In this document: piece by piece, positions 1-64,000 of the stretch | Numbering within the stretch: the stretch's first letter is position 1 | Layout: every line of letters starts with the position of its first letter | IMG/VR virus record: IMGVR_UViG_3300021255_002251 | Origin: a virus | Taxonomy: Duplodnaviria; Heunggongvirae; Uroviricota; Caudoviricetes | Length of the DNA: 64,000 nucleotides | Reading direction: 5' to 3' (one strand) | Program-made: the position numbers and the translations under genes | The notes under the pieces: model-generated | Seen by the model: only the letters and a program-made list of their open reading frames with translations | Databases searched by the model: none | What the model was told of the DNA's origin: nothing

Positions 1-915
1 GCTCTGTCCAATGCAGCAGGCAATCTTGCAATACACCGTCTCCCTCTCTGGATTGCTAAGAAGTTCCTTCAATGCGAAATAACGGGCAGCGATGTTCAAT
101 GTCACATCTGCCTTTGTGGCATCTTTGCCCCATGGCGAGCCGCCTCCGATTGGGCAGTTCAACCCATAGAAGTCTACCGCCAACTTCCTGCCAACAACTC
201 CAGCATCACCTACGGAAGAATGAATCACATATGCCCCCGTCCCATTGATGAGCAGTTCGTCGCAAGCATGATGATGCTCCGAAAGAACATCATGAACAAT
301 GTCGGCAACAAACTGCTTGGACACCGCCTCTTTCTCTGGGAGCATTGGAGCGGCCACAACAACCTGTTCTGCATTAAGGCCATCGGTAAGAGACACGAGA
401 ACCTTGATGTCAAGTCCAATCGGTGCCTCTCCCTTCAATGCGGCATTGTAGAGCCGTCTGCCGATTTCATGAGAGAAGTAGCGGTCTCGTGGCATATAGC
501 CGTAGTCTGCGCTTCTGCCATTCGTTGTGGCCATTCCCATGAAGCACCCCTGATCGCCCCAGCCTTCCCTATCCACTCCCTGCGCAATGTTAGGAGACTG
601 CTGCCCGATGAAGTTGTTCACGATGACATGGTCGGCATTGAGCGTGGCATCCTTAGGCCACTTCGCCGCATATTCCGCAGTGTAGCCTACCTTCCGAATC
701 GCCTCCTTCACATGGAAAGCGAGTTCGCTAGTTGTTGGCTCCCAAGTCGAAGTCACCTCACCAGCAAGGTTGCAGATATGGTCTTTCAACTGGACTTCGA
801 GCGCAAACCTCGTCTTGGGGTCGTGCTTGATGTACTCATCCAGCAGATACGATGCAATCGCATCTGAGCAACGATCGGGGTGACCGAGACTACAGTATTC
901 GCTACAACTTTTCAC
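1..915 (-). CDS. metK: S-adenosylmethionine synthetase (MetK), N-terminal ~305 aa; C-terminus lies beyond the window start
   Basis: Own translation of the minus strand from a GTG at 915 (AAGGA-like RBS upstream). It reads ..KSCSEYCSLGHPDRCSDAIASYLLDEYIKHDPKTRFALEVQ.. then ..GQQSPNIAQGVDRE.. then ..GRKLAVDFYG..GGGSPWGKDATKADVTLNIAARY.. These match MetK hallmark segments (GHPDK, GKQSPDINQGVDR, GGGAFSGKD). No stop before position 1. It was not in the ORF track because it is partial with a GTG start. Confidence 0.6.
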   Translation of the reverse strand, partial: MKSCSEYCSLGHPDRCSDAIASYLLDEYIKHDPKTRFALEVQLKDHICNLAGEVTSTWEPTTSELAFHVKEAIRKVGYTAEYAAKWPKDATLNADHVIVNNFIGQQSPNIAQGVDREGWGDQGCFMGMATTNGRSADYGYMPRDRYFSHEIGRRLYNAALKGEAPIGLDIKVLVSLTDGLNAEQVVVAAPMLPEKEAVSKQFVADIVHDVLSEHHHACDELLINGTGAYVIHSSVGDAGVVGRKLAVDFYGLNCPIGGGSPWGKDATKADVTLNIAARYFALKELLSNPERETVYCKIACCIGQS

Positions 916-941
916 TTCTTTGTTTTCCTTTTCTTTTATGA

Positions 942-1157
942 CTAGAGTTTCTTCCAAGCCTGTACCGCATCATAGAGCCATCCTACGATGCAAAGGACGA
1001 TAGCCAATGGCCAAACGGAGGCAATCAATGCGGAGTTCAGAACCCCTAGCATGACCTTCCCATGTAGAATGTCCTTCTTGTAAACCTTGCCTATGACTAG
1101 TCCTATGATGAATAGAAGTCCCGCAACGGCAAGATAGCAAATAACAGCGGTTCGCAT
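942..1157 (-). CDS. small hydrophobic protein (2 predicted TM helices)
   Basis: Internal Met of the 942..1319 ORF (MRTAVICYLAVAGLLFIIGLVIG..); strongly hydrophobic. The N-terminal part of the listed 125-aa ORF overlaps another-frame membrane ORF. Confidence 0.3.
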   Translation of the reverse strand: MRTAVICYLAVAGLLFIIGLVIGKVYKKDILHGKVMLGVLNSALIASVWPLAIVLCIVGWLYDAVQAWKKL

Positions 1158-1164
1158 TGGATTC

Positions 1165-1353
1165 TCAAAAGCTCCTGGACTTGATCCAGAGAATGATGAT
1201 GAATGGGAGCACGATAGGCCAAAGGGTGATGGCCATCTTTCTTCCCTGGGCATTCTCTCTCGTCTGGTCGGGATTGCCATACTTGGCATCCATGTAAGCA
1301 TAGATTGCGGCTGTCGCAATCGCTCCTATGATGTATACGATTATCCAAAACAT
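1165..1353 (-). CDS. small membrane protein (62 aa, 2 TM)
   Basis: MFWIIVYIIGAIATAAIYAY..LWPIVLPFIIILWI is hydrophobic. Sits immediately downstream of promoter 1389..1428. Confidence 0.35.
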   Translation of the reverse strand: MFWIIVYIIGAIATAAIYAYMDAKYGNPDQTRENAQGRKMAITLWPIVLPFIIILWIKSRSF

Positions 1354-1388
1354 TGTATTCTTTTCCTTGTTTGTCCTTGACGCCGAGT

Positions 1389-1428
1389 ATTATACTCTAC
1401 TTTGCCGTAGGCTGTAAAGGGGGTGTAG
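1389..1428 (-). promoter_or_regulatory. sigma70-type promoter, minus strand: TTTACA (1413-1418), 18 nt, extended -10 GAGTATAAT (1389-1394), preceded by GGGGGTGTAG box
   Basis: Minus strand reads CTACACCCCCTTTACAGCCTACGGCAAAGTAGAGTATAAT. It belongs to a family of seven near-identical promoters in this window. Confidence 0.55.
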
Positions 1429-1435
1429 AAGCTTC

Positions 1436-2101
1436 CTAGTTCTTTTTCTCACCACCATCTTCAATTATTGGCTTCGTCTTTGTCTTGAGTACCAAATCGG
1501 GGACTCTTAGAATCGTCCTAGCGATAATCTCCGCATGATCGAAGGCAAGTTTGGTTGCCGTATCGAACTTGATTTCCGTGGCAACCAGCCCAAGCCTATC
1601 TCTGGTGAAACTGGCTTTGAACTCTATGCCAATCTTCTTTGCTGCGCACCAGAGGCTTACGGAAAGCGCACCGTTGATTTCGCTAAAATTTCCCTTTAGC
1701 CTGAACAGGCCGATGTCCTTCGCATCGTCACCGGCCTTGATAGGTAGAGGTTCCTCCTCCCTTGACATCATCACAGTAAGATAGGCATTAGAAATCACCC
1801 GACCTCTCGGGTCTCTGTCCACCCTAGAAAACGTCCCTACTGGGGCAAGCATCTTTGCTAGAAGCCCCGTCTCTTCCTTGAGTTCCCTTACCGCACACTC
1901 CTCCAGCGTTTCGTTCTCCTCGAGAAATCCTCCTGGGAGCGCCCAGCAGTCTGGGTAGGCGTCACTATTGCTAGACCTCTTGATTAGCAGGATATTGATG
2001 AATGTCCCATCATCCCTATGCTCCGCCAGACGGCTATCAACCACCACAATGTCAGCCGTGACGGACGGCTTCCAGTATTCCTTCTTCACTTCTTCTGCCA
2101 T
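1436..2101 (-). CDS. NUDIX hydrolase
   Basis: Nudix box GGFLEENETLEECAVRELKEETGL (GX5EX7REUXEEXGU). Confidence 0.8.
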   Translation of the reverse strand: MAEEVKKEYWKPSVTADIVVVDSRLAEHRDDGTFINILLIKRSSNSDAYPDCWALPGGFLEENETLEECAVRELKEETGLLAKMLAPVGTFSRVDRDPRGRVISNAYLTVMMSREEEPLPIKAGDDAKDIGLFRLKGNFSEINGALSVSLWCAAKKIGIEFKASFTRDRLGLVATEIKFDTATKLAFDHAEIIARTILRVPDLVLKTKTKPIIEDGGEKKN

Positions 2102-2136
2102 TGTGCTTCAATCCTTTCTACGGTTAGGCAGCTGAT

Positions 2137-2166
2137 ATTATAGCACAAGTCAGATTCGGCTTTCAA
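2137..2166 (-). promoter_or_regulatory. sigma70-type promoter: TTGAAA (2161-2166), 18 nt, TGCTATAAT (2137-2142)
   Basis: Minus strand reads TTGAAAGCCGAATCTGACTTGTGCTATAAT, directly upstream of the NUDIX start at 2101. Confidence 0.55.
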
Positions 2167-2438
2167 GAGCCTCTAGGCTTTCTGGCAACTATTCTTCCGA
2201 AGAAATCCTCTAGGAAGTCTCCGAACATTACGATGAGGCACAATGGCCAAAAGAACGATGCGACAAAACCTAGAAGGAACTGCGGATTGTTCTCACCTAA
2301 GAAACTCTTAACTTCGTCATAGCAAATCCAAGCGAAGAAAATAAGGAAACCTATGCCATACAACAAGACATACCACCACATCTGTGTCACTCCAATTCCT
2401 GCTTCACATGCCAAATCCTGACACCGAACTCTCCCCAC
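2163..2438 (-). CDS. small membrane protein
   Basis: Hydrophobic segments WWYVLLYGIGFLIFFAWICY and FLLGFVASFFWPLCLIVMF. The true start may be the internal Met. Confidence 0.3.
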   Translation of the reverse strand: MGRVRCQDLACEAGIGVTQMWWYVLLYGIGFLIFFAWICYDEVKSFLGENNPQFLLGFVASFFWPLCLIVMFGDFLEDFFGRIVARKPRGS

Positions 2439-2890
2439 ACGACTTTATAGAATCCATCGGGAATCTTAACTCTTCCCATAAAATTAGTATTGCCCGGAAG
2501 AAACTCAGGGAATGTCAACACATGCACTTCTGATACCTTTGCCAGTTCGCGCACATTGTGCTCTATCTGCGCCCATTCGCCTCTGTTCAATGTCGGCAAC
2601 TGTGGACATATGTTGGAGAACCGATAAGTCTCCGAGAGTGCGCTTCTGCTAAAGTTAAAGTCGGCGGCTGGCGCCATATGCCCTCTGTCGAATCCGCTCT
2701 TGCCATAGTCGAGTGCATTGTCGCTCTCCTGAACTCTTGGGTCGGTGGAGAATCCGTGAGGGAGACGATTCGTGACAACAATGTTGGAAGGTGAAATTTC
2801 ATAATATACCCACGAAGGGCATCTCGTCGAAGTGTCGAATGCGGCAGTAAAGGCTAGGTTTGTGAGCAGCACTATACTAGTGAACAACAT
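2387..2890 (-). CDS. secreted DNA/RNA non-specific endonuclease (Serratia-nuclease / Endonuclease_NS family)
   Basis: N-terminal signal peptide MLFTSIVLLTNLAFTAAF. DRGHMAPAADF active-site motif (RGH) and a downstream N residue are typical of the family. Confidence 0.65.
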   Translation of the reverse strand: MLFTSIVLLTNLAFTAAFDTSTRCPSWVYYEISPSNIVVTNRLPHGFSTDPRVQESDNALDYGKSGFDRGHMAPAADFNFSRSALSETYRFSNICPQLPTLNRGEWAQIEHNVRELAKVSEVHVLTFPEFLPGNTNFMGRVKIPDGFYKVVWGEFGVRIWHVKQELE

Positions 2891-2972
2891 TTCGTACTCC
2901 TTTTTGTATGTTGAAAGAGCGGCATCGTATAGACACCGCCCTTCTAATAGTTATTTTTTTAGCATCAGACAG

Positions 2973-3290
2973 CTACTTGCCCCTCTGTGCCTTGAGAGCA
3001 TTCACGGCAAGTTCCCGCAGACAGTTGATGACCGATTCGCAGAGAGTTTTCCCTATTTGCTTCCCGTATTCTAGCATTTTCTCATTGAAGAGAGTTGCCT
3101 TCTCCTTGTTAGAGATGTCATCTCTCAATGCGAGTTCGCGGACAAACTTCAAGGCCTTCTCCTGCAAGTCCAAGTCGGCTATCTGTGCTGCAACGGCAGA
3201 CACCCCCGCCTTGAATAGCATAACAAAGAGGATTCCAATCTTTTCCTTGGTGAAGAGACCGACAAACCAAGCCCATAGTGCCGCCAACAT
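2973..3290 (-). CDS. hypothetical protein
   Basis: ORF only, with a hydrophobic N-terminus. Confidence 0.3.
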   Translation of the reverse strand: MLAALWAWFVGLFTKEKIGILFVMLFKAGVSAVAAQIADLDLQEKALKFVRELALRDDISNKEKATLFNEKMLEYGKQIGKTLCESVINCLRELAVNALKAQRGK

Positions 3291-3323
3291 GGTTAGCTCT
3301 CCTTTCGTGCTTGCGGATACCGA

Positions 3324-3902
3324 TTAGTTGCCCTTCATCGTCTGGTCTAGAAGCCCGATGTTAAGCAGACAGTTCTGCGAAATCTGGTCGAGTACCGCAA
3401 CCGTGCCAGACTTCAAATCAGGATAGTTGTTCTTGATAGCCTCAATCTTGTGCATTGTCTGCAGGCAGATGTTCATGAGGCCACCAATGAAATACTTGTC
3501 GTCCGAAGGATACATCACCTCAATGCCTACCGCATTTGCACATACTTCCTTCATCCGAGGAGGTGTGATTCCCCTCTCGCCCATGAAGTAGATTTCGGCT
3601 ATCTTGTCGGTCTCGTCGGCGAGCTGCCAAGTGAGATCGCCTAACTGGTGAAGCCCATAGAAAGCCTTGCCCTTGCACCGATAGTGCATATCCTTTGCGC
3701 ACATCCCGATGCACTTCAGATAAGCCATAAGGTCGGTCATCTCCGCATCGGGGAAGGCAGGAGCAGGTGGAATTGCCTCAATGGGTGGGGTAAGCCCCAC
3801 GGGTGCGACAGGCGCTTCTGGCGCAACAACTATCGTCTCCACTGCTGCGGGGGATTCTCCGAGCAGATAACCAGCCAAATCAGTCTTGATGTTGTCAGGC
3901 AT
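3324..3902 (-). CDS. hypothetical protein
   Basis: 192-aa ORF in the minus-strand gene train; Pro/Ala-rich N-terminus. Confidence 0.4.
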   Translation of the reverse strand: MPDNIKTDLAGYLLGESPAAVETIVVAPEAPVAPVGLTPPIEAIPPAPAFPDAEMTDLMAYLKCIGMCAKDMHYRCKGKAFYGLHQLGDLTWQLADETDKIAEIYFMGERGITPPRMKEVCANAVGIEVMYPSDDKYFIGGLMNICLQTMHKIEAIKNNYPDLKSGTVAVLDQISQNCLLNIGLLDQTMKGN

Positions 3903-4091
3903 TTCTTGTTACCTCACTTTTGGTTCTTTCGATTACCGTTTTCTTGATTCCTCTTTTGCAATTCCGCAGGCTATCGAGAGTGACCGGCCTTTTTGTGAGT
4001 GAGCATTTAGATTCGTCCACATTGCACAGTCCGCATTCCCTGCAGGACAATTTCTCGCTTGCCATCTGTTTCAGTCCACTTCCTTGCTTTA

Positions 4092-4712
4092 TCAGAATCT
4101 AATAATTGCCTTGCCGACAAGAGAATGTTTCTGGGGCTTTTCACCATCTTCTTTTGGCGGGGTGTCGGGGCAGAAGATTGATGGTTCGGACTTCTCTTTT
4201 ATCTTTATACCTACCCCAGAAGGAAGGTCAAGAGGTAGCATCTGCTTGTCTAAATCCTGTGCCTTTTCCACCTTTGGCTTCCTCACTTGTCTCATTGCTT
4301 TCTGTGCGATAGAGGCAAGCCGTCCGCGCTGGCTCTCATCTAGGTTTAGAACCTCTACGCACTCGCACTCCTTGTAGTTGTCGTAAGGATACCAGTCCTT
4401 CACCCCTATTACGTTGAAAATCTTACCGACATACCTAATCTGGTCTGGCGCCCACTGGATATGAGTGCCGTCTAGGGCTATGCCACGCAGCCAGATAGTA
4501 ACATGCTTCTTGGAGAAGTCAACCCCTTCCGTATGCTCGTTCTGCTCACTTCCGGGCTGCACAATGCCGTACACTTCAACCCACTCCCCGTAGGTTGCCT
4601 CCATTTGCCCATACTTGTTTACCTTCGTTCCTAGATTCTTCCGAATCTGCACGATGGTAGGCGGAATAAGACTTAATGCTATGTCGAGTATGTTGTGGTT
4701 TGCAAAGCTCAT
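4092..4712 (-). CDS. hypothetical protein
   Basis: 206-aa ORF co-oriented with its neighbours. Confidence 0.4.
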   Translation of the reverse strand: MSFANHNILDIALSLIPPTIVQIRKNLGTKVNKYGQMEATYGEWVEVYGIVQPGSEQNEHTEGVDFSKKHVTIWLRGIALDGTHIQWAPDQIRYVGKIFNVIGVKDWYPYDNYKECECVEVLNLDESQRGRLASIAQKAMRQVRKPKVEKAQDLDKQMLPLDLPSGVGIKIKEKSEPSIFCPDTPPKEDGEKPQKHSLVGKAIIRF

Positions 4713-4809
4713 GATGCAAGTCCTATGCTCTTGACAAATGCCAATGTGAACAAAAGCCGCCCCTTTTGGAAAGGAGCGGCCGCCTAGTAGGTTTTGCAGA
4801 GACCGAATA

Positions 4810-5304
4810 CTATCTCAACTTCTTGGTTTTCTTCTCTAAGAGATGAACATAATCTGAAACAACCTTTTCCGCACGGTGTAGTTCCTTCCCAATGTCCTTT
4901 ATGGTAAAGCCCTTTCCACGCAGACGTTCAACCTTGGATTTCTCTTCCACCGAAAGACCATGCCTCTTTGTTGTCACCTGCGTTGGATTCCTCTTATTCA
5001 GTTCATCCGAAGGAGACTTGCCATCATCCGCATACTTCTTCAATGCTTCTCCCCATTCCATCTGCACATCCCAAGCAATGTTTGCCATGCTTTCGAGAAT
5101 GTCAGTGAACTTGCCGATGTCGTCGAAGAATCCCTGCGGTATTCTTCCGCTCTTCTTGATAGACTTGACAGTTGAACAGAACATCCTCAATGCCATAGCA
5201 CCATTATCCTTGATGAGCGTCATCAAGTCCTTCTCTGGGACAGATACGGCATACCGCACCGCAAGCTTGATGTCGTCTTTCTTCTTGTTTTTACCTTTAG
5301 CCAT
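4810..5304 (-). CDS. putative DNA-binding protein with C-terminal helix-turn-helix
   Basis: C-terminal LSVEEKSKVERLRGKGFTIKDIGKELHRAEKVVSDYV resembles a sigma-region-4 / resolvase-type HTH. Confidence 0.4.
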   Translation of the reverse strand: MAKGKNKKKDDIKLAVRYAVSVPEKDLMTLIKDNGAMALRMFCSTVKSIKKSGRIPQGFFDDIGKFTDILESMANIAWDVQMEWGEALKKYADDGKSPSDELNKRNPTQVTTKRHGLSVEEKSKVERLRGKGFTIKDIGKELHRAEKVVSDYVHLLEKKTKKLR

Positions 5305-5338
5305 GTGCGGCCTCCTTGTTTTTGTTTGAGAAACCAGG

Positions 5339-6511
5339 TTAGAAGAATCCGGGCAAAATCCCCGTATTGTCTACCTTCTTTGACTTCTTAGGCATTCCAC
5401 CAACAAGCCTCTCGTCGGTAATGTTCAATCCTTGAGTCCCCTTTGCCTTGTGAAGTTTCTCCTTTAGCGTCTCATTCGCCTTGCGCAGCGCCATCGCCTC
5501 ATTCTCTAGCCTGCGAATCCGCTCGTCCTTCTTCTTCTCCGCATTGGCGGCGGCTCGCTTCTCCGCCTTGATGTATGCGGGAGACAGTTTGCCGTTCTGG
5601 AACTTGTCGCAAGGCTCTTCCGAATTAGGATTCAGAATGAACTTCTTGAACTTCTCCAGCGATTTCTTGTCACGATTGGAAGACACCGCAATTGACATGA
5701 ACACTGGAAACTTCTTGCAGATGTTGATCCATCGTGCATGGGCCGCCTGCTTGGTAATCGACTTGACCTTTCTTGTCTTCGGGTCTACAATCGAATATGG
5801 AAACCAGAGCATCTTGGCGAACTCCGCTATGTTCATTCCTGACATGAGGCAAGACAACAGCAGTTTATCTATGATGTCTAGCGACACGAAGTTGGCGAAC
5901 TCCTTCCGCAACCTGTCCTCTACCTCTGGGGGGAGCATTGTAGATGTCTTGTATTCGCTATTCTCAAAAGCTTCTGGCTCCTCCTTCATCATGAGGTTGA
6001 CATCTGGAGCATGACCATATGCTTTCTCATCGACATCTGGCGCTCTGTGCATCCCTATCCAGTCTGCGCGAGAGAGCACAACGTTATCGTCTGTATGCGT
6101 TGACTTCGCCCTTCCAGAATTTGCTTGACAGTTCCCGCTGTCGAGAGAAACGAACGTCTGTCCATGATTCGACGGGTTATCGTCGTTGGAGACGCTAGAA
6201 CATGTCAGGCACACGACCTGAAATGCCTGACGCAGTTCGTCAATAACCTCTTCCATCTTGTCCGCATCGCTATCTGCGGCTTTTAGAAGGTCGTCTATCC
6301 TAGTGGCCCATTCCTTGTTCAGCCTGTCGATTAAGGCAGGAGACTTGAGGTCTAGCCCCTGGCACTTCGCACAGACTGCTTTGAATACCACCTTAAGATT
6401 GTTTACTGCAGCGATAATCTCCTTTGTCTTCATTCTTCCGAGCGAATTGTCTAGGTTCGCCTGGGTGAAGGCAAATATTACGGGCTGCAGGCAGCATCTT
6501 GAACATTCCAA
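5339..6511 (-). CDS. hypothetical protein (390 aa)
   Basis: Long ORF with no recognisable motifs. Confidence 0.4.
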   Translation of the reverse strand: MECSRCCLQPVIFAFTQANLDNSLGRMKTKEIIAAVNNLKVVFKAVCAKCQGLDLKSPALIDRLNKEWATRIDDLLKAADSDADKMEEVIDELRQAFQVVCLTCSSVSNDDNPSNHGQTFVSLDSGNCQANSGRAKSTHTDDNVVLSRADWIGMHRAPDVDEKAYGHAPDVNLMMKEEPEAFENSEYKTSTMLPPEVEDRLRKEFANFVSLDIIDKLLLSCLMSGMNIAEFAKMLWFPYSIVDPKTRKVKSITKQAAHARWINICKKFPVFMSIAVSSNRDKKSLEKFKKFILNPNSEEPCDKFQNGKLSPAYIKAEKRAAANAEKKKDERIRRLENEAMALRKANETLKEKLHKAKGTQGLNITDERLVGGMPKKSKKVDNTGILPGFF

Positions 6512-6525
6512 TGTAGGTGTCCTCT

Positions 6526-7296
6526 TTACTGTGAGATTGTTTCGCCTCCGTCAGCCATCAGGTCAGAGAGAGGATTTGTCTCTTCTGGTTTTGCGACGGA
6601 AGCACTGAAAAGGGTTGGGGCATCGTGTTCTTCCGTTTCACGATACAGGGCATCGAATTTGGGCTGGAGATTTGTGATCTTTACTACTATGCAAGAAGGG
6701 CCGGTAGTGTATCTCTTGTAAATGTGATAGGTATTGATGAAACTATCGTCCTTCCAGAAACCGGCTCTGGTCATGCTATCTATCAGGCCTTTGCATACAT
6801 TGTCTCCATCTGGCTTCTTGCAATGAGGCCCAATCTTATGACGGAACTTCTTTGGCATGCTCTCTGGATAAGGAAAGAAAAGCCTGAAATCAAGATCTAT
6901 CGGCACTTCTCCCCATCGCCCTGATTTAATAGAATAAGGTTCGAGTGCCGATTGGAATGTCTGTTCTGCTTTTCTTTGCTTTGGCTTTGTGAAGAAATGT
7001 ACATGCCCACCTTTGTCTACAAATGCGCCTTTGCCCTGTGCAGTAGGAATAGCACCTGGATTGACGGACAGAATGATTTTAACCTCATTCCCATCTTCCG
7101 ACACCCTAACTGACTTCACGAGACTTGCTGCCATGTCTGGAGTGAGGGTCTTCTTCTTCGCCCTTTGTTTTGGAGATAGTTGCGGCTGGGGATTGTCATG
7201 GCAAACAACCAAATCGCCAATCTGGGATTTTACCTTCTCCAGATTGGCTCTTGTTGCCGCTGACATCAGCATCGGGTTTATTCGTGGTGCTGGCAT
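6526..7296 (-). CDS. RusA-like Holliday junction resolvase (C-terminal domain) with N-terminal extension
   Basis: KKPDGDNVCKGLIDSMTRAGFWKDDSFI matches the RusA signature [27 protein letters not shown]. Confidence 0.65.
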   Translation of the reverse strand: MPAPRINPMLMSAATRANLEKVKSQIGDLVVCHDNPQPQLSPKQRAKKKTLTPDMAASLVKSVRVSEDGNEVKIILSVNPGAIPTAQGKGAFVDKGGHVHFFTKPKQRKAEQTFQSALEPYSIKSGRWGEVPIDLDFRLFFPYPESMPKKFRHKIGPHCKKPDGDNVCKGLIDSMTRAGFWKDDSFINTYHIYKRYTTGPSCIVVKITNLQPKFDALYRETEEHDAPTLFSASVAKPEETNPLSDLMADGGETISQ

Positions 7297-7303
7297 AGTT
7301 TGA

Positions 7304-7963
7304 TTACTTTACTATCCCCTGTTCAACGTGAGCTAGTCGAGAAGCATTTGCGGAATTATACTTATCTATAGCAGTCGTTATGCAGAAAGAAATCAATGTC
7401 ACCAAAGCACCAATAGCAATGCTTCTCCATAAGAATCTCGACCTGCGAACCTTCTGCGCGGAATCATAGCAGTCTTCGAGCGTTTTTCCAGTCTCCATAA
7501 TGGTGTCCATCGCCTTCTTCAATGTTGAAAGCCCCTTTGCGCATTCGGCCTTTTCTATTGATAGACTCTTTGTCAAGGCATCTACTACATCTTCAGAATA
7601 GTAGCATAGCCCATCTATGTTGATAGACCGTGGCTTATGATAGCATACGGACTTTAGGAAATTAGTTGCAGTCCGTTCCTTCATATCCTCTAGCCGTCCC
7701 TCGAAGTCTTTGTCTGGAGGAGGAACATCATCCTTCACGATGCGAATCTTCACTGTATTCTCATCTTCCTTCTGCTTGCGGGTTCTCTTTGGCTTCTTGT
7801 CGTGAGTGCAAGTCTTGTCTGGGTTCGGAATAAAATGCCCCTTCTCATCACGAAGTCTACCTGTAGCATCTGTGCAGGTCTTACGATCTTCAGAAGACAC
7901 TTCATTTACTTTTACATCTTCCGAAGCAGTCGGTTCTTGTTTTGTCTCAATTATCTCGTCCAT
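7304..7963 (-). CDS. hypothetical protein with C-terminal TM helix
   Basis: C-terminal WRSIAIGALVTLISFCITTAI. Confidence 0.4.
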   Translation of the reverse strand: MDEIIETKQEPTASEDVKVNEVSSEDRKTCTDATGRLRDEKGHFIPNPDKTCTHDKKPKRTRKQKEDENTVKIRIVKDDVPPPDKDFEGRLEDMKERTATNFLKSVCYHKPRSINIDGLCYYSEDVVDALTKSLSIEKAECAKGLSTLKKAMDTIMETGKTLEDCYDSAQKVRRSRFLWRSIAIGALVTLISFCITTAIDKYNSANASRLAHVEQGIVK

Positions 7964-7981
7964 TGTTTTTCTCCTTTAAAG

Positions 7982-8575
7982 TCAAATCATAGACTTGCAC
8001 TTCCCGCAAGGTCTCAATTCTGGACATCTTTCTCCTGTCCACCAACATTCTGGACGGCATGCTTCTGCAACTATTGGGTCTACTTTCTTAATCGCATCTA
8101 CTATTGCATTCCACACCTTTCTGGTATCTGGATCTGCTTTTTGGCACAATCTCCTTCGGGACACAAAACGAATCGCATCTGCATTTATCAACATTCCCAT
8201 CAACACTGTGGTATCTTGTCTCGCAGCTTTCCTATCGTATTTGTCTTGTCTGTCGTTCCGTTGAGACCCACATGCAAAAGTAATTCCCTCATGATGCCGA
8301 GTAATATGTCCTTGTACAAAGTACGGACACCTAACCTGAATGAAAAATTCCAACCCTCGAATAGACGAATGAGGAGCAAACATCATTTTCCTTTTCCATT
8401 CATCAGATGGCATCTTATGAATTGGAAGTTTCCCTTGAGTTGCCCGTGCCATGTCATAAACCAGTGGCCAATCTGTCACCTTTTCGCATGTCACAACCTC
8501 TACTGGAGAGGTTTCTGGTGATTCTTCTTGCATTTTTCTCCTATTTTTCCATTCGGGAAAGATATTATCACACAA
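7982..8575 (-). CDS. thyX: flavin-dependent thymidylate synthase ThyX-like
   Basis: EFFIQVRCPYFVQGHITRHHEGITFACGSQRN aligns to the ThyX core [30 protein letters not shown] (RHR-x7-S motif). The downstream NADAIRFVSRRR...VWNAIVDAI aligns to NARSLMNFLNLR...EIQQYALAI. Confidence 0.5.
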   Translation of the reverse strand: MCDNIFPEWKNRRKMQEESPETSPVEVVTCEKVTDWPLVYDMARATQGKLPIHKMPSDEWKRKMMFAPHSSIRGLEFFIQVRCPYFVQGHITRHHEGITFACGSQRNDRQDKYDRKAARQDTTVLMGMLINADAIRFVSRRRLCQKADPDTRKVWNAIVDAIKKVDPIVAEACRPECWWTGERCPELRPCGKCKSMI

Positions 8576-8609
8576 AGATCATCTATGCAAGCGGTTTTCT
8601 ATGTTTTTT

Positions 8610-9170
8610 TTATTTTTTTTCTTGTTCTAATTCTTTGACTATCTTTGCCGTTTTGGATTTTCTGATTATCCGTACAGTTACTAATTTTCTTGTTCTGTCT
8701 CTCTTTAAGTCTGTTACTGCATTCCAGTTTCGCCATCCAAGTAGCCGTATACCAGTATACTCGATTTCCTTCCTTACCTTATCATAATCTAGCAAAGTTA
8801 GAATCTTTCTGTAAACCAAATCGCACACCAAACGAAACTTCCACTTGCAATCGTACAAGGCATCATGGACGATTGCTGCAAGAAGCCTAGGCATCTCGAA
8901 TGGAAACCCGATGAGATAGTCGAGCATCTCCTTGTAGTCCTTCCCTGGATAATGCTTTGCGATAATCTTGCAAGCATATTCCACGAACTTGCTTGATTCT
9001 AATGCTTCCTTTGGAACTGTAGCCCCATCTGTCTCATATCCCTCTTTGACATAAACCATAAGGGAATACCCTAGCCACAAGCCAACAAAAGTAAGATGGG
9101 GTTCTAGCAATGTAACAATGCCTTCTTCATTGGGACATGAGAGATTCGGTTCTTGTGGGAAGATTGTCAT
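8610..9170 (-). CDS. hypothetical protein
   Basis: ORF; contains DGATVPK...VHDALYD. Confidence 0.4.
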   Translation of the reverse strand: MTIFPQEPNLSCPNEEGIVTLLEPHLTFVGLWLGYSLMVYVKEGYETDGATVPKEALESSKFVEYACKIIAKHYPGKDYKEMLDYLIGFPFEMPRLLAAIVHDALYDCKWKFRLVCDLVYRKILTLLDYDKVRKEIEYTGIRLLGWRNWNAVTDLKRDRTRKLVTVRIIRKSKTAKIVKELEQEKK

Positions 9171-9197
9171 TTGTCAGTAATCAACCTTTTCTTATAC

Positions 9198-9599
9198 CTA
9201 AAGTTCTGCGCTAGATAGCAGGGTTTCTACTTGAGCATCTGTCCATTCTAGTTCTTGTTGCAATAGTTGCTTCCCTTGCTTGAAGAAAACATTAGTGTCT
9301 GAAAAGTCCTGTGCCGCGAGAAACAAATCGTACAAGTCCCGCTGCTCTAGAAGAGTTTTAACGGAATCCCATACATTAGCCGCCTTCAATGCAGCAACTA
9401 TACGAAGTTTAGAGAATGTTCGCCCTTGTGGCTTTGTGGACGTTGGAATGTATTCATCCGTCTCCACATATGTACGATGGGCATCTGCTGGATCATATGC
9501 CTCTTCATACAACCCTTCTGGATACCCTCCGCGAATCATTAACCCTTTATCAGAGTAAGCGCGAATTACTCCGCTAGAAACTTCTTCATAGACTACCAT
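9198..9599 (-). CDS. hypothetical protein
   Basis: ORF directly upstream of the tail-fibre genes. Confidence 0.4.
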   Translation of the reverse strand: MVVYEEVSSGVIRAYSDKGLMIRGGYPEGLYEEAYDPADAHRTYVETDEYIPTSTKPQGRTFSKLRIVAALKAANVWDSVKTLLEQRDLYDLFLAAQDFSDTNVFFKQGKQLLQQELEWTDAQVETLLSSAEL

Positions 9600-9638
9600 A
9601 CATTTTCTCCTTGTTGATAGATGATGTTGCTCGCTGAA

Positions 9639-12600
9639 TTAAGTAAGAGGCCCCAATGAAGACTCACTTGCCTTAACAATGCAATTGACAATATTGTTTG
9701 TTGTACTATTCCAGTTCGATGCCGCTTTCCATGTGTTGTAGAGTGCATCTGGCACGATTATTTCCTTCGTGCTATCTGTGTAAACGAATGCATTTACATT
9801 TCCTAATGTAGGAACAGAAGAACTTTTCCGAAAATCAAACGTACGAACTCCATGACAATTGTTAAATGCACCCGCCGCTATACTTGTTATACCAGAAGGA
9901 AATGTAATTGATTGAAGTGCAGAACAGGCTTGGAACAAATTACTGGAGATGCTGGTTATACTCTCGGGAATTGTAACAGTTTCAAACCGACACCCTGAAA
10001 AAACATATGTTCCTATTGAAGTCACAGTGGAAGGAATTGAACATGTTTTCATGGCATAACAATTAAAGAAAGTATAATTATTCAGTTTACTTACCTGAGT
10101 TAGTGATTGTAGATTGATAGGCAATGCATAGCAATTCTGAAAGGCATATGCCCCTAGACTGCTTAAAGTTGATGGTAATACAAGTGACCTCAGCCCATAA
10201 CAATAGGCGAATCCATATGATGCGATTTGTGTCAGAACAGACGACATTCGACATTCCACTAGTCCATAACAGTAATAAAACGCATAAGTTCCTATCGTTT
10301 TTACATTAGGTGGTATAACAATTGATGACAGCGCACTACAATTATAAAATATATAGCCTGCTATAAATGATATGGTATATGGCAAAGTAATAGTTGCTAA
10401 TGAACGGCAATTTCGAAATGCATAAGTTCCCAATTCATACATAGTTGCAGGTAATGAAACTATATGAAGGGAATAGCAGTTATCAAATACATAAGAAGAA
10501 AGCACTGTAATAGATGATGGTATTATTATTGATTGAAGTCTAGAACACTCATTAAATGCTTTTTGCCCTACAGATGTTATAGTGGATGGTATAGTAATAT
10601 GCTCTAGAAACTGGCACGCTAGAAATGCAGAATCACCGATTTTAATATTTGAACCAAGATGAACCTCTTTTAACATAGAAGTTTTAGCGAATAACTGGGT
10701 AGTCGCATTATTTGATTCTTCTGTTACATCTGCCAGATTCATTCTGTTGAGAGTAAGAGTTCCACTATTGACAGTTATTGCTATTGTATAAGTTGCTGGA
10801 TATGATGATGGAGAGTATGTATGTGTAAGTGTTGTCTGACTTGTTCCACTCCATGTGGTAGCTCCAGATCCATCTCCCCAATTTATTGATACACTATTAA
10901 CTACCGACTGTGTAAGAGTTAATTTTACTGTACTGAATTTAGGGTCACGAACTGTCAAGATAGCACGAGTTTTGCCATCAGATGTTGTATATATCGCCCC
11001 AACTTGACATGTTCCCATCGCCTGTAGTGTCGACTTCATCTGCGCAAGCGAAAAGTTCCACCCTTGGCAAGTAAGCCCAGAACCAGAGTGGGAGGGAAGC
11101 GCAGGAAGAGCAGTAAGCGCATTTGCCTCCGACGCTGAATATGAATGAAGTACCGTTCCATCATAATCGTAGAACACTACGGCATTAGCACTCCCGCCGC
11201 CACCACCAGAGCCTTCATAAGTACCCGTGACTCCTAATATCGGGACATCCTTCTTAATGTTGGTTGCAACAAGATTAGCATCCACCACCTGTGCGGTGGC
11301 ATAGTTCGACACATCCGTCTGTGCCGTAGTCGTGATGTTTATGTTCCCAGAAGGAACTATCCCAGGCGTAAGCGAACCAGATACACCTAGTATCTCTACC
11401 CCAGACTTGATGTTTTCCGCTACAAGGTCGGCATCCACCACCTGTGCGGTGGCATAGTTCGACACATCCGTCTGTGCCGTAGTCGTGATGTTTATGTTCC
11501 CAGAAGGAACTATCCCAGGCGTAAGCGAACCAGTCACGCCCAATATTTCTACTCCTGACTTGATGTTCTCCGCCGTAATGTCCGCATCTATTGCCGCTGT
11601 CACTGGCTTTACCGTAACGGTAGAGGCATATATAAATTCTTCTGGATAATATGCCGCCCCCCAATTGACACCTTGACCAGAGGCTATCTGCGTCCATGTC
11701 TGTCCATTAGAGGATATCCATAATCCTGAATTAGATGCAGCTACATACTTTATCGCTCTTGGAATGGCTCTATTGTTGGTAATGCTGGAAAAATATCCAT
11801 CGGTCTTATCAGATTGCGTCCATGTCATCCCATCGGTGGAATACCATAATCCAGAGTTCGCATTACTGCCAGCGATGAACCTTGAAGATCCAAAATCTAG
11901 TGCGCCAAACCCACCACTTGTTACATTCGATTGTGTCCAGTTTATGCCATCTGCGGAATACCATAGTCCTGTTGAGTCTGATCCCGCCACAAACAATCCT
12001 AGACCGTATTTTAATGAGTACCATGTATCGTTTTTCTTATTAGACTGGGTCCAATTTATTCCATCAGTAGAATACCATAACCCTACCGAACTAGAGCTGC
12101 TTCCCGCAACAAAGATTCCATCCCCATAAGTTATCGCCCTCCAACTACTATCTTGCTTGTTTGATAAAGTCCATGAAGTTACAGTGGATGAATATCGAAT
12201 ACCTATGCTTGTCCCTGCCACAATCCTATTTTGTCCATAGGCGACACAATAGAAATAAGCATTTGCAGTGCCTCCCGATACTTGATACCAAGTCTGTCCA
12301 TCTGCCGAATACCATGTACCATAAAATTGCCCCCCAGCTAAAAAGTATCCACGGGCAAAAGTTATCCAAAGAAAACTCCCATTATTTTTCCCTGTCTGCG
12401 TAATCGTAGGAGAAGATCCAGTTATATTGTACGATTGCCAGATTCCCGTGTTATTGTTCGAACCAAGCACCCACCATCTTGTACCAATACTCTGGCTCAC
12501 TGTGCTAGGCGTGATAGTTAGAGTACGAGAATTGATAGGCGCAAGTTCAAAACTATCATACCCTATATATTTGTTGGAATCATAAGAATATGTTTGTCTG

Positions 12601-13739
12601 GCAACGGTAGGCTTAAGCTCTCCCAACTCCTCCAACGGCCCCAATTTGGCCGTTACAGACTCCAAACAGTTATATTCATCTGACAGAGTCAGTTTTACCA
12701 AAACTCCTCCTGCAGAAATACCCCTATATAGATAGATTTCGCCATCGTAATACCGAAGAAAAGCATCGCCGCCACCAGTAAAGGTACGGCTATCTTTTGT
12801 CCATGTCTGACTATCCGCAGAATATAAGAACGTTCCGTCTTCTGGGCTATATAATATGGCATATCCATTGACTGTTATAATTGGCGTACAAGAAAAAGTA
12901 TATTGAATATTAGACCGCGTAGTACCGTTGAGATATTGCGATTGCCCGTATTTCAACCCTGGAGATGTAGTGTTGGAACTATAGTTAACATAATACCCTT
13001 TATTATATCCTACATGCTGTGTATTAGAAACCATATAGTTGCCGCTATAGGACTGTCCGCTAGATGAAACTGCAACAGCACCATTGGCTAGCGCAAAACA
13101 ATTGTTGTTTGCCACTTCTAACCTATAATAGTCATATCCATCGCCCGATGCATGAGTCCATGTAGCCAAATCAGTTGAGTAATAGATATAGTATTGGTAG
13201 ATGATGATAAACTTGCTATTGAAGAAAATGAGGTCTTTTATCTTCTGGTCTGTAATCTGGCTTGTCTGCGTCCATGTAATTCCGTCTGACGATGAATATA
13301 GGTGTCCCGTCTCATCCGCAGGAAGCGCGACATATAGGTTGTTCCCGTAGACAATCTTTGAGAAGCGTCCTGTGGTCTGATTCGTCTGGCTCCATGTCTC
13401 ACCGCCATCCGTAGAACGATATATGCCAGAATCCGCCCTGTCATAACATAGGAAAGAAACTCCATTGGCAATGTCAAAGTAATAAACCGACTCGTTGAAT
13501 TGAGATAGAGTAGTTGGAGCGCTAAAGATAGTACGAACAATTAGCCTTCCGTTCGCATCTACTCCATTCAGAGTCAAATCCTCTACCACCTGCCCTACCG
13601 CACCTGGGATAGAAGCGATAGACTCCGGCCACTGGCTTAAGTCGTTTGTTGGCGAGACGGTTGGGTTCTTCGCTTCTATCGCAGTCTTGATGTTCGCCTT
13701 GTTGGTAATCAACTGCTGGATTTCACTAGCGATGCTCAT
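9639..13739 (-). CDS. tail fibre / receptor-binding protein: BNR (Asp-box) repeats, tandem 51-aa modules, Gly linker, C-terminal BspA-type leucine-rich repeats
   Basis: Multiple S-x-D-G-x-T-W Asp-boxes (STDGGETWSQ, YSTDGINWTQS, YSADGQTWYQV and others). A 51-aa module ..SLTPGIVPSGNINITTTAQTDVSNYATAQVVDADLVAENIKSGVEILGV.. is repeated. GSGGGGGS linker. C-terminal Cys/Tyr-rich LRRs (IPSSITVLSSYVFDNCYSLHIVSLPATMYELGTYAFRNC...). Its ATG overlaps the upstream gene's stop by 4 nt. Confidence 0.8.
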   Translation of the reverse strand: MSIASEIQQLITNKANIKTAIEAKNPTVSPTNDLSQWPESIASIPGAVGQVVEDLTLNGVDANGRLIVRTIFSAPTTLSQFNESVYYFDIANGVSFLCYDRADSGIYRSTDGGETWSQTNQTTGRFSKIVYGNNLYVALPADETGHLYSSSDGITWTQTSQITDQKIKDLIFFNSKFIIIYQYYIYYSTDLATWTHASGDGYDYYRLEVANNNCFALANGAVAVSSSGQSYSGNYMVSNTQHVGYNKGYYVNYSSNTTSPGLKYGQSQYLNGTTRSNIQYTFSCTPIITVNGYAILYSPEDGTFLYSADSQTWTKDSRTFTGGGDAFLRYYDGEIYLYRGISAGGVLVKLTLSDEYNCLESVTAKLGPLEELGELKPTVARQTYSYDSNKYIGYDSFELAPINSRTLTITPSTVSQSIGTRWWVLGSNNNTGIWQSYNITGSSPTITQTGKNNGSFLWITFARGYFLAGGQFYGTWYSADGQTWYQVSGGTANAYFYCVAYGQNRIVAGTSIGIRYSSTVTSWTLSNKQDSSWRAITYGDGIFVAGSSSSSVGLWYSTDGINWTQSNKKNDTWYSLKYGLGLFVAGSDSTGLWYSADGINWTQSNVTSGGFGALDFGSSRFIAGSNANSGLWYSTDGMTWTQSDKTDGYFSSITNNRAIPRAIKYVAASNSGLWISSNGQTWTQIASGQGVNWGAAYYPEEFIYASTVTVKPVTAAIDADITAENIKSGVEILGVTGSLTPGIVPSGNINITTTAQTDVSNYATAQVVDADLVAENIKSGVEILGVSGSLTPGIVPSGNINITTTAQTDVSNYATAQVVDANLVATNIKKDVPILGVTGTYEGSGGGGGSANAVVFYDYDGTVLHSYSASEANALTALPALPSHSGSGLTCQGWNFSLAQMKSTLQAMGTCQVGAIYTTSDGKTRAILTVRDPKFSTVKLTLTQSVVNSVSINWGDGSGATTWSGTSQTTLTHTYSPSSYPATYTIAITVNSGTLTLNRMNLADVTEESNNATTQLFAKTSMLKEVHLGSNIKIGDSAFLACQFLEHITIPSTITSVGQKAFNECSRLQSIIIPSSITVLSSYVFDNCYSLHIVSLPATMYELGTYAFRNCRSLATITLPYTISFIAGYIFYNCSALSSIVIPPNVKTIGTYAFYYCYGLVECRMSSVLTQIASYGFAYCYGLRSLVLPSTLSSLGAYAFQNCYALPINLQSLTQVSKLNNYTFFNCYAMKTCSIPSTVTSIGTYVFSGCRFETVTIPESITSISSNLFQACSALQSITFPSGITSIAAGAFNNCHGVRTFDFRKSSSVPTLGNVNAFVYTDSTKEIIVPDALYNTWKAASNWNSTTNNIVNCIVKASESSLGPLT
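11278..11583. repeat. near-identical 153-bp tandem duplication inside the tail-fibre gene (2 full copies plus partials)
   Basis: gcatccaccacctgtgcggtggcatagttcgacacatccgtctgtgccgtagtcgtgatgtttatgttcccagaaggaactatcccaggcgtaagcgaaccag recurs at 11278 and 11431. Confidence 0.8.
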
Positions 13740-16700
13740 GGTTCTTCGTTCCCTTCATTGGCATTATTCACCAAGTTGGTCCCTGTATTAATCTCATGCA
13801 AGATGTTTTCCAGATTTGCCAACTGTGCTTCCAATGCCGCAACACGATTGGATAAAGCAACTAGTTGACTATATAAGGTGTTTGTAGCGGAATCCGTATA
13901 GTTGGTAGCACCATTCGCTACCGCATAGTCCTTTGCATCGACATAAGCCCTGACTGTAGGTATGACAATATTTATCTTGTTTTCTACATGCTGGCTCAAG
14001 TTGGTTTCCCCTATCCAAAAGTTGTCTATGCCCCCAATTGGATTGATGTTGAATGAGCCTACACCATGAGACTGGTACTTCGGCAATGCAGTTATCTCAC
14101 TTGCCGACATGGCTTGGTAGTTAGTTGGATAGTAGTTCCACACGAACGCCCCTTGATTAGTGGCAGATGCGGTCGTTCCTAGCATTATTGAATTACGGGC
14201 TTCTAGTCCAGCATTATGGCCGACTCCCATCATGTATGCTTCGTCGGAAGAAGAGTTGTTGTAAGTTCCAAAGATATAGTTTAGCCTTTTGTATTCCGCA
14301 TTGTTCGAAGACCCAAGAGAAAAAGAGTTTGTCCCGAGAATATTAGAACTGCCAAGGGCAATAGATCCTTCGCCAGCGGAATTTCCAGAACCTAGGGCTA
14401 GAGAGTGATCACCAATGAAATTATTCTGTCCTATGGAAAATGAGAAAGCTCCCATGCTTCCTGTAAAACCGATGCCAATTGACCCGAATTCGGAAACAAA
14501 GTCTTCTCCTATGACTAAAGAATATGAATCGGCTGTTATGCCTAAGCCAAACCCGGAAGAAAAACTTCCCACTGTATTCTGCTCTCCAAAAACAGAAGAA
14601 AAATCACCGGCGGAAATCCCGATTCCGAAAGCCGTGCTGTGTCTCCCTATTGAATTATCATAGCCGAAGATTGCAGCGTAGTCATCTCCAGCATTTGCTA
14701 ATCCGAAAACAGCAGAACCGAATTTTACTGAATTCGTGAATTGTTCATCTCCAAAAACGATGGAGTTGGCACACCCTTCGGATACTGCACCTATAACCAA
14801 GTTGCTAAATCCGCCATCGACGTGCCACCGTACCACATTAGATATGTTAGAACTTGTAACAAGGTGGTCTCCATTAGCAATCGGCTTGTTCGTGAGAAAA
14901 TCTCTTCTGGCGGTTATAGTTCCACCGGGGACCATAAATCCTATCTCATCATCGTTATCGCTTCCCGGCTCATCGGTTGAATACTGAACACCGTTTTCCG
15001 TATAATACAATGTCCATAAGCTGCCCGTCCTGATGATATAAAGGTCCAACATACCTTGCGGTACGTTTGAGAATTTCCAATCGGAAAATCCAACCCCGTT
15101 AGTGTATACTGCCATATCCGTCTTTTGCCGCATGTTGTTGGTTGCATACGAAATATCGGAAAGATAGGCAAGCTGGGAGACGGAAACATCACCCGTCTGT
15201 TCGTCATAAGAATGGACACTCCATCTTCCGTTATAAAAGATACCGGTGTTTCCGTCCGTAAGTTCTCGGGCGGAATCCGCATTAAGTGCTTCCTCCGCAT
15301 ATTCACTATGTCCGTTGAAAAACCATAGATTATCAATTGAACTGAAATAGAAGGGGGGCATTGCGGCCTCTCCGTTGGCCGTCATGAGGGAATTTGTTAC
15401 ACGGTCTACATAGTTTGTGGCTGGCGTGAGATCTACAGTAGGTGCGCCAGTTATGACGGAATATGGGATTGAGTTTGTTGGGTATGGAAGCCTATCCTGC
15501 TTTTGAGAATCTACTGTTGTAGGCAGCCACTCAACATTATTGCTAGAAGGGGGACTGTCTCCTGGCTCGAGCGGAGCATTCGCCTTCCATAGTTTACCAG
15601 CATATGATACTACCTCTCCACGCAGATATGACTCCGACGACGACCATTGTTGATAGGCGCTAGATGCATCTAGCTTGTTGGACACTGCCATGTCCGTGTA
15701 GTTCGTAGAGGCTGTCGCCGCATTACTCACATCCGTATGCATGGCATATACTGAAAGATTTGGTGTCCCAGATATGGAAGAGTAAGGAATGGCATTAGTT
15801 GGATACGGAAGTTTCGTCTGATAGAGCGACAGGTTCGGAGTACCGCTTATCACCGCATATGGGATTGAGTTAGTTTCATATGGCAACTTATCTTGCTTCG
15901 CTGAAATTGCCGTATCCTGCATCGAGTTTGTCTCTACGGCCCTGTCAATCGTTTCTAGTATATCTACCCCGTTGACTCTGATAGAGCCCCTACTCGCGCC
16001 CTGCGATGCCCCGCTTATTGTGATTCCACCATTAGAATCATAATTGTCGTTGACAACTAAGGAGCCTCCTGCATAGTGTCCTCCTCCTATTGAAAGTTGA
16101 GGCTCTAGGAAATCCTCATCTCCGCCGATAAGAGCAAGCCGACTATTGTTGAAACTTATACCGCCATTCTGCGAAACTGGCAAATACCCTCCAAGGTCGC
16201 TCTCCAACGCAAGCGTATCTCCCGCCGTACTAACCGACGTGACCTCCCTAGAAAACGTAAATATTGTTCCTTCTATGTCCTTGACCAAATTAGTTGCATT
16301 TGAATTGCTCGATATGATATATACCGAGCTTCCTGAATATGCATACCATCCCATGCCATCCCATCCGCTTCTCCCGCCGAGTTCTTCCTCGCTCGTCACC
16401 CATACTGGGAGACCGTCAATGTCATAATTGTCGTCAGACCTCGTATACGACCAGTCCCCGAAGGTATAGTTCGCAACCGTAACCGTTCTGTCAGAATTGA
16501 TTACATTGATGCCGTCGGTGATTCTCTTTATTGACTGAGCAATAGAATCCGTATAATTTGTCCCATCCTTGGCCGCCGCGTTCACTTCCGAATGAGTAGC
16601 ATAGCCAGAAAGAGACGGAGTTCCAGAAATGGCTGCATAAGGAATAGCATTCGTTGGATAGGGAAGCCTGTCCTGCTTCAGCGAATAGATGAATACTTCT

Positions 16701-17833
16701 TCCCATGAACTTGCCGCATCCCCATTCACGGGTTCGTACACATACCCGCTAAATGTAACAACTGAACTTAAAGGGACTCTCCATAGCCTCCCAAGATGCG
16801 ACACAGTATCCCCAGGCTCGTATTCGTCGTTGGGATTCCATGCGGGATATGTAGCCGCCCCATTCAACTTCCCGCTCACGTCGGGTATCTGGTTCGTCGT
16901 GGCGAACGGGTGGCCAGCATTCTGGTTGGTTGCGGGTGGCCCGTCGTTCGTCAGCTGCGAGGTCTTTGTCGGCGTGATGAGGCGGCGTGTCGCTGTGACT
17001 CCTTCAGCCATGAACTCAACATTCAAGTCTGATTCAGAGGTGCCACTAATCTCGAAAAAATCTCCATCAGATAGCGTCAGCGTCCACGTTCCATTTGCAA
17101 AAGTCATGCTTTCAACCGTCACGCCGTCTGGGAGAACAAGCCCGCTGAACTCCCACTCCGTGAACCCCGTGTAGAGAGCCGTTCCAGTAGCCTTGGCATC
17201 GGCAGCAGATCCCGCCGTTGCATTCGTGGACGGCGCAACGACAGCCACCGCTGGGGGTATGTCGTTCGTAAGCGCGAGCTTGCCGACATAATCTTTTACA
17301 TAGATAGAATCTCTGAAAATATAACACTCAGAGTTTCCGACTTGTGTAATATTGGTAGATGTCGCACCTCCTATTTGGTCTCCTGTTATGGCCGAATATA
17401 CATTTCCTTCCTTTTCATAATATTCGACAACTGATAGGTCCTCCCATATTCCAATGTAGTAGATGTCTCTATACGGAATATCTGATACCCATCCATTCTT
17501 GTAGCCTTCTGATGATACATAATACGTCTGGAATGTCATTCTAATATAAGGAGAATATGTAGTGCCTTCAAAACTCTTGATATACCATGGCGCAAATCCT
17601 TCTTTCAACACGTTCCTCGCCGCATCTATCGTGTTCGTGCCGTCTGAAATCTTGCTTGGCTCGACATAAGATTTCAAATCCCCTAGCGTCCCAACCCCCA
17701 TATCAATATCTCCAAGCAATGTCTGGTTAGTAGCGGCATTCCCATCCGTATCTACCAATGCGCCAATAAGCATTGGCGAGCTCACAGATGCCAATGCGAA
17801 CCAAACCAATGATTTAAGAAAAGACTTAACCAT
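13736..17833 (-). CDS. second large tail fibre / tailspike-like protein (1365 aa)
   Basis: Repeated LPYPTNxIPYxxISGTPxLS modules. A Gly/Ser-rich beta-roll-like region (SIALGSSNILGTNSFSLGSSNNA...) is reminiscent of YadA-head repeats. C-terminal coiled-coil ALEAQLANLENILHEIN. Confidence 0.7.
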   Translation of the reverse strand: MVKSFLKSLVWFALASVSSPMLIGALVDTDGNAATNQTLLGDIDMGVGTLGDLKSYVEPSKISDGTNTIDAARNVLKEGFAPWYIKSFEGTTYSPYIRMTFQTYYVSSEGYKNGWVSDIPYRDIYYIGIWEDLSVVEYYEKEGNVYSAITGDQIGGATSTNITQVGNSECYIFRDSIYVKDYVGKLALTNDIPPAVAVVAPSTNATAGSAADAKATGTALYTGFTEWEFSGLVLPDGVTVESMTFANGTWTLTLSDGDFFEISGTSESDLNVEFMAEGVTATRRLITPTKTSQLTNDGPPATNQNAGHPFATTNQIPDVSGKLNGAATYPAWNPNDEYEPGDTVSHLGRLWRVPLSSVVTFSGYVYEPVNGDAASSWEEVFIYSLKQDRLPYPTNAIPYAAISGTPSLSGYATHSEVNAAAKDGTNYTDSIAQSIKRITDGINVINSDRTVTVANYTFGDWSYTRSDDNYDIDGLPVWVTSEEELGGRSGWDGMGWYAYSGSSVYIISSNSNATNLVKDIEGTIFTFSREVTSVSTAGDTLALESDLGGYLPVSQNGGISFNNSRLALIGGDEDFLEPQLSIGGGHYAGGSLVVNDNYDSNGGITISGASQGASRGSIRVNGVDILETIDRAVETNSMQDTAISAKQDKLPYETNSIPYAVISGTPNLSLYQTKLPYPTNAIPYSSISGTPNLSVYAMHTDVSNAATASTNYTDMAVSNKLDASSAYQQWSSSESYLRGEVVSYAGKLWKANAPLEPGDSPPSSNNVEWLPTTVDSQKQDRLPYPTNSIPYSVITGAPTVDLTPATNYVDRVTNSLMTANGEAAMPPFYFSSIDNLWFFNGHSEYAEEALNADSARELTDGNTGIFYNGRWSVHSYDEQTGDVSVSQLAYLSDISYATNNMRQKTDMAVYTNGVGFSDWKFSNVPQGMLDLYIIRTGSLWTLYYTENGVQYSTDEPGSDNDDEIGFMVPGGTITARRDFLTNKPIANGDHLVTSSNISNVVRWHVDGGFSNLVIGAVSEGCANSIVFGDEQFTNSVKFGSAVFGLANAGDDYAAIFGYDNSIGRHSTAFGIGISAGDFSSVFGEQNTVGSFSSGFGLGITADSYSLVIGEDFVSEFGSIGIGFTGSMGAFSFSIGQNNFIGDHSLALGSGNSAGEGSIALGSSNILGTNSFSLGSSNNAEYKRLNYIFGTYNNSSSDEAYMMGVGHNAGLEARNSIMLGTTASATNQGAFVWNYYPTNYQAMSASEITALPKYQSHGVGSFNINPIGGIDNFWIGETNLSQHVENKINIVIPTVRAYVDAKDYAVANGATNYTDSATNTLYSQLVALSNRVAALEAQLANLENILHEINTGTNLVNNANEGNEEP

Positions 17834-17834
17834 C

Positions 17835-18044
17835 TTATGTCTCCGAAAACCCTCTTAACACATTCAGTATCGCTATCAATGTCTCTTGGCAACTCTTGAC
17901 AGAAGCCTTCGGGTTGGCTATCTGCGAGAAGTCTGCCTTTCTCAAATCTCCTAGAGAAATAGTCATGCCGTTGATCTTCAAGAAATTTGCTATGTGGACG
18001 GAATCACGCTTACTCGTTTTTTTCTTTGAGTTTTTCTTGCACAT
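17835..18044 (-). CDS. small basic protein
   Basis: 69-aa ORF between the fibre gene and a structural gene. Confidence 0.25.
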   Translation of the reverse strand: MCKKNSKKKTSKRDSVHIANFLKINGMTISLGDLRKADFSQIANPKASVKSCQETLIAILNVLRGFSET

Positions 18045-18140
18045 GACAGCCCCTGTGTGGTTCTATATTATGCCGATATGAAAAGCGAGGAATGGAAAAA
18101 ATTCCCATCCCTCGCTTCCATCGTACCATACATTTTATTT

Positions 18141-19037
18141 CTAACTTGATACCGGTGATACTGTTACCGTTATTGTCGGGTTTGTAATAGTTGCTGTTGG
18201 AGTTGTCGCCGTAACCGACAGGTCTCCCGTTAGAGATACGCTGGTGACAGAAGAAATAGAAGCCGTATTAACCTTATCATATGTCACGCTTATAGATTGA
18301 TTGGCTGTTGGCGTAACTGTCTGCCCTGCTGCCTGCGCAGATGAGTATCCAGTCCAGAACGTGTCGGAAGTTCCGTCTGTAATTGACAATGTGGCCGTTG
18401 TCGAATCATATGTGACGTTTTTGAGTGCCGTGAAAGACCCAGTAGTAGGAGTGATCGTTACCGTAGCGGCAGCAACCGTTATTGCGGCAGGTGAAAATGT
18501 TCCAGATGCTGTTGTGGCCGTAGTAGTAATGCTCGTAGAACCAGTTTCATAAGTTACAGATAGAGTGCCTTTGGAAACGCTAGGAGAAAATGGGTTAAAT
18601 GTTATTGCCGAAGATATTGGTACAACTACTGAACCAGAACCTTGACTTGCATAAGCAAAAGCCCCGAGATTACCAGTAGAACCCAATTCTGAATAAGCAC
18701 CATTGCTTACGATGAACTCAAGGTTCTTTGTACCATTGTTATATATGAAAATGTCTCCGTCTTGCTGGTCAGCGGCCGCAATCGTCTTCGTACCAGCGCC
18801 ATCTACAACAGTTAGTTCCTTCTTCGCCTCACCATCCGTTATGGAAGACCCTGAAGCAAGAACACCCCTAAAGTGTACTCCACCGGCAATTGCCTTTTCT
18901 ATTTCTTCAATTTCTTCACGAGCCCACTTGTCTTTGATGGTATAGGACGTACCCTGCATTGACAAATGTGACAGATATGGGCCTGAATCAGCAGTAACAA
19001 AAGCCATGATAACCTCCAGTTGTGTTTGTTGTTCCAA
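18141..19037 (-). CDS. Ser/Thr-rich putative virion structural protein
   Basis: The C-terminal half is a low-complexity T/S/V-rich beta-strand-like region. Confidence 0.45.
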   Translation of the reverse strand: MEQQTQLEVIMAFVTADSGPYLSHLSMQGTSYTIKDKWAREEIEEIEKAIAGGVHFRGVLASGSSITDGEAKKELTVVDGAGTKTIAAADQQDGDIFIYNNGTKNLEFIVSNGAYSELGSTGNLGAFAYASQGSGSVVVPISSAITFNPFSPSVSKGTLSVTYETGSTSITTTATTASGTFSPAAITVAAATVTITPTTGSFTALKNVTYDSTTATLSITDGTSDTFWTGYSSAQAAGQTVTPTANQSISVTYDKVNTASISSVTSVSLTGDLSVTATTPTATITNPTITVTVSPVSS

Positions 19038-19053
19038 TTATTGCCAATTGGTA

Positions 19054-19890
19054 CTATCTTTTTTTAGCCAAATACTCCTTAAGATTGCTTGCTGGCATAG
19101 TGTTATCTTTTCTATATGGTATGTTAGCCACAAAATTCTTTGCGAAGTTCCTCTTTGCGGACACACATGAATCTGGGGCCTTCCCTAGAGAATTGAATGT
19201 CCTTCCGTCTAGCCTGTCTTCCGTCTCGACTTCAGATTCGACTTCACCCATATAATCTTTCAGAAACTTCTTGCTGTCGCATTGCTGCCCATACTCAATG
19301 GAGTCCATAGCGATGGTCATTCCGTCATCTTTGCCGCCCACAACTACGACCCCATCTCCTACCGCCACATACGGCTGCATGAAGTTGTCCTCCGTGACGG
19401 GGAAAGGATAGTAGTCCTTCTCCCTCTCAACCGCCTTGTCGTTCTGGCTCCATAGAATTTCTGGCAGCAATTCTTCGTTAAGTTCGGCATCTGGCATCTG
19501 CAGGAGAACCGGCATAGATGAGAAGCCGATGGACTTGAGCAGCATTCCGCGATGTCGTCCATCATGTCCTATCACCTTCCAGATTCCGTCCTCATTCTCT
19601 TTGCATATGAGATATGGAATGTCCCACTTTGTCGGCTTGCCCGCAAGAACATCCTTCTTGAACTCTTCCTGCGGTGCATGACGTTTCTCATCATCTTCGG
19701 GTATAGGCTCTGCCAGACCTAAGAACTCTTCTATCGGCATATCAACTATCTGTGCATAGCCCTTGTAGTTGCCGCTCTTTGGCTCTAGCCCCCATAGCAT
19801 AAATCCTTCTGGCGCAAAGAACCTATGGACAGGCATCCCCTCCACCTTGAGCCTAACCTGTTCGTCTTCGCAGAATGAAAAGAAGTTCAT
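19054..19890 (-). CDS. hypothetical protein (possible ParB-like nuclease fold)
   Basis: VIGHDGRHRGMLL loosely resembles the ParB/Srx dGxHR motif; weak. Confidence 0.35.
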   Translation of the reverse strand: MNFFSFCEDEQVRLKVEGMPVHRFFAPEGFMLWGLEPKSGNYKGYAQIVDMPIEEFLGLAEPIPEDDEKRHAPQEEFKKDVLAGKPTKWDIPYLICKENEDGIWKVIGHDGRHRGMLLKSIGFSSMPVLLQMPDAELNEELLPEILWSQNDKAVEREKDYYPFPVTEDNFMQPYVAVGDGVVVVGGKDDGMTIAMDSIEYGQQCDSKKFLKDYMGEVESEVETEDRLDGRTFNSLGKAPDSCVSAKRNFAKNFVANIPYRKDNTMPASNLKEYLAKKR

Positions 19891-19897
19891 ATCCTAT

Positions 19898-20080
19898 CTA
19901 CTCCGTTGGTCTAAATTCCCAGTATGTCGCATGTGAACCGCACTTAGTGCATGGGAAGAATCCATGTGTTTCATCGGACTTTATCTTCAAGTCCTTTGTT
20001 GTCACAAAGTAAACCTCTCCACATGTATTGCATTTGATTCTTACATGCCCATAAGGTATGTCTGTCTCTGACTTGACCAT
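19898..20080 (-). CDS. zinc-ribbon protein (CxxC...CxxC)
   Basis: KCNTCGEV....CTKCGSH. Confidence 0.4.
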   Translation of the reverse strand: MVKSETDIPYGHVRIKCNTCGEVYFVTTKDLKIKSDETHGFFPCTKCGSHATYWEFRPTE

Positions 20081-20089
20081 ACATCCTCC

Positions 20090-20875
20090 TCATCGGAAGA
20101 TTTGCTTGCCGGCGAAACCATTTCCCAGCATAGTGCTCTGTGGGTTCTCATATGCCCGTAGGGTCTTGTCGCTCTTCAATTCGTTCCACAGCGCTTCATA
20201 CGACTTGCGCGAATCGTAGTGTCGAAGAAGAGCATTTGTAAACTGCCCTCCTGTTGAAGCTCCATACGAATAGGTATCGTCAGGGCATCCGCTCCAGCAC
20301 AGCATCGAGAACTTCTGCTGCTCATTCAACCTATGATCCCACGATAGAGGTGGCCGAACCTTAAACCCAGGAGCGCGATACATCGTCTGCGAATGGCAAC
20401 AATCAAAGTATAGGAACACCCTCCCCTTGCTCTTGCTTATGATGCTCCATATCTCATTGTCTCGCATGTAAGTATCGTAGAGACATAGGAACTCATCCTT
20501 CCCGTCCACCTCTTCATTTCCAGTATTGTAAAACGGCTCGCTCCCTCCGTGTCCGGAATAGCAGAATATCACAAGCCCATCCGTTGCGCTTGCAATGGCC
20601 TTGTTCAATGCAGCCGTCACATTCGCTTTCGTGGCATTGGAATCTCTAAAGAGAACAATGTTCGGAGTATATGCCGATAGAAGCTTAAACATCCTATTCG
20701 CATCGTACCCCGCCCCCGGACAATCGCCAGCGAACCTCGAATTCTCCATACCAACAACCACCACATATGTGTTGGTTGATTTCGCTTCTGGCTGTATAGT
20801 TCCATCGGACTTGCATCCGCCGAATCCTAGACACATTCCAAACGCAACTAGAAATGCCATTACATGCTTCTTCAT
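20090..20875 (-). CDS. lipoprotein with caspase-like (peptidase C14) domain
   Basis: Lipobox MKKHVMAFLVAFGMCLGFGGC. Catalytic dyad context YSGHGG (His) and FDCCHSQ (Cys), as in caspase / metacaspase / CHAT folds. Confidence 0.55.
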   Translation of the reverse strand: MKKHVMAFLVAFGMCLGFGGCKSDGTIQPEAKSTNTYVVVVGMENSRFAGDCPGAGYDANRMFKLLSAYTPNIVLFRDSNATKANVTAALNKAIASATDGLVIFCYSGHGGSEPFYNTGNEEVDGKDEFLCLYDTYMRDNEIWSIISKSKGRVFLYFDCCHSQTMYRAPGFKVRPPLSWDHRLNEQQKFSMLCWSGCPDDTYSYGASTGGQFTNALLRHYDSRKSYEALWNELKSDKTLRAYENPQSTMLGNGFAGKQIFR

Positions 20876-20897
20876 CTTTCTGCTCTCCTTGCCTTCG

Positions 20898-21338
20898 TTA
20901 TTCCTTTGGCTCTGCTATCTGGTTTCCCTTCAAGTAAATGTAGATGTCTAAGTCCGTCCCGCCTCTCTCGTTATCCCTCGTGTCGACCTCTACACCATAC
21001 CCATTAGAGGAATTGTTTTTGGCTCCAATCTTTTCCAAGAAGTCCTCAAAGTAAGTCTGAAGGTCTTCCGCCGAAACATCTTCCTGCATTCCTGGTATCG
21101 CCATGTCGTAGCGAATGTATGTCTCATCCCCCATCTTCCCCTCATCTGGACTTCTATAGAACTTCTCTTCGAGAAGGTCTTCCTTTATGTCCAGCGGAGG
21201 AGCATAATCATCCAAGTAAGATACGAATGCCCTCTGTATGCTATCGGGATTCCATAGTTCGACTACTTCAGCAAGTTCGTCGAATGCCACAACCCCCGAT
21301 TGAGCATACAGATATGAGTAGAAATTCGTCTCTCCCAT
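20898..21338 (-). CDS. hypothetical acidic protein
   Basis: 146-aa ORF, Asp/Glu-rich. Confidence 0.4.
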   Translation of the reverse strand: MGETNFYSYLYAQSGVVAFDELAEVVELWNPDSIQRAFVSYLDDYAPPLDIKEDLLEEKFYRSPDEGKMGDETYIRYDMAIPGMQEDVSAEDLQTYFEDFLEKIGAKNNSSNGYGVEVDTRDNERGGTDLDIYIYLKGNQIAEPKE

Positions 21339-21417
21339 TATGTTTCTCTCCTGCTATACTTCATCGGCATTTTTCAAACAATGCCAATTTGTTAATAGCA
21401 GGTAAAATAAGGGGAGA

Positions 21418-22317
21418 CTAGAAAAGGAAGCCTTGGCTATATGTCTGTGCTTTCTCTTTTTCGGAGATATAATTCAGATAGAGGCTTTCAAACACCTCCT
21501 CCGTCCTGCCCTTTCCTAAGTATCTCTCGAAAGACGAATTCCCCGCATTGAGATATTCGTGGCGCTTATAAAGGCTTGTAGGAAGGTCGTATGTGCAATC
21601 CGTTTCACCCCGCTTGCCATCAAATGATAGAATCCATTTGCACTTGCGAGATGTTAGCCAATCGACAAAAGCATCAATATCTATACCTCCATAGTACATC
21701 TGCCTTTTGTGTACAGAAGCATACGGAGGGTCTAGGTAGAGGAAATCTTGGCATCTTGGTTCTAATGTTTCATATGATGCGCTCCGAAACTCTACAGACT
21801 TCGCCTTGAGAACTAAACTCCAGTCTCGACATATCTCTTTCAGTCGGACAGGGTGTATTCCGGGGCGTGAGAAATGACATGAATTATTGAACTCCCCCTT
21901 GTCGTTGTACCTCGGCATCCCATTTGTTGTAGTCCGCATTATGAAAAGGAAATCAATCGGGCTATGCTCTCTATTGTACCTGTCACGAATCGTATAGAAC
22001 ACTTCCTTTCTTCGCTCATAGTCCTCCTCACATAGCCCATGACGGTTGAATGCTTCCCACAATTCTCCATATCCATTGCATAGTTCGTCTGGATAGTCCC
22101 TTATCATGTTCCACAACCCGATAAGGTCTCTATTAACGTCAGATGCGACATATCTAGCGACCTTAACGGTAGGTGTATTAAGAAGACGATATAGTACGGA
22201 GCAGCCGCCACAGAACGGCTCATAATAGGTGGCAATCTCCCGTGGCATTCTGGCTACAATCTCCGCCGCTTGGCTTCGCTTGCTCCCGCTCCATTTGACT
22301 ATTGGCTCTAGTTGCAT
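21418..22317 (-). CDS. dam: DNA adenine methyltransferase, Dam / D12 class
   Basis: N-terminal KWSGSKRS (equivalent of Dam KWAGGK) and catalytic LYLDPPY. Its ATG shares the A at 22317 with the upstream gene's TAA stop. Confidence 0.85.
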   Translation of the reverse strand: MQLEPIVKWSGSKRSQAAEIVARMPREIATYYEPFCGGCSVLYRLLNTPTVKVARYVASDVNRDLIGLWNMIRDYPDELCNGYGELWEAFNRHGLCEEDYERRKEVFYTIRDRYNREHSPIDFLFIMRTTTNGMPRYNDKGEFNNSCHFSRPGIHPVRLKEICRDWSLVLKAKSVEFRSASYETLEPRCQDFLYLDPPYASVHKRQMYYGGIDIDAFVDWLTSRKCKWILSFDGKRGETDCTYDLPTSLYKRHEYLNAGNSSFERYLGKGRTEEVFESLYLNYISEKEKAQTYSQGFLF

Positions 22318-23138
22318 TAGAAAGCAAACTCCCCTTGGACAAGCCCCCTAATATCTATTGGCTTGTCATCCTTCGGCACGAATTCTCCCTTTAGTTCCGA
22401 ACTCTTCTCCGCCATCCCTTCCGCCATCAACCTTATCGGCATCCCATGCGCAAAGTAGCACGGAGTATACCACGGCCCCTCATACACTTCTCTCGAGAGA
22501 GAATCTTGGTGTGTGACTACAGCAGCATATCCTAGAAGAGAAAACTGGACATATGAAATGTAGCTCGCCGTAGGGTCTAAGTCTTCCCCATACAGAATCA
22601 AGTCGCATTGCCGACCGCCACTATCTATGAAAGCCTCCGCCGCTTCGATGAGCAATGCGCCGGCTCCGCAAGAGCAGTCGTTCATCCTTATTATCTTTCC
22701 AACCTTCGGGGCTTCACTAGCCATGGACATTCTCGCCATCATCCTAGCAATGCAATCGGGGGTTAGATACTGTCCAAAATGTTTGTTCGTTGCACTCAAT
22801 GCTTCATACACATGTCCTAGGAAATCGCTTCTCCTCAATTCTAGGGCCTGTACCACATAGGATAGCAGCACGGCAATCTTTCCCATTCCCTCATTGCCGT
22901 ATTTAGACACGAACGACATATACTGCTTTTCGATTTCTCCCTTTTCTTTTTCGTCCAGTGTCACAGCCCCGCTAATGGAAAGAGAGAATATCCTGCAGGC
23001 GTCGCAGAAAATAGTCCGCTGGTCTATGGACTGCGAGACGGAAGACAGAAGTTTTAGGAATGCCTTAAAGTATCCGTCCCAAGTTGTAGGCTCATCTACC
23101 TTGCGGACCGTCACCCCATTCTGCTGACTCTTTCTCAA
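22317..23138 (-). CDS. HsdM / N6_Mtase-family homolog lacking the catalytic NPPF/Y motif
   Basis: GQYLTPDCIARMMARM (motif X, GQ[FY]xTP) and DCSCGAGALL (motif I) are present. No NPPF/NPPY/DPPY follows. The ORF ends at a stop/start overlap with dam. Confidence 0.5.
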   Translation of the reverse strand: MRKSQQNGVTVRKVDEPTTWDGYFKAFLKLLSSVSQSIDQRTIFCDACRIFSLSISGAVTLDEKEKGEIEKQYMSFVSKYGNEGMGKIAVLLSYVVQALELRRSDFLGHVYEALSATNKHFGQYLTPDCIARMMARMSMASEAPKVGKIIRMNDCSCGAGALLIEAAEAFIDSGGRQCDLILYGEDLDPTASYISYVQFSLLGYAAVVTHQDSLSREVYEGPWYTPCYFAHGMPIRLMAEGMAEKSSELKGEFVPKDDKPIDIRGLVQGEFAF

Positions 23139-23542
23139 AACAATGTCTCCTCTTTGGGATTGACGTCGATCTCCTCTATCGTCTGCCCTATCTTGTCACC
23201 AAGCCATCTAGAAACAATATGACGATGACAGAATTTGTCAGGGGACTCATAACACATAAGCACCACTTTGTCTGTAGAACTCCTCTCTGCATACCTCCCC
23301 AATTTGAGCATGATTTCAGGTGCAGAAGCCATTGAAAGAATCTCCTTGTTGTACTTCTCTTCGTACACACCTGGATTGTTCTTCGCTCCAATGATTTCTC
23401 CTGTTGGCGCGAGGTCGGAAAGATACCATACAAGAAGGTCTTTGGAAAGAAACCATGGCCTAGTTCTCGCAATGCTTACAAGAGCATATCCCTTATCAGA
23501 ATATGCTTTCGCTTTTGCGAAATATCCAGTCCCGATTTTCAT
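23135..23542 (-). CDS. DUF488 (YeaO-like) family protein
   Basis: Collinear similarity to E. coli YeaO: ..KGYALVSIARTRPWF..LVWYLSDLAPTGEI...VVLMCYESPDKFCHRHIVSRWL.. Confidence 0.55.
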   Translation of the reverse strand: MKIGTGYFAKAKAYSDKGYALVSIARTRPWFLSKDLLVWYLSDLAPTGEIIGAKNNPGVYEEKYNKEILSMASAPEIMLKLGRYAERSSTDKVVLMCYESPDKFCHRHIVSRWLGDKIGQTIEEIDVNPKEETLF

Positions 23543-24330
23543 TCCTCACCCCCTTTAAGAAAAACTAGCCGTGCCTGCAGCCAAACTGGGACCTCCCTTC
23601 CCATAGCCACTATCTTCTCCGTATACCCAACATAATCAAAAGGCAACTGTCTCCACGTCACCCTTGGTATGGAATCGTCTATGATTGCATAAGTGCTATA
23701 CCTGCACAGTCTCGGATAACCAACGCTACCTACATTGAATATTGCCTCGCTCCATCCGTTTAGAGGTTGTGCAAGTCTTTTCCTAATACTTTTAGGTAAT
23801 GTCCCGTGGATAAGATTGCGGTCATCAGACGTGTTCCTTGCATACAACTCCGCTCCGTGAGTATGCCCTATGAAGAGAGCATCTATCCCGTTCTTGCGAA
23901 TCAAGTCCAGCTCCACTATTGCAGAGTAAATGGAGCCAATGTACCCGAACTGCTCCGGTATGGCATAGGTTCCGTGGCTAAATGCAACCTTTGTATCTCC
24001 AAACTGCTTCTCAATCTTGTACGGAAGGTTAGCTAGCCATTTCTTGTTCTCTTCCGTTACAAGTGGGCGATTAGATACAATGCCCTGTGCGGCATAGTGG
24101 TTGAACCAGTCAAGCGACAACTCACCTACAAGAGCAGCATCGTGGTTTCCCTTGATGCACTCTATGTCGTTCCGCTTGCAGATTTCGATGCACTCGTTCG
24201 GGTCGTATCCGTACCCAACGATGTCACCGCAGCAGATGATGTTCTTGCACCCTAGCCGCCTAGCGGAGTTGATTGCTCTCCGAAAGGCGGCAGGGTTTGC
24301 ATGAATGTCGCTAAAAACGGCTGTCTTCAC
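23539..24330 (-). CDS. calcineurin-like metallophosphoesterase (Ser/Thr phosphatase-like)
   Basis: Motifs FSDIHAN, GDIVGYG, GNHD, GHTH. Confidence 0.8.
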   Translation of the reverse strand: MKTAVFSDIHANPAAFRRAINSARRLGCKNIICCGDIVGYGYDPNECIEICKRNDIECIKGNHDAALVGELSLDWFNHYAAQGIVSNRPLVTEENKKWLANLPYKIEKQFGDTKVAFSHGTYAIPEQFGYIGSIYSAIVELDLIRKNGIDALFIGHTHGAELYARNTSDDRNLIHGTLPKSIRKRLAQPLNGWSEAIFNVGSVGYPRLCRYSTYAIIDDSIPRVTWRQLPFDYVGYTEKIVAMGREVPVWLQARLVFLKGGEE

Positions 24331-24641
24331 TTTGCTGGTTCTCCGTCCTCTAGTTCCTCATGCTGCCGCCACATATATGCCTCTTCAAGGAGCGACTTCA
24401 CCTCATCGTCAACGATAGACTCATCAACACCACGACACTTTGCCTCGAACTTGATGTAGTGTTCCGCTTTCTTTAAATCCTTCTCTTCGGATTCTCCGTC
24501 CTTGCATCCTGCTCGCCAAAGGTACTTCAAAGCAGAACCTTTGTTAAAGTTAAGCCCCTTCTCATATATGAAGTCCTCGAGGTACTTCCCGCAAGGAAGC
24601 AAATAATACGTTGTATTGTTTATTTGGGCTGCCGATGCCAT
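24327..24641 (-). CDS. DUF3310-like phage protein
   Basis: KYLWRAGCKDGE...DLKKAEHYI resembles the DUF3310 consensus. Confidence 0.45.
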   Translation of the reverse strand: MASAAQINNTTYYLLPCGKYLEDFIYEKGLNFNKGSALKYLWRAGCKDGESEEKDLKKAEHYIKFEAKCRGVDESIVDDEVKSLLEEAYMWRQHEELEDGEPAK

Positions 24642-24825
24642 TTTACTTTTCTCCTTGTTTGATTGCAGAAATCACATCCCTTATGCACCTATGCACAACA
24701 TCCTTTGCCCACTGACAGTTGAAGATATAGCACAACAGTACAAAAGACACAACCGCTGTCAAGCATCCAAAGCAACTGCATCCGCAGTTTATGGTAGAAG
24801 GCTTTCTCATCTCTTCTTCCATCTG

Positions 24826-26136
24826 TCAAGCTCCAACTCTTTCTGTTACCAAGTTCCCGTTATGGCAGAGCAACTTGCACTTGCTCATGGCTTTCACAAT
24901 TGTCTTCCCCTCATCGCTACGGCTAAGACACACTCTGTTATCTGACCCTTTTACTGACGATACTATATATATAACTCCGTTGAACTTGACAGTATCCCAA
25001 AGAGAGAATCCACGAATCCTTCCGCTCATCTTTTGAGGTCTCCTATATCCGCACTTTAGTTCTTTAGCGGTCATCTTACTTTTGTCCTTGATTGACTTTG
25101 GAGACAAAATCGTGTTGTCATGCAGATTCCTCCTATGCCTTCTTCTCTGATACAGACGATAGACATTATATGAATTGAGAAGTGCATTAAAATTCCCTGC
25201 TATGCAGAAAGAATCGTTTCTGTGGCTTTTCTCGACATTGTGTTCCCTCCGTGCCATCGCAGTCTCATACCCATAGGTGAACTCTACTGGAGTCTTCCAA
25301 GAATTATGCACAAGTTTATCAATCAGATATTTTCGCATGGAATTCATATGTGCCTCATTTTTGTGTATAGGCGGTCTCTTAAACTTCAACACCTTCTTCT
25401 TCTGGTGATGGGATTCGTGGCATTCGTGGCACAAAGTCACCACATTGTCTGGAGAATTGCTACCGCCATCCGCCCTACGGCGGATATGATGCACCTCTAA
25501 CCTTACGGACTTGTCCTTATATGGACTTGCACCGCACACTCGGCATTTGTTCCCGTCCCGCCACTTGGCATAGGATTTCAAATTCTCCCATCCTTCCAAT
25601 GCGCCTTGCTGATACTCTTCTCCTTTGATTGATGGATTCTGTATCTTTTGAGTATCAAACTTTCCAATCTCCACACGTAATCTGCTTACTGGCAGAATCT
25701 TTCTTACGAACTCTATTGCTCGTATGTGAGAATCAGCCTTATGCTTCACAGACGGCGGGAGAGAAGCATTTCTTTCTTCGTTCGCCCTGTTCGCCCACCT
25801 CGCAGGCCTATACCAGTTGTGCTTTCTTCCTCGTCTCCCCCTCCGCATTTCCCTACGGGCAGTCAATAGATTAGACACATCATCCCGTATCTCAACTTGC
25901 GCAGAGTATAGTTCCTTCTTTTCTGTTGATGCAGTCATCCCGATGTGCTTGCTTCCAACATCGACGCCAAGAGTAACTTCTTGACGATGATGGAAACTAT
26001 CGCAAAGAAGTCGAATGGTAAAAGGCTCTCGCCGTACTACCTTCGCCCTCTTATGCTTTAGAGAATATGCAACCCACCCGAACCGTTTGGTCGGCATTAG
26101 AGGTTTGCCCTCTTTATCCTGTACGTATACTAGCAT
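24826..26136 (-). CDS. iscB: IscB-like RNA-guided nuclease (PLMP-RuvC-HNH; OMEGA / Cas9-ancestor family), 436 aa
   Basis: N-terminal VYVQDKEGKPLMPTKRFGWVAYSLK (PLMP domain). RuvC-I TLGVDVGSKHIGMTAS. Arginine-rich bridge helix ARREMRRGRRGRKHNWYR. RuvC-II-like RLRVEIGKFD. HNH CRVCGAS...LEVHHIRRRADGGSNSPDNVVTLCHECHESHH. RuvC-III KSHRNDSFCIAGN. A C-terminal beta-rich domain follows. Confidence 0.8.
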   Translation of the reverse strand: MLVYVQDKEGKPLMPTKRFGWVAYSLKHKRAKVVRREPFTIRLLCDSFHHRQEVTLGVDVGSKHIGMTASTEKKELYSAQVEIRDDVSNLLTARREMRRGRRGRKHNWYRPARWANRANEERNASLPPSVKHKADSHIRAIEFVRKILPVSRLRVEIGKFDTQKIQNPSIKGEEYQQGALEGWENLKSYAKWRDGNKCRVCGASPYKDKSVRLEVHHIRRRADGGSNSPDNVVTLCHECHESHHQKKKVLKFKRPPIHKNEAHMNSMRKYLIDKLVHNSWKTPVEFTYGYETAMARREHNVEKSHRNDSFCIAGNFNALLNSYNVYRLYQRRRHRRNLHDNTILSPKSIKDKSKMTAKELKCGYRRPQKMSGRIRGFSLWDTVKFNGVIYIVSSVKGSDNRVCLSRSDEGKTIVKAMSKCKLLCHNGNLVTERVGA

Positions 26137-26460
26137 TCTTTTTTCTGTGTCTTACTTTTTTTGTTAACCGATTTCTCGGTAAGTCACCAGTCAGATTACT
26201 CCTTCTGGTGTTTGGTGCCCATCGGAGGGTTGCAGAGAGTTTCCTTTGTTCGATGCACACACTGTTCCTCTACCACAGAACTGTTTAATGTACATCCGCA
26301 GTGCGGCAAACTTGGACAACTATTCGCCGGTGCCTATGCATTTCCCTGTAACTTCTACTAGGTTTTCTGTTTCTTTCGTTTCCTTTCTAGTCTCCTAGTT
26401 GAACTATCCTTGCGGATTCCCGAAAAAATTAGTTGAAATAAAGCCTCTTGCAGGTTCTAG
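26137..26460 (-). ncRNA. putative omegaRNA / tracrRNA-like scaffold between the CRISPR array and iscB
   Basis: 324-nt region with no credible ORF, located where IscB omegaRNAs sit (5' of the ORF). It contains an imperfect anti-repeat at about 26397-26430: the minus-strand RNA AAUUUUUUCGGGAAUCCGCAAGGAUAGUUCAAC is complementary to the first ~20 nt of the minus-sense repeat GUUGGAACUACCUCCCGAAA. Confidence 0.45.
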
Positions 26461-26760
26461 GTTGTAAATGGTGTGATTTCGGGAGGTAGTTCCAACTTGG
26501 ATTCGGGCGGACGATTCCTCCTTCCGGTTGTAAATGGTGTGATTTCGGGAGGTAGTTCCAACTTGGCCCTCCTGAACGGCGGGCGGCTCCGCGTTGTAAA
26601 TGGTGTGATTTCGGGAGGTAGTTCCAACATAGACCGCCTTATAATATTCCTGCTCGTTGTTGTAAATGGTGTGATTTCGGGAGGTAGTTCCAACCGTGTG
26701 CCCTAGCGGACGGTTGTATTGGTCGTTGTAAATGGTGTGATTTCGGGAGACATCTCCAAC
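26461..26760 (-). CRISPR. mini CRISPR array: 5 x 36-bp repeats (GTTGTAAATGGTGTGATTTCGGGAGGTAGTTCCAAC on the plus strand), 4 x 30-bp spacers; the repeat at 26725-26760 is degenerate
   Basis: Repeats at 26461-26496, 26527-26562, 26593-26628, 26659-26694 are identical; 26725-26760 differs in its last 11 nt (gggagacatctccaac). Spacers at 26497-26526, 26563-26592, 26629-26658, 26695-26724. The strand is assigned to match iscB and the anti-repeat. Confidence 0.85.
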
Positions 26761-26766
26761 GAACAA

Positions 26767-27270
26767 CTATCTCCCTGTACTTCCAAAACCTCCTTCCCCA
26801 CGCTCTGTTTGGGATACTGCTTCTATCTCCACGGGAACGCATAGTGTCACAGGAGCAAGAACCAACTGTGCTATGCGGTCTCCCTTGTGGATTGTCTTAT
26901 GAAACTCTTCATCATTAGACTTCGGCAAATACTCAAAAATTCTAGTTCTCCCATCAAGATGCGAGTTATACACCACTGTCTGCGGAGACCACATCAGAAT
27001 TATACCAATTTCCCCTGTATATCCGCTATCAACTGTCCCTGGGGCATTGAATACCGTGATTCCTTCCTTCAAGGCAAGTCCGCTCCGTGGTCTTACCTGA
27101 ATCTCATACCCAGTTGGAATTTCAGCAATCAAGCCAGTCTTTACAAGTGTCGGAGTGAAAGGATTAAGTTTCACATCCTCCACCGCACAAACATCCATTC
27201 CAGAATCCCCAATATGGGCATATAATGGGAGTTTAGCATCAGGGTGTACCTTCTTGAATCCTAGTTTCAT
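26767..27270 (-). CDS. dut: dUTP diphosphatase
   Basis: GDSGMDVCAV and GTVDSGYTGEIGIIL dUTPase motifs. SD AAGGAG 8 nt upstream. Confidence 0.85.
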   Translation of the reverse strand: MKLGFKKVHPDAKLPLYAHIGDSGMDVCAVEDVKLNPFTPTLVKTGLIAEIPTGYEIQVRPRSGLALKEGITVFNAPGTVDSGYTGEIGIILMWSPQTVVYNSHLDGRTRIFEYLPKSNDEEFHKTIHKGDRIAQLVLAPVTLCVPVEIEAVSQTERGEGGFGSTGR

Positions 27271-27276
27271 TTTATT

Positions 27277-27477
27277 TCACTCCTTCTCCAGATATTCTCT
27301 CAATTCATCTGCGGTATCCTTTGCAGAGCCGGTAGTCTTTCCAGTCTCCCAGAAATCCTCAAACTTCCCCTTGGCCCCGTTCTTCTGCCAAATACCATAG
27401 ACTACCTTTACGAGTTCACCCTTCGTGTCTCGCTCGATATTACCCCATTTCCATCCGCCTTCAACTTTATGTGGCAT
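27277..27477 (-). CDS. small hypothetical protein
   Basis: 66-aa ORF. Confidence 0.3.
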   Translation of the reverse strand: MPHKVEGGWKWGNIERDTKGELVKVVYGIWQKNGAKGKFEDFWETGKTTGSAKDTADELREYLEKE

Positions 27478-27501
27478 TGTTAGTTTCCTTTCTTTGTGTG
27501 T

Positions 27502-27999
27502 TTAACCTAAAATGTACTTCTCATACTTGCTTCTCTCATAAATGCCGTCTCCCTTTATCGGCAACCAGCACCACTCATCTAGGTCCATCTTAATGGCCAT
27601 GTTCACTCCATCATCGTACACCCATCTAGGATTCTCTAGATTGAATGCCAAGAAAGCCTCATGGCGATTCTCGAACCTTTCGAAGTTACGCATGACCTTT
27701 CCGCATGAATCTTTTTCTTTTATAAGTTTCTCCCCGTCATCCCAATTGATGTAGCTCACATAGTCGCTCGATATGCGAGCAACCATGACCTTGTCAGCAA
27801 AAACATCTATTTCTGCACGTATCCTGTCACTTAACGTGGCACATGTGTAGTCTTGATTGTCTGGTAGTAATTTCATCACAAATACATAAGGAGTATCTGA
27901 ATCCTCCTCTACAACTTTCCCAAGCTCTTGTAGGGTCTGCCTAACCCTAACTCGGCTATTTGGTTTTTTTGTAATCAGTATCACATTGAATGCTTTCAT
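27502..27999 (-). CDS. hypothetical protein
   Basis: 165-aa ORF. Confidence 0.4.
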   Translation of the reverse strand: MKAFNVILITKKPNSRVRVRQTLQELGKVVEEDSDTPYVFVMKLLPDNQDYTCATLSDRIRAEIDVFADKVMVARISSDYVSYINWDDGEKLIKEKDSCGKVMRNFERFENRHEAFLAFNLENPRWVYDDGVNMAIKMDLDEWCWLPIKGDGIYERSKYEKYILG

Positions 28000-28002
28000 T
28001 AC

Positions 28003-28359
28003 TTACTTCTCCTCCAACTGGAAAAAACAACCTCTTTCGTTTATGCCAATTCTAGCCTGCTTTTCTTTTGGCTTAAACATGAATCTCATCCCAGTCCGAC
28101 AGTCGTATTCCGTAGCCTCGAGCCACCATTCTCCCCCGCTTAGCAGCCACATAGGATAGTGTGGCCCAGACGCCCAAACATCATTGTCCCATTCTGTTTC
28201 ATCTGCATATTTCCAAAAAGATGGCACATCTATGGAGAGCGCAGTATCAGGATCATTCCCAATGTCATCATCTCCCCATAGTACACAAACTATTTCTTCT
28301 CTAGAATGTCCATTGTTTTTCAACAAGTTGTCAATTTCACGTCCAAGATTTACTAGCAT
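28003..28359 (-). CDS. hypothetical protein
   Basis: 118-aa ORF. Confidence 0.4.
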   Translation of the reverse strand: MLVNLGREIDNLLKNNGHSREEIVCVLWGDDDIGNDPDTALSIDVPSFWKYADETEWDNDVWASGPHYPMWLLSGGEWWLEATEYDCRTGMRFMFKPKEKQARIGINERGCFFQLEEK

Positions 28360-28377
28360 TTGTCATTTCCTCCTTTT

Positions 28378-29160
28378 CTAAATTGTTGCGGGTGCATATA
28401 GCAAAGCCATTGCATCAGTCTTTATCCAGTCGGCTGATGGGCACCCTACCCCAAAATACTTTTCCATCGCCTTTGGTTCACGATTGAACGGAGGCGTGAC
28501 AATATGGAATCCATGCGGAGTCTTAAGAAAAGTCACATCCTCTGACACATACTTCGCGCTGACCTTCGGCATGAATTCCTTTTCTTCATCTGTTCTATTT
28601 CCAAACTTCAACACTAGAGCACGTCGAATCTTGTAGGAAATCCAAGAAGCATACTCCCTTACGACAAAGTTATCTGATGTGGGATTGAAATATTGTTCTC
28701 TCCAAGCGATAGATTTCTTGAATGTTGAATCATCATCTTCATCAATATCTATAACCCACCGCTTATGCCATTTTTCTTCAGTATCATGCATCCCAGCCAC
28801 ACAGGTGCGAATCAGGTGGTCAAAATGGACATTCATAGATCCTTTTTGTAACGTATCTGAAACCTTGCCGTGCAAATTCCAAAGCACCAGTCTGCAAGAC
28901 CTTCTTTGCGGGAGAATATATGCCCTTGCATTATTCTGTTCGCAAAGCGCCATGATTGCCTTTTTTTTCTTATCAAAATATTCCTTGTCATAAACAAAAT
29001 AGTGCTTGATAAGGCGATTGTCCTCATCCACACCTTCAATCATCTTGCCTTTCGTGTCCTTTCTCCTCTTAAGGACAAGAACCATATAGAATTCTCCGTC
29101 TCCATCAAACCGAAGAATGTTGTCTTTTACTTCATTGAAATTGTCTATCGGGTAAACCAT
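28378..29160 (-). CDS. hypothetical protein (260 aa)
   Basis: ORF; a single H-x-T-x-like element HIVT but no second one, so no family assigned. Confidence 0.4.
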   Translation of the reverse strand: MVYPIDNFNEVKDNILRFDGDGEFYMVLVLKRRKDTKGKMIEGVDEDNRLIKHYFVYDKEYFDKKKKAIMALCEQNNARAYILPQRRSCRLVLWNLHGKVSDTLQKGSMNVHFDHLIRTCVAGMHDTEEKWHKRWVIDIDEDDDSTFKKSIAWREQYFNPTSDNFVVREYASWISYKIRRALVLKFGNRTDEEKEFMPKVSAKYVSEDVTFLKTPHGFHIVTPPFNREPKAMEKYFGVGCPSADWIKTDAMALLYAPATI

Positions 29161-29477
29161 TACACGACACTCCCATCTGGAACGACTTCCTTAACAATCA
29201 TATCCGCCTCTATCTTTGAAACAATTGTCCTTACTATCGTTACAATCTCTTCACGGACGATGTTCCCTCGCCTAGCAAGGCTATCAATATACCAGTTACA
29301 GGCTTTCATAAACTGCTCCTGCTTAGCAGGGTCTATCTCCAACCTCGCCTTGTATCTGCACTTGACGGCAGCGAAGATGCATCCTCCTAGACCAAAACCA
29401 GCATCGAAGATGTAGTCTATTACCTGCCGTCCGTTCTTCAGAAGAAACTTCTTGTTCGTATTGTCATTCTCGCCCAT
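29160..29477 (-). CDS. hypothetical protein
   Basis: 105-aa ORF. Confidence 0.35.
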   Translation of the reverse strand: MGENDNTNKKFLLKNGRQVIDYIFDAGFGLGGCIFAAVKCRYKARLEIDPAKQEQFMKACNWYIDSLARRGNIVREEIVTIVRTIVSKIEADMIVKEVVPDGSVV

Positions 29478-29481
29478 AAGC

Positions 29482-30045
29482 CTATTTTCCTTTCTCCACC
29501 AGTTCTGCTTGCATCCTCTTGCCGAAATCCTCTATGAACTCCGCAAAAGACATATGAAGTCTCTTCTCTTTGATCTCCGCACTGTCTGGATTCTCTTCCT
29601 TCGCCAGTTCCTCTTCTGGTGAAACCTCTCTGGCATTTCTGCAGGCTGCATTCCCTCTATATCTTGCCTTGAACTGGTCTGGAAGTTTCTCTAATAGCCG
29701 CTGCTCCTTCTCCGAATCTGTCAACCTAGAGAACTCCTCCATCTGAAGCCAATGTAGATACAAGGTAAGCGTTATCGGTGATATAACGCAAGTTTGCCTC
29801 TTTATCTGTTCCAATTCCTCTTCCGAGAAACACCCAGAATCTCTCAATGGCGCAATCTGCTCTTCAGCGAAATTGATTATCCAAGTCTGAAGTTTAAGAA
29901 GCGCATCGTGGTATAGTTCATCCACATTGTCGGTATGGACAAACAAGGCTCCTAGAACATCCGTCTTGTCGATATTGACAAGAGGAAGGTCTATAGCCGT
30001 ATCCTCTACCAACGGCAAGTCCTTCTTGTCCGCATCCGCACTCAT
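29482..30045 (-). CDS. hypothetical acidic protein
   Basis: 187-aa ORF. Confidence 0.4.
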   Translation of the reverse strand: MSADADKKDLPLVEDTAIDLPLVNIDKTDVLGALFVHTDNVDELYHDALLKLQTWIINFAEEQIAPLRDSGCFSEEELEQIKRQTCVISPITLTLYLHWLQMEEFSRLTDSEKEQRLLEKLPDQFKARYRGNAACRNAREVSPEEELAKEENPDSAEIKEKRLHMSFAEFIEDFGKRMQAELVEKGK

Positions 30046-30046
30046 G

Positions 30047-30232
30047 TTAATCCATAACCTGTGCAGCCAAGAACGTGACGAACGATATTATCGCACATGC
30101 TACCGTCAAGACCATAAGATTGTGGTAGTAAGTGCTAACATTAGATGATGCTACCGCTCCGCAAAGAAGAATCGGCGACAGCGGCACCTCTAGTGCCGTA
30201 ATCTTCGAGATTGACAATAATAACTTTCTCAT
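30047..30232 (-). CDS. small membrane protein (internal start of the listed 120-aa ORF)
   Basis: MRKLLLSISKITALEVPLSPILLCGAVASSNVSTYYHNLMVLTVACAIISFVTFLAAQV with a GGAGGA SD 6 nt upstream. The upstream part of the listed ORF overlaps promoter 30284-30323. Confidence 0.4.
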   Translation of the reverse strand: MRKLLLSISKITALEVPLSPILLCGAVASSNVSTYYHNLMVLTVACAIISFVTFLAAQVMD

Positions 30233-30283
30233 GGTTTCCTCCGCTTGTTGTCTTTGTTGTCTTGTTTTGTCCTTGCGGAGTGT

Positions 30284-30323
30284 ATTATACCACACTCTTG
30301 ACTCGGCTTTCAAGGGGGTGTAG
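30284..30323 (-). promoter_or_regulatory. sigma70-type promoter: GGGGGTGTAG box, TTGAAA (30308-30313), 18 nt, TGTGGTATAAT (30284-30289)
   Basis: Minus strand reads CTACACCCCCTTGAAAGCCGAGTCAAGAGTGTGGTATAAT. Confidence 0.6.
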
Positions 30324-30332
30324 TTTTTTTTC

Positions 30333-30884
30333 TCACTCTTTGGTGAGGAAGTTGAAGAGTTCCCAACAGGCCTTTGCATCGTCAAGGGCATCATGTGAAT
30401 TCTTCGCATCCAACTGAAACACCCTAATGCAGTTGCTAAGATGATTGCCGGGGAGAATCGACTTAGGCAATTGAAGAGATTTCACGAATTCCTTTGTGCA
30501 ACATCCCATCGCCCTTTCCGGCAAATCGTCTGCAATGCCGTACTTCCTCATCATGTTCACAATCATCCGATAGTCGAAAGACAGATTGTGAGCAACAAGC
30601 AATGCCATACCCTCTTCGGATATTGTCTTCTCTATGAGTGCGAGGAAGTCCGACAGCACATCAACTGGATCAAGACCAGACTTCCGTAAAAGTTCATCAG
30701 TTATGCCATTTACTTTCTGTGCCTCAGTCCCATCAATCGGCACTTGATTTTTTAGGTAAACTGCCTTAGAGAAGAGTTCTTTTCTCTTCCTCATTGCAAC
30801 AACAGCCAACTGCACCACGTCGTCGTTATCGGTTAGTCCAGTAGTCTCTGTGTCGAACACAATGACAGTACCATTGTCAGCCAT
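30333..30884 (-). CDS. DEDDh 3'-5' exonuclease (DnaQ/epsilon-like)
   Basis: Exo I VIVFDTETTG, Exo II LLVAHNLSFD, Exo III HDALDDA. The start was chosen at the internal Met (MADNG..), just ahead of motif I. Confidence 0.75.
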   Translation of the reverse strand: MADNGTVIVFDTETTGLTDNDDVVQLAVVAMRKRKELFSKAVYLKNQVPIDGTEAQKVNGITDELLRKSGLDPVDVLSDFLALIEKTISEEGMALLVAHNLSFDYRMIVNMMRKYGIADDLPERAMGCCTKEFVKSLQLPKSILPGNHLSNCIRVFQLDAKNSHDALDDAKACWELFNFLTKE

Positions 30885-30922
30885 AACCGAATAAAGCGGC
30901 ACTCTTGCTAAATCGAACAGGT

Positions 30923-31108
30923 TCAATGCAATAGTCTCCAGATGATTCTTACAATCCCTTTTGTGATGAAAATAATGCCAATGGCTATCCAAATAACCGA
31001 CCAATATACATTGGGCGCATTAGGGTATTTGTTAGGCTTTAGTCTCCGAAACCGATTCATCGCATCGGTTTCTGACTTTGCCAACTTCTTGTACTTTGGG
31101 TTGTTCAT
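30923..31108 (-). CDS. small membrane protein
   Basis: WSVIWIAIGIIFITKGIVRIIW. Confidence 0.3.
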   Translation of the reverse strand: MNNPKYKKLAKSETDAMNRFRRLKPNKYPNAPNVYWSVIWIAIGIIFITKGIVRIIWRLLH

Positions 31109-31168
31109 TGTGAGAGAAAGCCCCTATCGGTCGCTCTCCTCATTCTCGACCGATAGGGGCTGGGGCGG

Positions 31169-32797
31169 TTAAGCCTTCTTCTTGGAATCGCCGCCGTTGC
31201 TCCCAAGCAACTTGGTTGCGAGAACTCCTCCGATTGCGGATTTCACATCAAAGCCAAGAGACTTGGAAAGTCCATCGAACAACTGCGTGGTGTGGTCGAT
31301 GACCCCTGCGGCAATCTTCCCTGACTGATCGCCATACATCGTGATGTTTCCGACCTTCGTGTAAGCGGAAGCCACTCCAGTTGCGATTGCGGGGAGAACA
31401 TTGACGAACTCCTTTACTACCTGCAACTGCAAGTCCATCTTTGCCGCTTCTCCGTACTTCGCCATGGCATCGGCTTTCTTTTCCAGGCCCTCTGCCTCTG
31501 CGATTGCCTTTGCGCGGATAGCCTCTGCCTCCGCATCGCCCTTCGCCTTGATGACATAAGCCTCATTCTCACCCTGCACCTTGTTGGCATCTGCGATTGC
31601 CTTGATTGCGGCGGCTTCGCGCTCTGCTGCAATCTGCTTCGCCTCTGCTTCCTTCGCCTGCTGGAAAAGTGCGGCATCCGCAGCGGCCTTTGTAGCATCA
31701 GCCTCACGCTCAGCCTCTATCTGGACGGCTTCAGCCTTGCGGGTTCGCTCAGCAAGTTCCGCCTCCGCATTCTTCTGTGTGGTGTAGAGACGAGCATCGG
31801 CCTCCTGCTGTGCGGCGAACTTCTCCGCTTCCGCCTTCTTGCGGATTTCGGCATCGAGTTCCTTTTCGGTGATTGCCACCTTCCTCTGAGAGAGTTCGGT
31901 CTTCTTCTCGAGTTCTATGATGCTCGCATCACCCTTCGTTGCTTCGAGAATCTTACGCTGCTCTTCCGCCTGGATCCCCTTTGCGGCTTCTGCTATCGCA
32001 ATCTGAATGTCGGCCTGCTTCTTAAGGTCGGCTTTCTTGATTTCGAGTTCGTTGTTGCGAATCGCAATCTCCGTCTCAGCCGCTACGCGGGCATCGTTGG
32101 CTTCCTTTGCAGCCTTTGCCTTGGCCTGTTCCACCTGAGCCTCCGCATTCGCACGAGCGATTGCCGCATCCTTGGAGATGGTTGCAATGTTGTCAATACC
32201 AAGGTTCTCGATCGCCTTGTCATCGTCCGTGAAGTTCTGGACATTGAACGAGACGATTTCCAAACCCATCCTCTCCAAGTCGGGTGCGGCATTCTTCTTT
32301 ACCGCCTCCGCAAACTGCTGGCGATTGAGAACCATCTCCTTGGTTGTCATTTCACCAACAATCTCGCGCATGTTGCCTTCGAGGACTTCTTTGGCATTTT
32401 CGCTGATGTATTCTGGTGAGGCATTGAGGAAGTTCATCGCCGCAAGTGCGAGCATCTGCTCTTCACGGCTCACCTTGATGTTCACGACTGCATCCACATT
32501 GACGTTGATGAAGTCCTTGTTGGGGACCTTCTGCTTCGTCTTCACGTCAACCTGAATGAGTTCGAGCGTCACCACGTCAAGGCGCTCGAAGAACGGAATC
32601 CTAAAGCCTGCCCTGCCGATAAGAGTCCGCTTTCGGAGACCGGATATGATATAGGCTTTGTCGGGCGGTGCCTTGCAATACCCGAGCGCGAACACTCCAA
32701 TGAAGAATAGAACACCAACGGCGATACCAACGATTCCCCAAGGGAAACCGCCTATTGACGATGCCGCAAAAGCGGCGGTGACTACCTGTGTGTGCAT
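31169..32797 (-). CDS. flotillin-like SPFH / Band-7 membrane protein
   Basis: N-terminal TM segment. SPFH core ISGLRKRTLIGRAGFRIPFFERLDVVTLELIQVDV. Long Ala/Glu/Lys-rich flotillin-type coiled-coil repeats follow. Confidence 0.8.
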   Translation of the reverse strand: MHTQVVTAAFAASSIGGFPWGIVGIAVGVLFFIGVFALGYCKAPPDKAYIISGLRKRTLIGRAGFRIPFFERLDVVTLELIQVDVKTKQKVPNKDFINVNVDAVVNIKVSREEQMLALAAMNFLNASPEYISENAKEVLEGNMREIVGEMTTKEMVLNRQQFAEAVKKNAAPDLERMGLEIVSFNVQNFTDDDKAIENLGIDNIATISKDAAIARANAEAQVEQAKAKAAKEANDARVAAETEIAIRNNELEIKKADLKKQADIQIAIAEAAKGIQAEEQRKILEATKGDASIIELEKKTELSQRKVAITEKELDAEIRKKAEAEKFAAQQEADARLYTTQKNAEAELAERTRKAEAVQIEAEREADATKAAADAALFQQAKEAEAKQIAAEREAAAIKAIADANKVQGENEAYVIKAKGDAEAEAIRAKAIAEAEGLEKKADAMAKYGEAAKMDLQLQVVKEFVNVLPAIATGVASAYTKVGNITMYGDQSGKIAAGVIDHTTQLFDGLSKSLGFDVKSAIGGVLATKLLGSNGGDSKKKA

Positions 32798-32838
32798 TTT
32801 TGTTTTTTCCTTTCTTGTTTGATTTTTTAATCAAATCG

Positions 32839-33135
32839 TCATTCTACAACATACCAGTCTTCAGAGAGCATGTCAGTCTGTGAAGCCAGCCAGCCTGTGA
32901 GAACCTTGAAGTCTGTGGTGAACATGCGGATTGAGCCGAGACATTCAATCTCTCCGCCTTTTGATTCAGCGAGCGCTTTCAGATGCGGATCTCTGCACCA
33001 TTCAGCCTTCACGGAAGAGGCTGGAAGAAGCCAGAGTGACATACCTTTGCCATTCCATCCTTCTCGTGCAACTCTCTTCCCTTGCTTCAGAGCACGAATT
33101 GCATCTCCAAAATCCATTAAGTTATTCTCGTTCAT
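32839..33135 (-). CDS. DUF2829 family protein (Tad2-like), copy 1
   Basis: MNENNLMDFGDAIRALKQGKRVAREGWNGKGM..EDWYVVE. The start was chosen at the internal Met of the listed ORF. Confidence 0.6.
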   Translation of the reverse strand: MNENNLMDFGDAIRALKQGKRVAREGWNGKGMSLWLLPASSVKAEWCRDPHLKALAESKGGEIECLGSIRMFTTDFKVLTGWLASQTDMLSEDWYVVE

Positions 33136-33146
33136 GTCCTTCGCTC

Positions 33147-33455
33147 CTATTCCACCACTACCCAGTCTTCGGCCAAAAGGTCGGAGTTTGTAGCAAGCCA
33201 CCCAACCATCAACTTGTTGTCGCGGGTCTTCATTACGAAAGTCCCCAACTTCTCAATTGAGGCATTTCGCCCAAATGCAAATTTTAGGTTTTCGCTCATG
33301 GCATCCATCCTTGGCAGTTTGCAGGACGGTTCTAGCCAGATGTACATGTTGGGATCGAAAGACACGATGTTGCCGTTCCATCCCTTCCTAGTCATCTTCT
33401 TCCCGACCTTGAGCAGTTTCAGGGCTTCAGAAAAGTCCATCGATCTCTCAAACAT
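33147..33455 (-). CDS. DUF2829 family protein (Tad2-like), copy 2
   Basis: MDFSEALKLLKVGKKMTRKGWNGN...EDWVVVE; a paralog of the adjacent gene. Confidence 0.65.
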   Translation of the reverse strand: MFERSMDFSEALKLLKVGKKMTRKGWNGNIVSFDPNMYIWLEPSCKLPRMDAMSENLKFAFGRNASIEKLGTFVMKTRDNKLMVGWLATNSDLLAEDWVVVE

Positions 33456-33471
33456 TAGTATTCCTTTCTCT

Positions 33472-34656
33472 TTAGTCTTCCTGCTTCATCAAATAGCGGT
33501 TGCTTACCGCCTTGAATGAAAGATTATGGATTGTATTGCTCTTGAAAACAATCCCCTCACGCTCATTCCCCCTAGCCGTCTTGCCCTCTGCGAACATAAG
33601 GACTGCATCCATGGTAGGATATTCCGTGAATACCTTTATAGACGGGCTAATGAGCTGAACATGTTGCAACCCAAGTTTCTCACACACTTCGCGCCGGTTA
33701 TTGGGAAGCAAATACATCTGGTTCTTGATGTCGTAAATCTTGAATACATGCCATTCATGTTCCTGATACTTGTCTCTATCGGCATTTATGCCTGGTCCAA
33801 CCAGTTCTCCTTGAATCGCATATTCAAGTCCTTCGGACTCAAATAGGTTCTTCAACTTCTTCTCGACATCATACTTCTCTGCCATCTGATACCCGAGAGG
33901 AATCCCGCCTTTTGCAAGTTCCGACTTGATTCGAAGATTCCTAGTGCAAACGCCAAAAGGTATTTCAGCATCAATGGTAGGAGAGTAAAACATCGTAAGA
34001 GAAGCCCCGTCATCTTTGGCAGTTGCTTCCCAGTCCATGTCTTTGTACTTCTCAAACCAGTCACTGAGATTCTGAACCCTTTCCTCATCAGTCTTAGGGC
34101 AATAGTCAGATGGGAACCTACCAATTGCATCTGCACTAATCGGATTACTGCCAGTTATCGGTTGTAACTGCTCTTTCACCTCATCATAATGTTCTACCTT
34201 AAGCAGCCTTGTAACATCTGCCCCCAACAATGGCTGTAGAACAAATTGTCCGTTATCAGTCTCCAAGGCTATCGTATCCGTGCCGTCTCCTTTAATCCCT
34301 CCCCCCTGACAACAATAGGCGATTTCGGGAAAGTCTGATATCGGCATGACAAGTCCCTGCGACACAACTCCACGCAACTTGCATGTCTTTATCCTTATGC
34401 CTTGGCGAATAACGTTCCCGCTCTTGCTAACGAACTTCTTTAAGCATCTGTCTTTTAGGAATGCATATCGGGCATCAGAATCATCAAGAAACGAATCTAT
34501 CTCAAAATACACGGCTAAGTCGCCAACATGAAACTCTCCTTTCTGGGTAACAACCTTCCAGCCCTTACCTTTCATCTCGACCCCCTCTAGGCGGTCGGCA
34601 TTTTCTATTGGCGAAACCTTACTGATTTCAACTATGCTCGCTAGTTTTCTAGACAT
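33472..34656 (-). CDS. ATP-dependent RNA ligase with N-terminal OB-fold tRNA-binding-like domain
   Basis: N-terminal KLASIVEISKVSPIENADRLEGVEM...VGDLAVYFEIDSFL (Myf/EMAP-like). Nucleotidyltransferase motif I KDDGAS (KxDG). Motif IV/V EGIVFK. Confidence 0.6.
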   Translation of the reverse strand: MSRKLASIVEISKVSPIENADRLEGVEMKGKGWKVVTQKGEFHVGDLAVYFEIDSFLDDSDARYAFLKDRCLKKFVSKSGNVIRQGIRIKTCKLRGVVSQGLVMPISDFPEIAYCCQGGGIKGDGTDTIALETDNGQFVLQPLLGADVTRLLKVEHYDEVKEQLQPITGSNPISADAIGRFPSDYCPKTDEERVQNLSDWFEKYKDMDWEATAKDDGASLTMFYSPTIDAEIPFGVCTRNLRIKSELAKGGIPLGYQMAEKYDVEKKLKNLFESEGLEYAIQGELVGPGINADRDKYQEHEWHVFKIYDIKNQMYLLPNNRREVCEKLGLQHVQLISPSIKVFTEYPTMDAVLMFAEGKTARGNEREGIVFKSNTIHNLSFKAVSNRYLMKQED

Positions 34657-34668
34657 TCGTTTTCTCCT

Positions 34669-34854
34669 TTACAGTACAATTCTCTTTTGTTTCCCGAAAT
34701 CGTCTGAAAATCCTTCGAGGCTCCATCGCGCACCATCAATTAGCCATGACGGATTAGGTGGTGCAAACTCACCATGTTGCAATGTGACAACTTCAACATT
34801 GCCATACTTTTCCTTTATTTCCCGAAGTCTTCTGATTAACCCTTGGATTCGCAT
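34669..34854 (-). CDS. small hypothetical protein
   Basis: 61-aa ORF. Confidence 0.25.
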   Translation of the reverse strand: MRIQGLIRRLREIKEKYGNVEVVTLQHGEFAPPNPSWLIDGARWSLEGFSDDFGKQKRIVL

Positions 34855-35195
34855 CCCGCTTTTTCCTTCTTGATATCCTCAAAAACCTTCAAAGCCTCTG
34901 TTGCCACTTCACAAGTCTCATTCTCCAAACCCAATGCATCTATGCAGATTATTCCGCTTTTAGCATCTGGGCTATCGTGGCAGAAATCATCAATGCGGCA
35001 AATAGGACAGCATGTCATGTTTGGGCAAATCCTGTTTGTGATATGCCAAACCTCTCCTCCAAACCGCAATGCTAGTACATTTAGAAGTAAGGCCACCTGC
35101 TTGTTCTCACTAGCTTCGCACTCATTGCAGTTTTTATCACATAAGTATTTTGTTATCCTCATTGCGCTCCTTCTTTGCAATCTCTTCTTGAACAA
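34836..35195 (-). CDS. Cys-rich hypothetical protein
   Basis: Multiple CxxC pairs: CDKNCNEC and CCPIC. Confidence 0.3.
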   Translation of the reverse strand: MFKKRLQRRSAMRITKYLCDKNCNECEASENKQVALLLNVLALRFGGEVWHITNRICPNMTCCPICRIDDFCHDSPDAKSGIICIDALGLENETCEVATEALKVFEDIKKEKAGCESKG

Positions 35196-35484
35196 ACCAT
35201 TTTAGTTCGTTCCACCCTGTGAGAACAATCCCAAAACAAACCTTTGTTCTAGGCATTAGAGCAAAGTAAACCTTTCCAGCAACAGAATAATGTCCAAGCC
35301 AAGGAGTCTGCCACTCTTGTGTACAATCTCCAAATCGAACGAACCTTTGTCGGCCAAGATTGTCAATCTTACCATGTAACGACTTCCCTTGCCCATTCCA
35401 CACATGGGCAATATAGTAGTCAGTCTTCTTAACTAACTTGTTTAGAAGTTCAATGTGTCTCTTGTGTCTGCTCTTCTTCTTCAT
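35137..35484 (-). CDS. hypothetical protein
   Basis: 115-aa ORF downstream of promoter 35509-35538. Confidence 0.4.
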   Translation of the reverse strand: MKKKSRHKRHIELLNKLVKKTDYYIAHVWNGQGKSLHGKIDNLGRQRFVRFGDCTQEWQTPWLGHYSVAGKVYFALMPRTKVCFGIVLTGWNELKWFVQEEIAKKERNEDNKILM

Positions 35485-35508
35485 CGCCTATTGTCCTTGA
35501 CGAGGGAT

Positions 35509-35538
35509 ATTATACCACACCCTCGTTCCGGGTTTCAA
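35509..35538 (-). promoter_or_regulatory. sigma70-type promoter: TTGAAA (35533-35538), 18 nt, TGTGGTATAAT (35509-35514)
   Basis: Minus strand reads TTGAAACCCGGAACGAGGGTGTGGTATAAT. Confidence 0.55.
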
Positions 35539-35555
35539 TAGGTGATAGAAAAAGT

Positions 35556-37478
35556 TTAGCGAATAAACATGACAAATTGGTAGAACACTGCTGCCTGATA
35601 GGCTCCTATGTCTAGTCCGCCACCATATGTCCTTGGAGAACCACGTAAATCTTTTGAGTTTAGCATCCAATTATCAATTGGTATCTGCTCTATTAAGCCG
35701 CCAAAACTCAAGTGGCAAGCAGGAGAAGATTTGTCGATTGCATAAGGGTTGCTAGCATCAAGACTCAATGCGAACTTCGGTTTGAAGATTGCTCGATCAT
35801 ACACATAGGTGTTAACCAAAGTCGCATCAACTCCATCCTCTATTCCTGCTATGCTATTTGCTATTTTCAGATATTGGAGGTCTTTCTTGCTTATGTCATA
35901 ATTGAGAGAACCTATATAATCACTGGTAGCATCCCATCCGTTGTTTGTATAATATTCGTACCAGGTCAAGTCGCTACTCACATAATCATTCAAAGAACTC
36001 AAAGAACCAGCAGATAAGGGGGATAGTTGGGCTTCTCGATATTTTGCCTTAAAAGTCATTGGACTAGCACCATCCCATCCCATCGCATAATAATATTCTC
36101 GATATGTTAAAGAGTATGAGGCCGGTTGATATCCATCAGTAATTTGTGCTATGACCATCCGATATACCTTATCCATTTCACCATAATCTATAGTGATTTC
36201 ATATCCATCTGGGTAGCCCTCTGGGTCATAGGATTTATAATAGTTCGTTGTTCCTCTTTCAGGGAAATATCCGTCCCACCCAAATGCTACAAGCCGCTGC
36301 CCTTTTGTCAATGCGATAGTCTTATATGTTCCATTCGTAGCCACTTCCTTATTCACTTTCGTCCCCAATATGCTGTTTCCATAGAACAGGCTATTGGAAA
36401 TGTTCATGTGTGCACTCATCCCAGGACTCCAATTTGCCGGCGGAACAAAAACCCTATACCCGCTATTGCTAACAATTGTAGAGCAAAGAATCTGCGGCAC
36501 AAATCGAGACAATATCACTGAACCGCTCTGATCCATCTCATAACTAAATTCCGCTTGTTTAGATAAATCAAAATCCTCCCCATTTGATATAAGTGAATTC
36601 CGAACATCAAAGAACCCCATGAAGATTACACCATTCGTTGCAGTAATCCGGCCTCTGTCAATCTCGCAATTGTAGAACCTGCTGATATTCGGTTCCCCAA
36701 CATCAGACAATACATATCTATATGCCTTACATTCAGACAGGTCGCTCCCTTTTCTGGCCTTATTCCCCTTGCTAACACTGTCTTCTACATATCCGTTTGC
36801 AATAGCGCCGCCGTTTGTCTGTGCCACATTCCCAGAGAATAGGGAGCTATAGACTCTGCTCCCATTGTAGATAGCTCCGCCATGAGACATGGCTTTGTTC
36901 CCAAAAAACTTGCACCCTACTATAGTAGAAGTGCTGTCAGAAGATTTGAGCGCTGCAATTGCTCCGCCTCTAAAAGCCGTGTTGTTAGTAAATATGCAGT
37001 TGGCAATCCTACATTCGTTTGATGCTAGTCCTAAATATATTCCTCCTCCACTCAATGTATCTTTTGGCTTGTTAGTTGTATTCATGTTATTGATGCAGTT
37101 CCCTCCAATAAGCATCATGCTACTAATCTTGCATCCGGGAGCATTTATGTATATGAGCCTATTCGTAGAACCTACTAATACAACATCTTCCGGTCTCCCA
37201 GTCCTCCCTCTAAGGCTTAGTCCGTTTGTAATATATAAATGTCCAACCCTACTCATGCAAGGTTGCTCATCGAGATGATAAGGCGAACCTACCTCACTTA
37301 CAATTATAGTATCACCCTGCCGTCCAGTAGCAACAGCATCTATTAGTTCTAACACATTGCTAACAGTAATGATGCCAGTATCTCTTCCCCTCAATACTGC
37401 GACAGTAACTGCTGTGCCAGCGGCAAGAGCAGCAACTCCGCCAGCCATCAGTACGGCTCGAACCCATTTCTTCTTCAT
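35556..37478 (-). CDS. signal-peptide protein with right-handed parallel beta-helix (pectate-lyase / Pmp-like repeats); possible depolymerase or surface-binding protein
   Basis: N-terminal MKKKWVRAVLMAGGVAALAAGTAVTVAVL. Repeated GGAI(Y/A) beta-helix rungs: GGGIYLG, RGGAIAA, HGGAIYNG, NGGAIANG. Confidence 0.55.
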   Translation of the reverse strand: MKKKWVRAVLMAGGVAALAAGTAVTVAVLRGRDTGIITVSNVLELIDAVATGRQGDTIIVSEVGSPYHLDEQPCMSRVGHLYITNGLSLRGRTGRPEDVVLVGSTNRLIYINAPGCKISSMMLIGGNCINNMNTTNKPKDTLSGGGIYLGLASNECRIANCIFTNNTAFRGGAIAALKSSDSTSTIVGCKFFGNKAMSHGGAIYNGSRVYSSLFSGNVAQTNGGAIANGYVEDSVSKGNKARKGSDLSECKAYRYVLSDVGEPNISRFYNCEIDRGRITATNGVIFMGFFDVRNSLISNGEDFDLSKQAEFSYEMDQSGSVILSRFVPQILCSTIVSNSGYRVFVPPANWSPGMSAHMNISNSLFYGNSILGTKVNKEVATNGTYKTIALTKGQRLVAFGWDGYFPERGTTNYYKSYDPEGYPDGYEITIDYGEMDKVYRMVIAQITDGYQPASYSLTYREYYYAMGWDGASPMTFKAKYREAQLSPLSAGSLSSLNDYVSSDLTWYEYYTNNGWDATSDYIGSLNYDISKKDLQYLKIANSIAGIEDGVDATLVNTYVYDRAIFKPKFALSLDASNPYAIDKSSPACHLSFGGLIEQIPIDNWMLNSKDLRGSPRTYGGGLDIGAYQAAVFYQFVMFIR

Positions 37479-37527
37479 CTAAATCTCCTCTTCCATATCT
37501 AGGAAATGCCGAGGAGACACATTGATG

Positions 37528-38028
37528 CTAATTATGGTTTGGAAGTTCTTCCACAATAGGGTGCAACTTCAAAATCCTCTGGTTGCTACTCCCACAGAAC
37601 CGTAGCGACAAGTCCTTCTTCTCCTCTACGAAAGGCCCATCTACTACATAGTCTATGTAAGTAAAGATGTCTTTTGCCGTGCCATCATTAAGAAGTTCGT
37701 CGTATGTGTAGCCAGTCCACATCCAAATGTCCTTCTCTGGATACTTCTCCTTTACCTCTTTGCATAGTGATATGACAACTTTGCGGTTGTCTGACAAGAC
37801 AGACATAGGATCACCACCAAGAAGAGATAGCCCCTTGCAATAGGGCTTGTCTAGTTCAGCAAATATTTTCTGCTTCGCCTTGTCGTCAAATGGCTTTCCA
37901 TATTCTGGATTCTGTGCTTCTGGATTGAAGCAGTTCGGACACTTTCTGCCACAACCACTAACAAAGAGGGAGACGCGAAATCCCGTTCCATTGGCGGTAT
38001 CGCACTTGATGATAGAAGCATATCGCAT
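37528..38028 (-). CDS. nrdG: anaerobic ribonucleotide reductase activating protein (radical SAM)
   Basis: SLFVSGCGRKCPNCFN Cys cluster; size and position next to nrdD. Confidence 0.85.
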   Translation of the reverse strand: MRYASIIKCDTANGTGFRVSLFVSGCGRKCPNCFNPEAQNPEYGKPFDDKAKQKIFAELDKPYCKGLSLLGGDPMSVLSDNRKVVISLCKEVKEKYPEKDIWMWTGYTYDELLNDGTAKDIFTYIDYVVDGPFVEEKKDLSLRFCGSSNQRILKLHPIVEELPNHN

Positions 38029-38048
38029 GGCTAGAAGTCCTTTCCGTC

Positions 38049-40352
38049 TTATGCCTCTACACCAACATGCTTTGCCCTATCTATTGTCTCCGCCTGCTTG
38101 CCAAGATTGAAAGCGGTCTTGAAATCGCCAGTTAGGTATCCCGTGACCCTCCTAAGTCGCTGGATCTTGGCACTCCCGCACCTTGGACATTTCTCACCAA
38201 TGTCTCCCGTGAAACCGCAGTCATCACAAGAGTCATTAGGAACATTTATCGCAAAGTATGGGATATCTTTGTCCATCGCATAGTTTACTACCTCTTCTAG
38301 CGCCTCAATGTTATTCTGCGTCGAAGAATCCATCTCGACATAGGTGATGCACCCAGCGCTAGAATAGCCAGTCAACTGCGATTCTATGTCAATCTTCTCA
38401 AATGGAGTCATCTTGTGCCACACGGGCACGTGAATACTATTCGTGAAGTAATCCCTATCCGACACGTTCGGAATCTCACCGAACTTCGCCTTGAACTTCT
38501 TCATCGCAGTATAGCACAAGTTCTCTGCTGGAGTATAGTAGACTCCAAAGTTCAACTTGTACTCATTCTTGAATGAAGAACACTTGTCCTTGAACAACTG
38601 CTCTATTCTCTTTGCGAGCTTCATTCCTTTTGCTACGGTATGGTCGCATCCGATTAGCAACTGCAATGTCTCCGCCATTCCCAACTGCCCTATGGCGAGA
38701 GTCCCATGCTTCAATGCGGAACGAATCCCCTCTTCTGGCTTGTAGCCGTACATCGTCCCATTCTCATACATGAACCTTGCTGACTTCGGAGACTGCGAAC
38801 ATATCCACTCAAAACGCTCGAGCAGCATATCCTTCGCCTCTGCTATCTTCTTGTCAAGAATCTCAAAGAATATCTCGATGCGCCTCTTCTCTTTCTGTGA
38901 ATCATCCCATTCAATTCCATTCTTCTTTTCTTTTGCGGCTTCGGCATCGGCTTTCTTCTTAGCTTTCATCGCATAAGTAGGAAGTATGCAGGTGACTGGG
39001 CAGATGTTTCCACGACCATCCTTCAACTGCAGCAACTTCGGATTGTCTGCATTGATGTCTGCTAGATTTGCAGTACGGCATCCCATCGTGCTAAAGTATG
39101 TGCATGGGTTGTCTCTATCAAACCCAGCATTTGAACTCCAGTCTACATTCGCATAGTTTGGGTATAACCTCAATGCCGTTGACTTCAAAGCGAGCTTGAA
39201 CAAATCGTAGTTAGGGTCTCCGAATTTACGATTCACGCCCTTCATGCACTGGAAAATCCCGCATGGGAATATCGGTGTCTTGTGGAACTTACCGACACCC
39301 TTAATGCTACCCTCTATGAGGGCCTTTATCACCATTCTCCCTTCTGGAAGTGTACATGTCCCGTAGTTGATGCTTGTGAATGGGAGCTGGCAGCCGCTAC
39401 GCGATTGGAGGGTATTGAGATTGTGATACATACCTTCAACCGCCTGTTCAAGTTCCTTCTGTGTTTGTTTCATGGCATATTCATGAACCCTGCCATTCCA
39501 CATTTCGTATGCTTGACAAAGGATTCCTGAATCTTCTGGAATTTCCTCAAATTTCTTTAGCCAAGATTCTACTGTAGGGTATTGTTTTCTCATCGGTTCA
39601 AGAAAACTAGGATACTCAATCCATTTTATTCCATCAATGAAATGCTTTCTAAATGACTTTCGAACATACGGCACCATCGTCCAGTCAAGATGCGTTGCCG
39701 ACACTCCTCCAAACTGCTGCAAGCTCTGCAACTGAAAGATTACTGCCACCAATTGCATCGCCGTGTTGATAGAGCCTGCAGGACGCACATCGCATTGCCT
39801 TGTGTTGAATCCCTCCGCTAGAAGTTTGTCAAATGGAATGCTCAAGCAGTTGTGCATCCCCACGGCATATGAATCTAAGTCGTGTATGTATATCTCATTG
39901 TTATTGTGATTCCTTGCGGACTTCTTAGACACGATATGCTCTAGCGCATACTTCTTTGCCACAAGAGATAATGTCTCCCCCATCCTACCGCCAAATGAAT
40001 GTTCATCCACATTCGCATTCTGGTTTTGCACATTGCTGGCGGTCAGTTTCTCCATCAGAGCCTTTTCGTTACGAGCCATCTCCCTTTCGTAACGATACTT
40101 GATGTAGTGCTTCGCTACATGGTATGCACCAGCCTCCTGAATCTTGGTTTCTACCATGTTCTGAATGTCTTCAACCGAAAGAGGCTTCTCCTGGGAAACG
40201 GCGAAATGCTCTATCGCTTCCGCTATCGTTTCTATCTTCTCCTTGGTCAGTTGCTCTTCTGCCTTGACGGTCTTGTTTGCCTTTGTGACCGCACTGACAA
40301 TCTTTGCCTTATCGAACGGCATCTCATCGCCGTTTCTCTTGATGATGTTCAT
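38049..40352 (-). CDS. nrdD: anaerobic ribonucleoside-triphosphate reductase (class III)
   Basis: N-terminal ATP cone. C-terminal zinc ribbon CDDCGFTG...CPRCGS. Glycyl-radical motif RVTGYLTG. Confidence 0.9.
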   Translation of the reverse strand: MNIIKRNGDEMPFDKAKIVSAVTKANKTVKAEEQLTKEKIETIAEAIEHFAVSQEKPLSVEDIQNMVETKIQEAGAYHVAKHYIKYRYEREMARNEKALMEKLTASNVQNQNANVDEHSFGGRMGETLSLVAKKYALEHIVSKKSARNHNNNEIYIHDLDSYAVGMHNCLSIPFDKLLAEGFNTRQCDVRPAGSINTAMQLVAVIFQLQSLQQFGGVSATHLDWTMVPYVRKSFRKHFIDGIKWIEYPSFLEPMRKQYPTVESWLKKFEEIPEDSGILCQAYEMWNGRVHEYAMKQTQKELEQAVEGMYHNLNTLQSRSGCQLPFTSINYGTCTLPEGRMVIKALIEGSIKGVGKFHKTPIFPCGIFQCMKGVNRKFGDPNYDLFKLALKSTALRLYPNYANVDWSSNAGFDRDNPCTYFSTMGCRTANLADINADNPKLLQLKDGRGNICPVTCILPTYAMKAKKKADAEAAKEKKNGIEWDDSQKEKRRIEIFFEILDKKIAEAKDMLLERFEWICSQSPKSARFMYENGTMYGYKPEEGIRSALKHGTLAIGQLGMAETLQLLIGCDHTVAKGMKLAKRIEQLFKDKCSSFKNEYKLNFGVYYTPAENLCYTAMKKFKAKFGEIPNVSDRDYFTNSIHVPVWHKMTPFEKIDIESQLTGYSSAGCITYVEMDSSTQNNIEALEEVVNYAMDKDIPYFAINVPNDSCDDCGFTGDIGEKCPRCGSAKIQRLRRVTGYLTGDFKTAFNLGKQAETIDRAKHVGVEA

Positions 40353-40448
40353 TTGTCTAAAACCTTTCTGGACATAGTGGGGGACACCGTTGCTCCGCTT
40401 TTGCGGGACAAAGGCAAGCTCCGAGACTAAAAGTTCCCGGAGCTTATT

Positions 40449-40736
40449 CTATTCGTTGGAAGGGGCGTCGTCCGCCTTAGATCCGGTCTTGTCGGCAGGA
40501 GCGCTTTCGGTTTCCTTTGCTTTCTCATAGACCGCAACAACGCACTCATTCTGCTTCAGCCCATCAAGGAAATCCTTTGATGGATTTGCACAGTAAATAG
40601 TAATGCGGTGCGTCCACGGCTTGCCGATAGCCTCATCCTGCGCCACAGTATCGGGTGTAGTCGGCTTCTCATCCGCCACGGCTTTCTCCTCTTTGCCGTT
40701 TATGCCATATAGGTAATCAAAGTAATTGTCTGCCAT
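40449..40736 (-). CDS. hypothetical protein
   Basis: 95-aa ORF starting MADNYFDY; shares its first 4 residues with the next gene. Confidence 0.35.
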   Translation of the reverse strand: MADNYFDYLYGINGKEEKAVADEKPTTPDTVAQDEAIGKPWTHRITIYCANPSKDFLDGLKQNECVVAVYEKAKETESAPADKTGSKADDAPSNE

Positions 40737-40762
40737 AGTCTTTCTCCTATTTGAAAATTCTA

Positions 40763-41380
40763 TTAATACCGATTGTCTGGGTTGTCCAAATCAAATCTGC
40801 GAGACAGAGGGATAACCCTACCCTCATTATCTCTGGTTACTTCTGCCCTCTTCATCTGCTTTGCATCGAAAATGCACCACTCTTCTCGCATGTCGCCAGC
40901 CCAGAACACTCCATCCATCTTCAACTTCCCTCCACCTAGGTATGCGGTAAGTCTCGCAGATACCTTTCCGTCATTAGCATGAATGACTGCATCATGCAGG
41001 TCTCTGTCCATAATGAATGGGGCTGTCACATTGATGTAGAAGCCCTGCATCCAATATCCGTATTCTACGGCCTTCCATGCTTCCTCTTCTGCTCCGTAGA
41101 AATAGACTCCCTCTCCAAGCCAACCTGCATCAGACTTGTTCTTTCGGTGAATCTGGTATACCCAGATGTCCCTTTTGTTGTCTCTACGCCATACTACCTT
41201 TTTAGCCCTTGTGTCAGGCATCTTCTGCCTGAAATACTTGTCTAGGAGGGTTGAAGTAGTTTCGTAGTCATGCCTAGCGGCCGCCTCAAGATATGTTATG
41301 TCGTCATCTGTAAGGTCTTTGTAGAACCTCTCGGTTCTTGCTCTCTCATCGAACACGAAACTATAGTAGTTGTCCGCCAT
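40763..41380 (-). CDS. hypothetical protein (205 aa)
   Basis: ORF; no family assigned. Confidence 0.4.
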   Translation of the reverse strand: MADNYYSFVFDERARTERFYKDLTDDDITYLEAAARHDYETTSTLLDKYFRQKMPDTRAKKVVWRRDNKRDIWVYQIHRKNKSDAGWLGEGVYFYGAEEEAWKAVEYGYWMQGFYINVTAPFIMDRDLHDAVIHANDGKVSARLTAYLGGGKLKMDGVFWAGDMREEWCIFDAKQMKRAEVTRDNEGRVIPLSRRFDLDNPDNRY

Positions 41381-41429
41381 ATCCTTTTGCAGCTCCTTGC
41401 CTTGCCAATATTTGCCTTGCAGTGAAACC

Positions 41430-42647
41430 TCATCTTTTGTGCTTCTTTAGCATATACCCAGAGTTTAACATATTCAACAAATAGACAATGATAAGCATAC
41501 TTATGACGGCCTTATACCCTCCGAGATGGCTTCCTACATAAAGTGCCGCCTGATTCCCGACAAGTCCTGCCACTCCCCATGCAGATAGAACCGCTCCGTG
41601 AATCTTAGATATGTCCGACATGCCATAATGGTCTGCCAAAATACCCGGTATGACGGAAAATCCAGCACCATAGCAGGCATTGATGATAAGTAGGGCTATC
41701 CCTATTATCACTGCGCACTTAAGGCTAACCGCCATCGTCAAGAATGAGATAAGAGATATATAAATTAGGATATGCTTCCTAATAGCAAGGCGGTCGCTCC
41801 ACCATGCAAAGAAGAACCTTCCTCCGCCATTCATTAGTCCACATAACCCTATCACAAAGGTGATAGTAGATGCACGATAACCTATGTCAGGGGCATCCAT
41901 CATCTGCTTTGCCAATGGGATTAGACAGAGACCAGCAGAGATGTTAAGAAACATAAAAAGCCAAGACTGCAGAAAGAACCTATCACCTAGCAAGCGAACA
42001 TAAGAGAAAGAACTGATTGCCGAATTAACAATGTCTGCATTATTGGCTGCATCTGGCTTCCGAAGCATCGTAGATGCAATGCCCATCATGACAAGGTAGA
42101 TGACGGCGAAAGCCATCATCACGAAATACATTCCCTTGCTGTCGGTTGCTACATTGAACAAGTCATAAAGTCCTCCGATTCCGCAACACCCTTTGTATAT
42201 AATTGTCGAAAGAGTAGAACCCAACCCAAATGAAATGATTGGGACTGCAGCGGCGATAGCCTTATTGTCTGGGAACCATAGCATCATCGTCTTCACTGGG
42301 GTTATATAGATAACTCCAGTCCCTAGCCCTAGAAGAAAACCATAGCCAAGATAGATAGACCAGAGTGACTTGAAGTATATTCCGGCAGAGGTTACGGCTA
42401 GTCCCATTATGAATAGAGCCATTCCTATCATGGTGGAACGATGAATGTTCTTCTCCACAATCTTACCGAAGAATGCAGCCCCCATCCCCAAAAAGAAAAT
42501 CCCCAATGAGAATGCGAACTGCACCGCCTGCTGCGTCTCACCTATGTAAGATGCTATCTCAGAAGAGAAGTTAGTGAAAGCATAAATCTGCCCGACAGAA
42601 ACGGCGAGCAGAAATGCAGGGAGCACTGAATGAAAGAACCTTTGCAT
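41430..42647 (-). CDS. major facilitator superfamily (MFS) transporter, 12 TM
   Basis: Twelve hydrophobic segments in a 6+6 arrangement; typical MFS length of 405 aa. Confidence 0.7.
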   Translation of the reverse strand: MQRFFHSVLPAFLLAVSVGQIYAFTNFSSEIASYIGETQQAVQFAFSLGIFFLGMGAAFFGKIVEKNIHRSTMIGMALFIMGLAVTSAGIYFKSLWSIYLGYGFLLGLGTGVIYITPVKTMMLWFPDNKAIAAAVPIISFGLGSTLSTIIYKGCCGIGGLYDLFNVATDSKGMYFVMMAFAVIYLVMMGIASTMLRKPDAANNADIVNSAISSFSYVRLLGDRFFLQSWLFMFLNISAGLCLIPLAKQMMDAPDIGYRASTITFVIGLCGLMNGGGRFFFAWWSDRLAIRKHILIYISLISFLTMAVSLKCAVIIGIALLIINACYGAGFSVIPGILADHYGMSDISKIHGAVLSAWGVAGLVGNQAALYVGSHLGGYKAVISMLIIVYLLNMLNSGYMLKKHKR

Positions 42648-42650
42648 AGA

Positions 42651-44507
42651 CTATGCCACCTTTTCAAACTTGTTTATTGGGAACGATCGAATAAGATTCA
42701 CTATGCCCTTTGCCGTTGCAGTATGCAGAACCTTTATCGCATTGACAACAATTGCGACATCTTCCCCATCCTTCCCTATCCTTATGAGAAGCCGTATCAG
42801 ATAGTCATGCCATAGCTGTCTCGCAAAATACAACATCCGTATTTTGTCTGAGACAGTAGAGAAGTCTGACGAGTCGAAGTTAGACATTATCGTTATGAAT
42901 GCCTTGTATTCATCTGTAGACAACGATTCTACGGATTCCCTAATGCTATCAGTCTCACCTTCCTTATAGGACAATATGCTCTTTACAATCTTCCTAGAAG
43001 TGTTGGAACCGATGATTTCGATTGGAATCAATTTGTCCAAGCAAGACTTGATGGTTGCATCACCCTTCTTATTGAGAAGGAAGTTTATCAAAGCCCCTTC
43101 GGTTACAGAAGGAGGGGCATTCACATCGGCGGCATTACCAGCGACAATCGGCTCTATGAGCTGTTCCGCCGATTTGCTCTGGTCTTCCTCTTCTGCCTTC
43201 GTTGTCTTGGCTATCTCACTAGCCAAGGTAGAATACTCTACTCCTAATCGTTTTGCCGCCTCCTTAAGAAGCAATGAACGATGTACCTTGTCTTTGCATT
43301 TCGCTATAGTCTCTAGTACGGCTCTAGTAATCCTCACAGCGGCATTTGTCTCATCTGGATTCTGCTCCGCTGCTCTCGCCGCTCTTATCTGGAACTGAAC
43401 GATAGATTCAGCATTGGAAGCAATGAGGTTTGAAAAGGAGTCCTTCCCATGTTTCAAGATATAGGAATCTGGATCGTCTCCATCTGGAAGGGCCAACACT
43501 CTGATTGGCATACCCTCGGCAAGAAGCAACTGTGCGGCTTTTATCGTTGCCTTGTGCCCTGCTCCATCGTCGTCGAAACATAGAAGGGCATTGTCGGCAA
43601 CCCTATGGAGCATAACGGCATGGTCTTCCGTGAATGCCGTTCCCAATGGAGCAATAGCCGTATTGAACCCATTTGCATGAAGCCGTATGCAATCTATCTG
43701 CCCCTCACATATTATCGCTTCTCTGTTCGGAGCCTTCACGATGTTCTTGCGGGCTTCGTCGAATGCAAAGAATGTTCTTGATTTTTTGAATATCATCGTC
43801 TCTGGCGAGTTGACGTACTTCCCGCTTTTCTTGTCTTCAACCAACTGGCGTCCAGAAAAAGCTACCACCTGCCCATTCTTATCCTTGATTGCGAACACGA
43901 GACGATTTGCGAAATAGAAATATGGTGGACGGATTGCAGAGCCGCTAACCTTTATAATTCCTGCTGCCGCGAGGTCTTTATATGAGTATCCGTGTCTCCC
44001 AGCCCATGCTAGAATTTTATCTACCTCTTTTGGGGCATATCCTATGAGGAACTTGTCAACAATGGTTGCATCTAGTTCCCGCCCCTTAATATATTCTCTA
44101 GCCAGGTCTGCATCTTTGCATCGTGTAGACTTGAGCATCTTGTTAAAGTCTAAGGCCAGCTCCGACATGATTGCATAGAGCCGTTTTCTAGTCTTCACTG
44201 CTGGATTTTCTGCTGCATGAAGTTCTATCCCGACAGATGATGCGAGCTTCCGTATCGCATCTCCAAAAGAAAGCCCCTCCTGCTTCATCACAAAAGAGAA
44301 CACATCTCCACTCTCACCGCAGCCGAAGCAGTGGTATGTGCCACGTGTCACATCTACCTTGAAACTAGGGGTCTTTTCGTTGTGAAATGGGCAGCAGCAC
44401 CAAAGTTCGCTTCCTCTTGGCTTTAAAGAGAATCCATAAGAGGATATGAGGTCGGCTATGTCAACCTTTGCTTTTACCTCTTCCTTCTGTTCTTCTGAAA
44501 TAGCCAT
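42651..44507 (-). CDS. DNA primase (DnaG-like: CHC2 zinc finger plus TOPRIM)
   Basis: CCCPFHNEKTPSF...YHCFGCGESGD zinc-binding domain. TOPRIM ICEGQIDCIRL...LCFDDDGAGHKATIKA. Confidence 0.85.
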   Translation of the reverse strand: MAISEEQKEEVKAKVDIADLISSYGFSLKPRGSELWCCCPFHNEKTPSFKVDVTRGTYHCFGCGESGDVFSFVMKQEGLSFGDAIRKLASSVGIELHAAENPAVKTRKRLYAIMSELALDFNKMLKSTRCKDADLAREYIKGRELDATIVDKFLIGYAPKEVDKILAWAGRHGYSYKDLAAAGIIKVSGSAIRPPYFYFANRLVFAIKDKNGQVVAFSGRQLVEDKKSGKYVNSPETMIFKKSRTFFAFDEARKNIVKAPNREAIICEGQIDCIRLHANGFNTAIAPLGTAFTEDHAVMLHRVADNALLCFDDDGAGHKATIKAAQLLLAEGMPIRVLALPDGDDPDSYILKHGKDSFSNLIASNAESIVQFQIRAARAAEQNPDETNAAVRITRAVLETIAKCKDKVHRSLLLKEAAKRLGVEYSTLASEIAKTTKAEEEDQSKSAEQLIEPIVAGNAADVNAPPSVTEGALINFLLNKKGDATIKSCLDKLIPIEIIGSNTSRKIVKSILSYKEGETDSIRESVESLSTDEYKAFITIMSNFDSSDFSTVSDKIRMLYFARQLWHDYLIRLLIRIGKDGEDVAIVVNAIKVLHTATAKGIVNLIRSFPINKFEKVA

Positions 44508-45355
44508 TACCCCGCCACCTTGTCCTTTCCTGTCGGGAAGGGCTCATTAAACGACATCTCCCTTATGCAGCCTGGGTTCAGTTCTAGCAATTTTATCTTA
44601 TATGCGATATTGTATTCTTCGTTCACTCGGGACACGTTCCACATATTGACTATTGAGTTTTCAAGACTCGTATGTAGCGTGGTGCATCTATGGTCTCCGC
44701 TATGAATGTGTCCGAAAATAACCATTCTTGGAGCTCTCGCATCTATCACCCTAGCTAGGCTATTGCTCCCGAAGTGGCGGCGATATTTAGTAGGATAGTC
44801 TAGACTCATGTCAGCCTCATGATACTTCATTAGAGGCGGAGAATGTGTTATGAGAACATCAACTCTTGCTGGCATCTGCAAGAACCTGTCTGCAAGGTCT
44901 TCATCATCAGCTTCAAAGCACCATCTTCCGTTTATGTATGGCACCCACGGAGTCCCATAGAACCTAATGCCTTTTATCGTCACTTCCTCATCAATCAGAA
45001 GATGGAAGTTCTTTGGAACACGCGAGTATTCTCCTCTCTTGATTGCTTCATACTTGCTAGACAGATAGAAGTCGTGATTGCCAGGAATCGCTACCACTTC
45101 ACAATTTAGTTTCGATATAAGCGGAAAGAACTTGCGCTCAAACCAGTATGGCTTGCTTGTGAAAAGGTCTGCGGGTTCTATGTCACCAGCTATTACAAGT
45201 ATGTCAACATTTCTCGAAAAGCATACTTCTTGTATGCCCTCTACGTGACCATGGATATCGCTAGTTGCAGCGAGTACAAGCGGCTTTCCTATTCTTTCAA
45301 ACATGATCCTTGAATCTCCCCATTGCCAAGTCTCCACCAATCTTAAGACGGGCAA
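44507..45355 (-). CDS. calcineurin-like metallophosphoesterase (second copy)
   Basis: TSDIHGH, GDI, GNHD, GHIHSGDH motifs. Confidence 0.8.
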   Translation of the reverse strand: MPVLRLVETWQWGDSRIMFERIGKPLVLAATSDIHGHVEGIQEVCFSRNVDILVIAGDIEPADLFTSKPYWFERKFFPLISKLNCEVVAIPGNHDFYLSSKYEAIKRGEYSRVPKNFHLLIDEEVTIKGIRFYGTPWVPYINGRWCFEADDEDLADRFLQMPARVDVLITHSPPLMKYHEADMSLDYPTKYRRHFGSNSLARVIDARAPRMVIFGHIHSGDHRCTTLHTSLENSIVNMWNVSRVNEEYNIAYKIKLLELNPGCIREMSFNEPFPTGKDKVAG

Positions 45356-45632
45356 TCGTCTCCATAGTCAGATTGGATAGGATAGCAGGAGAGAATGGAG
45401 CATCAGTCTCCGCCTTCTCCTTAATGGGGTCATCTTTCCAGAAGTATTTCCCTTCCCCTCTTCGCCACTCCTGAAGCTCTTCTAGTGCCTTTGCAAGTTC
45501 TGCATTCGTCATCAAAGATGGGTTGGAAAGAAGTTTGCTTTCAAAGAGAGTGTCAGTCCATTTCTTCCTGTTCTTCCGCCATGGATATGCCTTTTTTGAT
45601 ATAGGATTTTTTGTCTTTTTCGCTCGTTGCAT
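45297..45632 (-). CDS. hypothetical basic protein
   Basis: ORF immediately downstream of promoter 45665-45700 with a GGAAGGA RBS. Its 3' end overlaps the next gene by about 59 nt. Confidence 0.3.
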   Translation of the reverse strand: MQRAKKTKNPISKKAYPWRKNRKKWTDTLFESKLLSNPSLMTNAELAKALEELQEWRRGEGKYFWKDDPIKEKAETDAPFSPAILSNLTMETIARLKIGGDLAMGRFKDHV

Positions 45633-45664
45633 CGTCTTGTCCTTCCTATCCGAAAGCGAAGGAA

Positions 45665-45700
45665 ATTATACCACAGAATTGGTATAGCTGTAAAGGGGGG
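45665..45700 (-). promoter_or_regulatory. sigma70-type promoter: GGGGGG, TTTACA (45689-45694), 18 nt, TGTGGTATAAT (45665-45670)
   Basis: Minus strand reads CCCCCCCTTTACAGCTATACCAATTCTGTGGTATAAT. Confidence 0.55.
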
Positions 45701-46440
45701 TGACAATAATTGGACGTTGAATTTTTTAGATGTGAGGCGGTATCCTTCCTATTAGACGAGGCTACCCTTTCGGGTAGCATGGTGGGACTCGAACCCACAT
45801 CTCCGCCTATAAATTGAATCGGCCGCCGTAGGTGCAATTAGACGATAGCAAGCCGAAAAACCATCATCCGTCTCCGAAAAGGAATCAACATATTTATTCA
45901 CCGATTAAAACGGTTGCACCGATGAATGGAAAAAGAAATGGAGCGGGGCTACCGATACGGTTTCGGGTGAGCTCACCCTACCTCCGCAGCCTATGACAGG
46001 GTCGGCTAGTTTTTTTTCCGAATACCGCCTCCCGCTCGGAAACCCCAGAACTCAACACTCTGGATTAAGTGGTAGTCTGGCACCCCACAATGGACACGGG
46101 AGTGTGTGTAGAAAAGGTGTTTTACCATTGTTAAACTATGGGATCGATACTATCTAGCCCCACGGGAGACCTCGAACCTCCATCTCCTTATCTACACGAA
46201 AAAACCTTCTGCCAAGACTCTTGATTCATGTCAATTAATAGTCCATCGCTCACTTGGCAGAAAAAGATTTCGCTAGTCTGCCTAACATCTGCAGCACCAG
46301 AGTAGAGTTGTGTAGACTAGGAGTTTTGCTCTCCGCATCCTAGCGAAAAATGGTAGCGGAAGTGGGAAGTGCGCCCAACGTGCCTTTCGGCTCTGGCTTA
46401 TGAGACCAGTGACTTTGACTTCTAGTCTATTCCGCAATCT
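45701..46440. other. 740-nt ORF-free region with a tRNA-like T-arm (45781-45798), a GCTACCC-GAAA-GGGTAGC hairpin (45761-45778) and a TTCCTATTA motif (45745-45753)
   Basis: No ORF of 60 aa or more on either strand. GGTGGGACTCGAACCCAC is the reverse complement of a canonical T-arm, but no cloverleaf could be completed. Confidence 0.3.
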
Positions 46441-46443
46441 AAA

Positions 46444-46824
46444 TCAACTAAACACTAAAAAGAGACAGTGCATCAACGAAGCGATATGTCCCCTCAATAC
46501 CTTCTCCTGCGACAAGGTTGCATTGTTGTTGTCTTTCTGCACTTCCTTGAACTTGTTCTGAACGCATCTATGAAACACGGGACTTGCGATGCACTCTTCT
46601 ATCGCCTTTGGAGACAGAACCTTTTCCATCCGTTTTCTAAATGCTTCCTTGACCTTATGCTCAAAAACCTCTTCCGTGACATTAACCTTCGAGAAACTAG
46701 ACGGCTTCACAACGGCTGCAGCCGTGTAGTCCTCATCCTCAAGTCCAGGCATGTAAGGCTCATCTGCAAGGAAAAGTTCAAGTTCACTCTTGTCTTCTTT
46801 GTTCGCCATAGCAAAAAATGCCAT
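46444..46824 (-). CDS. hypothetical protein
   Basis: 126-aa ORF. Confidence 0.3.
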   Translation of the reverse strand: MAFFAMANKEDKSELELFLADEPYMPGLEDEDYTAAAVVKPSSFSKVNVTEEVFEHKVKEAFRKRMEKVLSPKAIEECIASPVFHRCVQNKFKEVQKDNNNATLSQEKVLRGHIASLMHCLFLVFS

Positions 46825-46859
46825 AACGGAAATATGGCCACTGGGGAAAGGATTTGAGC

Positions 46860-47845
46860 TCTTCCTTCTCCCTTATTGCCGTGACATTTGCAATGACCGC
46901 CGCATGCGAAGGTTGCCCCCGCTCTAAATCGGGTTACTGTTCGATTTACATGCTTATCGTAGGCTCTTATCCTCCTGCTGCGCTGACAGAGGAAAGGAAG
47001 TTCGCCAATTGTGCTCATGAGCGGAAATCAAGAAATCTTCCGTGCATCCGACTGGACTACCGGCAGGTGCCATGTTTCAGGGCTAGCCAATAGCTACGAG
47101 GACTTCCCCAGTCTATTCCTAGAAGTGCGCTCTCTCCTAGATTATCACATTGATTGTTTCGGAACGGACGCTGGTCTTCTAAACTCGGGCCGAACTGAAA
47201 TGGGTTTTCGCCATGGCAAGTCACCCACTATGGCCGTATTAACAGCCTCGTCATCCAGTCCTATCCGCCAAGGTTTTACTCCCTCTCTGCACGGAAGAAA
47301 AAGGTTAAGTCTATCCCTCTTGCGGAGAGCTTTAGCAGCCGTATTTTCCCGATGCCTCGGTACTGCTACTCACGGTCAAAGACAGTGACAGTGGCCTCTT
47401 TTGGGGTCGCATGATTTCGCCTTTCAAGGCTACCCTTTGGCTATCAGCATCTTTTATGGTTTCCCAATCCTGTGTGCTGACTTAGGAGGTTCTCCGGAAC
47501 CACGAGAGCCCATTCCTTTCCTTTGCCGAGGAGGTCGATGGGAACGACCTAGCAAGGTGAATAAGTCTATGTCAACGAAGATTTTCGCATTAGCTACTCT
47601 ACTCTTCGCCAACTCTTGCCTCATGGGATTCTTTGTGAACACGGACTCCCAATCACCGACATTCCGTAAGACAGACGGAACACCCTTCGCATCCTGGGTT
47701 TACTCCGAGGAAGGATTTTCTTCGCCTCGGTCGATTCACAGTCAAATAGCACATGTCGGGAATCGAACCCAATCAAGCACCGTCGTGCGAGCCCATCGGC
47801 CCCGTGGAACCTACCACGCCTATGTGCTAAAAACTTTCAGTACCT
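46860..47845 (-). other. about 1 kb without credible ORFs; candidate structured RNA region
   Basis: Only short, unsupported ORFs in any frame. Contains a tRNA-like element (47749-47828) and RNase-P-like sequence strings; see findings. Confidence 0.3.
47749..47828 (-). ncRNA. tRNA-like element with canonical acceptor, D and T arms but a non-canonical anticodon region
   Basis: Acceptor GCACATA / CATGTGC, D-arm CGTGG-TAGGTT-CCACG, T-arm TTGGG-TTCGATT-CCCGA. A 31-nt segment replaces the anticodon arm. Confidence 0.3.
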
Positions 47846-47847
47846 TC

Positions 47848-49773
47848 CTACTTCGCAAGCAGGTTGATGAGAGTATCCTTCTCAAGATTCGTGAAGTCAA
47901 TGTCTGGCTTCTCTTCAGAATCCTTGTCCAGAACCTCAAACCCCGCACGATAGAGGATTTCCTTCAGCCCGATGAAGCACTTTGCTTTCTTCTTTAGACC
48001 TTCAATGATGACTGGGGCATACTTGCCGGTTGAAACACGGCGATTGCCAGTCCCCATCTGCATCAAGTAGAAGCGATTATCGAGCATCATACCGATAGTC
48101 ATCTGCCGCCCAGTCTCATCAGCCTCATGTTCCATCATGGTATCAAACCGAATGTTGTTCGGGTCTACCATGTGGTTCTTCATGTGTTTAACATCAAGGC
48201 ACTCATTGGCGAAGAAGAAGCGGAACTTAGACTTAGGCTCACCCCAATACTGGTTCACCATCACAATTCCGTCAGGAGCATCGTTCCTCATGAAGAGGAG
48301 TTCGACAGCCTCTGGATTCGCATTGGTGATGTCACCAGAGTAGATTACAGAGTTGTTGTCTCCGTTCCTATCCCCATTGTACCATGACGAGTTCCATCCG
48401 ATACGATTTCCGCGCAGGTCGGTCATCGAGAGATCGTAGTCCCTCGTTCCCCATTCATTCCGCCAGTAGATACCAACAACGTTGTTCTTCGTCATCCCAA
48501 AAGAAGTCCCGTAGGGGAAGTTCCCAACGAAATTCTTCTCCGATGTCGGAAGGACAAGTTCGTAATGCTCCGGCAGACGCACCTTGCAAGCCTTGACCTT
48601 GATGGACTCACAAAGAGATTCCTCAAGGAGGAAGTAGAGCCTAGCAATCCAGTTCTTGTCGTACTTCGGGGAATACTGCTCACGGACGAACTGCTTACCA
48701 TTCCTGATGGTGAACACACCTGTTGTTGTCGGGAAGCCCATCCGCTCCTTGCATAGCATCATAAGACGAACCTTGCGGAAGTTGTCAAGTTCGCCAAGGC
48801 GCTTCTTGACATCTTCCACCGGCTGCGGTTCCTTAATGATGTTCTCCCAGAACCCAATCTTGAAAGGCTTGTGATTCTTATCCGCAAGACGGCGGAGACG
48901 ATTCACGATTCCAGAGACCTTCCTATCTTTCTTCTCTCCTCCCTTCATGGCGAGGAAGATTGGCTTGAAGCGCAGGAATATACGCGATAGCCGCTCAATC
49001 TGCTTGTCGGAGAGATTGAGAAGAGGAGACCGAAATCCGCTCTCTTCTGCCTTCTTCTTGATTGTCGCAATCGTAGCACGGCTCTTGATGAGCGCAGGCT
49101 TCCCAACGTAAGCAAGTGCAATGCAACGAAGCATGCCGAACTCATCTGCAGGAAGAATGTTCATCTTCTGAGAGAGGTAAGCCATAGCTTCCTTGTTCTT
49201 CACAAGCGAAAGGGCCTCCGACAAATCACTCTTCTTCCAATCAATGCCATGTACTCTGGTCTCATACCAGAAGTCGCACATGACCTTCATCGTGCCCTCC
49301 TTGAGGGCGATGCCTGCCTTGAGAACTTCAAAACACTTGCCAGCCATCTCATCGTTCGTGATAGGCTCAATGACCTTGAGGTCTTCAAAGCGAGGAACCA
49401 TGCCTCCGTCGTTCGGAGTCCATCCGTTACCATCAATCTCCTTCCCATCCAGCATCTTACCGTATGTGGAGGCATAGTGCCTAATCTGGTCGAGGAAAAT
49501 CTCAAACCGAGACTTTGAAATCACATCATTCCACTCCTTGTAGAATGTTGCATTGTAGTTTGCGGTAAGGGTGTCAAGCCACTCATCCACAAACCTGTTG
49601 CAGCATTCCGGGCTGATGATATAGCCCAACTTAACCGCCTTCTTGTTGATTGCGGCAAAGTCACGATTGTCGTTCTTGTCCGATGCGACCAACCCCTTCT
49701 TGAAGTAGTCGATCAGTGCAGTGTGCATTTGCATTGTCGTTTTCCTTTTGGTTGTTTTTGTTGTTTTTAACAT
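47848..49773 (-). CDS. hypothetical protein (641 aa)
   Basis: Long ORF immediately downstream (in transcript order) of the tRNA array. No Walker motifs, so it is not called a terminase. Confidence 0.5.
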   Translation of the reverse strand: MLKTTKTTKRKTTMQMHTALIDYFKKGLVASDKNDNRDFAAINKKAVKLGYIISPECCNRFVDEWLDTLTANYNATFYKEWNDVISKSRFEIFLDQIRHYASTYGKMLDGKEIDGNGWTPNDGGMVPRFEDLKVIEPITNDEMAGKCFEVLKAGIALKEGTMKVMCDFWYETRVHGIDWKKSDLSEALSLVKNKEAMAYLSQKMNILPADEFGMLRCIALAYVGKPALIKSRATIATIKKKAEESGFRSPLLNLSDKQIERLSRIFLRFKPIFLAMKGGEKKDRKVSGIVNRLRRLADKNHKPFKIGFWENIIKEPQPVEDVKKRLGELDNFRKVRLMMLCKERMGFPTTTGVFTIRNGKQFVREQYSPKYDKNWIARLYFLLEESLCESIKVKACKVRLPEHYELVLPTSEKNFVGNFPYGTSFGMTKNNVVGIYWRNEWGTRDYDLSMTDLRGNRIGWNSSWYNGDRNGDNNSVIYSGDITNANPEAVELLFMRNDAPDGIVMVNQYWGEPKSKFRFFFANECLDVKHMKNHMVDPNNIRFDTMMEHEADETGRQMTIGMMLDNRFYLMQMGTGNRRVSTGKYAPVIIEGLKKKAKCFIGLKEILYRAGFEVLDKDSEEKPDIDFTNLEKDTLINLLAK

Positions 49774-49944
49774 AGGCGGGGTGTACTAGCATCTCCCAAG
49801 AAGGTGGAAGAGACATAGGAACACCGGCTGCCCAAAGAAGAGAAAAGGAGCGGGAAGTATTTTCATTGATTAACAGTCAAGTGCCCAAAGGGCTTAATAG
49901 GAACTTCCTATGCTCAAAAAACCGTGTGCGATGTGTATGTCTAG

Positions 49945-50018
49945 TCAATCGCTCTACCACCTGAGCTACACGAACAGCTAAGCCGTCCATGGCAGGACTC
50001 GAACCCGCGACTAATTGA
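49945..50018 (-). ncRNA. permuted tRNA-like unit 1: 3' half (T-arm 49992-50008, acceptor-3' 49985-49991), 9-nt linker, 5' half (acceptor-5' 49969-49975, D-arm 49950-49968)
   Basis: In the minus-strand RNA the order is TCAAT-TAGTC-GCGGGTTCGAGTCCTGC-CATGGAC-G-GCTTAGCT-GTTCGTG-TA-GCTCAGGTGGTAGAGC-G-ATTGA. The acceptor strands pair 7/7 (GTTCGTG with CATGGAC, including G-U pairs) and the anticodon-stem halves pair 5/5 (ATTGA with TCAAT), but only in permuted order. Confidence 0.35.
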
Positions 50019-50264
50019 TTTCAGAAATAGGAACACAATATGCACACCTATGGTAAACGGCGAGAAGTATCTGAACCGAAAGAAGCCTGTGGCTTCTTGA
50101 TGGAGTCGAACCATCAAGTAATAGGAACTTCCTATGCCGTAAAATCAACAGAGACGGAGAGTAAATGACACATGGTTGTTGCCACGTGCTTCGTTCGCAG
50201 CGAATGATAGGAACTCTCGATGTCTCTAAAATGAACATGAAAACGAAAAGCGGCGGAATGTATT

Positions 50265-50338
50265 ATAAGGCGCTCTACCACTGAGCTAAATGGAGGCATA
50301 AGCCATCCACTACGGGATTCGAACCCGCGACCTCCTGC
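50265..50338 (-). ncRNA. permuted tRNA-like unit 2 (same 3' half, 9-nt linker, 5' half architecture)
   Basis: CCCGT-AGTGGAT-GGCTTATGC-CTCCATT-TA-GCTCAGTGGTAGAGCG. The acceptor pairs 6/7; the linker has the same length and the same GGCTTA start as unit 1. Confidence 0.3.
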
Positions 50339-50568
50339 TTACCAGGCATTAATAGGAACATTCTTTGCCGCAAAAAGAGATTTGTGCGAGTAGTATGGAT
50401 TTCATGGTGGAGGCTTATGCCGCGCCCCCAAGCGGTTAATAGGAACTACCTCTGCACAAAGAAATAAAAAGGGCGGAGAGTATCTTTCATCCAAAGAAAA
50501 ATAGGAACCCTCTTTGCCCAAAAATAGTTTTCAATTCATACGCCCCACTCGAGGGACGACCTAAACGA

Positions 50569-50641
50569 TGAAACCAGATGGACTCGAACCACCTCCTTCC
50601 AACGATTAATTGGAAATGCTTTCCTGTTACACCATGGTTTC
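50569..50641 (-). ncRNA. tRNA-like gene with an unusual anticodon loop (UUAAUCG) and no encoded CCA
   Basis: Acceptor GAAACCA / TGGTTTC pairs 7/7. T-arm GGTGG-TTCGAGT-CCATC. The anticodon stem TCCAA/TTGGA encloses TTAATCG, which has a pyrimidine at position 37; the anticodon assignment is ambiguous. Confidence 0.35.
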
Positions 50642-50867
50642 ACGTGGGAACTTTCCGAGTACCCAAAACTCCTGTTCCTTTGCGATACATGCGGTCTCTG
50701 ATATCTCCCAAGCCGAGCTTCCAGAAACAACTTGTAAACACCCATCGCATGAACAGCCTATCTCTTCAGTGGACCGTCACCGGATTAGCACCGTGCTGCC
50801 AGACCTATCGTTGCATGCTTGATTAGCACCCCTTGTACTTCGGGGCCGAACAGCCTGACTCTAAAGA

Positions 50868-50942
50868 TGGAGCAAGATGCCGAACTCGCATCGGCGTAAA
50901 CTACCTTGGAAGGGTAGCGCATAACTTCTCTGCCAATCTTGC
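50868..50942 (-). tRNA. tRNA-Gly(TCC)
   Basis: Cloverleaf by hand. Acceptor GCAAGAT/ATCTTGC, anticodon arm CTACC-CTTCCAA-GGTAG, T-arm GCCGA-TGCGAGT-TCGGC, CCA encoded. Confidence 0.7.
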
Positions 50943-50947
50943 AAAAA

Positions 50948-51022
50948 TGGAGCGAACTACGGGATTCGAACCCATGACCTCATCCTTGGCAAGGATACGT
51001 ACTACCACTGTACTAAGTCCGC
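50948..51022 (-). tRNA. tRNA-Gly(GCC)
   Basis: Acceptor GCGGACT/AGTTCGC (G4-U69), anticodon loop TTGCCAA, T-arm ATGGG-TTCGAAT-CCCGT, CCA encoded. Confidence 0.8.
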
Positions 51023-51113
51023 ATTTGCCCCTTATCCCACCACTTTCAGCGGGGGCTACCTCGTTTCCTCATATAGACCGACAGAGCGGGACTCCGGCGG
51101 AGAGGCTTCTAAA

Positions 51114-51189
51114 TGGAGCGACAGATGGGTTACGATCCCACGACATCAACCTTGGGAAGGTTGCACTCTACCAACTGAGTTACTGTCGC
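51114..51189 (-). tRNA. tRNA-Gly(CCC)
   Basis: Acceptor GCGACAG/CTGTCGC, anticodon arm CAACC-TTCCCAA-GGTTG, CCA encoded. Confidence 0.8.
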
Positions 51190-51196
51190 ATGAAAT

Positions 51197-51276
51197 TGGT
51201 GGAACCGATGGGAGTCGAACCCACTATTTGTCTGCTTGCAAAGCAGATGCCTTTACCACACTCGAGCCACGGCCCC
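51197..51276 (-). tRNA. tRNA-Ala(TGC)
   Basis: Acceptor GGGGCCG/CGGTTCC with G3-U70, anticodon arm TCTGC-TTTGCAA-GCAGA, CCA encoded. Confidence 0.75.
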
Positions 51277-51587
51277 ATTGAAAATGTTTACCAGCGGTTC
51301 TCAGATGCTTTTAGTTTTGTGGTATCGCATCCACAAACTTCAACCGCAGTCATAGCATCATTAGGCTCTTGGATTCGATAGGCATACATCCCATTCGGGC
51401 ATCGCTACCGTTCATGCCTAAAGTTTGGTTCTGCCTTACACGTTTCCTGCAAGGTGGAATCCAATGGTATGCAGAATTTAGCCTTTTGAGCCTATCTGCG
51501 TCTCGCCGCAATGTGAAATCCATCACTACAATGAGGAGCGACATCAAGGTCGGGACTCTTGTTGTTTGAACTAATACCATCAGAAAT

Positions 51588-51661
51588 TGGTGGACACGTT
51601 GAGAATCGAACTCAAGTCTTCTCGTTGCGAACGAGATGTTCTACCACTGAACTAGCGGCCC
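51588..51661 (-). tRNA. tRNA-Ala(CGC)-like; acceptor stem imperfect
   Basis: D-arm, anticodon arm TCTCG-TTCGCAA-CGAGA and T-arm TTGAG-TTCGATT-CTCAA are canonical. G3-U70 is present, but the 5' GGGCCGC versus 3' CGTGTCC strands leave three mismatches at positions 5-7. Confidence 0.45.
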
Positions 51662-51804
51662 ATGAAAATAAAGGACGATTGTCAAGAAGGACATCGTATT
51701 TCCATTAATGCCCATCACGTTTTCTTTCCCCAACTATTCACCCCAACGAAATCATTGGAATTGGGAAATGATAAACACTGATTTTGTCACAACCGCCATG
51801 GAAA

Positions 51805-51878
51805 TGGTGGACACGGCAGGAATTGAACCTGCATCTCTTCTCTGCCAGAGAAGCATTCTACCGTTGAACTATCGGCCC
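51805..51878 (-). tRNA. tRNA-Ala(GGC)-like; acceptor stem imperfect
   Basis: Anticodon arm CTTCT-CTGGCAG-AGAAG, T-arm GCAGG-TTCAATT-CCTGC, G3-U70 present. 5' GGGCCGA versus 3' CGTGTCC gives the same mismatch pattern as the Ala(CGC) gene. Confidence 0.45.
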
Positions 51879-51891
51879 ATTGAAATCGTTT

Positions 51892-51968
51892 TGGTGGACC
51901 CTGTAGGGAACGATCCTACAACCGTCTGGGTATGGGCCAGATGCTCTAACCAATTGAGCTAAGGGTCC
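51892..51968 (-). tRNA. tRNA-Met/Ile2(CAT), elongator type
   Basis: Acceptor GGACCCT/AGGGTCC (G1-C72 paired), anticodon loop CCCATAC, CCA encoded. Confidence 0.8.
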
Positions 51969-51973
51969 GAAAT

Positions 51974-52051
51974 TGGTCGGAGTGGAGGGATTCGAACCCC
52001 CGACGTTCTGCTCCCAAAGCAGACGCTCTGGCCAGGCTGAGCTACACTCCG
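51974..52051 (-). tRNA. tRNA-Pro(TGG)
   Basis: Acceptor CGGAGTG/CACTCCG, anticodon arm TCTGC-TTTGGGA-GCAGA, CCA encoded. Confidence 0.8.
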
Positions 52052-52056
52052 CTTGA

Positions 52057-52128
52057 AGCCCCCTGTCGGAAACGAACCGACGACCTCCATCTTACCAAGA
52101 TGGCATTCTACCACTGAACTAAGGGGGC
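52057..52128 (-). tRNA. tRNA-Thr(GGT)
   Basis: Acceptor GCCCCCT/AGGGGGC, anticodon arm CCATC-TTGGTAA-GATGG, no encoded CCA. Confidence 0.8.
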
Positions 52129-52131
52129 GTC

Positions 52132-52206
52132 TGGAGCCCCCGCCTAGACTCGAACTAGGAAATCCACTGTACGAAAGTGGCGGTTTTCCATTACACCTAC
52201 GGAGGC
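52132..52206 (-). tRNA. tRNA-Thr(CGT)
   Basis: Acceptor GCCTCCG/CGGGGGC (one G-U pair), anticodon arm CCACT-TTCGTAC-AGTGG, CCA encoded. Confidence 0.75.
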
Positions 52207-52214
52207 AAGTCTCA

Positions 52215-52302
52215 TGGAGCCAAGGAGCGGATTTGAACCGCTGTGTCCTTTCGGAGCGGGTGTACAAAACCCGTGCAATCAGCCAGACTATGCGACCTTG
52301 GC
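52215..52302 (-). tRNA. 88-nt tRNA with long variable arm (type-II-like) and apparent anticodon TGT (Thr)
   Basis: Acceptor GCCAAGG/CCTTGGC. A perfect anticodon stem CGGGT/ACCCG encloses TTTGTAC. A 14-nt extra arm CTCCGAAAGGACAC follows. T-arm AGCGG-TTCAAAT-CCGCT, CCA encoded. Confidence 0.5.
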
Positions 52303-52307
52303 AAAAT

Positions 52308-52382
52308 TGGCGGGGCTAGCGGTAATCGAAACCACATCAGTAGCTTAGAAGGCAACTGCTCTATCCGTTGAGCTATAGCCCC
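52308..52382 (-). tRNA. tRNA-Arg(TCT)
   Basis: Acceptor GGGGCTA/TAGCCCC, anticodon loop CTTCTAA, CCA encoded. Confidence 0.75.
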
Positions 52383-52391
52383 TCTTTGAAA

Positions 52392-52468
52392 TGGTGCGGG
52401 AGACTGGAATCGAACCAGCAACCTACAGTTTAGGAAACTGCCGCTCTGTCCGATTGAGCTACACCCGC
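52392..52468 (-). tRNA. tRNA-Arg(CCT)
   Basis: Acceptor GCGGGTG/CTCCCGC (one U-U mismatch), anticodon arm GCAGT-TTCCTAA-ACTGT, CCA encoded. Confidence 0.75.
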
Positions 52469-52470
52469 AT

Positions 52471-52548
52471 TGGTGAGGCTAGTGAGAATCGAACTCACAC
52501 AAGTCCTACCTTCGGAGGGTAGCGCTCTCTCCATTGAGCTATAGCCTC
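52471..52548 (-). tRNA. tRNA-Arg(CCG)
   Basis: Acceptor GAGGCTA/TAGCCTC, anticodon arm CTACC-CTCCGAA-GGTAG, CCA encoded. Confidence 0.8.
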
Positions 52549-52551
52549 TTC

Positions 52552-52627
52552 TGGTAGGGACGGACGGAATCGAACCGCCGACATATTCCGTGTAAAGGAA
52601 TCGCTCTGCCACCTGAGCTACATCCCC
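52552..52627 (-). tRNA. tRNA-Val(TAC)
   Basis: Acceptor GGGGATG/CGTCCCT (two G-U pairs), anticodon arm ATTCC-TTTACAC-GGAAT, CCA encoded. First gene of the array downstream of promoter 53101-53139. Confidence 0.8.
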
Positions 52628-53100
52628 GATTTAAAACACTTGTGGGCTTCCTCCGCCAAGATTCACCTCACAATCATGGGAGGCTACTTCCCAGCAGACT
52701 CACACCCACTCTACCCGTTAGACTGATTAGGAATCGGGCAGCAAACAGAATAGAGCGGTAGTACGGTTGGCTCTTTTCCAGAGTATCACTCTGGCAGTCT
52801 GCGCTTCACACACCGCTCCCCCAACCTAACTGATTAGGTAAGATTGGGAAATCGAAGTCTTTTGCCACTATTCTTGGCCCCTGGTTAAACTCCTTCAAAG
52901 ACATAGAAGGAAGGTCTTTATGTGGTACGGCCGATGTTACTCTGCCGATTGCTCCACAGAAACTTGTGGTAGCCGTGGGGACTCAAACCAACCCCATTCG
53001 GCGGCTACAGAAATTCAACGTCCAATTGTCAAAGAACCATTAGGAGGAATCTCTTTCTTGCCCATCTAGGTTCATGGCCTTGTTCCTCGAAACGCAGTAT

Positions 53101-53139
53101 AGTATACCATACAGTCAGTTGGCTTTCAATGGGGTGTAG
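53101..53139 (-). promoter_or_regulatory. sigma70-type promoter of the tRNA array: GGGGTGTAG box, TTGAAA (53124-53129), 17 nt, TGGTATACT (53101-53106)
   Basis: Minus strand reads CTACACCCCATTGAAAGCCAACTGACTGTATGGTATACT. About 470 nt of ORF-free leader precede tRNA-Val. Confidence 0.55.
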
Positions 53140-53157
53140 AATAAAAAGAAAAATTTT

Positions 53158-53901
53158 TTAGTCTTTCTCGAAAATGGACTTGATGCCGTATTCTGCCTTG
53201 AAGAATGACATCATAGCCTTTCCTACGAATGCCGAATCCCCTATGCTAAAGCAATCTCTATCCCCAATCTGTTCCCAGATGTCCGCTAGGCTCTTCGCTT
53301 GAAGTATCTTCACGTCTTCTCTTTTTGTGACCTTGGGAGCATTAGGAAATGTCTGCCAAGCATTCATCACGATCGAAGTAGGTTCTACCCCAAATGGAAG
53401 TCCATAGGATTCACGGAGTATGGGCTTTATTCTCCTTATCACTTCTGCGTGCATATGTGTGTTGCAGTGCTGTGAATAGTTTCTAGTAGGGAATCCATGC
53501 TTCTCGCAAAGCATTCTCGTGTCATAGAGTGACTTGTGATAGTTGTAGAAAGGGTCTAGTTCGTTTACACTCTTGCGGAGTGGCCCCTTTAGATAATATG
53601 GATAGTTATTGAAATCAACATACCTACAATAGAAATGATCGTCCGAGGAATATAGAAAATCACCATCTACTAATCCAAGGTCAACCACTTTCTCGATGCA
53701 CATCAATATATTAGAGTGCTTGTAGACATACTTATCCGCGACAGGTACTTTTATGACTTCATCAGAAAGCCATCTCGGGGGAGTACCTACAACAATCACC
53801 TTCCCGATGTTATTTCCATACATTGCTATGGAACGGAGAGACATCCTCAGTTCAAGGTTGCCATGTCTGCTTTCCGTTCCTATGACATAAACAATATCCA
53901 T
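53158..53901 (-). CDS. hypothetical protein (possible glycosyltransferase-like fold, weak)
   Basis: 247-aa ORF; YSSDDHFY might be a DXD-like motif; no firm assignment. Confidence 0.4.
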   Translation of the reverse strand: MDIVYVIGTESRHGNLELRMSLRSIAMYGNNIGKVIVVGTPPRWLSDEVIKVPVADKYVYKHSNILMCIEKVVDLGLVDGDFLYSSDDHFYCRYVDFNNYPYYLKGPLRKSVNELDPFYNYHKSLYDTRMLCEKHGFPTRNYSQHCNTHMHAEVIRRIKPILRESYGLPFGVEPTSIVMNAWQTFPNAPKVTKREDVKILQAKSLADIWEQIGDRDCFSIGDSAFVGKAMMSFFKAEYGIKSIFEKD

Positions 53902-53904
53902 GTT

Positions 53905-54138
53905 TTAGAATGAGAATTTTAATCCTATTTCCACTCCTTGATGGGGCTTCCTATCCTTGCCCTTCAACTCCACTATTTTGACGTATGGTTCTGGATTGAG
54001 TTCTGGAACGAGAGGCTCCCTTTTGAATGCCTCTTTGATTATGTCTTCTGACACTGGCTTCCCAAACGAGGAATAGAGAGCATCTTCTATCGTACTCTCA
54101 TCCTTCTTCTTGCCTGTAAGGACTTCATCCGCATCCAT
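53905..54138 (-). CDS. small hypothetical protein
   Basis: 77-aa ORF, co-oriented and tightly packed with its neighbours. Confidence 0.3.
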   Translation of the reverse strand: MDADEVLTGKKKDESTIEDALYSSFGKPVSEDIIKEAFKREPLVPELNPEPYVKIVELKGKDRKPHQGVEIGLKFSF

Positions 54139-54140
54139 CG

Positions 54141-56243
54141 CTACCCTCTAGGAGGAAGTTGTGGTTGTGCCTGAGGAACTTGTTGCGGCTGCTGGGCCTG
54201 TGCTTGAGGTTGTTGCCCCTGCTGTACCTGTGGCTGCTGCTCGGCTGGTGCTGGTACTTCCTGCCCAGTCTTCTTAAGGAAGTCCCTCATCACGCTCTTG
54301 AAAATTTCGTCGTTCTTCTGGACTTCTGGCGGCAGTTCTGGTGGAGGCTGTTCTCCTCCCTGACCAGGGATCCCGCCTCCCATGCCGCCGTCCATCCCTC
54401 CCGGCATTCCGGGCATTCCTCCTTGTTGGGCTGATGGGTCTTTTGCTTCCTCTATCTTGGTGAGGATTTCTGGAATGTCTGTCGGAATCGTCTGGAAAGC
54501 TGGGAGATTCGTCTTGCGGAGCATCGCACGACCTTCCGCAATGTCAATGAGTCCGGTATTGATAAGGTGAGCAACATACTGTGCCGTCTGCGAACTCATC
54601 TGTGCAACTTCGGACTCCTTCGGAACGTCGATAGGATTCCATTCTATGTCTAACTTCATGTCATCCTTGTCTGGATAGTTCGACGCACAATAAAGTTCGT
54701 AGAACATCTTGCACAAAGGAGTATAGTCGTTATTCTGGATAGCCTTTAGAGATTGGGCATAGTCGTCCCATTCGTATTGTCCTGTTGCCTGCAAGCCAGA
54801 AGGAACGTTTTTCAGCAACTTAGTGACAGGAATCTGTGCAATGGCAGCAACCAACTGATACTGCGACATCGTAAGAGGTGTGAGTTCCGACAGGTTCGTA
54901 TCCAACTGCGTCACGTTCGAAGACGGCTTCTTCACGAATATGGAGAAGTTGTCGCGGAAGAAGTTTATGGCATTGAAGAACTTGTTTGTACGGGCTGGGT
55001 CTGACTGCAACTGCTCAAGGTTTCCGTCTGCAATCAAAAGCCTCTTTGTCATTGCTAGGAGCGGTGCTTCATTAGCCAGTTTGTCCGCGGCCCACACTCT
55101 TTCATAAATCATCTGCGTCAAAGACAGTCCGCCATAGAGATACACCGGCTTGAAGATGTCAGGCAACTCGGAGTTTATTTTCCTTATAACCCAAGAGCGG
55201 TGGACTCTCTCTTCTCCTACCTTTATCCATGTAGGCTCTAGGAAGTGCGGTGAGAGTGGATTGGTTCGGCTGTCCTTGTCCCACTGGTAAGTAAGCCAGT
55301 GAGGGTCTATGACTGCAAAACCTTTGAACGAACCTGGTTTTATGGCTTTAGGATCGTAAGGGTCTGCATAGCTATATGGGGTTTTACCTGACTTGTCTGA
55401 TGGAGATCTATAATCATCCCTAAACTTCACCCATGGGATTGCGACACCAACGCCAAACACCTTCTTCTTGTAGTTTAGACGAATACATGCTTCGTTCAAC
55501 CCCATCCTATCGGCGGCTTTCTTAATCTCCGTCAGGAAATCTGCTTCCGCAGCATCATGCTCGTTGCTATGTTCATGCTTTGTAGATGAGCAGACGACCT
55601 TGTAACCATGTGCCATGGCATCTTCTGCAGGAATCATGCAGGCACGATTCACAAACTCATGTGTTGCTATGATTGCGCATCCCGTATATGTAATCCAAAT
55701 ACGAGATTGGAAGTGCTTGAGAACTCTTGGATTTATCGGGAAGCGTAGAAGAGGGTCTGGAAGCATCGCAAATCCGCCACCCTCTAACCCAGCATGAAGC
55801 CCCTGCCGTGGCGGATAACATCTCTGAGAACTTCTCGGAACGGCTCCCGGAAGATTTCCGCTTATGTTTCTCGGAAGAACGGACGGCTTTCCCGTAGGCA
55901 CACCATCTCCCTTTCCTCCAGTAACATCGTCCATCGTTGGGACGCTCATATCAACCATGTCGGTTTTTATGGGGAATGGGTCAACACCATCCTGTACCGC
56001 CTTGAAGAAGTCTGTAAGTCTGACTGGAAACAACTTGTCGATTGCCTCGGTGTACTCCTCATCCGTCATGGCGGATTCATCCATTACAGGGAACTCTCCA
56101 GAACCAGAATCAGGAGAGAACCCTATGCCGTCCTCGATAGCCTTCCTCATCTTCTGGATAGCAGATGGCTCACCCTCCGACCTCCCATGCTTCTTGTATT
56201 TCGGCTGGTCTTTCTTGCTACCTTTATGGAATAATCCGAACAT
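54141..56243 (-). CDS. large virion-type protein, possibly the portal; C-terminal Gly/Pro/Gln-rich low-complexity tail
   Basis: 700 aa. The central region is of portal-like size and composition. The C-terminal GGMPGMPGGMDGGMGGG...QQPQAQAQQPQQ tail is low-complexity. The assignment is tentative. Confidence 0.4.
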   Translation of the reverse strand: MFGLFHKGSKKDQPKYKKHGRSEGEPSAIQKMRKAIEDGIGFSPDSGSGEFPVMDESAMTDEEYTEAIDKLFPVRLTDFFKAVQDGVDPFPIKTDMVDMSVPTMDDVTGGKGDGVPTGKPSVLPRNISGNLPGAVPRSSQRCYPPRQGLHAGLEGGGFAMLPDPLLRFPINPRVLKHFQSRIWITYTGCAIIATHEFVNRACMIPAEDAMAHGYKVVCSSTKHEHSNEHDAAEADFLTEIKKAADRMGLNEACIRLNYKKKVFGVGVAIPWVKFRDDYRSPSDKSGKTPYSYADPYDPKAIKPGSFKGFAVIDPHWLTYQWDKDSRTNPLSPHFLEPTWIKVGEERVHRSWVIRKINSELPDIFKPVYLYGGLSLTQMIYERVWAADKLANEAPLLAMTKRLLIADGNLEQLQSDPARTNKFFNAINFFRDNFSIFVKKPSSNVTQLDTNLSELTPLTMSQYQLVAAIAQIPVTKLLKNVPSGLQATGQYEWDDYAQSLKAIQNNDYTPLCKMFYELYCASNYPDKDDMKLDIEWNPIDVPKESEVAQMSSQTAQYVAHLINTGLIDIAEGRAMLRKTNLPAFQTIPTDIPEILTKIEEAKDPSAQQGGMPGMPGGMDGGMGGGIPGQGGEQPPPELPPEVQKNDEIFKSVMRDFLKKTGQEVPAPAEQQPQVQQGQQPQAQAQQPQQVPQAQPQLPPRG

Positions 56244-56279
56244 CCTATCCGTCTCCTTGAACTATGCCGAAACCAACAA

Positions 56280-57089
56280 CTAGCAAGATGCCTTTAGTCG
56301 TGTAAATTCAGACTTAGAGATTAGCCCAGTTGCTACTAGGGTAGCGAGTCCACCTACGTACTGACTCTTGTTTATCTTCCCACCTCGAAGAAGGTTGCGG
56401 AGGTTTAGTACGCTTGCATTGTCGTCCTCTGTAGACTTCTCTTCCCCTTCCCTCATTTGTAATATTCCAGACGGAGGGATTGCTTTATCATCTTCGATGC
56501 TTGGGGCTTTGTCTTCTGTAGGCGATTGAGGGGTTTCTTCAGCCTCTGCTAGGTCAGGGTATTTTTCAAAAACCCCTTTGAACTCTACTGGGTCGAGAAG
56601 CCCCTTCTCGAATAGGTATTTCAGCCCGCTATCTTTCACTATGTCCTGTTTCACGCTTTTAATGTATTGTTCCTTCGGCTGCCTGTTGTTGGACAGACAA
56701 TCTAGGAAAGTGTACTTCCCGCTTGTACGGATTTCATCAAATCCCATTATCGGGCCTGGTGGAGGAGGGACGTATATCTGCGGTTGGTAAGCAAGAGCCT
56801 GACTATTCAAGATGGAAGCCATGCTTTTCTCCATCTCTGTGAGATACCACTTCTGCACCTTGTCATCCATAGCCAGTCCGAACGACACTCCCTGCATATA
56901 TGCTAGTGCTAGTTCGGCCTTTCTAAGGAGGGCATTGTCTATGCAGCACTGGGCATTTTCGCTGATGCACGTTGCTATCTGGTTCGCCGCTTCATAGAAC
57001 AACTGCGACGCCTCGCACATGGCATCTCCGATGGCCGTGTCTTGGTCAAGTGCTACCTTTTCCGTTTTCTGCTCGGTATTCTCTTGCAT
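56280..57089 (-). CDS. hypothetical protein (possible scaffold-like)
   Basis: 269-aa acidic ORF next to the portal-like gene. Confidence 0.4.
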   Translation of the reverse strand: MQENTEQKTEKVALDQDTAIGDAMCEASQLFYEAANQIATCISENAQCCIDNALLRKAELALAYMQGVSFGLAMDDKVQKWYLTEMEKSMASILNSQALAYQPQIYVPPPPGPIMGFDEIRTSGKYTFLDCLSNNRQPKEQYIKSVKQDIVKDSGLKYLFEKGLLDPVEFKGVFEKYPDLAEAEETPQSPTEDKAPSIEDDKAIPPSGILQMREGEEKSTEDDNASVLNLRNLLRGGKINKSQYVGGLATLVATGLISKSEFTRLKASC

Positions 57090-57333
57090 AATGCACCTTA
57101 ATCTATTGCCCTATATGCAAAAAATGCCGTGCAGACAACCGCACGGCTCTTATTTTTGACTGAGACTCAACCTTTTTCTCCGATAGACAATCATACCACC
57201 TCCTGCATTCCTTATTGGATTCTGTGTAGAGGTGTCCAGACATTGAGACACCTCCTCCCAGTGAAATCCGCTATGAGGGTTCTTGGACTTCATTGAATTA
57301 CTCTTCAATGGATCCATAACAATGTATCTTACA

Positions 57334-58044
57334 TTACCCAAACACAGCCTCCATCTGTATCTCAATATCCTGCTTGGAATATATCTCGTCTGGAATCAAG
57401 AATCCATTGCTTGTAGGCTTGAAGCTATCAGCTTTTCTTGCCTCTTCGAGCGAATGATATGGCTTGTCTCCATCTCCCTTCAATGCTACTAGTTCATATC
57501 CTTTGCATAGAGTGCCATTCATTATCGCAGCATGAACCGACTGTTTTGTACACCCTATGGCTCTACCTGTTTCTCCACATCCAATATATTCTCCAATCTT
57601 CTTTCCGTTAGAGATAACTAAAATCTTATAGATTGCAAGATTGCCCCTTGCCATCAAATTTCTATCCCTCCTGCAACCCCATTCGAGATTTGATGCCTTG
57701 CAGTTTTCCACATCCCCATCCTTGAAGAATACCATGTCGTACTCTTTTGGCTTTGGATTTGGAACAAAGCATTCGGCTACTAGCCGATGGACCAAGAATC
57801 CCTTCCCATATAGAGACTTCTTTAGGGTTCCTCCGCCGATGAATCTCCTCCCTCTAGAATCCTTTCCGCACTTGAAGATTTTTCCATTACACTTATATGT
57901 TACGGGAACACCAAGACGAATGAAACTCCTATAATAAGGGAGTGTCCTTACTCTCCCTAAATTAGAAACCTCCACCCTCTGACAATTGAGAGAGGGAGGA
58001 GATTTCCAGATTTCCTTATGATTTGTCTCATTAGCAGTAGCCAT
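57334..58044 (-). CDS. HNH homing endonuclease (NUMOD4 plus HNH_3 plus C-terminal HTH)
   Basis: VSNLGRVRT (NUMOD4-like), ...VHRLVAECF (HNH_3 core), C-terminal GCTKQSVHAAIMNGTLCKGY HTH-like. Confidence 0.6.
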   Translation of the reverse strand: MATANETNHKEIWKSPPSLNCQRVEVSNLGRVRTLPYYRSFIRLGVPVTYKCNGKIFKCGKDSRGRRFIGGGTLKKSLYGKGFLVHRLVAECFVPNPKPKEYDMVFFKDGDVENCKASNLEWGCRRDRNLMARGNLAIYKILVISNGKKIGEYIGCGETGRAIGCTKQSVHAAIMNGTLCKGYELVALKGDGDKPYHSLEEARKADSFKPTSNGFLIPDEIYSKQDIEIQMEAVFG

Positions 58045-58321
58045 TCACAAACTCCATAAATGGAATCTTCAAGCGCATCCAAGTACCATCCTTGAATAGG
58101 ATTTTCGTGCCAGATTCGCACGAACTTCCGTTATCCCCAACCATAACGGTTATTCGCTTTCCTGTCACGAACCGATACGTCCAATCGGCTATCCGCTGGA
58201 ACACGTTTCTGATAGGAGGCTTGCAGAACACATAGGGCTCCACTGCCTTGACCTCAGTCTGGTCAAGGCAGCAGAGAACTTCCCCATGGTACTTTATCTG
58301 TACCGAATTCGCCATAGACAA
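58031..58321 (-). CDS. hypothetical protein
   Basis: 96-aa ORF. Confidence 0.3.
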   Translation of the reverse strand: MSMANSVQIKYHGEVLCCLDQTEVKAVEPYVFCKPPIRNVFQRIADWTYRFVTGKRITVMVGDNGSSCESGTKILFKDGTWMRLKIPFMEFVNGYC

Positions 58322-58324
58322 GGA

Positions 58325-59293
58325 TTACTCCTCTCCACCTTCGGACTCGGGGCTATCTTCCCCTTCTCCGTCGTTCTCTTCGACGACATCCGCTTCTATT
58401 GCTCCATCCGCTGGATTTGCTGCGAAGATTCCCTCCGTCTTGATTGTAGAGGCATCCTTCTCTATGCCATCTCGCACGGTATTATCCATCGTAAAGGCAT
58501 TTGCGAACATCGCATCCTCAGAAGCCTTCGGAGCATACTTCAATGCCTGTAGAAGAACAGTTTTCTTCGCCATACTATCGAAGTCCGAAGCCCAAGGGCC
58601 AGAGAACGTACCAGTCTTCTTGTTGTACGACTTGGAGAACTTCTTTGCATGCTCTATGACACGGAACTTAGGCATGTATGCGGTGATTACCGCTCCTTCC
58701 GTCTTGCTTCCGTCTGGATTGATTGTATCCTTCATGTGAATTACGGCATAGTACCCAACCGCTTCACCAGGGTCGCCCTCATCGTAAGGAATGTGCTTCA
58801 ACTTCTCATTGATGCCCTTCTCATACTCCCAGAAGTCCTTTGCATAGCGGACTTCCGCCGTAATCGACTTCACTTTCCCAGAACGGAATGCGAGGTCGAT
58901 ATATCCCAGATAGCCAATCTGAAACTGAACCATCGGGACTTTCTTCCCGGTATTCTTGTCGATGTTGTTGTATGGGAGAAGGTATGCCTTGCCCATCGGA
59001 GTGTTAGGCTCAAGACCCAACTGGGCCGCATTCATCATAGAACCGAGGAACGTTGCGGGGGATAGAGCGCATGCCTGTGCGAGCTTCGGGTTGGAGGAGA
59101 TTGCAGTCAGTGCAATTCTGACGAATCTCTTTTCGTCCCAACCTTTAGGAAGCGCATTGGCGATTTCTCCAATCCTCTTCTCTAGCATCCCCTTCACTCG
59201 CTGTGCTGGAGTTAGGGCTTTCTGCTGTGTCTGCGTCGCGACAGCAGTTGTCTGCTTTGCGGCCGCTTTCAATGAACTTGTATCCATTGCCAT
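58325..59293 (-). CDS. recT: RecT-family single-strand annealing protein
   Basis: QFQIGYLGYIDLAFRSGKV matches the RecT signature (F-x-I-G-Y-x-G-x-I-x-L-A-x-R-S-G). Acidic C-terminal tail. Confidence 0.75.
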   Translation of the reverse strand: MAMDTSSLKAAAKQTTAVATQTQQKALTPAQRVKGMLEKRIGEIANALPKGWDEKRFVRIALTAISSNPKLAQACALSPATFLGSMMNAAQLGLEPNTPMGKAYLLPYNNIDKNTGKKVPMVQFQIGYLGYIDLAFRSGKVKSITAEVRYAKDFWEYEKGINEKLKHIPYDEGDPGEAVGYYAVIHMKDTINPDGSKTEGAVITAYMPKFRVIEHAKKFSKSYNKKTGTFSGPWASDFDSMAKKTVLLQALKYAPKASEDAMFANAFTMDNTVRDGIEKDASTIKTEGIFAANPADGAIEADVVEENDGEGEDSPESEGGEE

Positions 59294-59335
59294 TTTGTTT
59301 TTCCTTTCGTCTTTCTTTGTTTACTGAAACAAATC

Positions 59336-60526
59336 CTATGCTTTCTTGCGGGAAGGATAGAAGCGAATTCCTCTATAATCATCACTCTTCGTAATCATCC
59401 CATCTGGAATCTTCTCGCCCTTCGCCTCAAAATAAGCCTTCACCGCCTGTACGCTAGCAGTCTCTCTACCGGATACCATCTTGTAGGTTACGGAACACCC
59501 TGGGACGACGAACTTCTCCTTGTCTTTCATGATGGCAGCGAGCTTATTGTCACATTCGTCCTTTTCCTTCTCGCGCATCTTGATTGTCTTGTCGCACTCT
59601 ATCCTTTGCGCAACGAGACGGCAAACTTCGTCACCTTTCGCATCTACAAACGCATTCCCATCGTCCTGCACACCATAAATCTCTGCGCTGTCAAACGTCA
59701 CGACAGAAGACGGCTTTGGTCTAGGATTAGAGTAAGCGAGAGCCCTTGCCGTGGATTCCGAGCCGTCGATTTCCTCTATGGGCCAGACATCCATGTTGCC
59801 TTTCTTGCCCTCATTCACCCTATGAACGAAGTTTGCCGCCGCTAGTTCTACTGCATCGAGTGCTTCCTTATCAACATAGTATGCTGCAACTAGCCAGTTC
59901 TGTTTCTGCCATTCCTCACTCTCTTCTGGTGTAAGGATTTCTCCTCCGTCTACTTTCGTCTTTAGATAGTTGAATCTGTCTGCCTCTTCCTTGATGGTAG
60001 TCATCATGTATATGTTGAAGGCAACTCCGTAGATGAGGATTGCGATATACCACCGTTTGCGCTCAGTCACCTTGAGATAGCAACAGCACTGGTCAAAATA
60101 CTGCTGCGGGAAGTCTCCTCTTGGGAACTTCTTCATTACAATCTCTTTAGCCGTCTTGCACTCCAATCCAGATTCTCCATCAAGGCAAAGTCGGTCTGGC
60201 GTTGCGAAAAGATGCGGTGCATCAGAGTTGGTAAAGATGTAAGGTACTTCCTCAACTCCAATTCCCGACTCTTTTGCAAATCGTTCCGCAACTGCCGCCT
60301 CAAACATCACACCCTGCTTGATAGCCTCCTTGTCGGAGATGTCCTCTGGCTCATATAATCCAACCATCTCACACCATAGCGCATAAGGAGACTTGTAAGG
60401 GTTATCACCTACGGCCGCTCCAATGTCTGAACCGCCAAGTCTTCCTTGGTTAGCTAGTTCTGTTCTAATCTTCAACCATCCAGGCTTGTCGTTCAGGTCG
60501 AACTTGTGTCTTATGATCTCACCCAT
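59336..60526 (-). CDS. YqaJ / lambda-Exo-like viral recombinase exonuclease (PD-(D/E)xK)
   Basis: LGGSDIGAAVGDNPYKSPYALWCEM is the YqaJ N-terminal motif; paired with the downstream recT. Confidence 0.75.
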   Translation of the reverse strand: MGEIIRHKFDLNDKPGWLKIRTELANQGRLGGSDIGAAVGDNPYKSPYALWCEMVGLYEPEDISDKEAIKQGVMFEAAVAERFAKESGIGVEEVPYIFTNSDAPHLFATPDRLCLDGESGLECKTAKEIVMKKFPRGDFPQQYFDQCCCYLKVTERKRWYIAILIYGVAFNIYMMTTIKEEADRFNYLKTKVDGGEILTPEESEEWQKQNWLVAAYYVDKEALDAVELAAANFVHRVNEGKKGNMDVWPIEEIDGSESTARALAYSNPRPKPSSVVTFDSAEIYGVQDDGNAFVDAKGDEVCRLVAQRIECDKTIKMREKEKDECDNKLAAIMKDKEKFVVPGCSVTYKMVSGRETASVQAVKAYFEAKGEKIPDGMITKSDDYRGIRFYPSRKKA

Positions 60527-60564
60527 TTTGCTTTAGCCTTCCTTGCTTCTCGTTTGCGAAACTG

Positions 60565-60594
60565 ATTATACCACACTTGCATGTGGAAGTCTAT
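60565..60594 (-). promoter_or_regulatory. promoter with extended -10 TGTGGTATAAT (60565-60570); weak -35
   Basis: Minus strand reads ...CATGCAAGTGTGGTATAAT upstream of the exonuclease gene. Confidence 0.45.
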
Positions 60595-60768
60595 CTGAAA
60601 TCATTTTCTTTTTCCGAATCATTACCACTAGAGTTTCCTGTGGCTGCATTGCGGCTATGGTTAAGCTAACCGTCCCTTCTCCAATGTACATACCTCCATT
60701 TGGACGGTCTTTGCGTCGGTGATTCCCCGCATCGCAAGTTTGAACAACATATGGAATGTTTTCCCACA

Positions 60769-61416
60769 TCAGTTGAACCACTTAAGAATAGTATCGCCCT
60801 TATATCCCTTCTCAAAGATGAACCATGAGTAAGATTGAGCTGCACCAGTTGTACTCTCAAAGTCTCCATTCTTTGCGCACACTATACGTTTGCTTGTCAC
60901 CCATACCCTCTTTGGAGGATTCTCATCAAACAATTTTCTCCTTGCCTGCCCTTCGAGGAAAAGAGTCCGTAGAAACATCGCTACCTTCTGACCTTCTGGA
61001 ATGATAGATAAGGCTTTCTCTATAATCTCCTGTGCAAAAGCAAAAGGAGGATTCGTAACGATAGCTCCATTCCATTCCGTGATGCTTTGGTCTAGAAAGT
61101 TGATACCTCCTTGCCCATAACCTCTATCTATGAGGTCGGTAGACTTTACTTGGTATCCATGAGATTCAAACACCTTTGACAAGTGCCCGGCGCCGCAACA
61201 GCACTCCCATATCGGTCCGTCGAACTTCTCCAATTGCATTAGCCATTCACCAGCCACTGGGTGAGAGGCATAGAAGTCTTCGTTTTGCCGTTCGCCCTTG
61301 CTATGGTTGGAAGCTCCAACAGTTACAAACACGGAATGTGTGTCGCCACTCCAGTCCTTTTTGGTCTTGTCTTCTATCGGATTACCAAAGAGGTCGTATT
61401 GAACAATGTCACTCAC
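60769..61416 (-). CDS. DNA N6-adenine methyltransferase (NPPF class)
   Basis: SAM motif I ECCCGAGHL and catalytic motif IV VTNPPFAFAQE. Confidence 0.7.
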   Translation of the reverse strand: MSDIVQYDLFGNPIEDKTKKDWSGDTHSVFVTVGASNHSKGERQNEDFYASHPVAGEWLMQLEKFDGPIWECCCGAGHLSKVFESHGYQVKSTDLIDRGYGQGGINFLDQSITEWNGAIVTNPPFAFAQEIIEKALSIIPEGQKVAMFLRTLFLEGQARRKLFDENPPKRVWVTSKRIVCAKNGDFESTTGAAQSYSWFIFEKGYKGDTILKWFN

Positions 61417-61419
61417 CTA

Positions 61420-62211
61420 TTAATCCTCCAGTGGAATTCCTAGGTATTCGTGGCAATAAGCCAATCCATTCTCTCTTCGTAGCATATCTGCCGTTAGGTA
61501 GAAACTGTCTCCTAGCATTTCTCTCTCCATGTCGAGATAGCACGGCTTGAAGAAGTGCTTTCCGTTGTATGGACTCTTTTTCCTATTCTCCTCTACGAAC
61601 TTGTTAATCCAATGGCTTTTCCGAAGAGGGGGGTTGAATGTGCTTATGACAATTGGATTCTCTTTCAAAGGCAACGCCAGAAGAAGTCTTTTGTACTCCT
61701 CTTCAGATTCGAGCTGGTCCGCTTCTTCTATCCAGACTATCCGTGCCGGTATTGCAACAGTCTTCTCATGAAGCCAGTCCAATCCTGTCTCCAACCCATA
61801 GAACCGTATCGCCCTGCCGCCATAGTTTATCTGCATAGGGTTAGATAGACTATAGCAAAGCTCATCCTCTATCCCAAGTTGTTTTGCAGTAAACTCCAAC
61901 TGGGCAAAGCATGAATCCTTCAAGTCTCTCCCATGCTTGCGAATGCAGATCCCCCATGCATCGAGTTCTTTGATGTCTTTCAGCATCATACCTGCGGCAA
62001 TAGAGGACTTGCAACATCCCCTTCCGCCATAGATGAACATCTCGCATCTTTCGGCACAGTTAGTATGCGGCTCTTCTATGAACCGATTGAAGCACGAAAC
62101 AGCATTCTTGATTTCAGTTGCTCTTGGAGGAATGATTTTGGTTAGCAACATTTCTTTCTCCTTCGCCATGAGTTGTTGAAAGTAATACAAAAGGCTGGAA
62201 CATCGTAGCAA
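61420..62211 (-). CDS. P-loop NTPase (Walker A GGRGCCKS, Walker B IVWIEEAD), terminase-ATPase-like fold
   Basis: Motifs as quoted. Only 263 aa with no nuclease domain, so it is not called a terminase. Confidence 0.45.
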   Translation of the reverse strand: MLRCSSLLYYFQQLMAKEKEMLLTKIIPPRATEIKNAVSCFNRFIEEPHTNCAERCEMFIYGGRGCCKSSIAAGMMLKDIKELDAWGICIRKHGRDLKDSCFAQLEFTAKQLGIEDELCYSLSNPMQINYGGRAIRFYGLETGLDWLHEKTVAIPARIVWIEEADQLESEEEYKRLLLALPLKENPIVISTFNPPLRKSHWINKFVEENRKKSPYNGKHFFKPCYLDMEREMLGDSFYLTADMLRRENGLAYCHEYLGIPLED

Positions 62212-62521
62212 GACACGGAGTTGATTCTTCGTTCAACATGATTCCGCAGCCACCCTTGCCATTCTTCCAGTTGTTTCCGCACCTATCGAGAACAGCAGTT
62301 GCTTTTTTCCTCATGCTTTCGCTCACTACTATTTTCTTATGCTTCTTCACTTGAATCAAAGTTGGAAGGTTGTCTCCCCCACAAGCTCCCGCTAGGAGAG
62401 AACCTGAACACTCATGCCAGAAGTGATTTCCAAAGCGAATAGTAATACCTATTTGCCCATAGTAAGAACCTTCCTTTAGTCTTCTTACCTCTTCTCTCTC
62501 TTTGTCTGTAAGAAGATTCAT
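62114..62521 (-). CDS. hypothetical protein
   Basis: 135-aa ORF overlapping the 3' end of the ATPase gene. Confidence 0.3.
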   Translation of the reverse strand: MNLLTDKEREEVRRLKEGSYYGQIGITIRFGNHFWHECSGSLLAGACGGDNLPTLIQVKKHKKIVVSESMRKKATAVLDRCGNNWKNGKGGCGIMLNEESTPCLATMFQPFVLLSTTHGEGERNVANQNHSSKSN

Positions 62522-63282
62522 GCGGTTCTCCTACTTATAGCAACAGCATGATGATGTGCCGCCTGCAGTGTAGGGCTAGGGTCTCCATCTTCTCCTATGC
62601 CAAATGTCTGCCTATCGCCTTTCCCGCCATCTTTACCTATAACCATTGAATTGATGGGGACACACACAACATGAACATCATGACCATGCATCGAGTTTAT
62701 TGTCGGACATGAGCCGTCTTGTGAAACAACATTATTCCCCTTGCTCCCTTGAAAGTTTAGTACAATAGGAGTGCTAGGCTTTATCTTTTTTATCGTAAGA
62801 GCACCTGCGCAATTTCTCCCATGGGAGCAGGTAAGCGTCTTGCTGACTTCCTTATCCAATGCCATGTCATAAGAGGCCACAGGATCCATCCCATAAGACT
62901 TCACGATGAATGGGCGATTGTTGCCGCTCATCCCAGCAGCGGCATTTATCGTTGGGGCGCACTCCTCCATGAACCCCCTAGTAACGCAATGGTCTTGCGG
63001 ACTAGAAAAGCAGGTAACTACAAGAGGGTTGTTGTTTGACGGACCAAGATTGTGTGTAGCTCCCATACAAGGTGCTACATCCACCTCTCTAATGTCGGAA
63101 GTCGTCTGATGGTTGCTATAGAACTTCCTCTTCTTCCGCTTCATCTTCATCACAACTAGTTTGCGGTCGTAAGCATCTTCGCCATTTGGCGTGCTAGGCC
63201 CTGTCTTGATTCCGTCCCTTGCACATAGTGTACCTGCAAAATCAAGAGGGAAAAGCAATGAGTATTTGCCCTTGTCAATCAT
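62518..63282 (-). CDS. hypothetical protein (254 aa)
   Basis: ORF; weak MTase-like fragments, not assigned. Confidence 0.4.
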   Translation of the reverse strand: MIDKGKYSLLFPLDFAGTLCARDGIKTGPSTPNGEDAYDRKLVVMKMKRKKRKFYSNHQTTSDIREVDVAPCMGATHNLGPSNNNPLVVTCFSSPQDHCVTRGFMEECAPTINAAAGMSGNNRPFIVKSYGMDPVASYDMALDKEVSKTLTCSHGRNCAGALTIKKIKPSTPIVLNFQGSKGNNVVSQDGSCPTINSMHGHDVHVVCVPINSMVIGKDGGKGDRQTFGIGEDGDPSPTLQAAHHHAVAISRRTA

Positions 63283-63506
63283 CCGTAGAAGTCCTCATCC
63301 GCTTTTTTCTTCTTCGCAGCCGCATCCTCTTCATCGACATCTTCCATCTCATCGTATGCGCACTGCATAATCAAATCCCCAACTTCTTTACGAGCTTTTA
63401 CCGCCCATGCATGAACCTTCTTATCCCTTTGTGCCCGAGAAAGTTTCTCCACAGTTGAAAGAGAGTTTCGATACAGATCCAGAATTACTAGTCTTGGGAT
63501 TTCCAT
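63279..63506 (-). CDS. small acidic hypothetical protein
   Basis: 75-aa ORF with a stop/start overlap with its neighbour. Confidence 0.3.
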   Translation of the reverse strand: MEIPRLVILDLYRNSLSTVEKLSRAQRDKKVHAWAVKARKEVGDLIMQCAYDEMEDVDEEDAAAKKKKADEDFYG

Positions 63507-63507
63507 T

Positions 63508-63771
63508 CTACCTCTTCCTCCTCTTATTTATGCAGACGTATGTTGTCTGGTGAGTCCCAGGCTCTGCGGAGACGCATCCTGCAACATCTCCTAGCATTCT
63601 AACCTCTTCCCTAGTGTTCTGTGCAAAAGCATTAACCTTCTTTCTCGGCTCACACACAATCAAAGCATGTGCTTTCCCCGCATTCTGCATAATCGTAGGT
63701 GCCACATCCTTTGATAGAACCTGCATCACCTGCCCCCCCTGATCATCAAGAAATATGCGCTCACCATTCAT
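63508..63771 (-). CDS. small hypothetical protein
   Basis: 87-aa ORF. Confidence 0.3.
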   Translation of the reverse strand: MNGERIFLDDQGGQVMQVLSKDVAPTIMQNAGKAHALIVCEPRKKVNAFAQNTREEVRMLGDVAGCVSAEPGTHQTTYVCINKRRKR

Positions 63772-64000
63772 GGTCTATGCTTCCCCATAACAATGCATAC
63801 AGAAGCATCGTGGCATCCAGCAGACAATGCTTGCGCTATGTCCTTGCTCCAAGGCTTTGAACTTTTATCGCTCTGTTTATACTTGAATCCAAATACGATG
63901 GTAGCAACCTGATGGCATACGGCTACAGTCTGTGCAACCTCCTTTGTGCATGGGTACATAGACCTATTCTGGGTGTTTATGCCGTATGCTACAACTCGTT
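63768..64000 (-). CDS. hypothetical protein, probably partial (reading frame stays open upstream to the window end)
   Basis: The frame of the 63-aa ORF remains open through 64000 (..RVVAYGINTQNRSMYPC..). Confidence 0.3.
   Translation of the reverse strand, partial: RVVAYGINTQNRSMYPCTKEVAQTVAVCHQVATIVFGFKYKQSDKSSKPWSKDIAQALSAGCHDASVCIVMGKHRP

Follow-up and report, generated by a model that had tools for sequence, protein, structure and literature searches.

Why should a single phage carry, side by side, two divergent members of one family of immune-signal sponges? The question is raised by a stretch of 64,000 nt (the window, by which we mean the whole stretch of DNA analysed) that matches, at 100% identity, an ENA metagenome contig 270,640 bp long. 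Its relatives are contigs of 192-252 kb, with one record labelled as bovine metagenome. A megablast of the 31-36 kb region against 50,697 phage records returned zero matches, and in the portal protein the identity to cultured phages is only 35%, from which it follows that this jumbo phage of ~270 kb has no cultured relative. The two genes, here termed Tad2-B and Tad2-A (B and A), and the spacer between them lie as follows:

33147-33455, minus strand: Tad2-B, ATG start, 102 aa, PF11195 match
33136-33146, minus strand: B-A spacer of 11 nt, GAGCGAAGGAC, between the stop of B and the start of A, read from the sequence
32839-33135, minus strand: Tad2-A, 98 aa from the ATG of MNENN, PF11195 match

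The initial annotation had described two adjacent small genes in this interval, following the pattern MxFxEAxxxLKxGKKxxRxGWNGxxM...EDWxVVE and about 35% identical by eye. Both genes are confirmed, at 102 aa (B) and 98 aa (A), the motif is present in each (GWNG ... EDWxVVE), and alignment gives a close value of 39% identity (41/104; E 6e-25). The ORF program extended A upstream to a GTG at 33201; the 98-aa start is that used by gene calls on identical public contigs and by all homologues. Against the Pfam family PF11195 (Tad2-like; cut-off 25 bits), A scored 81.3 bits (E 7.7e-23) and B 70.9 bits (E 1.4e-19), matches that are far beyond chance. PHROG matches (1048 and 872) were both to families of unknown function, and added no information. 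The junction of the two genes reads TAG, GAGCGAAGGAC, ATG, with the TAG stop of B and the spacer together forming a TAGGAG that resembles a ribosome binding site, and the same type of junction is found in one relative, L007 (TAG GAGTAAGAT ATG). Lying on the same strand and 11 nt apart, B and A are probably co-transcribed; since promoter and terminator scans returned the same counts as in shuffled sequence, this is argued from the gene gaps of 11-16 nt. Strong purifying selection acts on each gene (dN/dS 0.03-0.10 for B and about 0.08 for A), although a dS near saturation makes these values rough.

Sequence, fold and pocket residues all fully support membership of the DUF2829/Tad2 family, as initially proposed. 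Searches of PDB sequences retrieved only Tad2s for both proteins: with A, SptTad2 (8WJD, 5e-19), HgmTad2/AcrIIA7 (8KBI, 3.7e-16), ModTad2 (9EIB, 5.6e-14) and SPO1 Tad2 (8SME, 2.6e-12); with B, the same four at E 1.7e-11 to 4e-9, the best being SPO1 Tad2 (1.7e-11). The best solved relatives of either protein are below about 50% identity. AF2 models of A and B reached pLDDT values of 91.4 and 87.0, respectively, and for each model all 24 Foldseek matches in the PDB with E<=1e-3 were Tad2 chains (TM 0.80 to 8wjd for A, up to 0.75 for B). The models predict the Tad2 fold for both, with a helix at the N terminus, an antiparallel sheet and, between β2 and β5, an insertion that varies among members. 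Tad2 proteins assemble as homotetramers, in which two pockets at the interfaces capture TIR-made signals, and the targets of different homologues include 3'cADPR, His-ADPR, N7-cADPR, cyclic dinucleotides, or cUMP/cCMP. This is the most functionally versatile sponge family known at present: in experiments, its members have proved to counter different systems among Thoeris I, II and IV, CBASS and Pycsar (PMC12393519).

Pocket residues were mapped by aligning both proteins to the four Tad2s of known structure and transferring published contact residues. For SPO1 Tad2 these are W25, N26, W73, D79, T78, I63 and T65 (10.1101/2023.05.01.538930). HgmTad2 possesses a gcADPR site (W21, N22, G23, M76, A78, V84, W87, L88, S90, T92, D93) and a cyclic-dinucleotide site (R31, P32, D34, L36, K46, S47, F70, T71, N85), with R31, S47, F70 and N85 mutationally essential for cGG/cGAMP binding; its flexible β1-β2 loop shuts over gcADPR, and the β2-β5 insertion of dinucleotide-binding Tad2s spans 35-41 residues (PMC10680739). 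On this mapping A keeps the entire gcADPR site, its GWNG and GWLASQTDML motifs being the same as in HgmTad2, and B keeps W26, N27, G28, M75, W86, L87 and D92, together with two conservative changes (S90 of HgmTad2 to T89 of B, and T92 to S91). By these transferred contacts, the residues of the canonical gcADPR pocket are kept in both proteins; models lacking the Tad2 pocket would, according to the initial annotation, have refuted its reading, and with the canonical residues retained in A and B this refutation does not apply. The equivalents of R31, S47, F70 and N85 are L, A, C and T in A, and E, N, K and V in B, and the β2-β5 insertion measures 30 residues in A and 29 in B. Owing to these short insertions and the replaced dinucleotide-site residues, A and B are placed outside the dual-pocket HgmTad2/SptTad2 subgroup.

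These features also bear on whether one copy might have a role other than that of a sponge, either as an anti-CRISPR, as was proposed for AcrIIA7, or as a degenerate and non-functional gene. AcrIIA7 is itself a DUF2829 protein, and is matched by both A (E 3e-15) and B (1e-9); however, its anti-Cas9 activity (AcrIIA7/HgmTad2) was not reproduced by Li et al. (PMC10680739), and both genes of the pair have intact pockets and low dN/dS. We consider such a role highly improbable.

A and B differ in the loop predicted to close over the pocket. The β1-β2 lid loop of B is lengthened, directly after GWNG, by an insertion of six residues (I30-P35, within NIVSFDPN); it spans 14 residues in B vs 8 in A (GWNG-NIVSFDPN-MY vs GWNG-KG-M) and has reduced pLDDT in the AF2 model of B. 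Within the B clade the insertion is nearly invariant (N29, S32, F33, P35 and M37 are invariant), and the adenine-contact position equivalent to T92 is occupied by S, T, Y or A. Among the sequences inspected, an insertion at this lid site was seen elsewhere in only one protein, the unrelated P0220. From the longer lid and the variable adenine-contact residue we infer for B a change in ligand preference or affinity, through which the pair would cover more signals than either protein by itself.

The two proteins also belong to clades of very different extent. A is a member of a widespread 'KAEWC / GWLASQTDML' clade: 7,983 of 8,000 candidates matched it at E<=1e-5, all of the 120 matches listed were at least 70% identical, and an A-type protein 83% identical to A was found in an unrelated phage contig of 51 kb. 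A word-indexed search of 5.8 billion proteins recovered only 29 B-type proteins, 67-90% identical, which form two clusters at 50% identity and make up the B clade. An exhaustive search of 1.84 billion cluster representatives with a B profile identified two clusters, the first at E<=1e-30 and the second at 3e-29, followed at 3e-18 by a generic Tad2. Scans of metagenome contigs and IMG/VR with B yielded nothing beyond one contig of the family that had been found otherwise. On these searches the B clade appears to be very narrow and confined to this jumbo-phage family.

This divergence is informative with respect to dosage or redundancy, under which A and B would share one gcADPR signal, the second gene serving simply to raise the copy number of the sponge. 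The core gcADPR pocket is common to A and B, and by the estimate of Li et al. a functional gcADPR site is missing from only about 1% of the family (PMC10680739). Sequestration is stoichiometric, with two protomers per ligand, so that the quantity of sponge matters, and the sponge must build up before the signal is made (Yirmiya et al.). Indeed, the core pocket of B may be conserved enough for it simply to bind gcADPR as A does. A recent, near-identical copy would nevertheless be expected under dosage, whereas A and B are of different clades and identical at just 39% of positions; each is maintained by strong purifying selection, the lid insertion of B is conserved, and B alone suffices in most relatives (see the arrangements below). 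Dosage is, in our assessment, an unlikely account of the pair.

To place the pair in context, we surveyed how often two Tad2 genes occur together. Among 80 IMG/VR loci retrieved by the A-type profile, 79 possessed a single Tad2 gene within ±5 kb, and the remaining locus showed a weak, partial second match. Tad2 matches were found in 328 of the 50,697 phage records, at 352 places, and of 60 records sampled evenly over the 328, multiple places were seen only in that of Bacillus phage BceA1 (three by tblastn). BceA1 (P60, P61) and vB_BtS_BMBtp3 (gp74, gp75), both cultured phages of the Bacillus cereus group, have DUF2829 genes annotated next to each other, each scoring above the Pfam threshold:

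L024:2762-3264: adjacent PF11195 genes of BMBtp3
L176:2262-2767: adjacent PF11195 genes of BceA1

In the upstream copy of BMBtp3, SIWGGY replaces GWNG and the pocket tryptophan equivalent to W73 is lost, which suggests a diverged function. Same-family Tad2 pairs are rare, yet with precedent. No paper on tandem or paralogous Tad2 or DUF2829 genes, including the BceA1 and BMBtp3 pairs, was found in the limited literature covered, an absence that is not proof. Five further loci (L134, L149-151 and L159) were considered as tandem-domain Tad2s and rejected, their two HMM matches representing one domain split by the variable insertion; some of them carry N-terminal extensions.

The genomic setting of the pair was then compared across the phage family. 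On the minus strand of the window the order is NrdD, NrdG, a 640-aa gene, three small ORFs, RNA ligase, B, A, SPFH/flotillin and RNase T exonuclease. The RNA ligase, exonuclease and methylases that the initial annotation named as neighbours are all real, and the relevant features are:

33472-34656, minus strand: RNA ligase, with Pfam PHA02142 OB-fold and RNA_ligase domains, upstream boundary of the hotspot
32798-32838, minus strand: intergenic sequence separating A from the SPFH gene, marking the downstream limit of the inserted cassette (junction comparison)
31169-32797, minus strand: SPFH/flotillin-like protein, 542 aa, Pfam Band_7 E 5.7e-24, downstream boundary of the hotspot
30333-31004: RNase T-type exonuclease, neighbouring gene
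21418-23138: two DNA methyltransferases, neighbouring genes

The SPFH gene adjoins the Tad2 locus in every family member examined, and in more distant phages, with SPFH proteins 41-49% identical, zero Tad2 genes were found within 6 kb of it. In the family as a whole, seven cargo arrangements were found between the ligase and SPFH genes, some of them with a third type of Tad2, C:

B-A: this window and L164-166
261-aa ORFan, then B-A: L007-9
260-aa ORFan, then B: L003-6, L013 and L168-171
B alone: L167 and L172-175
C (155 aa)-B: L001-2
C, then ORFan, then a divergent B: L014
C alone: L015

Genes of type C, all three of which exceed the PF11195 threshold, were located at the following positions in relatives:

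L001:5509-5976: C-type Tad2
L014:1863-2222: C-type Tad2
L015:5646-5948: C-type Tad2

In this type the pocket motifs are altered, with GWHHG for GWNG and GWNPLPCD for GWLASQTD, and the L001 protein has a 58-aa N-terminal extension with no Pfam match.

Comparison with the closest relative resolves the junctions of the A gene. Both L003 and L013 are without A, though their SPFH proteins are 98% identical to that of the window (98.2% for L003). Between the window and L003, the B proteins are 90% and the ligases 55% identical; at the DNA level, identity is 85% across B and 96.5% from 32862 downward, in a blastn block aligning 32862-31107 of the window with 6286-8045 of L003. The intergenic stretch 3' of A is homologous to that directly after B in L003, which indicates an insertion consisting of the 11-nt linker and the A gene, placed right after the stop of B. 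A local duplication, one sense of the term tandem paralogs in the initial annotation, is not supported: A belongs to the other, widespread clade and is missing from the closest relative. Cassettes have been gained or lost here by recombination; A is an accessory cassette exchanged in this way, and B the resident copy. Given the varied cargo and the rise in identity where A meets the SPFH gene (85% to 96.5%), the ligase-SPFH site is a recombination hotspot for Tad2 cassettes. It has the features of an anti-defence hotspot, with variable counter-defence cargo between conserved boundary genes.

Several further observations concern the hotspot and its edges. The RNA ligase of the window is ~55% identical to the ligases of relatives with SPFH proteins 92-98% identical, and is shorter (394 aa vs 402-437 in relatives); the low identity and reduced length are a sign of mosaic replacement beside the hotspot. 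An ORFan of 256-261 aa with no Pfam match, missing from this window, lies between ligase and B in several relatives (L003:5219-6001, with equivalents in L004, L007, L168 and L169), and may be another cargo gene. Also identified near the hotspot in some relatives were IS605 OrfB/TnpB (Cas12f-like) genes (L003:8182-9390 and L173:74-1348); that of L003 is inserted between the SPFH and RNase T genes, and is not present in the window.

The distribution of arrangements also bears on whether A and B assemble into mixed tetramers, whose asymmetric interface pockets would bind a ligand that neither homotetramer binds. Such an assembly would be compatible with genes 11 nt apart on one strand and with the formation of Tad2 pockets between protomers. 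However, B occurs alone in most family members and A-type genes alone in 79/80 sampled loci, and the characterised sponges are all homo-oligomers (PMC12265669). We rate such co-assembly of A and B as decidedly unlikely.

Elsewhere in the window, a number of genes and features were recorded in their own right:

9639-13739 and 13736-17833, minus strand: consecutive ORFs of 1366 and 1365 aa with a 4-nt overlap
20090-20875, minus strand: caspase-like Peptidase_C14 protein (E 2e-16), of note as type IV Thoeris uses a caspase-like effector
21418-24330, minus strand: cluster of a Dam-like D12 methyltransferase, an N6_Mtase, a DUF488-N3a protein and a metallophosphoesterase, which may act in DNA modification or counter-defence
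24826-26136, minus strand: 436-aa protein with RRXRR and HNH endonuclease domains
41430-42647, minus strand: 405-aa Major Facilitator Superfamily transporter, between unknown genes and DnaG primase, an unusual phage cargo
50567-52627, minus strand: array of 15 tRNAs (Ile, Gly x3, Ala x2, Met, Pro, Thr x3, Arg x3, Val)

Taken as a whole, the locus is best explained by two functional Tad2-family sponges, situated at a hotspot and jointly covering more signals than one, a reading that we hold with a probability of roughly 0.7 and above those of dosage, mixed tetramers or a non-sponge role. By homology, A and B would each form a homotetramer with two canonical pockets at protomer interfaces, and these pockets would bind TIR-made, NAD-derived signals such as 3'cADPR, 2'cADPR, or relatives including His-ADPR and N7-cADPR. 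Sequestration of the signal would in turn leave Thoeris-type effectors inactive. A, with its standard pocket, is a predicted gcADPR sponge, and B, with its modified lid, is probably a sponge of shifted ligand preference or affinity. The initial annotation had suggested that divergent copies could broaden signal specificity; this is plausible for the pair, fitting both the published diversity of Tad2 and the lid insertion of B. A bolder version, conceivable but less likely than not, is that the B clade and the C type are tuned to TIR or other immune signals that no characterised sponge covers, or that mixed A/B tetramers form. If this were true, the locus would represent a combinatorial 'sponge rack' supplying related phages with different Tad2 sets, matched to the signalling repertoire of their hosts.

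A locus at which close relatives exchange two or three Tad2 clades offers natural material for mapping the sequence features that determine ligand choice, for which the β1-β2 lid loop is the main candidate. Further, the B and C variants could serve as baits for unknown immune signals from rumen bacteria. The modest novelty of these results lies in a Tad2 clade that is uncharacterised, restricted to one lineage and marked by a lid insertion, and, to a similarly modest degree, in a hotspot that holds several clades of the same sponge family in a different phage group. Sponge combining and anti-signalling hotspots are both already documented, and the locus represents no new mechanism and no new kind of system.

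Among known systems, the best solved relatives of A are SptTad2 (8WJD) and HgmTad2/AcrIIA7 (8KBI-8KBM), at Foldseek TM scores of 0.80 and 0.78, respectively. Both have the same predicted fold and the same GWNG and GWLASQTDML motifs as A, but their β2-β5 insertion is of 41 residues vs 30 in A, and with R31 changed to L, S47 to A, F70 to C and N85 to T relative to HgmTad2, a cyclic-dinucleotide pocket is not predicted in A. SPO1 Tad2 (gp34.65; 8SME/8SMF/8SMG), the founding member and a 3'cADPR sponge, is a small phage protein like A and B, and equivalents of its W25, N26, W73 and D79 are kept in both. It differs from B in that the lid loop is six residues longer in B, T78 and S76 are replaced in B by S and T, respectively, and its insertion domain comprises 24 residues vs 29. 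ModTad2 (9EIB/8V3E), a sponge of His-ADPR and cUMP, has the same predicted fold as B (TM 0.71) and, like B, a serine at the T92-equivalent position; unlike B, it has WTPSVSD in place of WLATNSD and lacks a lid insertion.

With regard to gene pairs, BceA1 and BMBtp3 resemble the present locus in possessing two neighbouring PF11195 genes, a canonical and a divergent copy. These are small temperate siphoviruses of Bacillota, unlike this jumbo phage, and the divergent copy of BMBtp3 is without core pocket motifs, whereas here both copies keep the core pocket. Closest in organization are the anti-signalling hotspot of N4-like phages, which includes Tad2 among its cargo (bioRxiv 10.64898/2026.06.04.730250), and the Tad2-Acb4 and Tad2-Sequestin fusions (PMC12265669), in which, as at this locus, several sponges are brought together at one site or in one protein against several signals. 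Those systems combine different sponge families, whereas here two or three clades (A, B and C) of a single family are combined. The hotspot described here also belongs to another phage lineage and is bounded by RNA ligase and SPFH genes, and thereby extends the idea of anti-signalling hotspots from N4-like phages to an uncultured jumbo phage.

Follow-up and report, generated by a model that had tools for sequence, protein, structure and literature searches.

A carboxylate-type MFS transporter gene as a probable host-derived, accessory auxiliary metabolic gene of herbivore-gut jumbo phages

Introduction

The closest described relatives of the protein analyzed here are two bacterial transporters with solved structures. 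SfMCT of Syntrophobacter fumaroxidans, an L-lactate/H+ symporter (PDB 6g9x and 6hcl; NF049980), is a bacterial SLC16 homologue in which Y119, N276, R280, Y331 and F335 matter by mutagenesis (PMC6573034). The more distant of the two is OxlT, which exchanges oxalate for formate in Oxalobacter formigenes (PDB 8hpj and 8hpk; TIGR04259); it belongs to the OFA family (TC 2.A.1.11) and binds the second carboxylate of oxalate through K355.

PstS of cyanophages is an example of a phage-carried transporter auxiliary metabolic gene (AMG). Another is PnuC, a nicotinamide riboside transporter of gut NAD-jumbo phages (PMC11662467). Like the gene described below, both are host-derived membrane or uptake components on large phages and support infection metabolism, but they differ from it in protein family and substrate class. 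The MFS fold likewise occurs among the genes of giant viruses (Orpheovirus, Bodo saltans virus, Klosneuvirinae and Pandoravirus); these proteins of eukaryotic viruses, 10–14% identical and from unrelated subfamilies, are not relatives of the phage gene. Phage-borne transporter AMGs are a known kind of gene; for this transporter type, literature searches returned no earlier description of a carboxylate-type MFS in phages. Here we analyze such a gene in a 64,000-nucleotide stretch of viral DNA (the window; IMG/VR record IMGVR_UViG_3300021255_002251).

Results

The gene product is an SLC16/SfMCT-OFA-type transporter

41430..42647, minus strand: MFS permease gene (ORF call, ATG start), 405 aa, 12 TM, SfMCT/OFA-like carboxylate-transporter type

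The description of this gene from the sequence alone as a 12-TM, 405-aa MFS permease is borne out by profile, model and hydropathy. The product matches Pfam PF07690 (MFS_1) over residues 14–364 (E=1.2e-16; 61 bits, gathering score 33.4), and its AlphaFold2 model (pLDDT 82.9, pTM 0.81) comprises 12 long helices in 6+6 bundles with a central loop at 195–222, a 12-helix layout also seen by hydropathy. TM-scores of the model against solved MFS structures ranged from 0.74 to 0.79, and the top matches of the fold search were SfMCT (0.75) and OxlT (0.79). SfMCT is also the best sequence match, both in a PDB sequence search (E=4.6e-16; OxlT, 3e-9) and among NCBIfam profiles, where the SfMCT L-lactate transporter profile (181 bits) ranked above the OFA subfamily (106.1 bits) and OxlT (73.6 bits). 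These scores stay below the respective cut-offs of 320 bits (NF049980, an equivalog), 374.85 bits (TIGR00890) and 335 bits (TIGR04259), and identity with SfMCT is ~22%. All 28 family members tested were also well below the SfMCT cut-off (best E-value 6.6e-58). Two motif-A-like charged loops, G61-K-I-V-E65 between TM2 and TM3 and W-S-D285-R-L-A-I-R290 between TM8 and TM9, supply the gating residues E65, D285 and R290, which are invariant in 121 sequences. Within the major facilitator superfamily, the protein belongs to the SLC16/SfMCT-OFA branch of secondary transporters. Source annotations name its cellular homologs 'OFA family oxalate/formate antiporter-like', and the subfamily has no characterized member, cellular or phage.

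The predicted pocket is better suited to a monocarboxylate

Sequence alignment to SfMCT and OxlT placed ten residues in the predicted substrate pocket: I21, Y114, I137, F140, N273, R277, Y326, F330, L354 and W357. Of these, Y114, N273, R277, Y326 and F330 align with the five mutagenized SfMCT residues in the order given above. The carboxylate clamp, formed by the TM4 tyrosine (Y114) and the TM8 Asn-x3-Arg (N273/R277), is aligned and invariant, and Y326/F330 of TM10 are likewise conserved. None of the ten positions (0/10) varies among 23 phage and 98 cellular sequences, and large aromatic and aliphatic residues line the pocket, as in SfMCT. Differences from SfMCT are found at three lining residues (L145, F359 and C362, corresponding to F140, L354 and W357; that is, L145F, F359L and C362W) and in the proton relay: H250, R256 and D257 are not conserved, being replaced by P244 and by two variable positions (A252 and P253 in the window). 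OxlT shares the fold and the TM8 arginine (R272, here R277), the first of its two basic residues for a dicarboxylate. However, the position of the second, K355 in TM11, is occupied by W357, a tryptophan invariant in the 121 sequences. Since the carboxylate-binding Tyr/Asn/Arg/Tyr/Phe set is kept while the second basic residue of OxlT has no counterpart, the pocket is better read as a monocarboxylate-type site, and an oxalate-type dicarboxylate site is predicted to be absent from the phage protein. Given the three altered pocket residues and the non-conserved proton relay, any assignment of substrate and coupling is tentative. Across 218 highly conserved columns, the phage residue equals the cellular consensus in 92%, and the exceptions are conservative.

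The MFS gene lies in a co-oriented block with primase and NrdDG

The genes around the MFS gene and the associated signals are as follows:

45665..45694, minus strand: best sigma-70-like promoter match in the region (TTTACA-18-TATAAT with TG, 11/12; consensus match only)
44507..45355, minus strand: calcineurin-like metallophosphoesterase, which precedes the primase in all relatives
42651..44507, minus strand: DnaG-type primase, 618 aa, directly upstream of MFS, with Zn-ribbon, DNAG_N and Toprim domains (Pfam)
42656..42662, minus strand: Shine-Dalgarno-like AAGGTGG, read from the sequence, within the primase 3' end and 8 nt before the MFS ATG
41381..41429, minus strand: MFS-p205 spacer, 49 nt, starting GGTTTCACTGCAAGGCAAA
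40763..41380, minus strand: p205, 205 aa, with a weak ART-PolyVal-like domain; belongs to the phage core and is the best-conserved gene of the block
40449..40736, minus strand: p95, small conserved ORF between p205 and NrdD, no function assigned
38049..40352, minus strand: NrdD, a class III ribonucleotide reductase whose sequence carries formate-type markers
37528..38028, minus strand: NrdG activase (radical SAM, Fer4_12)

The block thus runs from the metallophosphoesterase through primase, MFS, p205 and p95 to NrdD and NrdG, and to describe it, as the sequence-only reading did, as a tightly spaced replication gene cluster on one strand is fair. The primase lies 3 nt upstream and p205 49 nt downstream of MFS, and two genes, p205 and p95, separate MFS from NrdD/NrdG. 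Only the letters TCT stand between the primase stop codon TAG and the MFS ATG. This 3-nt gap, together with the Shine-Dalgarno-like motif, implies that MFS would be co-transcribed with the primase and possibly translationally coupled to it. The metallophosphoesterase probably starts at an internal ATG, since its relatives are 250–266 aa long. The promoter match lies upstream of orf111, the metallophosphoesterase, primase and MFS; in a promoter and terminator scan of the region the number of sites was not above chance. Rfam reported tRNAs only, with no riboswitch near the MFS gene.

p205 has no Pfam, PHROG or NCBIfam match at default thresholds. It was considered as a functional partner of MFS and rejected, this weakly ART-PolyVal-like protein being unlinked to MFS in other lineages: it occurs without MFS in L098 and L103 and away from MFS in L100, and MFS stands without p205 beside it in L009–L012 and L014.

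The gene is an accessory component of a jumbo phage lineage

The MFS gene lies more than 20 kb from either end of the window, with phage genes on both sides. The window is phage DNA, with portal, RecT, YqaJ/RecE, RNA ligase, HNH and NrdD/NrdG genes accompanied by 15 tRNAs, and nearly all genes are on one strand. A 96%-identical MFS was found on an IMG/VR contig of 251,769 bp; the genome is that of a jumbo phage of roughly 250–270 kb from herbivore-gut metagenomes. NAD-salvage genes are also present in relatives of this phage group.

Synteny in related phages was a check proposed in the sequence-only reading. The gene order primase-MFS-p205-p95-NrdDG recurs in five independent assemblies from different samples (L001, L003, L004, L013 and L015). 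Phage MFS copies occupy three different genome positions: clade A phages have MFS and NrdDG in one co-oriented block, and in clades B and C MFS adjoins an AAA_23 protein or RNA ligase, with no NrdD within 6–10 kb. Two close relatives, L098/L099 and L103, have primase-p205-NrdDG without MFS at the same junction (NrdD 91% identical in L098 and 87% in L103), which makes MFS an accessory gene and any benefit of it conditional. L103 itself falls within the MFS-bearing phages. Its primase-p205 spacer is homologous to the 49-nt MFS-p205 spacer, where a clean, cassette-like indel has its downstream boundary.

Among GenBank phages (50,697 records), megablast gave no match and tblastn one weak partial match with 15% coverage; IMG/VR scans with the single MFS protein and with an alignment returned the same phage only; and BFVD matches at E of 0.001 or better included no named phage protein.

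Purifying selection and a probable cellular origin

The ORF is intact in all relatives, dN/dS is 0.137 (about 0.14) at a dS of 0.15, and MFS identity across relatives (69–76%) tracks that of the primase (64–72%). GC and GC3 of the gene (0.447 and 0.485) equal the phage background, whereas cellular homologs have 0.584 and 0.80. Its composition is ameliorated, and the gene is phage-resident and old. Phage MFS proteins are 401–433 aa long, against a cellular median of 416 aa, and carry no phage-specific domain or extension.

All 80 cellular loci come from MAGs of ruminant or horse gut assigned to Kiritimatiellia, Lentisphaerota, Victivallales or 'Verrucomicrobia', and 0/80 were phage-like. A neighbor-joining tree with distant Victivallales as its root unites the phage copies in a single clade (84% bootstrap) inside Kiritimatiellia/Lentisphaerota diversity, a monophyly that derives from NJ distances only and could reflect long-branch attraction. 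The first cellular context, with genes for a B12-radical-SAM protein, a two-subunit fumarase/tartrate dehydratase, MFS and 5-formyl-THF cyclo-ligase, was rejected as a substrate clue: tblastn of those neighbors against the 80 loci found them in one species only. Clustering of all ORFs at the cellular loci gave no neighbor in more than 8/80.

Kiritimatiellia/Lentisphaerota-type bacteria are the probable hosts. Some homologs of the neighboring genes are labelled Prevotella or Bacteroidales (NCBI MAGs), and a search with NrdD for a host label yielded one 'Bacteroidales' MAG label only, which was not usable. Shine-Dalgarno usage in the window is heavy (66–71% of genes vs 14–22% background), which argues against a Bacteroidota host.

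Discussion

We consider the MFS gene to be a host-derived accessory AMG, encoding a carboxylate transporter captured from Kiritimatiellia/Lentisphaerota-type bacteria, with a probability of roughly 0.6. An AMG had been one of the options raised from the sequence alone, and it is the class that best suits a gene nested in a cellular clade, flanked by phage genes, under selection and accessory. An ancestor of the herbivore-gut jumbo phage group would have captured a stand-alone cellular transporter. The gene is probably co-transcribed with those for primase and nucleotide metabolism, and its product is probably placed in the host inner membrane, where, judging from the pocket residues, it would most likely move a single small monocarboxylate, for example lactate or a comparable acid from fermentation. 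By adding to or replacing the host's own transporter, the phage copy could let export of fermentation acids, or uptake of external ones, go on while a genome of ~250–270 kb is replicated. The phage protein is predicted to keep the function of the cellular gene because the ten pocket residues are invariant and the conserved columns match at 92%.

A narrower role in DNA synthesis, in which MFS would take up extracellular formate (or another small reducing carboxylate) that phage NrdD consumes stoichiometrically as the reductant for dNTP synthesis, is unlikely. NrdD does carry formate-type markers, as defined in PMC4493059 and PMC11226230: a first-strand Cys, the MGCR finger loop (Met-Gly-Cys), RVTGYL and the Asn of GRGN, which stands where thioredoxin-type enzymes carry a third Cys. 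Its nearest solved relatives are T4 NrdD and P. copri NrdD (E=2.8e-110), the latter of which requires formate (PMC11226230). MFS itself falls within the broad oxalate/formate-antiporter branch and, in clade A, shares one co-oriented block with NrdDG. However, L098 and L103 keep NrdDG without MFS, clades B and C have MFS without NrdD nearby, cellular orthologs are not linked to formate metabolism, and the nearest characterized relative, whose pocket the phage protein resembles, transports lactate rather than formate. If formate import were true, DNA synthesis of rumen jumbo phages would draw on an external formate pool also used by methanogens, and the pairing of a formate transporter with NrdD would be undescribed for any virus.

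Very unlikely, in our estimate, is a role apart from transport, namely superinfection exclusion, receptor masking or membrane perturbation, with transporter ancestry being incidental. Dispensability in close relatives is typical of exclusion or moron genes, and the phage has other membrane-associated proteins, such as the SPFH/flotillin encoded at 31169-32797 of the window. Against this, substrate-site and motif-A-like residues are invariant over ~50% divergence, from the phage clades to cells, and no domain or extension has been added by the phage; invariance of both pocket and gating residues would be difficult to account for if selection did not act on transport itself. Uptake of nucleosides, which the sequence-only reading had suggested, or of nucleobases to feed replication has the position among replication and nucleotide-metabolism genes as its sole support and is highly improbable: family matches are confined to MFS_1, SfMCT-type, OFA and OxlT, Pfam and NCBIfam give no nucleoside-permease family at an E-value up to 0.01, no nucleoside transporter is among the 50 structure matches listed, in which SfMCT and OxlT rank first, and the Arg/Asn/Tyr set that binds carboxylate is conserved. 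Nothing beyond the scarcity of MFS genes in phages was found to favor an assembly chimera, contamination with host DNA, or a host gene that was gained recently and is decaying. These, like a toxin-antitoxin-like element, we regard as extremely improbable. The same junctions occur in at least five independent assemblies, composition is phage-like, and the intact ORF, the low dN/dS and divergence in step with the primase do not suit decay. The earlier dismissal of a chimera consequently stands through shared synteny, composition and purifying selection, whereas the spacing on which it was based is by itself a weak argument. As for a toxin-antitoxin system, in the sense of a small two-gene cassette of co-occurring partners, no dedicated small partner gene for MFS was found; the gene reproduces a free-standing cellular transporter over its full length, with the pocket unaltered, and p205 is a core gene unlinked to it elsewhere.

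As a probable host-derived accessory AMG, the MFS gene introduces no new principle and conforms to the pattern established for such genes. Transporters make up a small class among the auxiliary genes of phages, one that reveals which host bottleneck a virus must relieve. Here, a jumbo phage group has kept a carboxylate-type MFS with an unchanged pocket, relocated it in the genome and sometimes lost it, and this pattern of retention, movement and loss suggests that the passage of organic acids across the membrane conditionally limits the replication of large phages in anaerobic fermenters. The gene also hints at the host of an uncultured jumbo-phage group, namely Kiritimatiellia/Lentisphaerota, and brings to attention an abundant, wholly uncharacterized transporter subfamily of rumen PVC bacteria.

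Structure and setting of the MFS gene

From its ATG start the MFS gene encodes 405 aa, residues 14–364 of which match Pfam MFS_1 (61 bits against a gathering score of 33.4, E=1.2e-16). The AlphaFold2 model, computed with a 28-sequence alignment as input, is confident (pLDDT 82.9, pTM 0.81) and has two six-helix bundles, twelve long helices in all, on either side of a low-confidence central loop, and the hydropathy scan is consistent with these twelve helices. ORF, Pfam match, model and hydropathy thus confirm the 12-TM, 405-aa permease proposed by the sequence-only reading. Its placement of the gene between the primase and an unknown protein, on the same strand and tightly spaced, is also correct: the primase TAG stop is followed by TCT (3 nt) and the MFS ATG, with AAGGTGG 8 nt upstream of the ATG, and a 49-nt spacer leads to a 205-aa ORF (p205), a 95-aa ORF (p95), NrdD and NrdG (together NrdDG). 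Nearly all long ORFs of the window lie on the minus strand.

42651..44507, minus: DnaG-type primase with CHC2 zinc ribbon, DNAG_N and Toprim domains, upstream of MFS
41430..42647, minus: MFS gene
40763..41380, minus: p205
40449..40736, minus: p95
38049-40352, minus: NrdD
50567-52627, minus: one block of 15 tRNA genes (ARAGORN; Rfam agrees broadly)

The window also encodes a portal protein, RecT, a YqaJ/RecE exonuclease, an RNA ligase, an HNH/RRXRR endonuclease, a D12 methylase, BspA-type LRR giants and an SPFH/flotillin protein. A DNA-level search of GenBank phages found no similar sequence. A 251,769-bp IMG/VR contig carries an MFS 96% identical to that of the window and a 271,425-bp contig encodes a protein 100% identical to its NrdD, which identifies the phage as a jumbo phage.

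Transporter type and binding pocket

The best NCBIfam match of the MFS protein was the L-lactate transporter equivalog of Syntrophobacter fumaroxidans (SfMCT; 181 bits, cut-off 320), followed by the oxalate/formate-antiporter (OFA) subfamily (106 bits, cut-off 375) and the Oxalobacter formigenes oxalate:formate antiporter OxlT (74 bits, cut-off 335); since all three scores lie below the curated cut-offs, the protein is classed only as MFS, SfMCT/OFA-like. This ranking recurred in each of the 28 family members tested, including those from cells, so that the family as a whole represents a separate subfamily that is uncharacterised. Sequence search of the PDB matched only SfMCT (E=4.6e-16) and OxlT (E=3e-9), and Foldseek with the AlphaFold2 model placed SfMCT entries at the top, OxlT next, and FLVCR1 and human MCT1 after it. 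Pocket positions were mapped by aligning the protein to SfMCT and OxlT and overlaying SfMCT structure-function data (PMC6573034).

Pocket positions in SfMCT or OxlT and their counterparts in the phage MFS
SfMCT Y119 (TM4): Y114, conserved
SfMCT N276 (TM8): N273, conserved
SfMCT R280 (TM8): R277, conserved
SfMCT Y331 (TM10): Y326, conserved
SfMCT F335 (TM10): F330, conserved
SfMCT L145: F140, differs
SfMCT F359: L354, differs
SfMCT C362: W357, differs
SfMCT proton site H250, R256, D257: P244, A252, P253, not conserved
OxlT K355 (binds the second carboxylate of oxalate): W357, not conserved

The phage protein therefore shares the Y/N/R/Y/F set with SfMCT but differs at L145, F359, C362 and the proton site, and it has W357 where OxlT has K355. 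The predicted site is able to hold one carboxylate, without OxlT's means for a second, which makes a monocarboxylate the best guess for the substrate.

Origin, function and host

Scanning one genome per species recovered 101 relatives, and each of the best 80 (55–68% identity) was a MAG under the label Kiritimatiellae/Kiritimatiellia, Lentisphaerae/Lentisphaeria, Victivallales, 'Verrucomicrobia' or 'uncultured bacterium'; named sources among them were gut compartments of goat, sheep, cattle, yak, buffalo or roe deer, or horse faeces. Beyond two weak matches these 80 loci share no other genes with the window, and are therefore cellular. One Kiritimatiellae species has a two-subunit fumarase/tartrate-dehydratase pair, then MFS, then 5-formyl-THF cyclo-ligase; this context was rejected as a substrate clue, as those neighbours are confined to that species among the 80 loci. 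No neighbour family occurred in more than 8 of the 80, and the cellular gene is a stand-alone gene without a context clue to its substrate.

In an NJ tree (200 bootstraps) that took the most distant Victivallales sequences as its root, the phage sequences nested within the cellular diversity. Bootstrap values were 89% for clade A (the syntenic group of the window), 100% for clade B and 97% for clades B and C together, which hold phage copies located elsewhere in the genome, and 84% for all phage sequences; an A267G substitution is common to both phage clades. The simplest reading would be a single old capture from cell to phage, with long-branch attraction as a caveat. In the 121-sequence alignment (15 clade-A phage, 8 clade-B/C phage and 98 other sequences), 10 of 10 mapped pocket positions were invariant in all three sets, as were the motif-A-like gating residues E65, D285 and R290 in the family alignment. 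At the 218 columns at least 95% conserved among cellular MFS sequences, the phage residue equals the cellular consensus in 92% of cases, and lineage-specific departures are conservative exchanges such as S to T, V to I or A to G. Pocket, gating residues and conserved columns gave no sign of a new function, and the phage copy appears to retain the cellular one.

The nesting of the phage sequences among cellular homologs indicates that the host is probably a Kiritimatiellia/Lentisphaerota bacterium; low-GC members do occur (for example L016, at 46%). NCBI MAG labels read 'Prevotella sp.' for one p205 homolog and 'Bacteroidales' for one NrdD homolog. SD sites are well known to be scarce in Bacteroidota, and SD-like motifs precede 66–71% of the window genes against a background of 14–22%, which disfavours such a host; the labels probably reflect phage contigs mis-binned into MAGs.

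Synteny, selection and optional presence

The gene recurs in four further assemblies from other samples, L003 (133 kb), L004 (35 kb), L013 (18 kb) and L015 (6 kb), at 69–76% identity. As the synteny check suggested by the sequence-only reading revealed, all four keep the order of the window (metallophosphoesterase, primase, MFS, ~205-aa gene, ~95-aa gene), with NrdD and NrdG next where the contig reaches that far. MFS identity to the window (75, 76, 69 and 69%, respectively) parallels primase identity (72, 72, 66 and 64%), so MFS was inherited together with its neighbours. For the window and L001, the sole pair without synonymous saturation, dN/dS was 0.137 at dS 0.15. GC (0.447) and GC3 (0.485) are in line with the phage background, as against averages of 0.584 and 0.80 in cellular homologs. 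The gene is not a chimera, which the sequence-only reading had already held to be unlikely, and not a recent passenger.

p205 is the best-conserved gene of the block (82–91% identity versus 64–72% for the primase), and its homologs fall into 61 clusters, several on contigs >200 kb. It had no match at default thresholds in Pfam, PHROG and NCBIfam profile searches; an ART-PolyVal match is sub-threshold (E=0.088 for the window, 3e-6 for the homolog P0152; cut-off 31.2 bits). p205 and p95 share the start MADNY(Y/F). In a clade B phage p205 lies about 10 kb from MFS; it is a phage core gene and not the partner of the transporter, and the suggested toxin/antitoxin-like element finds no support.

Clade B copies (62–63% identity, contigs of 228–292 kb) lie between an AAA_23 protein plus small ORF and unknown genes, with dUTPase, metallophosphoesterases and a D12 methylase nearby, while the clade C copy follows an RNA ligase on a contig (L014) with an intein-bearing terminase and NAD-salvage genes. 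These phages are distant from that of the window (metallophosphoesterase 47% identical, RNA ligase 53%), and the distinct neighbourhoods of clades A, B and C place one captured gene at three different genome positions. MFS is absent from the junction in L098/L099 (255 kb; primase, 103-nt gap, p205, 81-aa ORF, NrdDG) and L103 (285 kb; primase, 50-nt gap, p205, 99-aa ORF, NrdDG), and tblastn found no MFS remnant in the examined stretches of these contigs. L098 is a mosaic, since its identity to the window is high in NrdD (91%) and NrdG (90%) but low in primase (57%) and p205 (72%), with metallophosphoesterase at 77%; this implies module exchange inside the replication block. L103 is nearer the window by primase (70%) and NrdD (87%) than the MFS-bearing L013 and L015, and its primase-p205 spacer (beginning GGTTTCACTTCTAGGCAAA) is homologous to the MFS-p205 spacer of the window (beginning GGTTTCACTGCAAGGCAAA); secondary loss is the simplest account. 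MFS is thus a clean, cassette-like presence/absence polymorphism.

The intein-splicing match of L014 lies in its large terminase (2090-3790). L014 and L101 encode NAD synthase, NMNAT-like, NAPRTase and isochorismatase/nicotinamidase proteins, which ties the group to the 'NAD-jumbo phages' of the literature; an IS605 OrfB/TnpB-like gene is present in L101 as well.

Possible formate supply to NrdD

A transporter of the oxalate/formate branch two genes upstream of NrdD might supply that enzyme with formate. NrdD indeed carries the markers of formate-dependent class III enzymes (PMC4493059, PMC11226230), namely the first-strand Cys (MHNC), the MGCR finger loop with its Met partner, Asn in GRGN where the thioredoxin type has the third Cys, and the RVTGYL glycyl-radical motif, and its closest solved relative, the P. 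copri enzyme, needs formate (PMC11226230). However, L098/L099 and L103, both close relatives, retain NrdDG without MFS, no NrdD occurs within the 6–10 kb flanks examined on either side of MFS in clade B and C phages, and the nearest characterised relative of MFS transports lactate, so that formate supply is improbable.

In NrdD the motif GRGNICPVTC has Cys two residues and five residues after the diagnostic Asn. Several NrdD relatives (P0188, P0205, P0210, P0213, P0221, P0229, P0231 and P0297) reach 1037–1072 aa, and a GIY-YIG (PF01541) match in some of them points to inserted elements, for instance inteins or homing endonucleases.

Other features of the window

Rfam differs from ARAGORN in an extra tRNA at 51808-51878 and in leaving tRNA-Ile(AAT) at 50567-50642 unreported. 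About 45700-47850, ~2.2 kb contain no minus-strand ORF >126 aa and no Rfam match; at the end of this stretch lies the region's best promoter-like site (45694-45665, TTTACA-18-TATAAT with TG).

9639-13739, minus: 1366 aa, BspA-type LRR_5 repeats
13736-17833, minus: 1365 aa, CBM5/12 domain, adjacent to the former
31169-32797, minus: SPFH/Band-7 and flotillin-like protein, 542 aa
32839-33201 and 33147-33455, minus: tandem Tad2-like pair (anti-Thoeris, PF11195; E=1.5e-22 and 1.4e-19)
35556-37478, minus: 640 aa, Chlamydia-PMP-type repeat

The two giant proteins and the 640-aa protein may be host-recognition or surface proteins. The Tad2-like pair lies between the RNA ligase and flotillin-like genes, and a Tad2-like gene again adjoins the flotillin gene in L003, L013 and L103. 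The flotillin-like protein is kept across the jumbo-phage group and, together with MFS, suggests phage investment in the host membrane.

A probable carboxylate transporter as phage cargo

Transporters encoded by viruses are known, for example PnuC of gut NAD-jumbo phages (PMC11662467) and the MFS proteins of eukaryotic giant viruses, and the host-derived transporter as an auxiliary metabolic gene (AMG) is an established pattern. The phage MFS gene had no mention in the literature searched. GenBank phages gave only one weak partial match, no named BFVD match at E<=0.001 is from a phage, and PHROGs gave a weak match to the unannotated phrog_2034 (E=4.5e-5). It is well supported as an undescribed cargo gene whose evolutionary history is clear.

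The phage MFS is an intact permease with a conserved carboxylate site, of cellular origin, under purifying selection and accessory. The AMG proposal of the sequence-only reading is supported; nucleoside uptake is not, the matches being carboxylate transporters. That a working carboxylate transporter is kept as an AMG is likely. Adjoining the primase on the same strand and with an SD site, MFS would be expressed along with replication and nucleotide-metabolism genes, and its product would insert in the host inner membrane and do the transport that the host copy does. The infected cell would thereby gain or keep capacity for one small carboxylate through a long infection. In a fermenting anaerobe, export of acid end products would relieve acid and anion build-up; uptake of an external acid would be equally possible. 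In the classical energy-recycling idea, lactate efflux could add to proton-motive force. The general account, a host-type carboxylate transporter that would sustain such capacity during infection, is given a probability of roughly 0.6, which joins the likelihood of a transporter AMG with lower certainty on its physiological role.

What the first reader, a model, noticed from the sequence alone, without database searches (positions are those of the whole stretch)
49895..50509. AATAGGAAC half-sites and full ATAGGAACTTCCTAT palindromes punctuate the tRNA-like region
Seven copies of AATAGGAAC occur in about 600 bp, two as a perfect 7+1+7 inverted repeat (49897-49911 and 50122-50136). Another copy in reverse orientation lies at 45745-45753, next to another tRNA-like T-arm. 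Each copy is followed about 6-8 nt later by a T/A-rich stretch ending in TGC(C/A). This looks like a dimeric DNA-binding-protein operator or a miniature repeat element that has inserted between or into tRNA genes. Alternatively, the 7-bp-stem hairpin could be an RNA processing signal in the array transcript.
Basis: seen in the sequence. Interest (0 to 1): 0.55.

Follow-up and report, generated by a model that had tools for sequence, protein, structure and literature searches.

The report
Conserved RNA stem framing phage tRNA mimics
The repeated AATAGGAAC is the reverse complement of GUUCCUAU, the invariant core of a conserved RNA stem that closes eight small RNAs (two are tRNA look-alikes), and across large phages this stem always sits beside one uncharacterised 600-residue protein, which suggests an undescribed RNA-protein system resembling Y RNA and Ro60.

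Summary
The motif cluster is real. ATAGGAAC occurs 8 times in 49815-50508, all on one strand, against about 2 expected in the whole window.

It is not a DNA palindrome, operator, promoter or miniature transposon. Read on the minus strand, where the tRNAs and genes lie, each GUUCCUAU is the 5' half of a bipartite RNA "handle":

5'-[P1 ..xGC]-A(U/A)A-[P2 NNNNGU]-UCCUAU-insert-(A/U)U-[P2' ACNNNN]-C-[P1' GCy..]-3'

- **Covariation:** the variable N4 and the x/y bases covary. Of 128 units, 101 pair 4/4, and 0 of 5000 shuffles reach the observed total. P2 is 97.8% paired.
- **Inserts:** they run from 12 to about 190 nt. In the window they include two circularly permuted, YrlA-type tRNA mimics, a T-arm minihelix, an anticodon-stem-loop mimic and a hairpin followed by CCA.
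- **Gene linkage:** handles lie on the same strand next to one uncharacterised protein family (helical N-terminal part plus TerD-fold C-terminal part; 1602 clusters at 50% identity). This holds in 51 of 69 loci, and 12 of 15 handles found without reference to the protein carry the gene beside them. The cultured cyanophage S-CRM01 (gene g174) has them too.
- **Prior description:** no Rfam family and no paper that I could find describes the handle.

The best reading is a Y-RNA-like scaffold RNA whose handle docks the neighbouring protein. That function is inferred, not shown.

The parts
50471..50519 (-). Handle RNA 1. P1 GGGC/GCCC, loop AAA vs C, P2 GAGGGU/ACUCUC, UCCUAU, 17-nt insert containing UUGGAU.
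   Evidence: MFE fold recovers P1+P2, z -2.2. R1 hit of 42.9 bits.
50381..50460 (-). Handle RNA 2. P1 UUUGUGC/GCACAAA, P2 GGUAGU/ACUACU. The 42-nt insert is a 7-bp hairpin followed by CCA (acceptor-minihelix-like). Orthologous hairpin-ACCA inserts occur in L001 and L014.
50250..50371 (-). Handle RNA 3. P1 GCGGC/GCCGC, P2 GAAUGU/ACAUUC. The 88-nt insert is a circularly permuted tRNA-like domain: anticodon-like arm CC+UGC CUGGUAA GCAGG, T arm, acceptor-like stem closed by a loop, D arm.
   Evidence: ARAGORN finds a tRNA across the junction of the duplicated insert. Rfam YrlA 33.8 bits. Fold.
50149..50228 (-). Handle RNA 4. P1 UAGAGAC/GUCUCUG, where GAC/GUC is a compensatory variant of GGC/GCC. 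P2 GAGAGU/ACUCUC. The insert has two hairpins. The motif copy here is GATAGGAAC on the + strand.
   Evidence: z -4.2.
50057..50140 (-). Handle RNA 5. P1 ACGGC/GCCGU, P2 GGAAGU/ACUUCU. The insert is a T-arm-like minihelix (CUUGAUGG UUCGACU CCAUCAAG) plus a hairpin. It carries one of the two 'palindromes' (AUA + GGAAGU + UCCUAU).
   Evidence: z -4.0.
49924..50047 (-). Handle RNA 6. P1 GUGUGC/GCACAC, P2 UGUGU/ACACA. The 88-nt insert is a permuted tRNA-like domain with acceptor GUUCGUG/CAUGGAC closed by a loop, canonical D and T loops, and a GAA-containing internal loop.
   Evidence: Rfam YrlA 40.4 bits over the full model, below the gathering score of 69. ARAGORN on the duplicated insert. Fold.
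49848..49915 (-). Handle RNA 7. P1 GAGC/GCUC, P2 GGAAGU/ACUUCC. The insert is a small hairpin plus an anticodon-stem-loop look-alike (UUGA CUGUUAA UCAA). It carries the second 'palindrome'.
   Evidence: R1 hit of 41.3 bits.
49773..49834 (-). Handle RNA 8. P1 UGGGC/GCCUA, P2 GGUGU/ACACC, 28-nt hairpin insert. This is the last RNA before the protein gene.
   Evidence: R1 hit of 28.9 bits.
47848..49734 (-). 628-aa protein gene immediately downstream of the RNA array, and the candidate partner of the handle. Helical N-terminal part plus TerD-fold C-terminal domain. No Pfam, PHROG or PDB sequence match.
   Evidence: Linkage to handles.
50567..52627 (-). Array of ordinary tRNA genes directly upstream on the same strand. 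It is probably one transcription unit with the handle RNAs.
53101..53129 (-). Sigma-70-like promoter (TTGAAA-17-TATACT with TG, 10/12) upstream of the tRNA array. It is the only strong consensus match on this strand in 47.7-53.3 kb.
   Evidence: This is a consensus match only.

Best explanation
AATAGGAAC is the plus-strand image of GUUCCUAUU, the invariant core of a structured-RNA 'handle' made from the minus strand.

**Shown by sequence and covariation.** Each of eight small RNAs (49773-50519) closes on itself through two helices formed by its 5' and 3' ends:
- P1: 4-7 bp, ending xGC/GCy.
- P2: 6 bp, NNNNGU/ACNNNN.
- Between them sits an A-rich 3-nt loop opposite a single C.
- At the inner end, invariant unpaired UCCUA(U) and U flank a variable insert.

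In this window the inserts are tRNA parts or whole tRNA look-alikes. Two are circularly permuted, YrlA-type tRNA mimics whose acceptor stem is capped by a loop. The others include a T-arm minihelix, an anticodon-stem-loop mimic and a hairpin followed by CCA.

**Inferred.**
- The RNAs are co-transcribed with the tRNA array and the downstream 628-aa gene, then released at the U-rich spacers.
- The invariant handle is the docking site for that co-encoded protein (helical part plus TerD fold), giving a ribonucleoprotein. Its variable module would bind or titrate factors that recognise tRNA, as Y RNA does for Ro60.

**Confidence by step.** The RNA structure is about 0.95. The neighbouring protein as partner is about 0.5. 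A tRNA-mimic adaptor or decoy role is about 0.35.
For: **Structure**
- Cognate leader/trailer tetranucleotides pair 4/4 in 24 of 33 units, against 7% for non-cognate pairs.
- In an unbiased set of 128 units, 101 pair 4/4 and 21 pair 3/4. None of 5000 shuffles reached the observed total.
- On 106 handles, P2 is 97.8% paired and 4 of its 6 pairs show double changes. P1 inner pairs covary (GGC/GCC, GAC/GUC, AGC/GCU, CGC/GCG, UGC/GCA, AAC/GUU). The covariation score is 0.608, against 0.216 shuffled and at most 0.18 for slid registers.
- G-U pairs outnumber A-C 30 to 11, which fits this strand being the RNA.
- MFE folds of all 8 window RNAs recover P1 and P2.

**In the transcript, not a promoter**
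- Consensus sigma-70 promoters sit just 5' of the first handle in L015, L017 and L006.
- An intrinsic terminator follows a 5-handle array in L058.

**tRNA mimicry**
- ARAGORN finds tRNAs across the junction of duplicated inserts in 11 of 27 long inserts.
- Rfam YrlA matches at 40.4, 33.8 and 35.9 bits, the last in S-CRM01.

**Protein linkage**
- GTTCCTA lies on the gene strand within about 400 nt of the gene in most of 80 loci, down to 27% aa identity.
- Covariance model R1 gives 97 hits in 51 of 69 loci, all on the gene strand and adjacent to the gene.
- In the reverse direction, 12 of 15 pattern-found handles carry the gene, against 1 of 105 non-handles.
- Among 80 bacterial loci sharing the half-motif, only 1 is a true handle.
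- The handle is kept nearly invariant while the protein falls to 22-30% identity.

**Precedent**
- YrlA Y RNAs have the same topology and lie next to their protein (PMC4201824).
Against: - No experimental data exist. Transcription, processing and protein binding are all inferred.
- Co-location could reflect cis-regulation of the gene rather than binding in trans.
- Some family loci (18 of 69) show no handle at E<=0.01. Several of these loci lack upstream sequence.
- In L001 and L014 one handle encloses a normal-order tRNA ending in CCA. That looks more like a processing cassette.
- The model R1 was built from many of the same loci it was then used to count, so those counts are partly circular. 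Strand and position are not affected.
Confidence: 0.55

Rival explanations
1. Processing or maturation cassette. The leader-trailer helix marks RNAs to be excised from the tRNA-array transcript by a host or phage RNase, as rRNA processing stems do. The permuted tRNA-like inserts are then cut by RNase P, CCA-added, and either used as two-piece tRNAs or ligated into functional tRNAs by the phage RNA ligase.
For: - The handle brackets every insert, including a normal-order tRNA ending ...CCA immediately before the trailer in L001 and L014.
- After removal of the handle, the exon ends of several permuted inserts would restore 5-bp anticodon stems and 7-nt loops (Thr CUGGUAA, Asn CUGUUAA, Val CUUACAC).
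- An RNA ligase gene lies at 33472-34656.
Against: - Most handles (median insert 24 nt) enclose only an A/U-rich loop, with nothing to mature.
- The distance from the handle to the putative exon ends varies (3-14 nt), so there is no fixed cleavage geometry.
- The permuted anticodons duplicate ordinary tRNAs already in the same arrays (Thr-GGU in the window, Val-UAC in L001).
- RNA6 would give a 6-nt anticodon loop.
- This reading does not explain the tight linkage to one protein family, unless that protein is the processing enzyme.
Confidence: 0.2
2. Cis-regulatory leader element. The hairpin is an operator or sensor in the mRNA of the adjacent gene, either for autoregulation by its product or for sequestering the ribosome-binding site through UUCCU pairing with AGGAA.
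For: - In minimal loci a single handle lies between a consensus promoter and the RBS of the gene (L015, L017, L006).
- UUCCU is complementary to the AGGAA in the gene's RBS region.
Against: - Arrays of up to 10 handles occur with different, orthologously conserved inserts.
- Arrays also lie downstream of the gene and are followed by a terminator (L058, L082, L089, L080, the S-CRM01 3' copy).
- tRNA-like inserts of 80-90 nt are hard to explain as an operator.
Confidence: 0.15
3. DNA-level site. Options are an operator for a dimeric DNA-binding protein (palindrome), a sigma-54-type -24/-12 promoter on the plus strand (GG-N10-GC), a phage-RNAP promoter on the minus strand, or a miniature mobile repeat.
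For: - Two copies are perfect 7+1+7 palindromes.
- On the + strand, AGGAAC-N5-(A/U)UGC fits the GG-N10-GC spacing of sigma-54 promoters (by inspection).
Against: - Only 2 of 122 units are palindromic.
- The supposed -12 'GC' and its neighbour covary with bases 30-200 nt away, which no promoter or operator model predicts.
- G-U exceeds A-C asymmetrically.
- Every copy has the orientation of the adjacent gene (97 of 97), so a plus-strand promoter would fire antisense into tRNA genes.
- Canonical promoters lie upstream of the first handle.
- There are no target-site duplications, and the element does not occur elsewhere in the 64-kb window.
Confidence: 0.03

Closest known systems
Bacterial and phage Y RNAs of the YrlA class with Ro60 (Rsr); Rfam RF02553; Chen et al. 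2014, PMC4201824
   Same: - 5' and 3' ends pair into a two-helix stem with an internal loop that carries the protein-binding nucleotides.
- The distal module is a tRNA mimic in the order V/T arm, acceptor-like stem-loop, D arm.
- One or several copies are encoded on the same strand within a few kb of the partner protein gene, often near tRNA or RNA-repair genes.
- The Rfam YrlA model aligns full-length to RNA6.
   Different: - Scores of 34-40 bits are far below the gathering score of 69.
- The handle consensus (xGC-AUA-NNNNGU-UCCUAU / AU-ACNNNN-C-GCy) is not the Ro60 motif GNCGAAN0-1G.
- The neighbouring protein is not TROVE+vWA. It is an unannotated helical + TerD-fold family.
- Most handles carry only a short loop instead of a tRNA-like module.
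- Arrays reach 10 copies.
Circularly permuted tRNA genes (Cyanidioschyzon merolae, some green algae, Thermofilum) and split tRNAs (from my own knowledge; reviews found)
   Same: - The 3' part of the tRNA lies upstream of the 5' part, joined by a short linker across the acceptor ends.
- Leader and trailer pair with each other.
   Different: - Those precursors form a bulge-helix-bulge motif (two 3-nt bulges 4 bp apart) cut by the splicing endonuclease and are ligated through a circular intermediate.
- Here the flanking helix has a 3-nt/1-nt internal loop and a 6-bp helix.
- The junction position and linker lengths vary.
- The same handle also encloses non-tRNA inserts.
- No bacterial or phage example is known to me.
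Two-piece tmRNA from circularly permuted ssrA genes (Rfam RF04321 family class)
   Same: A bacterial precedent for a permuted tRNA-like domain whose acceptor loop is opened by RNase P and 3' processing, leaving a two-piece RNA.
   Different: There is no mRNA-like domain here. The only weak Rfam hits to the permuted-tmRNA model fall on ordinary tandem tRNAs.
Type III toxin-antitoxin systems (ToxI RNA repeats with ToxN); from my own knowledge
   Same: A tandem array of structured RNA units is transcribed with, and lies next to, the gene of the protein that binds them.
   Different: - ToxI repeats are identical 36-nt units, cut by a ~170-aa endoRNase.
- Here the units differ in their inserts.
- The protein is ~600 aa with an unrelated fold.

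Membership tests
YrlA / Y RNA (RF02553) | Score at or above Rfam's gathering threshold (69 bits) | tested here: not met
   40.4 bits (49920-50048) and 33.8 bits (50265-50336). 35.9 bits in S-CRM01. Tandem ordinary tRNAs give 24-28 bits.
YrlA / Y RNA (RF02553) | Ends pair into a stem, and the distal domain has T arm, acceptor-like stem-loop and D arm in that order | tested here: met
   Met for RNA3 and RNA6. Not met for the six other window RNAs, whose inserts are hairpins.
YrlA / Y RNA (RF02553) | Ro60-binding motif GNCGAAN0-1G near the 5' end (PMC4201824) | tested here: not met
   The handle has xGC-A(U/A)A-NNNNGU-UCCUAU. Only the G-C and a following A/U-rich loop are alike.
YrlA / Y RNA (RF02553) | Encoded next to a TROVE-domain (Ro60) gene | tested here: not met
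YrlA / Y RNA (RF02553) | Bound by Ro60 in vivo | not testable with these tools
   Needs immunoprecipitation or EMSA.
Bulge-helix-bulge (BHB) splicing motif of permuted/split tRNA precursors | Two 3-nt bulges on opposite strands separated by a 4-bp helix, with splice sites in the bulges | tested here: not met
   The handle has a 3-nt loop directly opposite a single C, then a 6-bp helix. Distances from the helix to the tRNA-like ends vary from 3 to 14 nt.
Circularly permuted tRNA gene | 3' part upstream of 5' part, with mutually pairing acceptor strands and canonical D and T loops | tested here: met
   RNA3, RNA6, and L001, L003, L014, L073, L087 and S-CRM01 examples.
Circularly permuted tRNA gene | Matures into a contiguous, aminoacylatable tRNA | not testable with these tools
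   Needs RNA end mapping and acylation assays. RNA6 would have a 6-nt anticodon loop.
Sigma-54 (-24/-12) promoter, plus strand | GG-N10-GC spacing with TGGCAC-N5-TTGC-like sequence | tested here: inconclusive
   The spacing fits and the sequence fits partly (AGGAAC-N5-WUGC). But the 'GC' element covaries with distant bases as an RNA pair.
Sigma-54 (-24/-12) promoter, plus strand | Directs transcription of downstream genes on its strand | tested here: not met
   All genes and tRNAs are on the opposite strand. 97 of 97 handles share the strand of the adjacent gene.
Palindromic operator for a dimeric DNA-binding protein | Inverted-repeat symmetry conserved among copies | tested here: not met
   2 of 122 units carry the full palindrome and 11 of 122 carry 5-bp arms.
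Miniature mobile repeat (MITE-like) | Dispersed copies with terminal inverted repeats and target-site duplications | tested here: not met
   Copies exist only in the array next to one gene family. The paired segments differ between copies and covary.

The most novel reading that the evidence does not exclude
A widespread, previously undescribed phage ribonucleoprotein system. Modular scaffold RNAs (the invariant handle plus an exchangeable module) are bound by a dedicated helical/TerD-fold protein. Their modules display whole-tRNA, T-arm, anticodon-loop or acceptor-CCA mimics. These would decoy or recruit host tRNA-recognising enzymes, for example anticodon nucleases and other tRNA-targeting defences, RNase P, or CCA-adding and modification enzymes. 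This would be an analogue of Ro60/Y RNA evolved around a different protein.
Probability: 0.35. Interest if true: 0.9.

Novelty: new variant of a known kind. Interest (0 to 1): 0.78.

Why it matters
- Phage tRNA arrays are usually read as codon-usage or anti-defence tRNA supplies, and the 'broken tRNA' stretches next to them are ignored or annotated as pseudogenes.
- Here those stretches resolve into a strongly covarying RNA family, absent from Rfam 15.
- The family is tied to a large protein family with no annotation (about 1600 clusters at 50% identity) in jumbo phages from gut, rumen and aquatic samples, and in the cultured cyanophage S-CRM01.
- This gives a concrete, testable candidate for a second Y-RNA-like RNP, with tRNA mimicry at its centre.
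- It assigns a likely function (RNA binding) to an orphan protein family.
- It provides a search model for annotating these RNAs.
- It also warns that circularly permuted tRNA-like genes exist in phages.

Tried and rejected
- **Close DNA relatives:** none among 50,697 deposited phages (megablast found none; blastn matched only tRNAs).
- **Promoter reading:** first considered (T7-like or sigma-70 on the minus strand, sigma-54 on the plus strand). Dropped after finding consensus promoters upstream of the first handle and leader-trailer covariation.
- **Small-peptide reading:** ATGAAA occurs before three units, but the frames differ relative to the conserved motif (inspection).
- **Intron in tandem tRNAs** (5' half, intron, 3' half): rejected because the halves that pair belong to the same inter-unit segment in permuted order.
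- **BHB motif:** the geometry does not fit.
- **Rfam:** no family matches the handle at gathering or E-value thresholds.
- **Protein identity:**
  - Pfam, PHROGs and the PDB by sequence gave nothing.
  - Foldseek against the PDB gave nothing.
  - BFVD gave only uncharacterised phage proteins.
  - The afdb50 library was unavailable.
- **Half-motif scan of bacterial genomes:** almost only chance matches, 1 real handle in 80 loci. This is useful as a specificity control, not for host assignment.
- **First viral pattern scan**: 7 of 10 hits were chance.
- **Literature searches:** no description found of this RNA or protein, using permuted tRNA + phage, Y RNA/Ro60 + phage, YrlA + phage, jumbo phage ncRNA and S-CRM01 tRNA.
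- **Metagenome scan:** not used.
Full report
**Observation**

The window is part of a large tailed phage. It carries a portal gene at 54141-56243, a DnaG primase at 42651-44507, anaerobic NrdD, RecT/YqaJ and an RNA ligase. Nearly all genes, and an array of ordinary tRNA genes (ARAGORN and Rfam each list 15) at 50567-52627, lie on the minus strand.

- The 9-mer AATAGGAAC occurs 6 times in 49896-50508. One unrelated copy sits in coding sequence at 10009. Expected by chance is 0.43.
- The 8-mer ATAGGAAC occurs 8 times in 49815-50508, all in one orientation. The window holds 14 against 1.96 expected.
- Only these 8 copies share flanking sequence.
- Both 15-nt palindromes exist.
- The supposed reverse copy at 45745 is a one-mismatch, chance-level match.

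**Anatomy**

Read on the minus strand the motif is GUUCCUAU.
- It is preceded by (G)GCA-(U/A)A-N4.
- A second conserved block, (A/U)U-AC-N4-CGC(C), follows 20-100 nt downstream.
- The N4 before GUUCCUAU is complementary to the N4 of the next downstream block. Examples are GAAUGU/ACAUUC, GAGAGU/ACUCUC, GGUAGU/ACUACU and GGAAGU/ACUUCC.
- The base before GC pairs with the base after GC in the trailer (GGC/GCC, GAC/GUC, UGC/GCA, AGC/GCU).

Each unit is therefore an RNA whose two ends pair:

P1 (4-7 bp) - loop A(U/A)A opposite a single C - P2 (6 bp) - unpaired UCCUAU - insert - (A/U)U - P2' - C - P1'

Minimum-energy folds of all eight RNAs recover P1 and P2, with z-scores from -1.7 to -4.2.

**Relatives and statistics**

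The downstream 628-aa protein led to relatives.
- Three close viral contigs, one a 252-kb genome, carry 10, 10 and 4 units in the same place.
- A motif scan found a 269-kb AT-rich phage with two units in front of a 22%-identical full-length homologue of the same protein.
- The protein family is large and unannotated: at least 1261 hits, and 1602 clusters at 50% identity.
- In 80 loci retrieved through the protein, GTTCCTA lies on the gene's strand within about 400 nt upstream in most loci, and just downstream in a few.

Covariation tests:
- In the first set of 33 units, 24 cognate pairs are 4/4, against 7% of non-cognate pairs. None of 20000 permutations reached the observed total.
- Taking simply the first TAC-N4-CGY after each motif gives 128 units, of which 101 pair 4/4 and 21 pair 3/4. 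The observed paired total is 477 against a shuffled mean of 311, and none of 5000 shuffles reached it.
- On an ungapped alignment of 106 handles, P2 is 97.8% paired and 4 of its 6 pairs show changes on both sides. The other two pairs are invariant G-C and U-A.
- The five inner P1 pairs covary. The covariation score is 0.608, against 0.216 shuffled and at most 0.18 when the partner is slid.
- G-U pairs outnumber A-C mismatches 30 to 11, as expected if this strand is the RNA.
- Invariant unpaired bases are the A's of the internal loop, the opposite C, UCCUA after P2, and U before P2'.

**Not a DNA site**

- Only 2 of 122 units are fully palindromic, and both are in this window. The palindrome arises when N4 is GGAA after AUA.
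- Perfect or near-perfect sigma-70 promoters sit immediately 5' of the first handle in L015 (TTGACA-17-TATAAT), L017 and L006.
- A five-handle array in L058 lies 3' of the gene and ends in an intrinsic terminator.
- In the window, the only strong promoter-like site on the minus strand lies upstream of the tRNA array, at 53129-53101.
- The plus-strand resemblance to a sigma-54 promoter (GG-N10-GC) is explained away, because that 'GC' is an RNA base pair that covaries.

**Inserts**

Insert length runs from 12 to about 190 nt, with a median of 24. Short inserts are A/U-rich loops, often containing UUGGAU (15 observed against 1.7 expected). The window's inserts are:

| RNA | Insert |
|---|---|
| RNA1 | 17-nt loop |
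| RNA2 | Hairpin followed by CCA |
| RNA3 | 88-nt permuted tRNA-like domain |
| RNA4 | Two hairpins |
| RNA5 | T-arm-like minihelix plus hairpin |
| RNA6 | 88-nt permuted tRNA-like domain |
| RNA7 | Hairpin plus anticodon-stem-loop look-alike (CUGUUAA) |
| RNA8 | Hairpin |

- In RNA3 and RNA6 the order is anticodon-side strand, variable region, T arm, acceptor 3' strand, 5-8-nt loop, acceptor 5' strand, D arm. The D loops (A14, G18G19) and T loops (UUCGAAU, UUCGAGU) are canonical.
- ARAGORN run on duplicated inserts finds a tRNA spanning the junction in 11 of 27 long inserts. These include loci whose protein is only about 30% identical.
- Rfam's YrlA model (Y RNA-like) aligns full-length to RNA6 at 40.4 bits and to RNA3 at 33.8 bits. 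Both are below its 69-bit threshold but above the 24-28 bits that tandem tRNAs give.
- YrlA RNAs have exactly this topology: a protein-binding stem formed by the ends plus a V/T/acceptor-like/D module. M. smegmatis YrlA is cut by RNase P and CCA-added (PMC4201824).

**Specificity and distribution**

- A covariance model of the handle (R1) hits only the short-insert handles in the 64-kb window and nothing else.
- It gives 97 hits in 51 of 69 family loci, all on the gene strand and adjacent to the gene.
- It gives 1 hit in 80 bacterial loci pre-selected for the half-motif.
- It finds handles where the literal motif is absent. These include the cultured cyanophage S-CRM01, on both sides of gene g174, and the gut phage Phass-1.
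- S-CRM01 has about five handles upstream of g174 and one downstream, inside its tRNA cluster. One has a YrlA-like insert at 35.9 bits.
- In the reverse direction, 120 viral loci matched a loose protein-independent pattern. The 15 with complementary N4 and GGC/GCC carry the family gene in 12 cases. The other 105 carry it in 1 case.

**The protein**

- The AF2 model has mean pLDDT 81.6, with a helical part at about 120-380 and a beta sandwich at about 410-560.
- Foldseek against the PDB, hmmsearch against the PDB, Pfam and PHROGs give nothing.
- BFVD shows full-length uncharacterised relatives, for example in Campylobacter virus IBB35.
- It is not detectably TROVE/Ro60.

**Interpretation**

Shown:
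- the motif is the core of a covarying RNA stem on the minus strand;
- that stem brackets variable inserts, including tRNA mimics;
- it is genomically coupled, in both directions, to one protein family across very distant phages with different hosts.

Inferred:
- The handle is that protein's binding site. The unpaired invariant bases stay fixed while the protein diverges to 22-30% identity and the hosts range from cyanobacteria to gut anaerobes. That points to a co-inherited partner rather than a lineage-specific host RNase.
- The inserts act as adaptors or decoys for factors that recognise tRNA.

Rivals:
- a processing or maturation cassette for permuted tRNAs, supported by the normal-order tRNA-CCA enclosed by a handle in L001 and L014;
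- a cis-regulatory leader, supported by single copies between promoter and RBS.

I found no description of this RNA or protein in Rfam 15 or in the searchable literature.

Noticed in passing
window 45700-47850 (-): About 2.1 kb directly downstream of the 628-aa gene has no convincing ORF. It holds several T-arm-like pieces, a weak tRNA hit at 46354-46436 (33 bits) and a tRNA-Sec-like hit at 47748-47828 (23 bits). There are no handle hits. L014 has a similar 1.7-kb gene-free stretch after its homologue. This may be further structured RNA.
   Followed up: partly
window 50643-50867, 51023-51113, 51277-51587, 51661-51807, 52628-53100 (-): Gene-free, tRNA-free gaps lie inside and at the head of the tRNA array. 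The sequence looks structured, and no Rfam family matches even at E<=1.
   Followed up: partly
window 51808-51878 (-) and 50567-50642 (-): Rfam finds a tRNA at 51808-51878 (49 bits) that ARAGORN did not list. ARAGORN's tRNA-Ile at 50567-50642 has the unusual anticodon AAU and was missed by Rfam at the gathering threshold in the whole-window scan.
   Followed up: no
L001 5132-5207; L014 about 3450-3530: A normal-order tRNA ending in CCA is enclosed by a handle. Its anticodon-position loop is the 6-nt AGGAAU, complementary to the handle's invariant UUCCU, so loop-loop pairing is possible. ARAGORN calls it a tRNA with a 4-base anticodon.
   Followed up: no
short inserts of handles in many loci (e.g. 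window 50485-50501, L070, L074, L077): UUGGAU is enriched in short inserts (15 against 1.7 expected), 6-11 nt from the 3' end. It could pair with UCCUA to form a small third helix in a subclass of handles.
   Followed up: partly
L098 2210-2356 (S-CRM01 g173c, NC_015569 132391-132537): This annotated 48-aa ORF on the opposite strand overlaps two handle RNAs. It is probably not a gene.
   Followed up: no
window 44507-45355 (-); L014 9190-; L015 7067-7639; L017 8055-8660: A calcineurin-like metallophosphoesterase gene recurs 2-4 kb downstream of the family gene, with DnaJ in L015 and L017. The window also encodes an RNA ligase at 33472-34656. This may indicate an RNA-end-healing context.
   Followed up: no
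window 50121-50134 and 49897-49910 (-): On the minus strand GGAAGTTCCTATTA matches 12 of the 13 nt of the FLP recombinase target arm GAAGTTCCTATTC as I recall it. Given the covariation this is a coincidence, but it could trigger false 'FRT/vector' flags.
   Followed up: no
window 24826-26136 (-), 9639-13739 (-): The window also holds an RRXRR + HNH endonuclease protein and a 1366-aa BspA-type leucine-rich-repeat protein. The latter, with anaerobic NrdD, hints at a gut or rumen anaerobe host.
   Followed up: no
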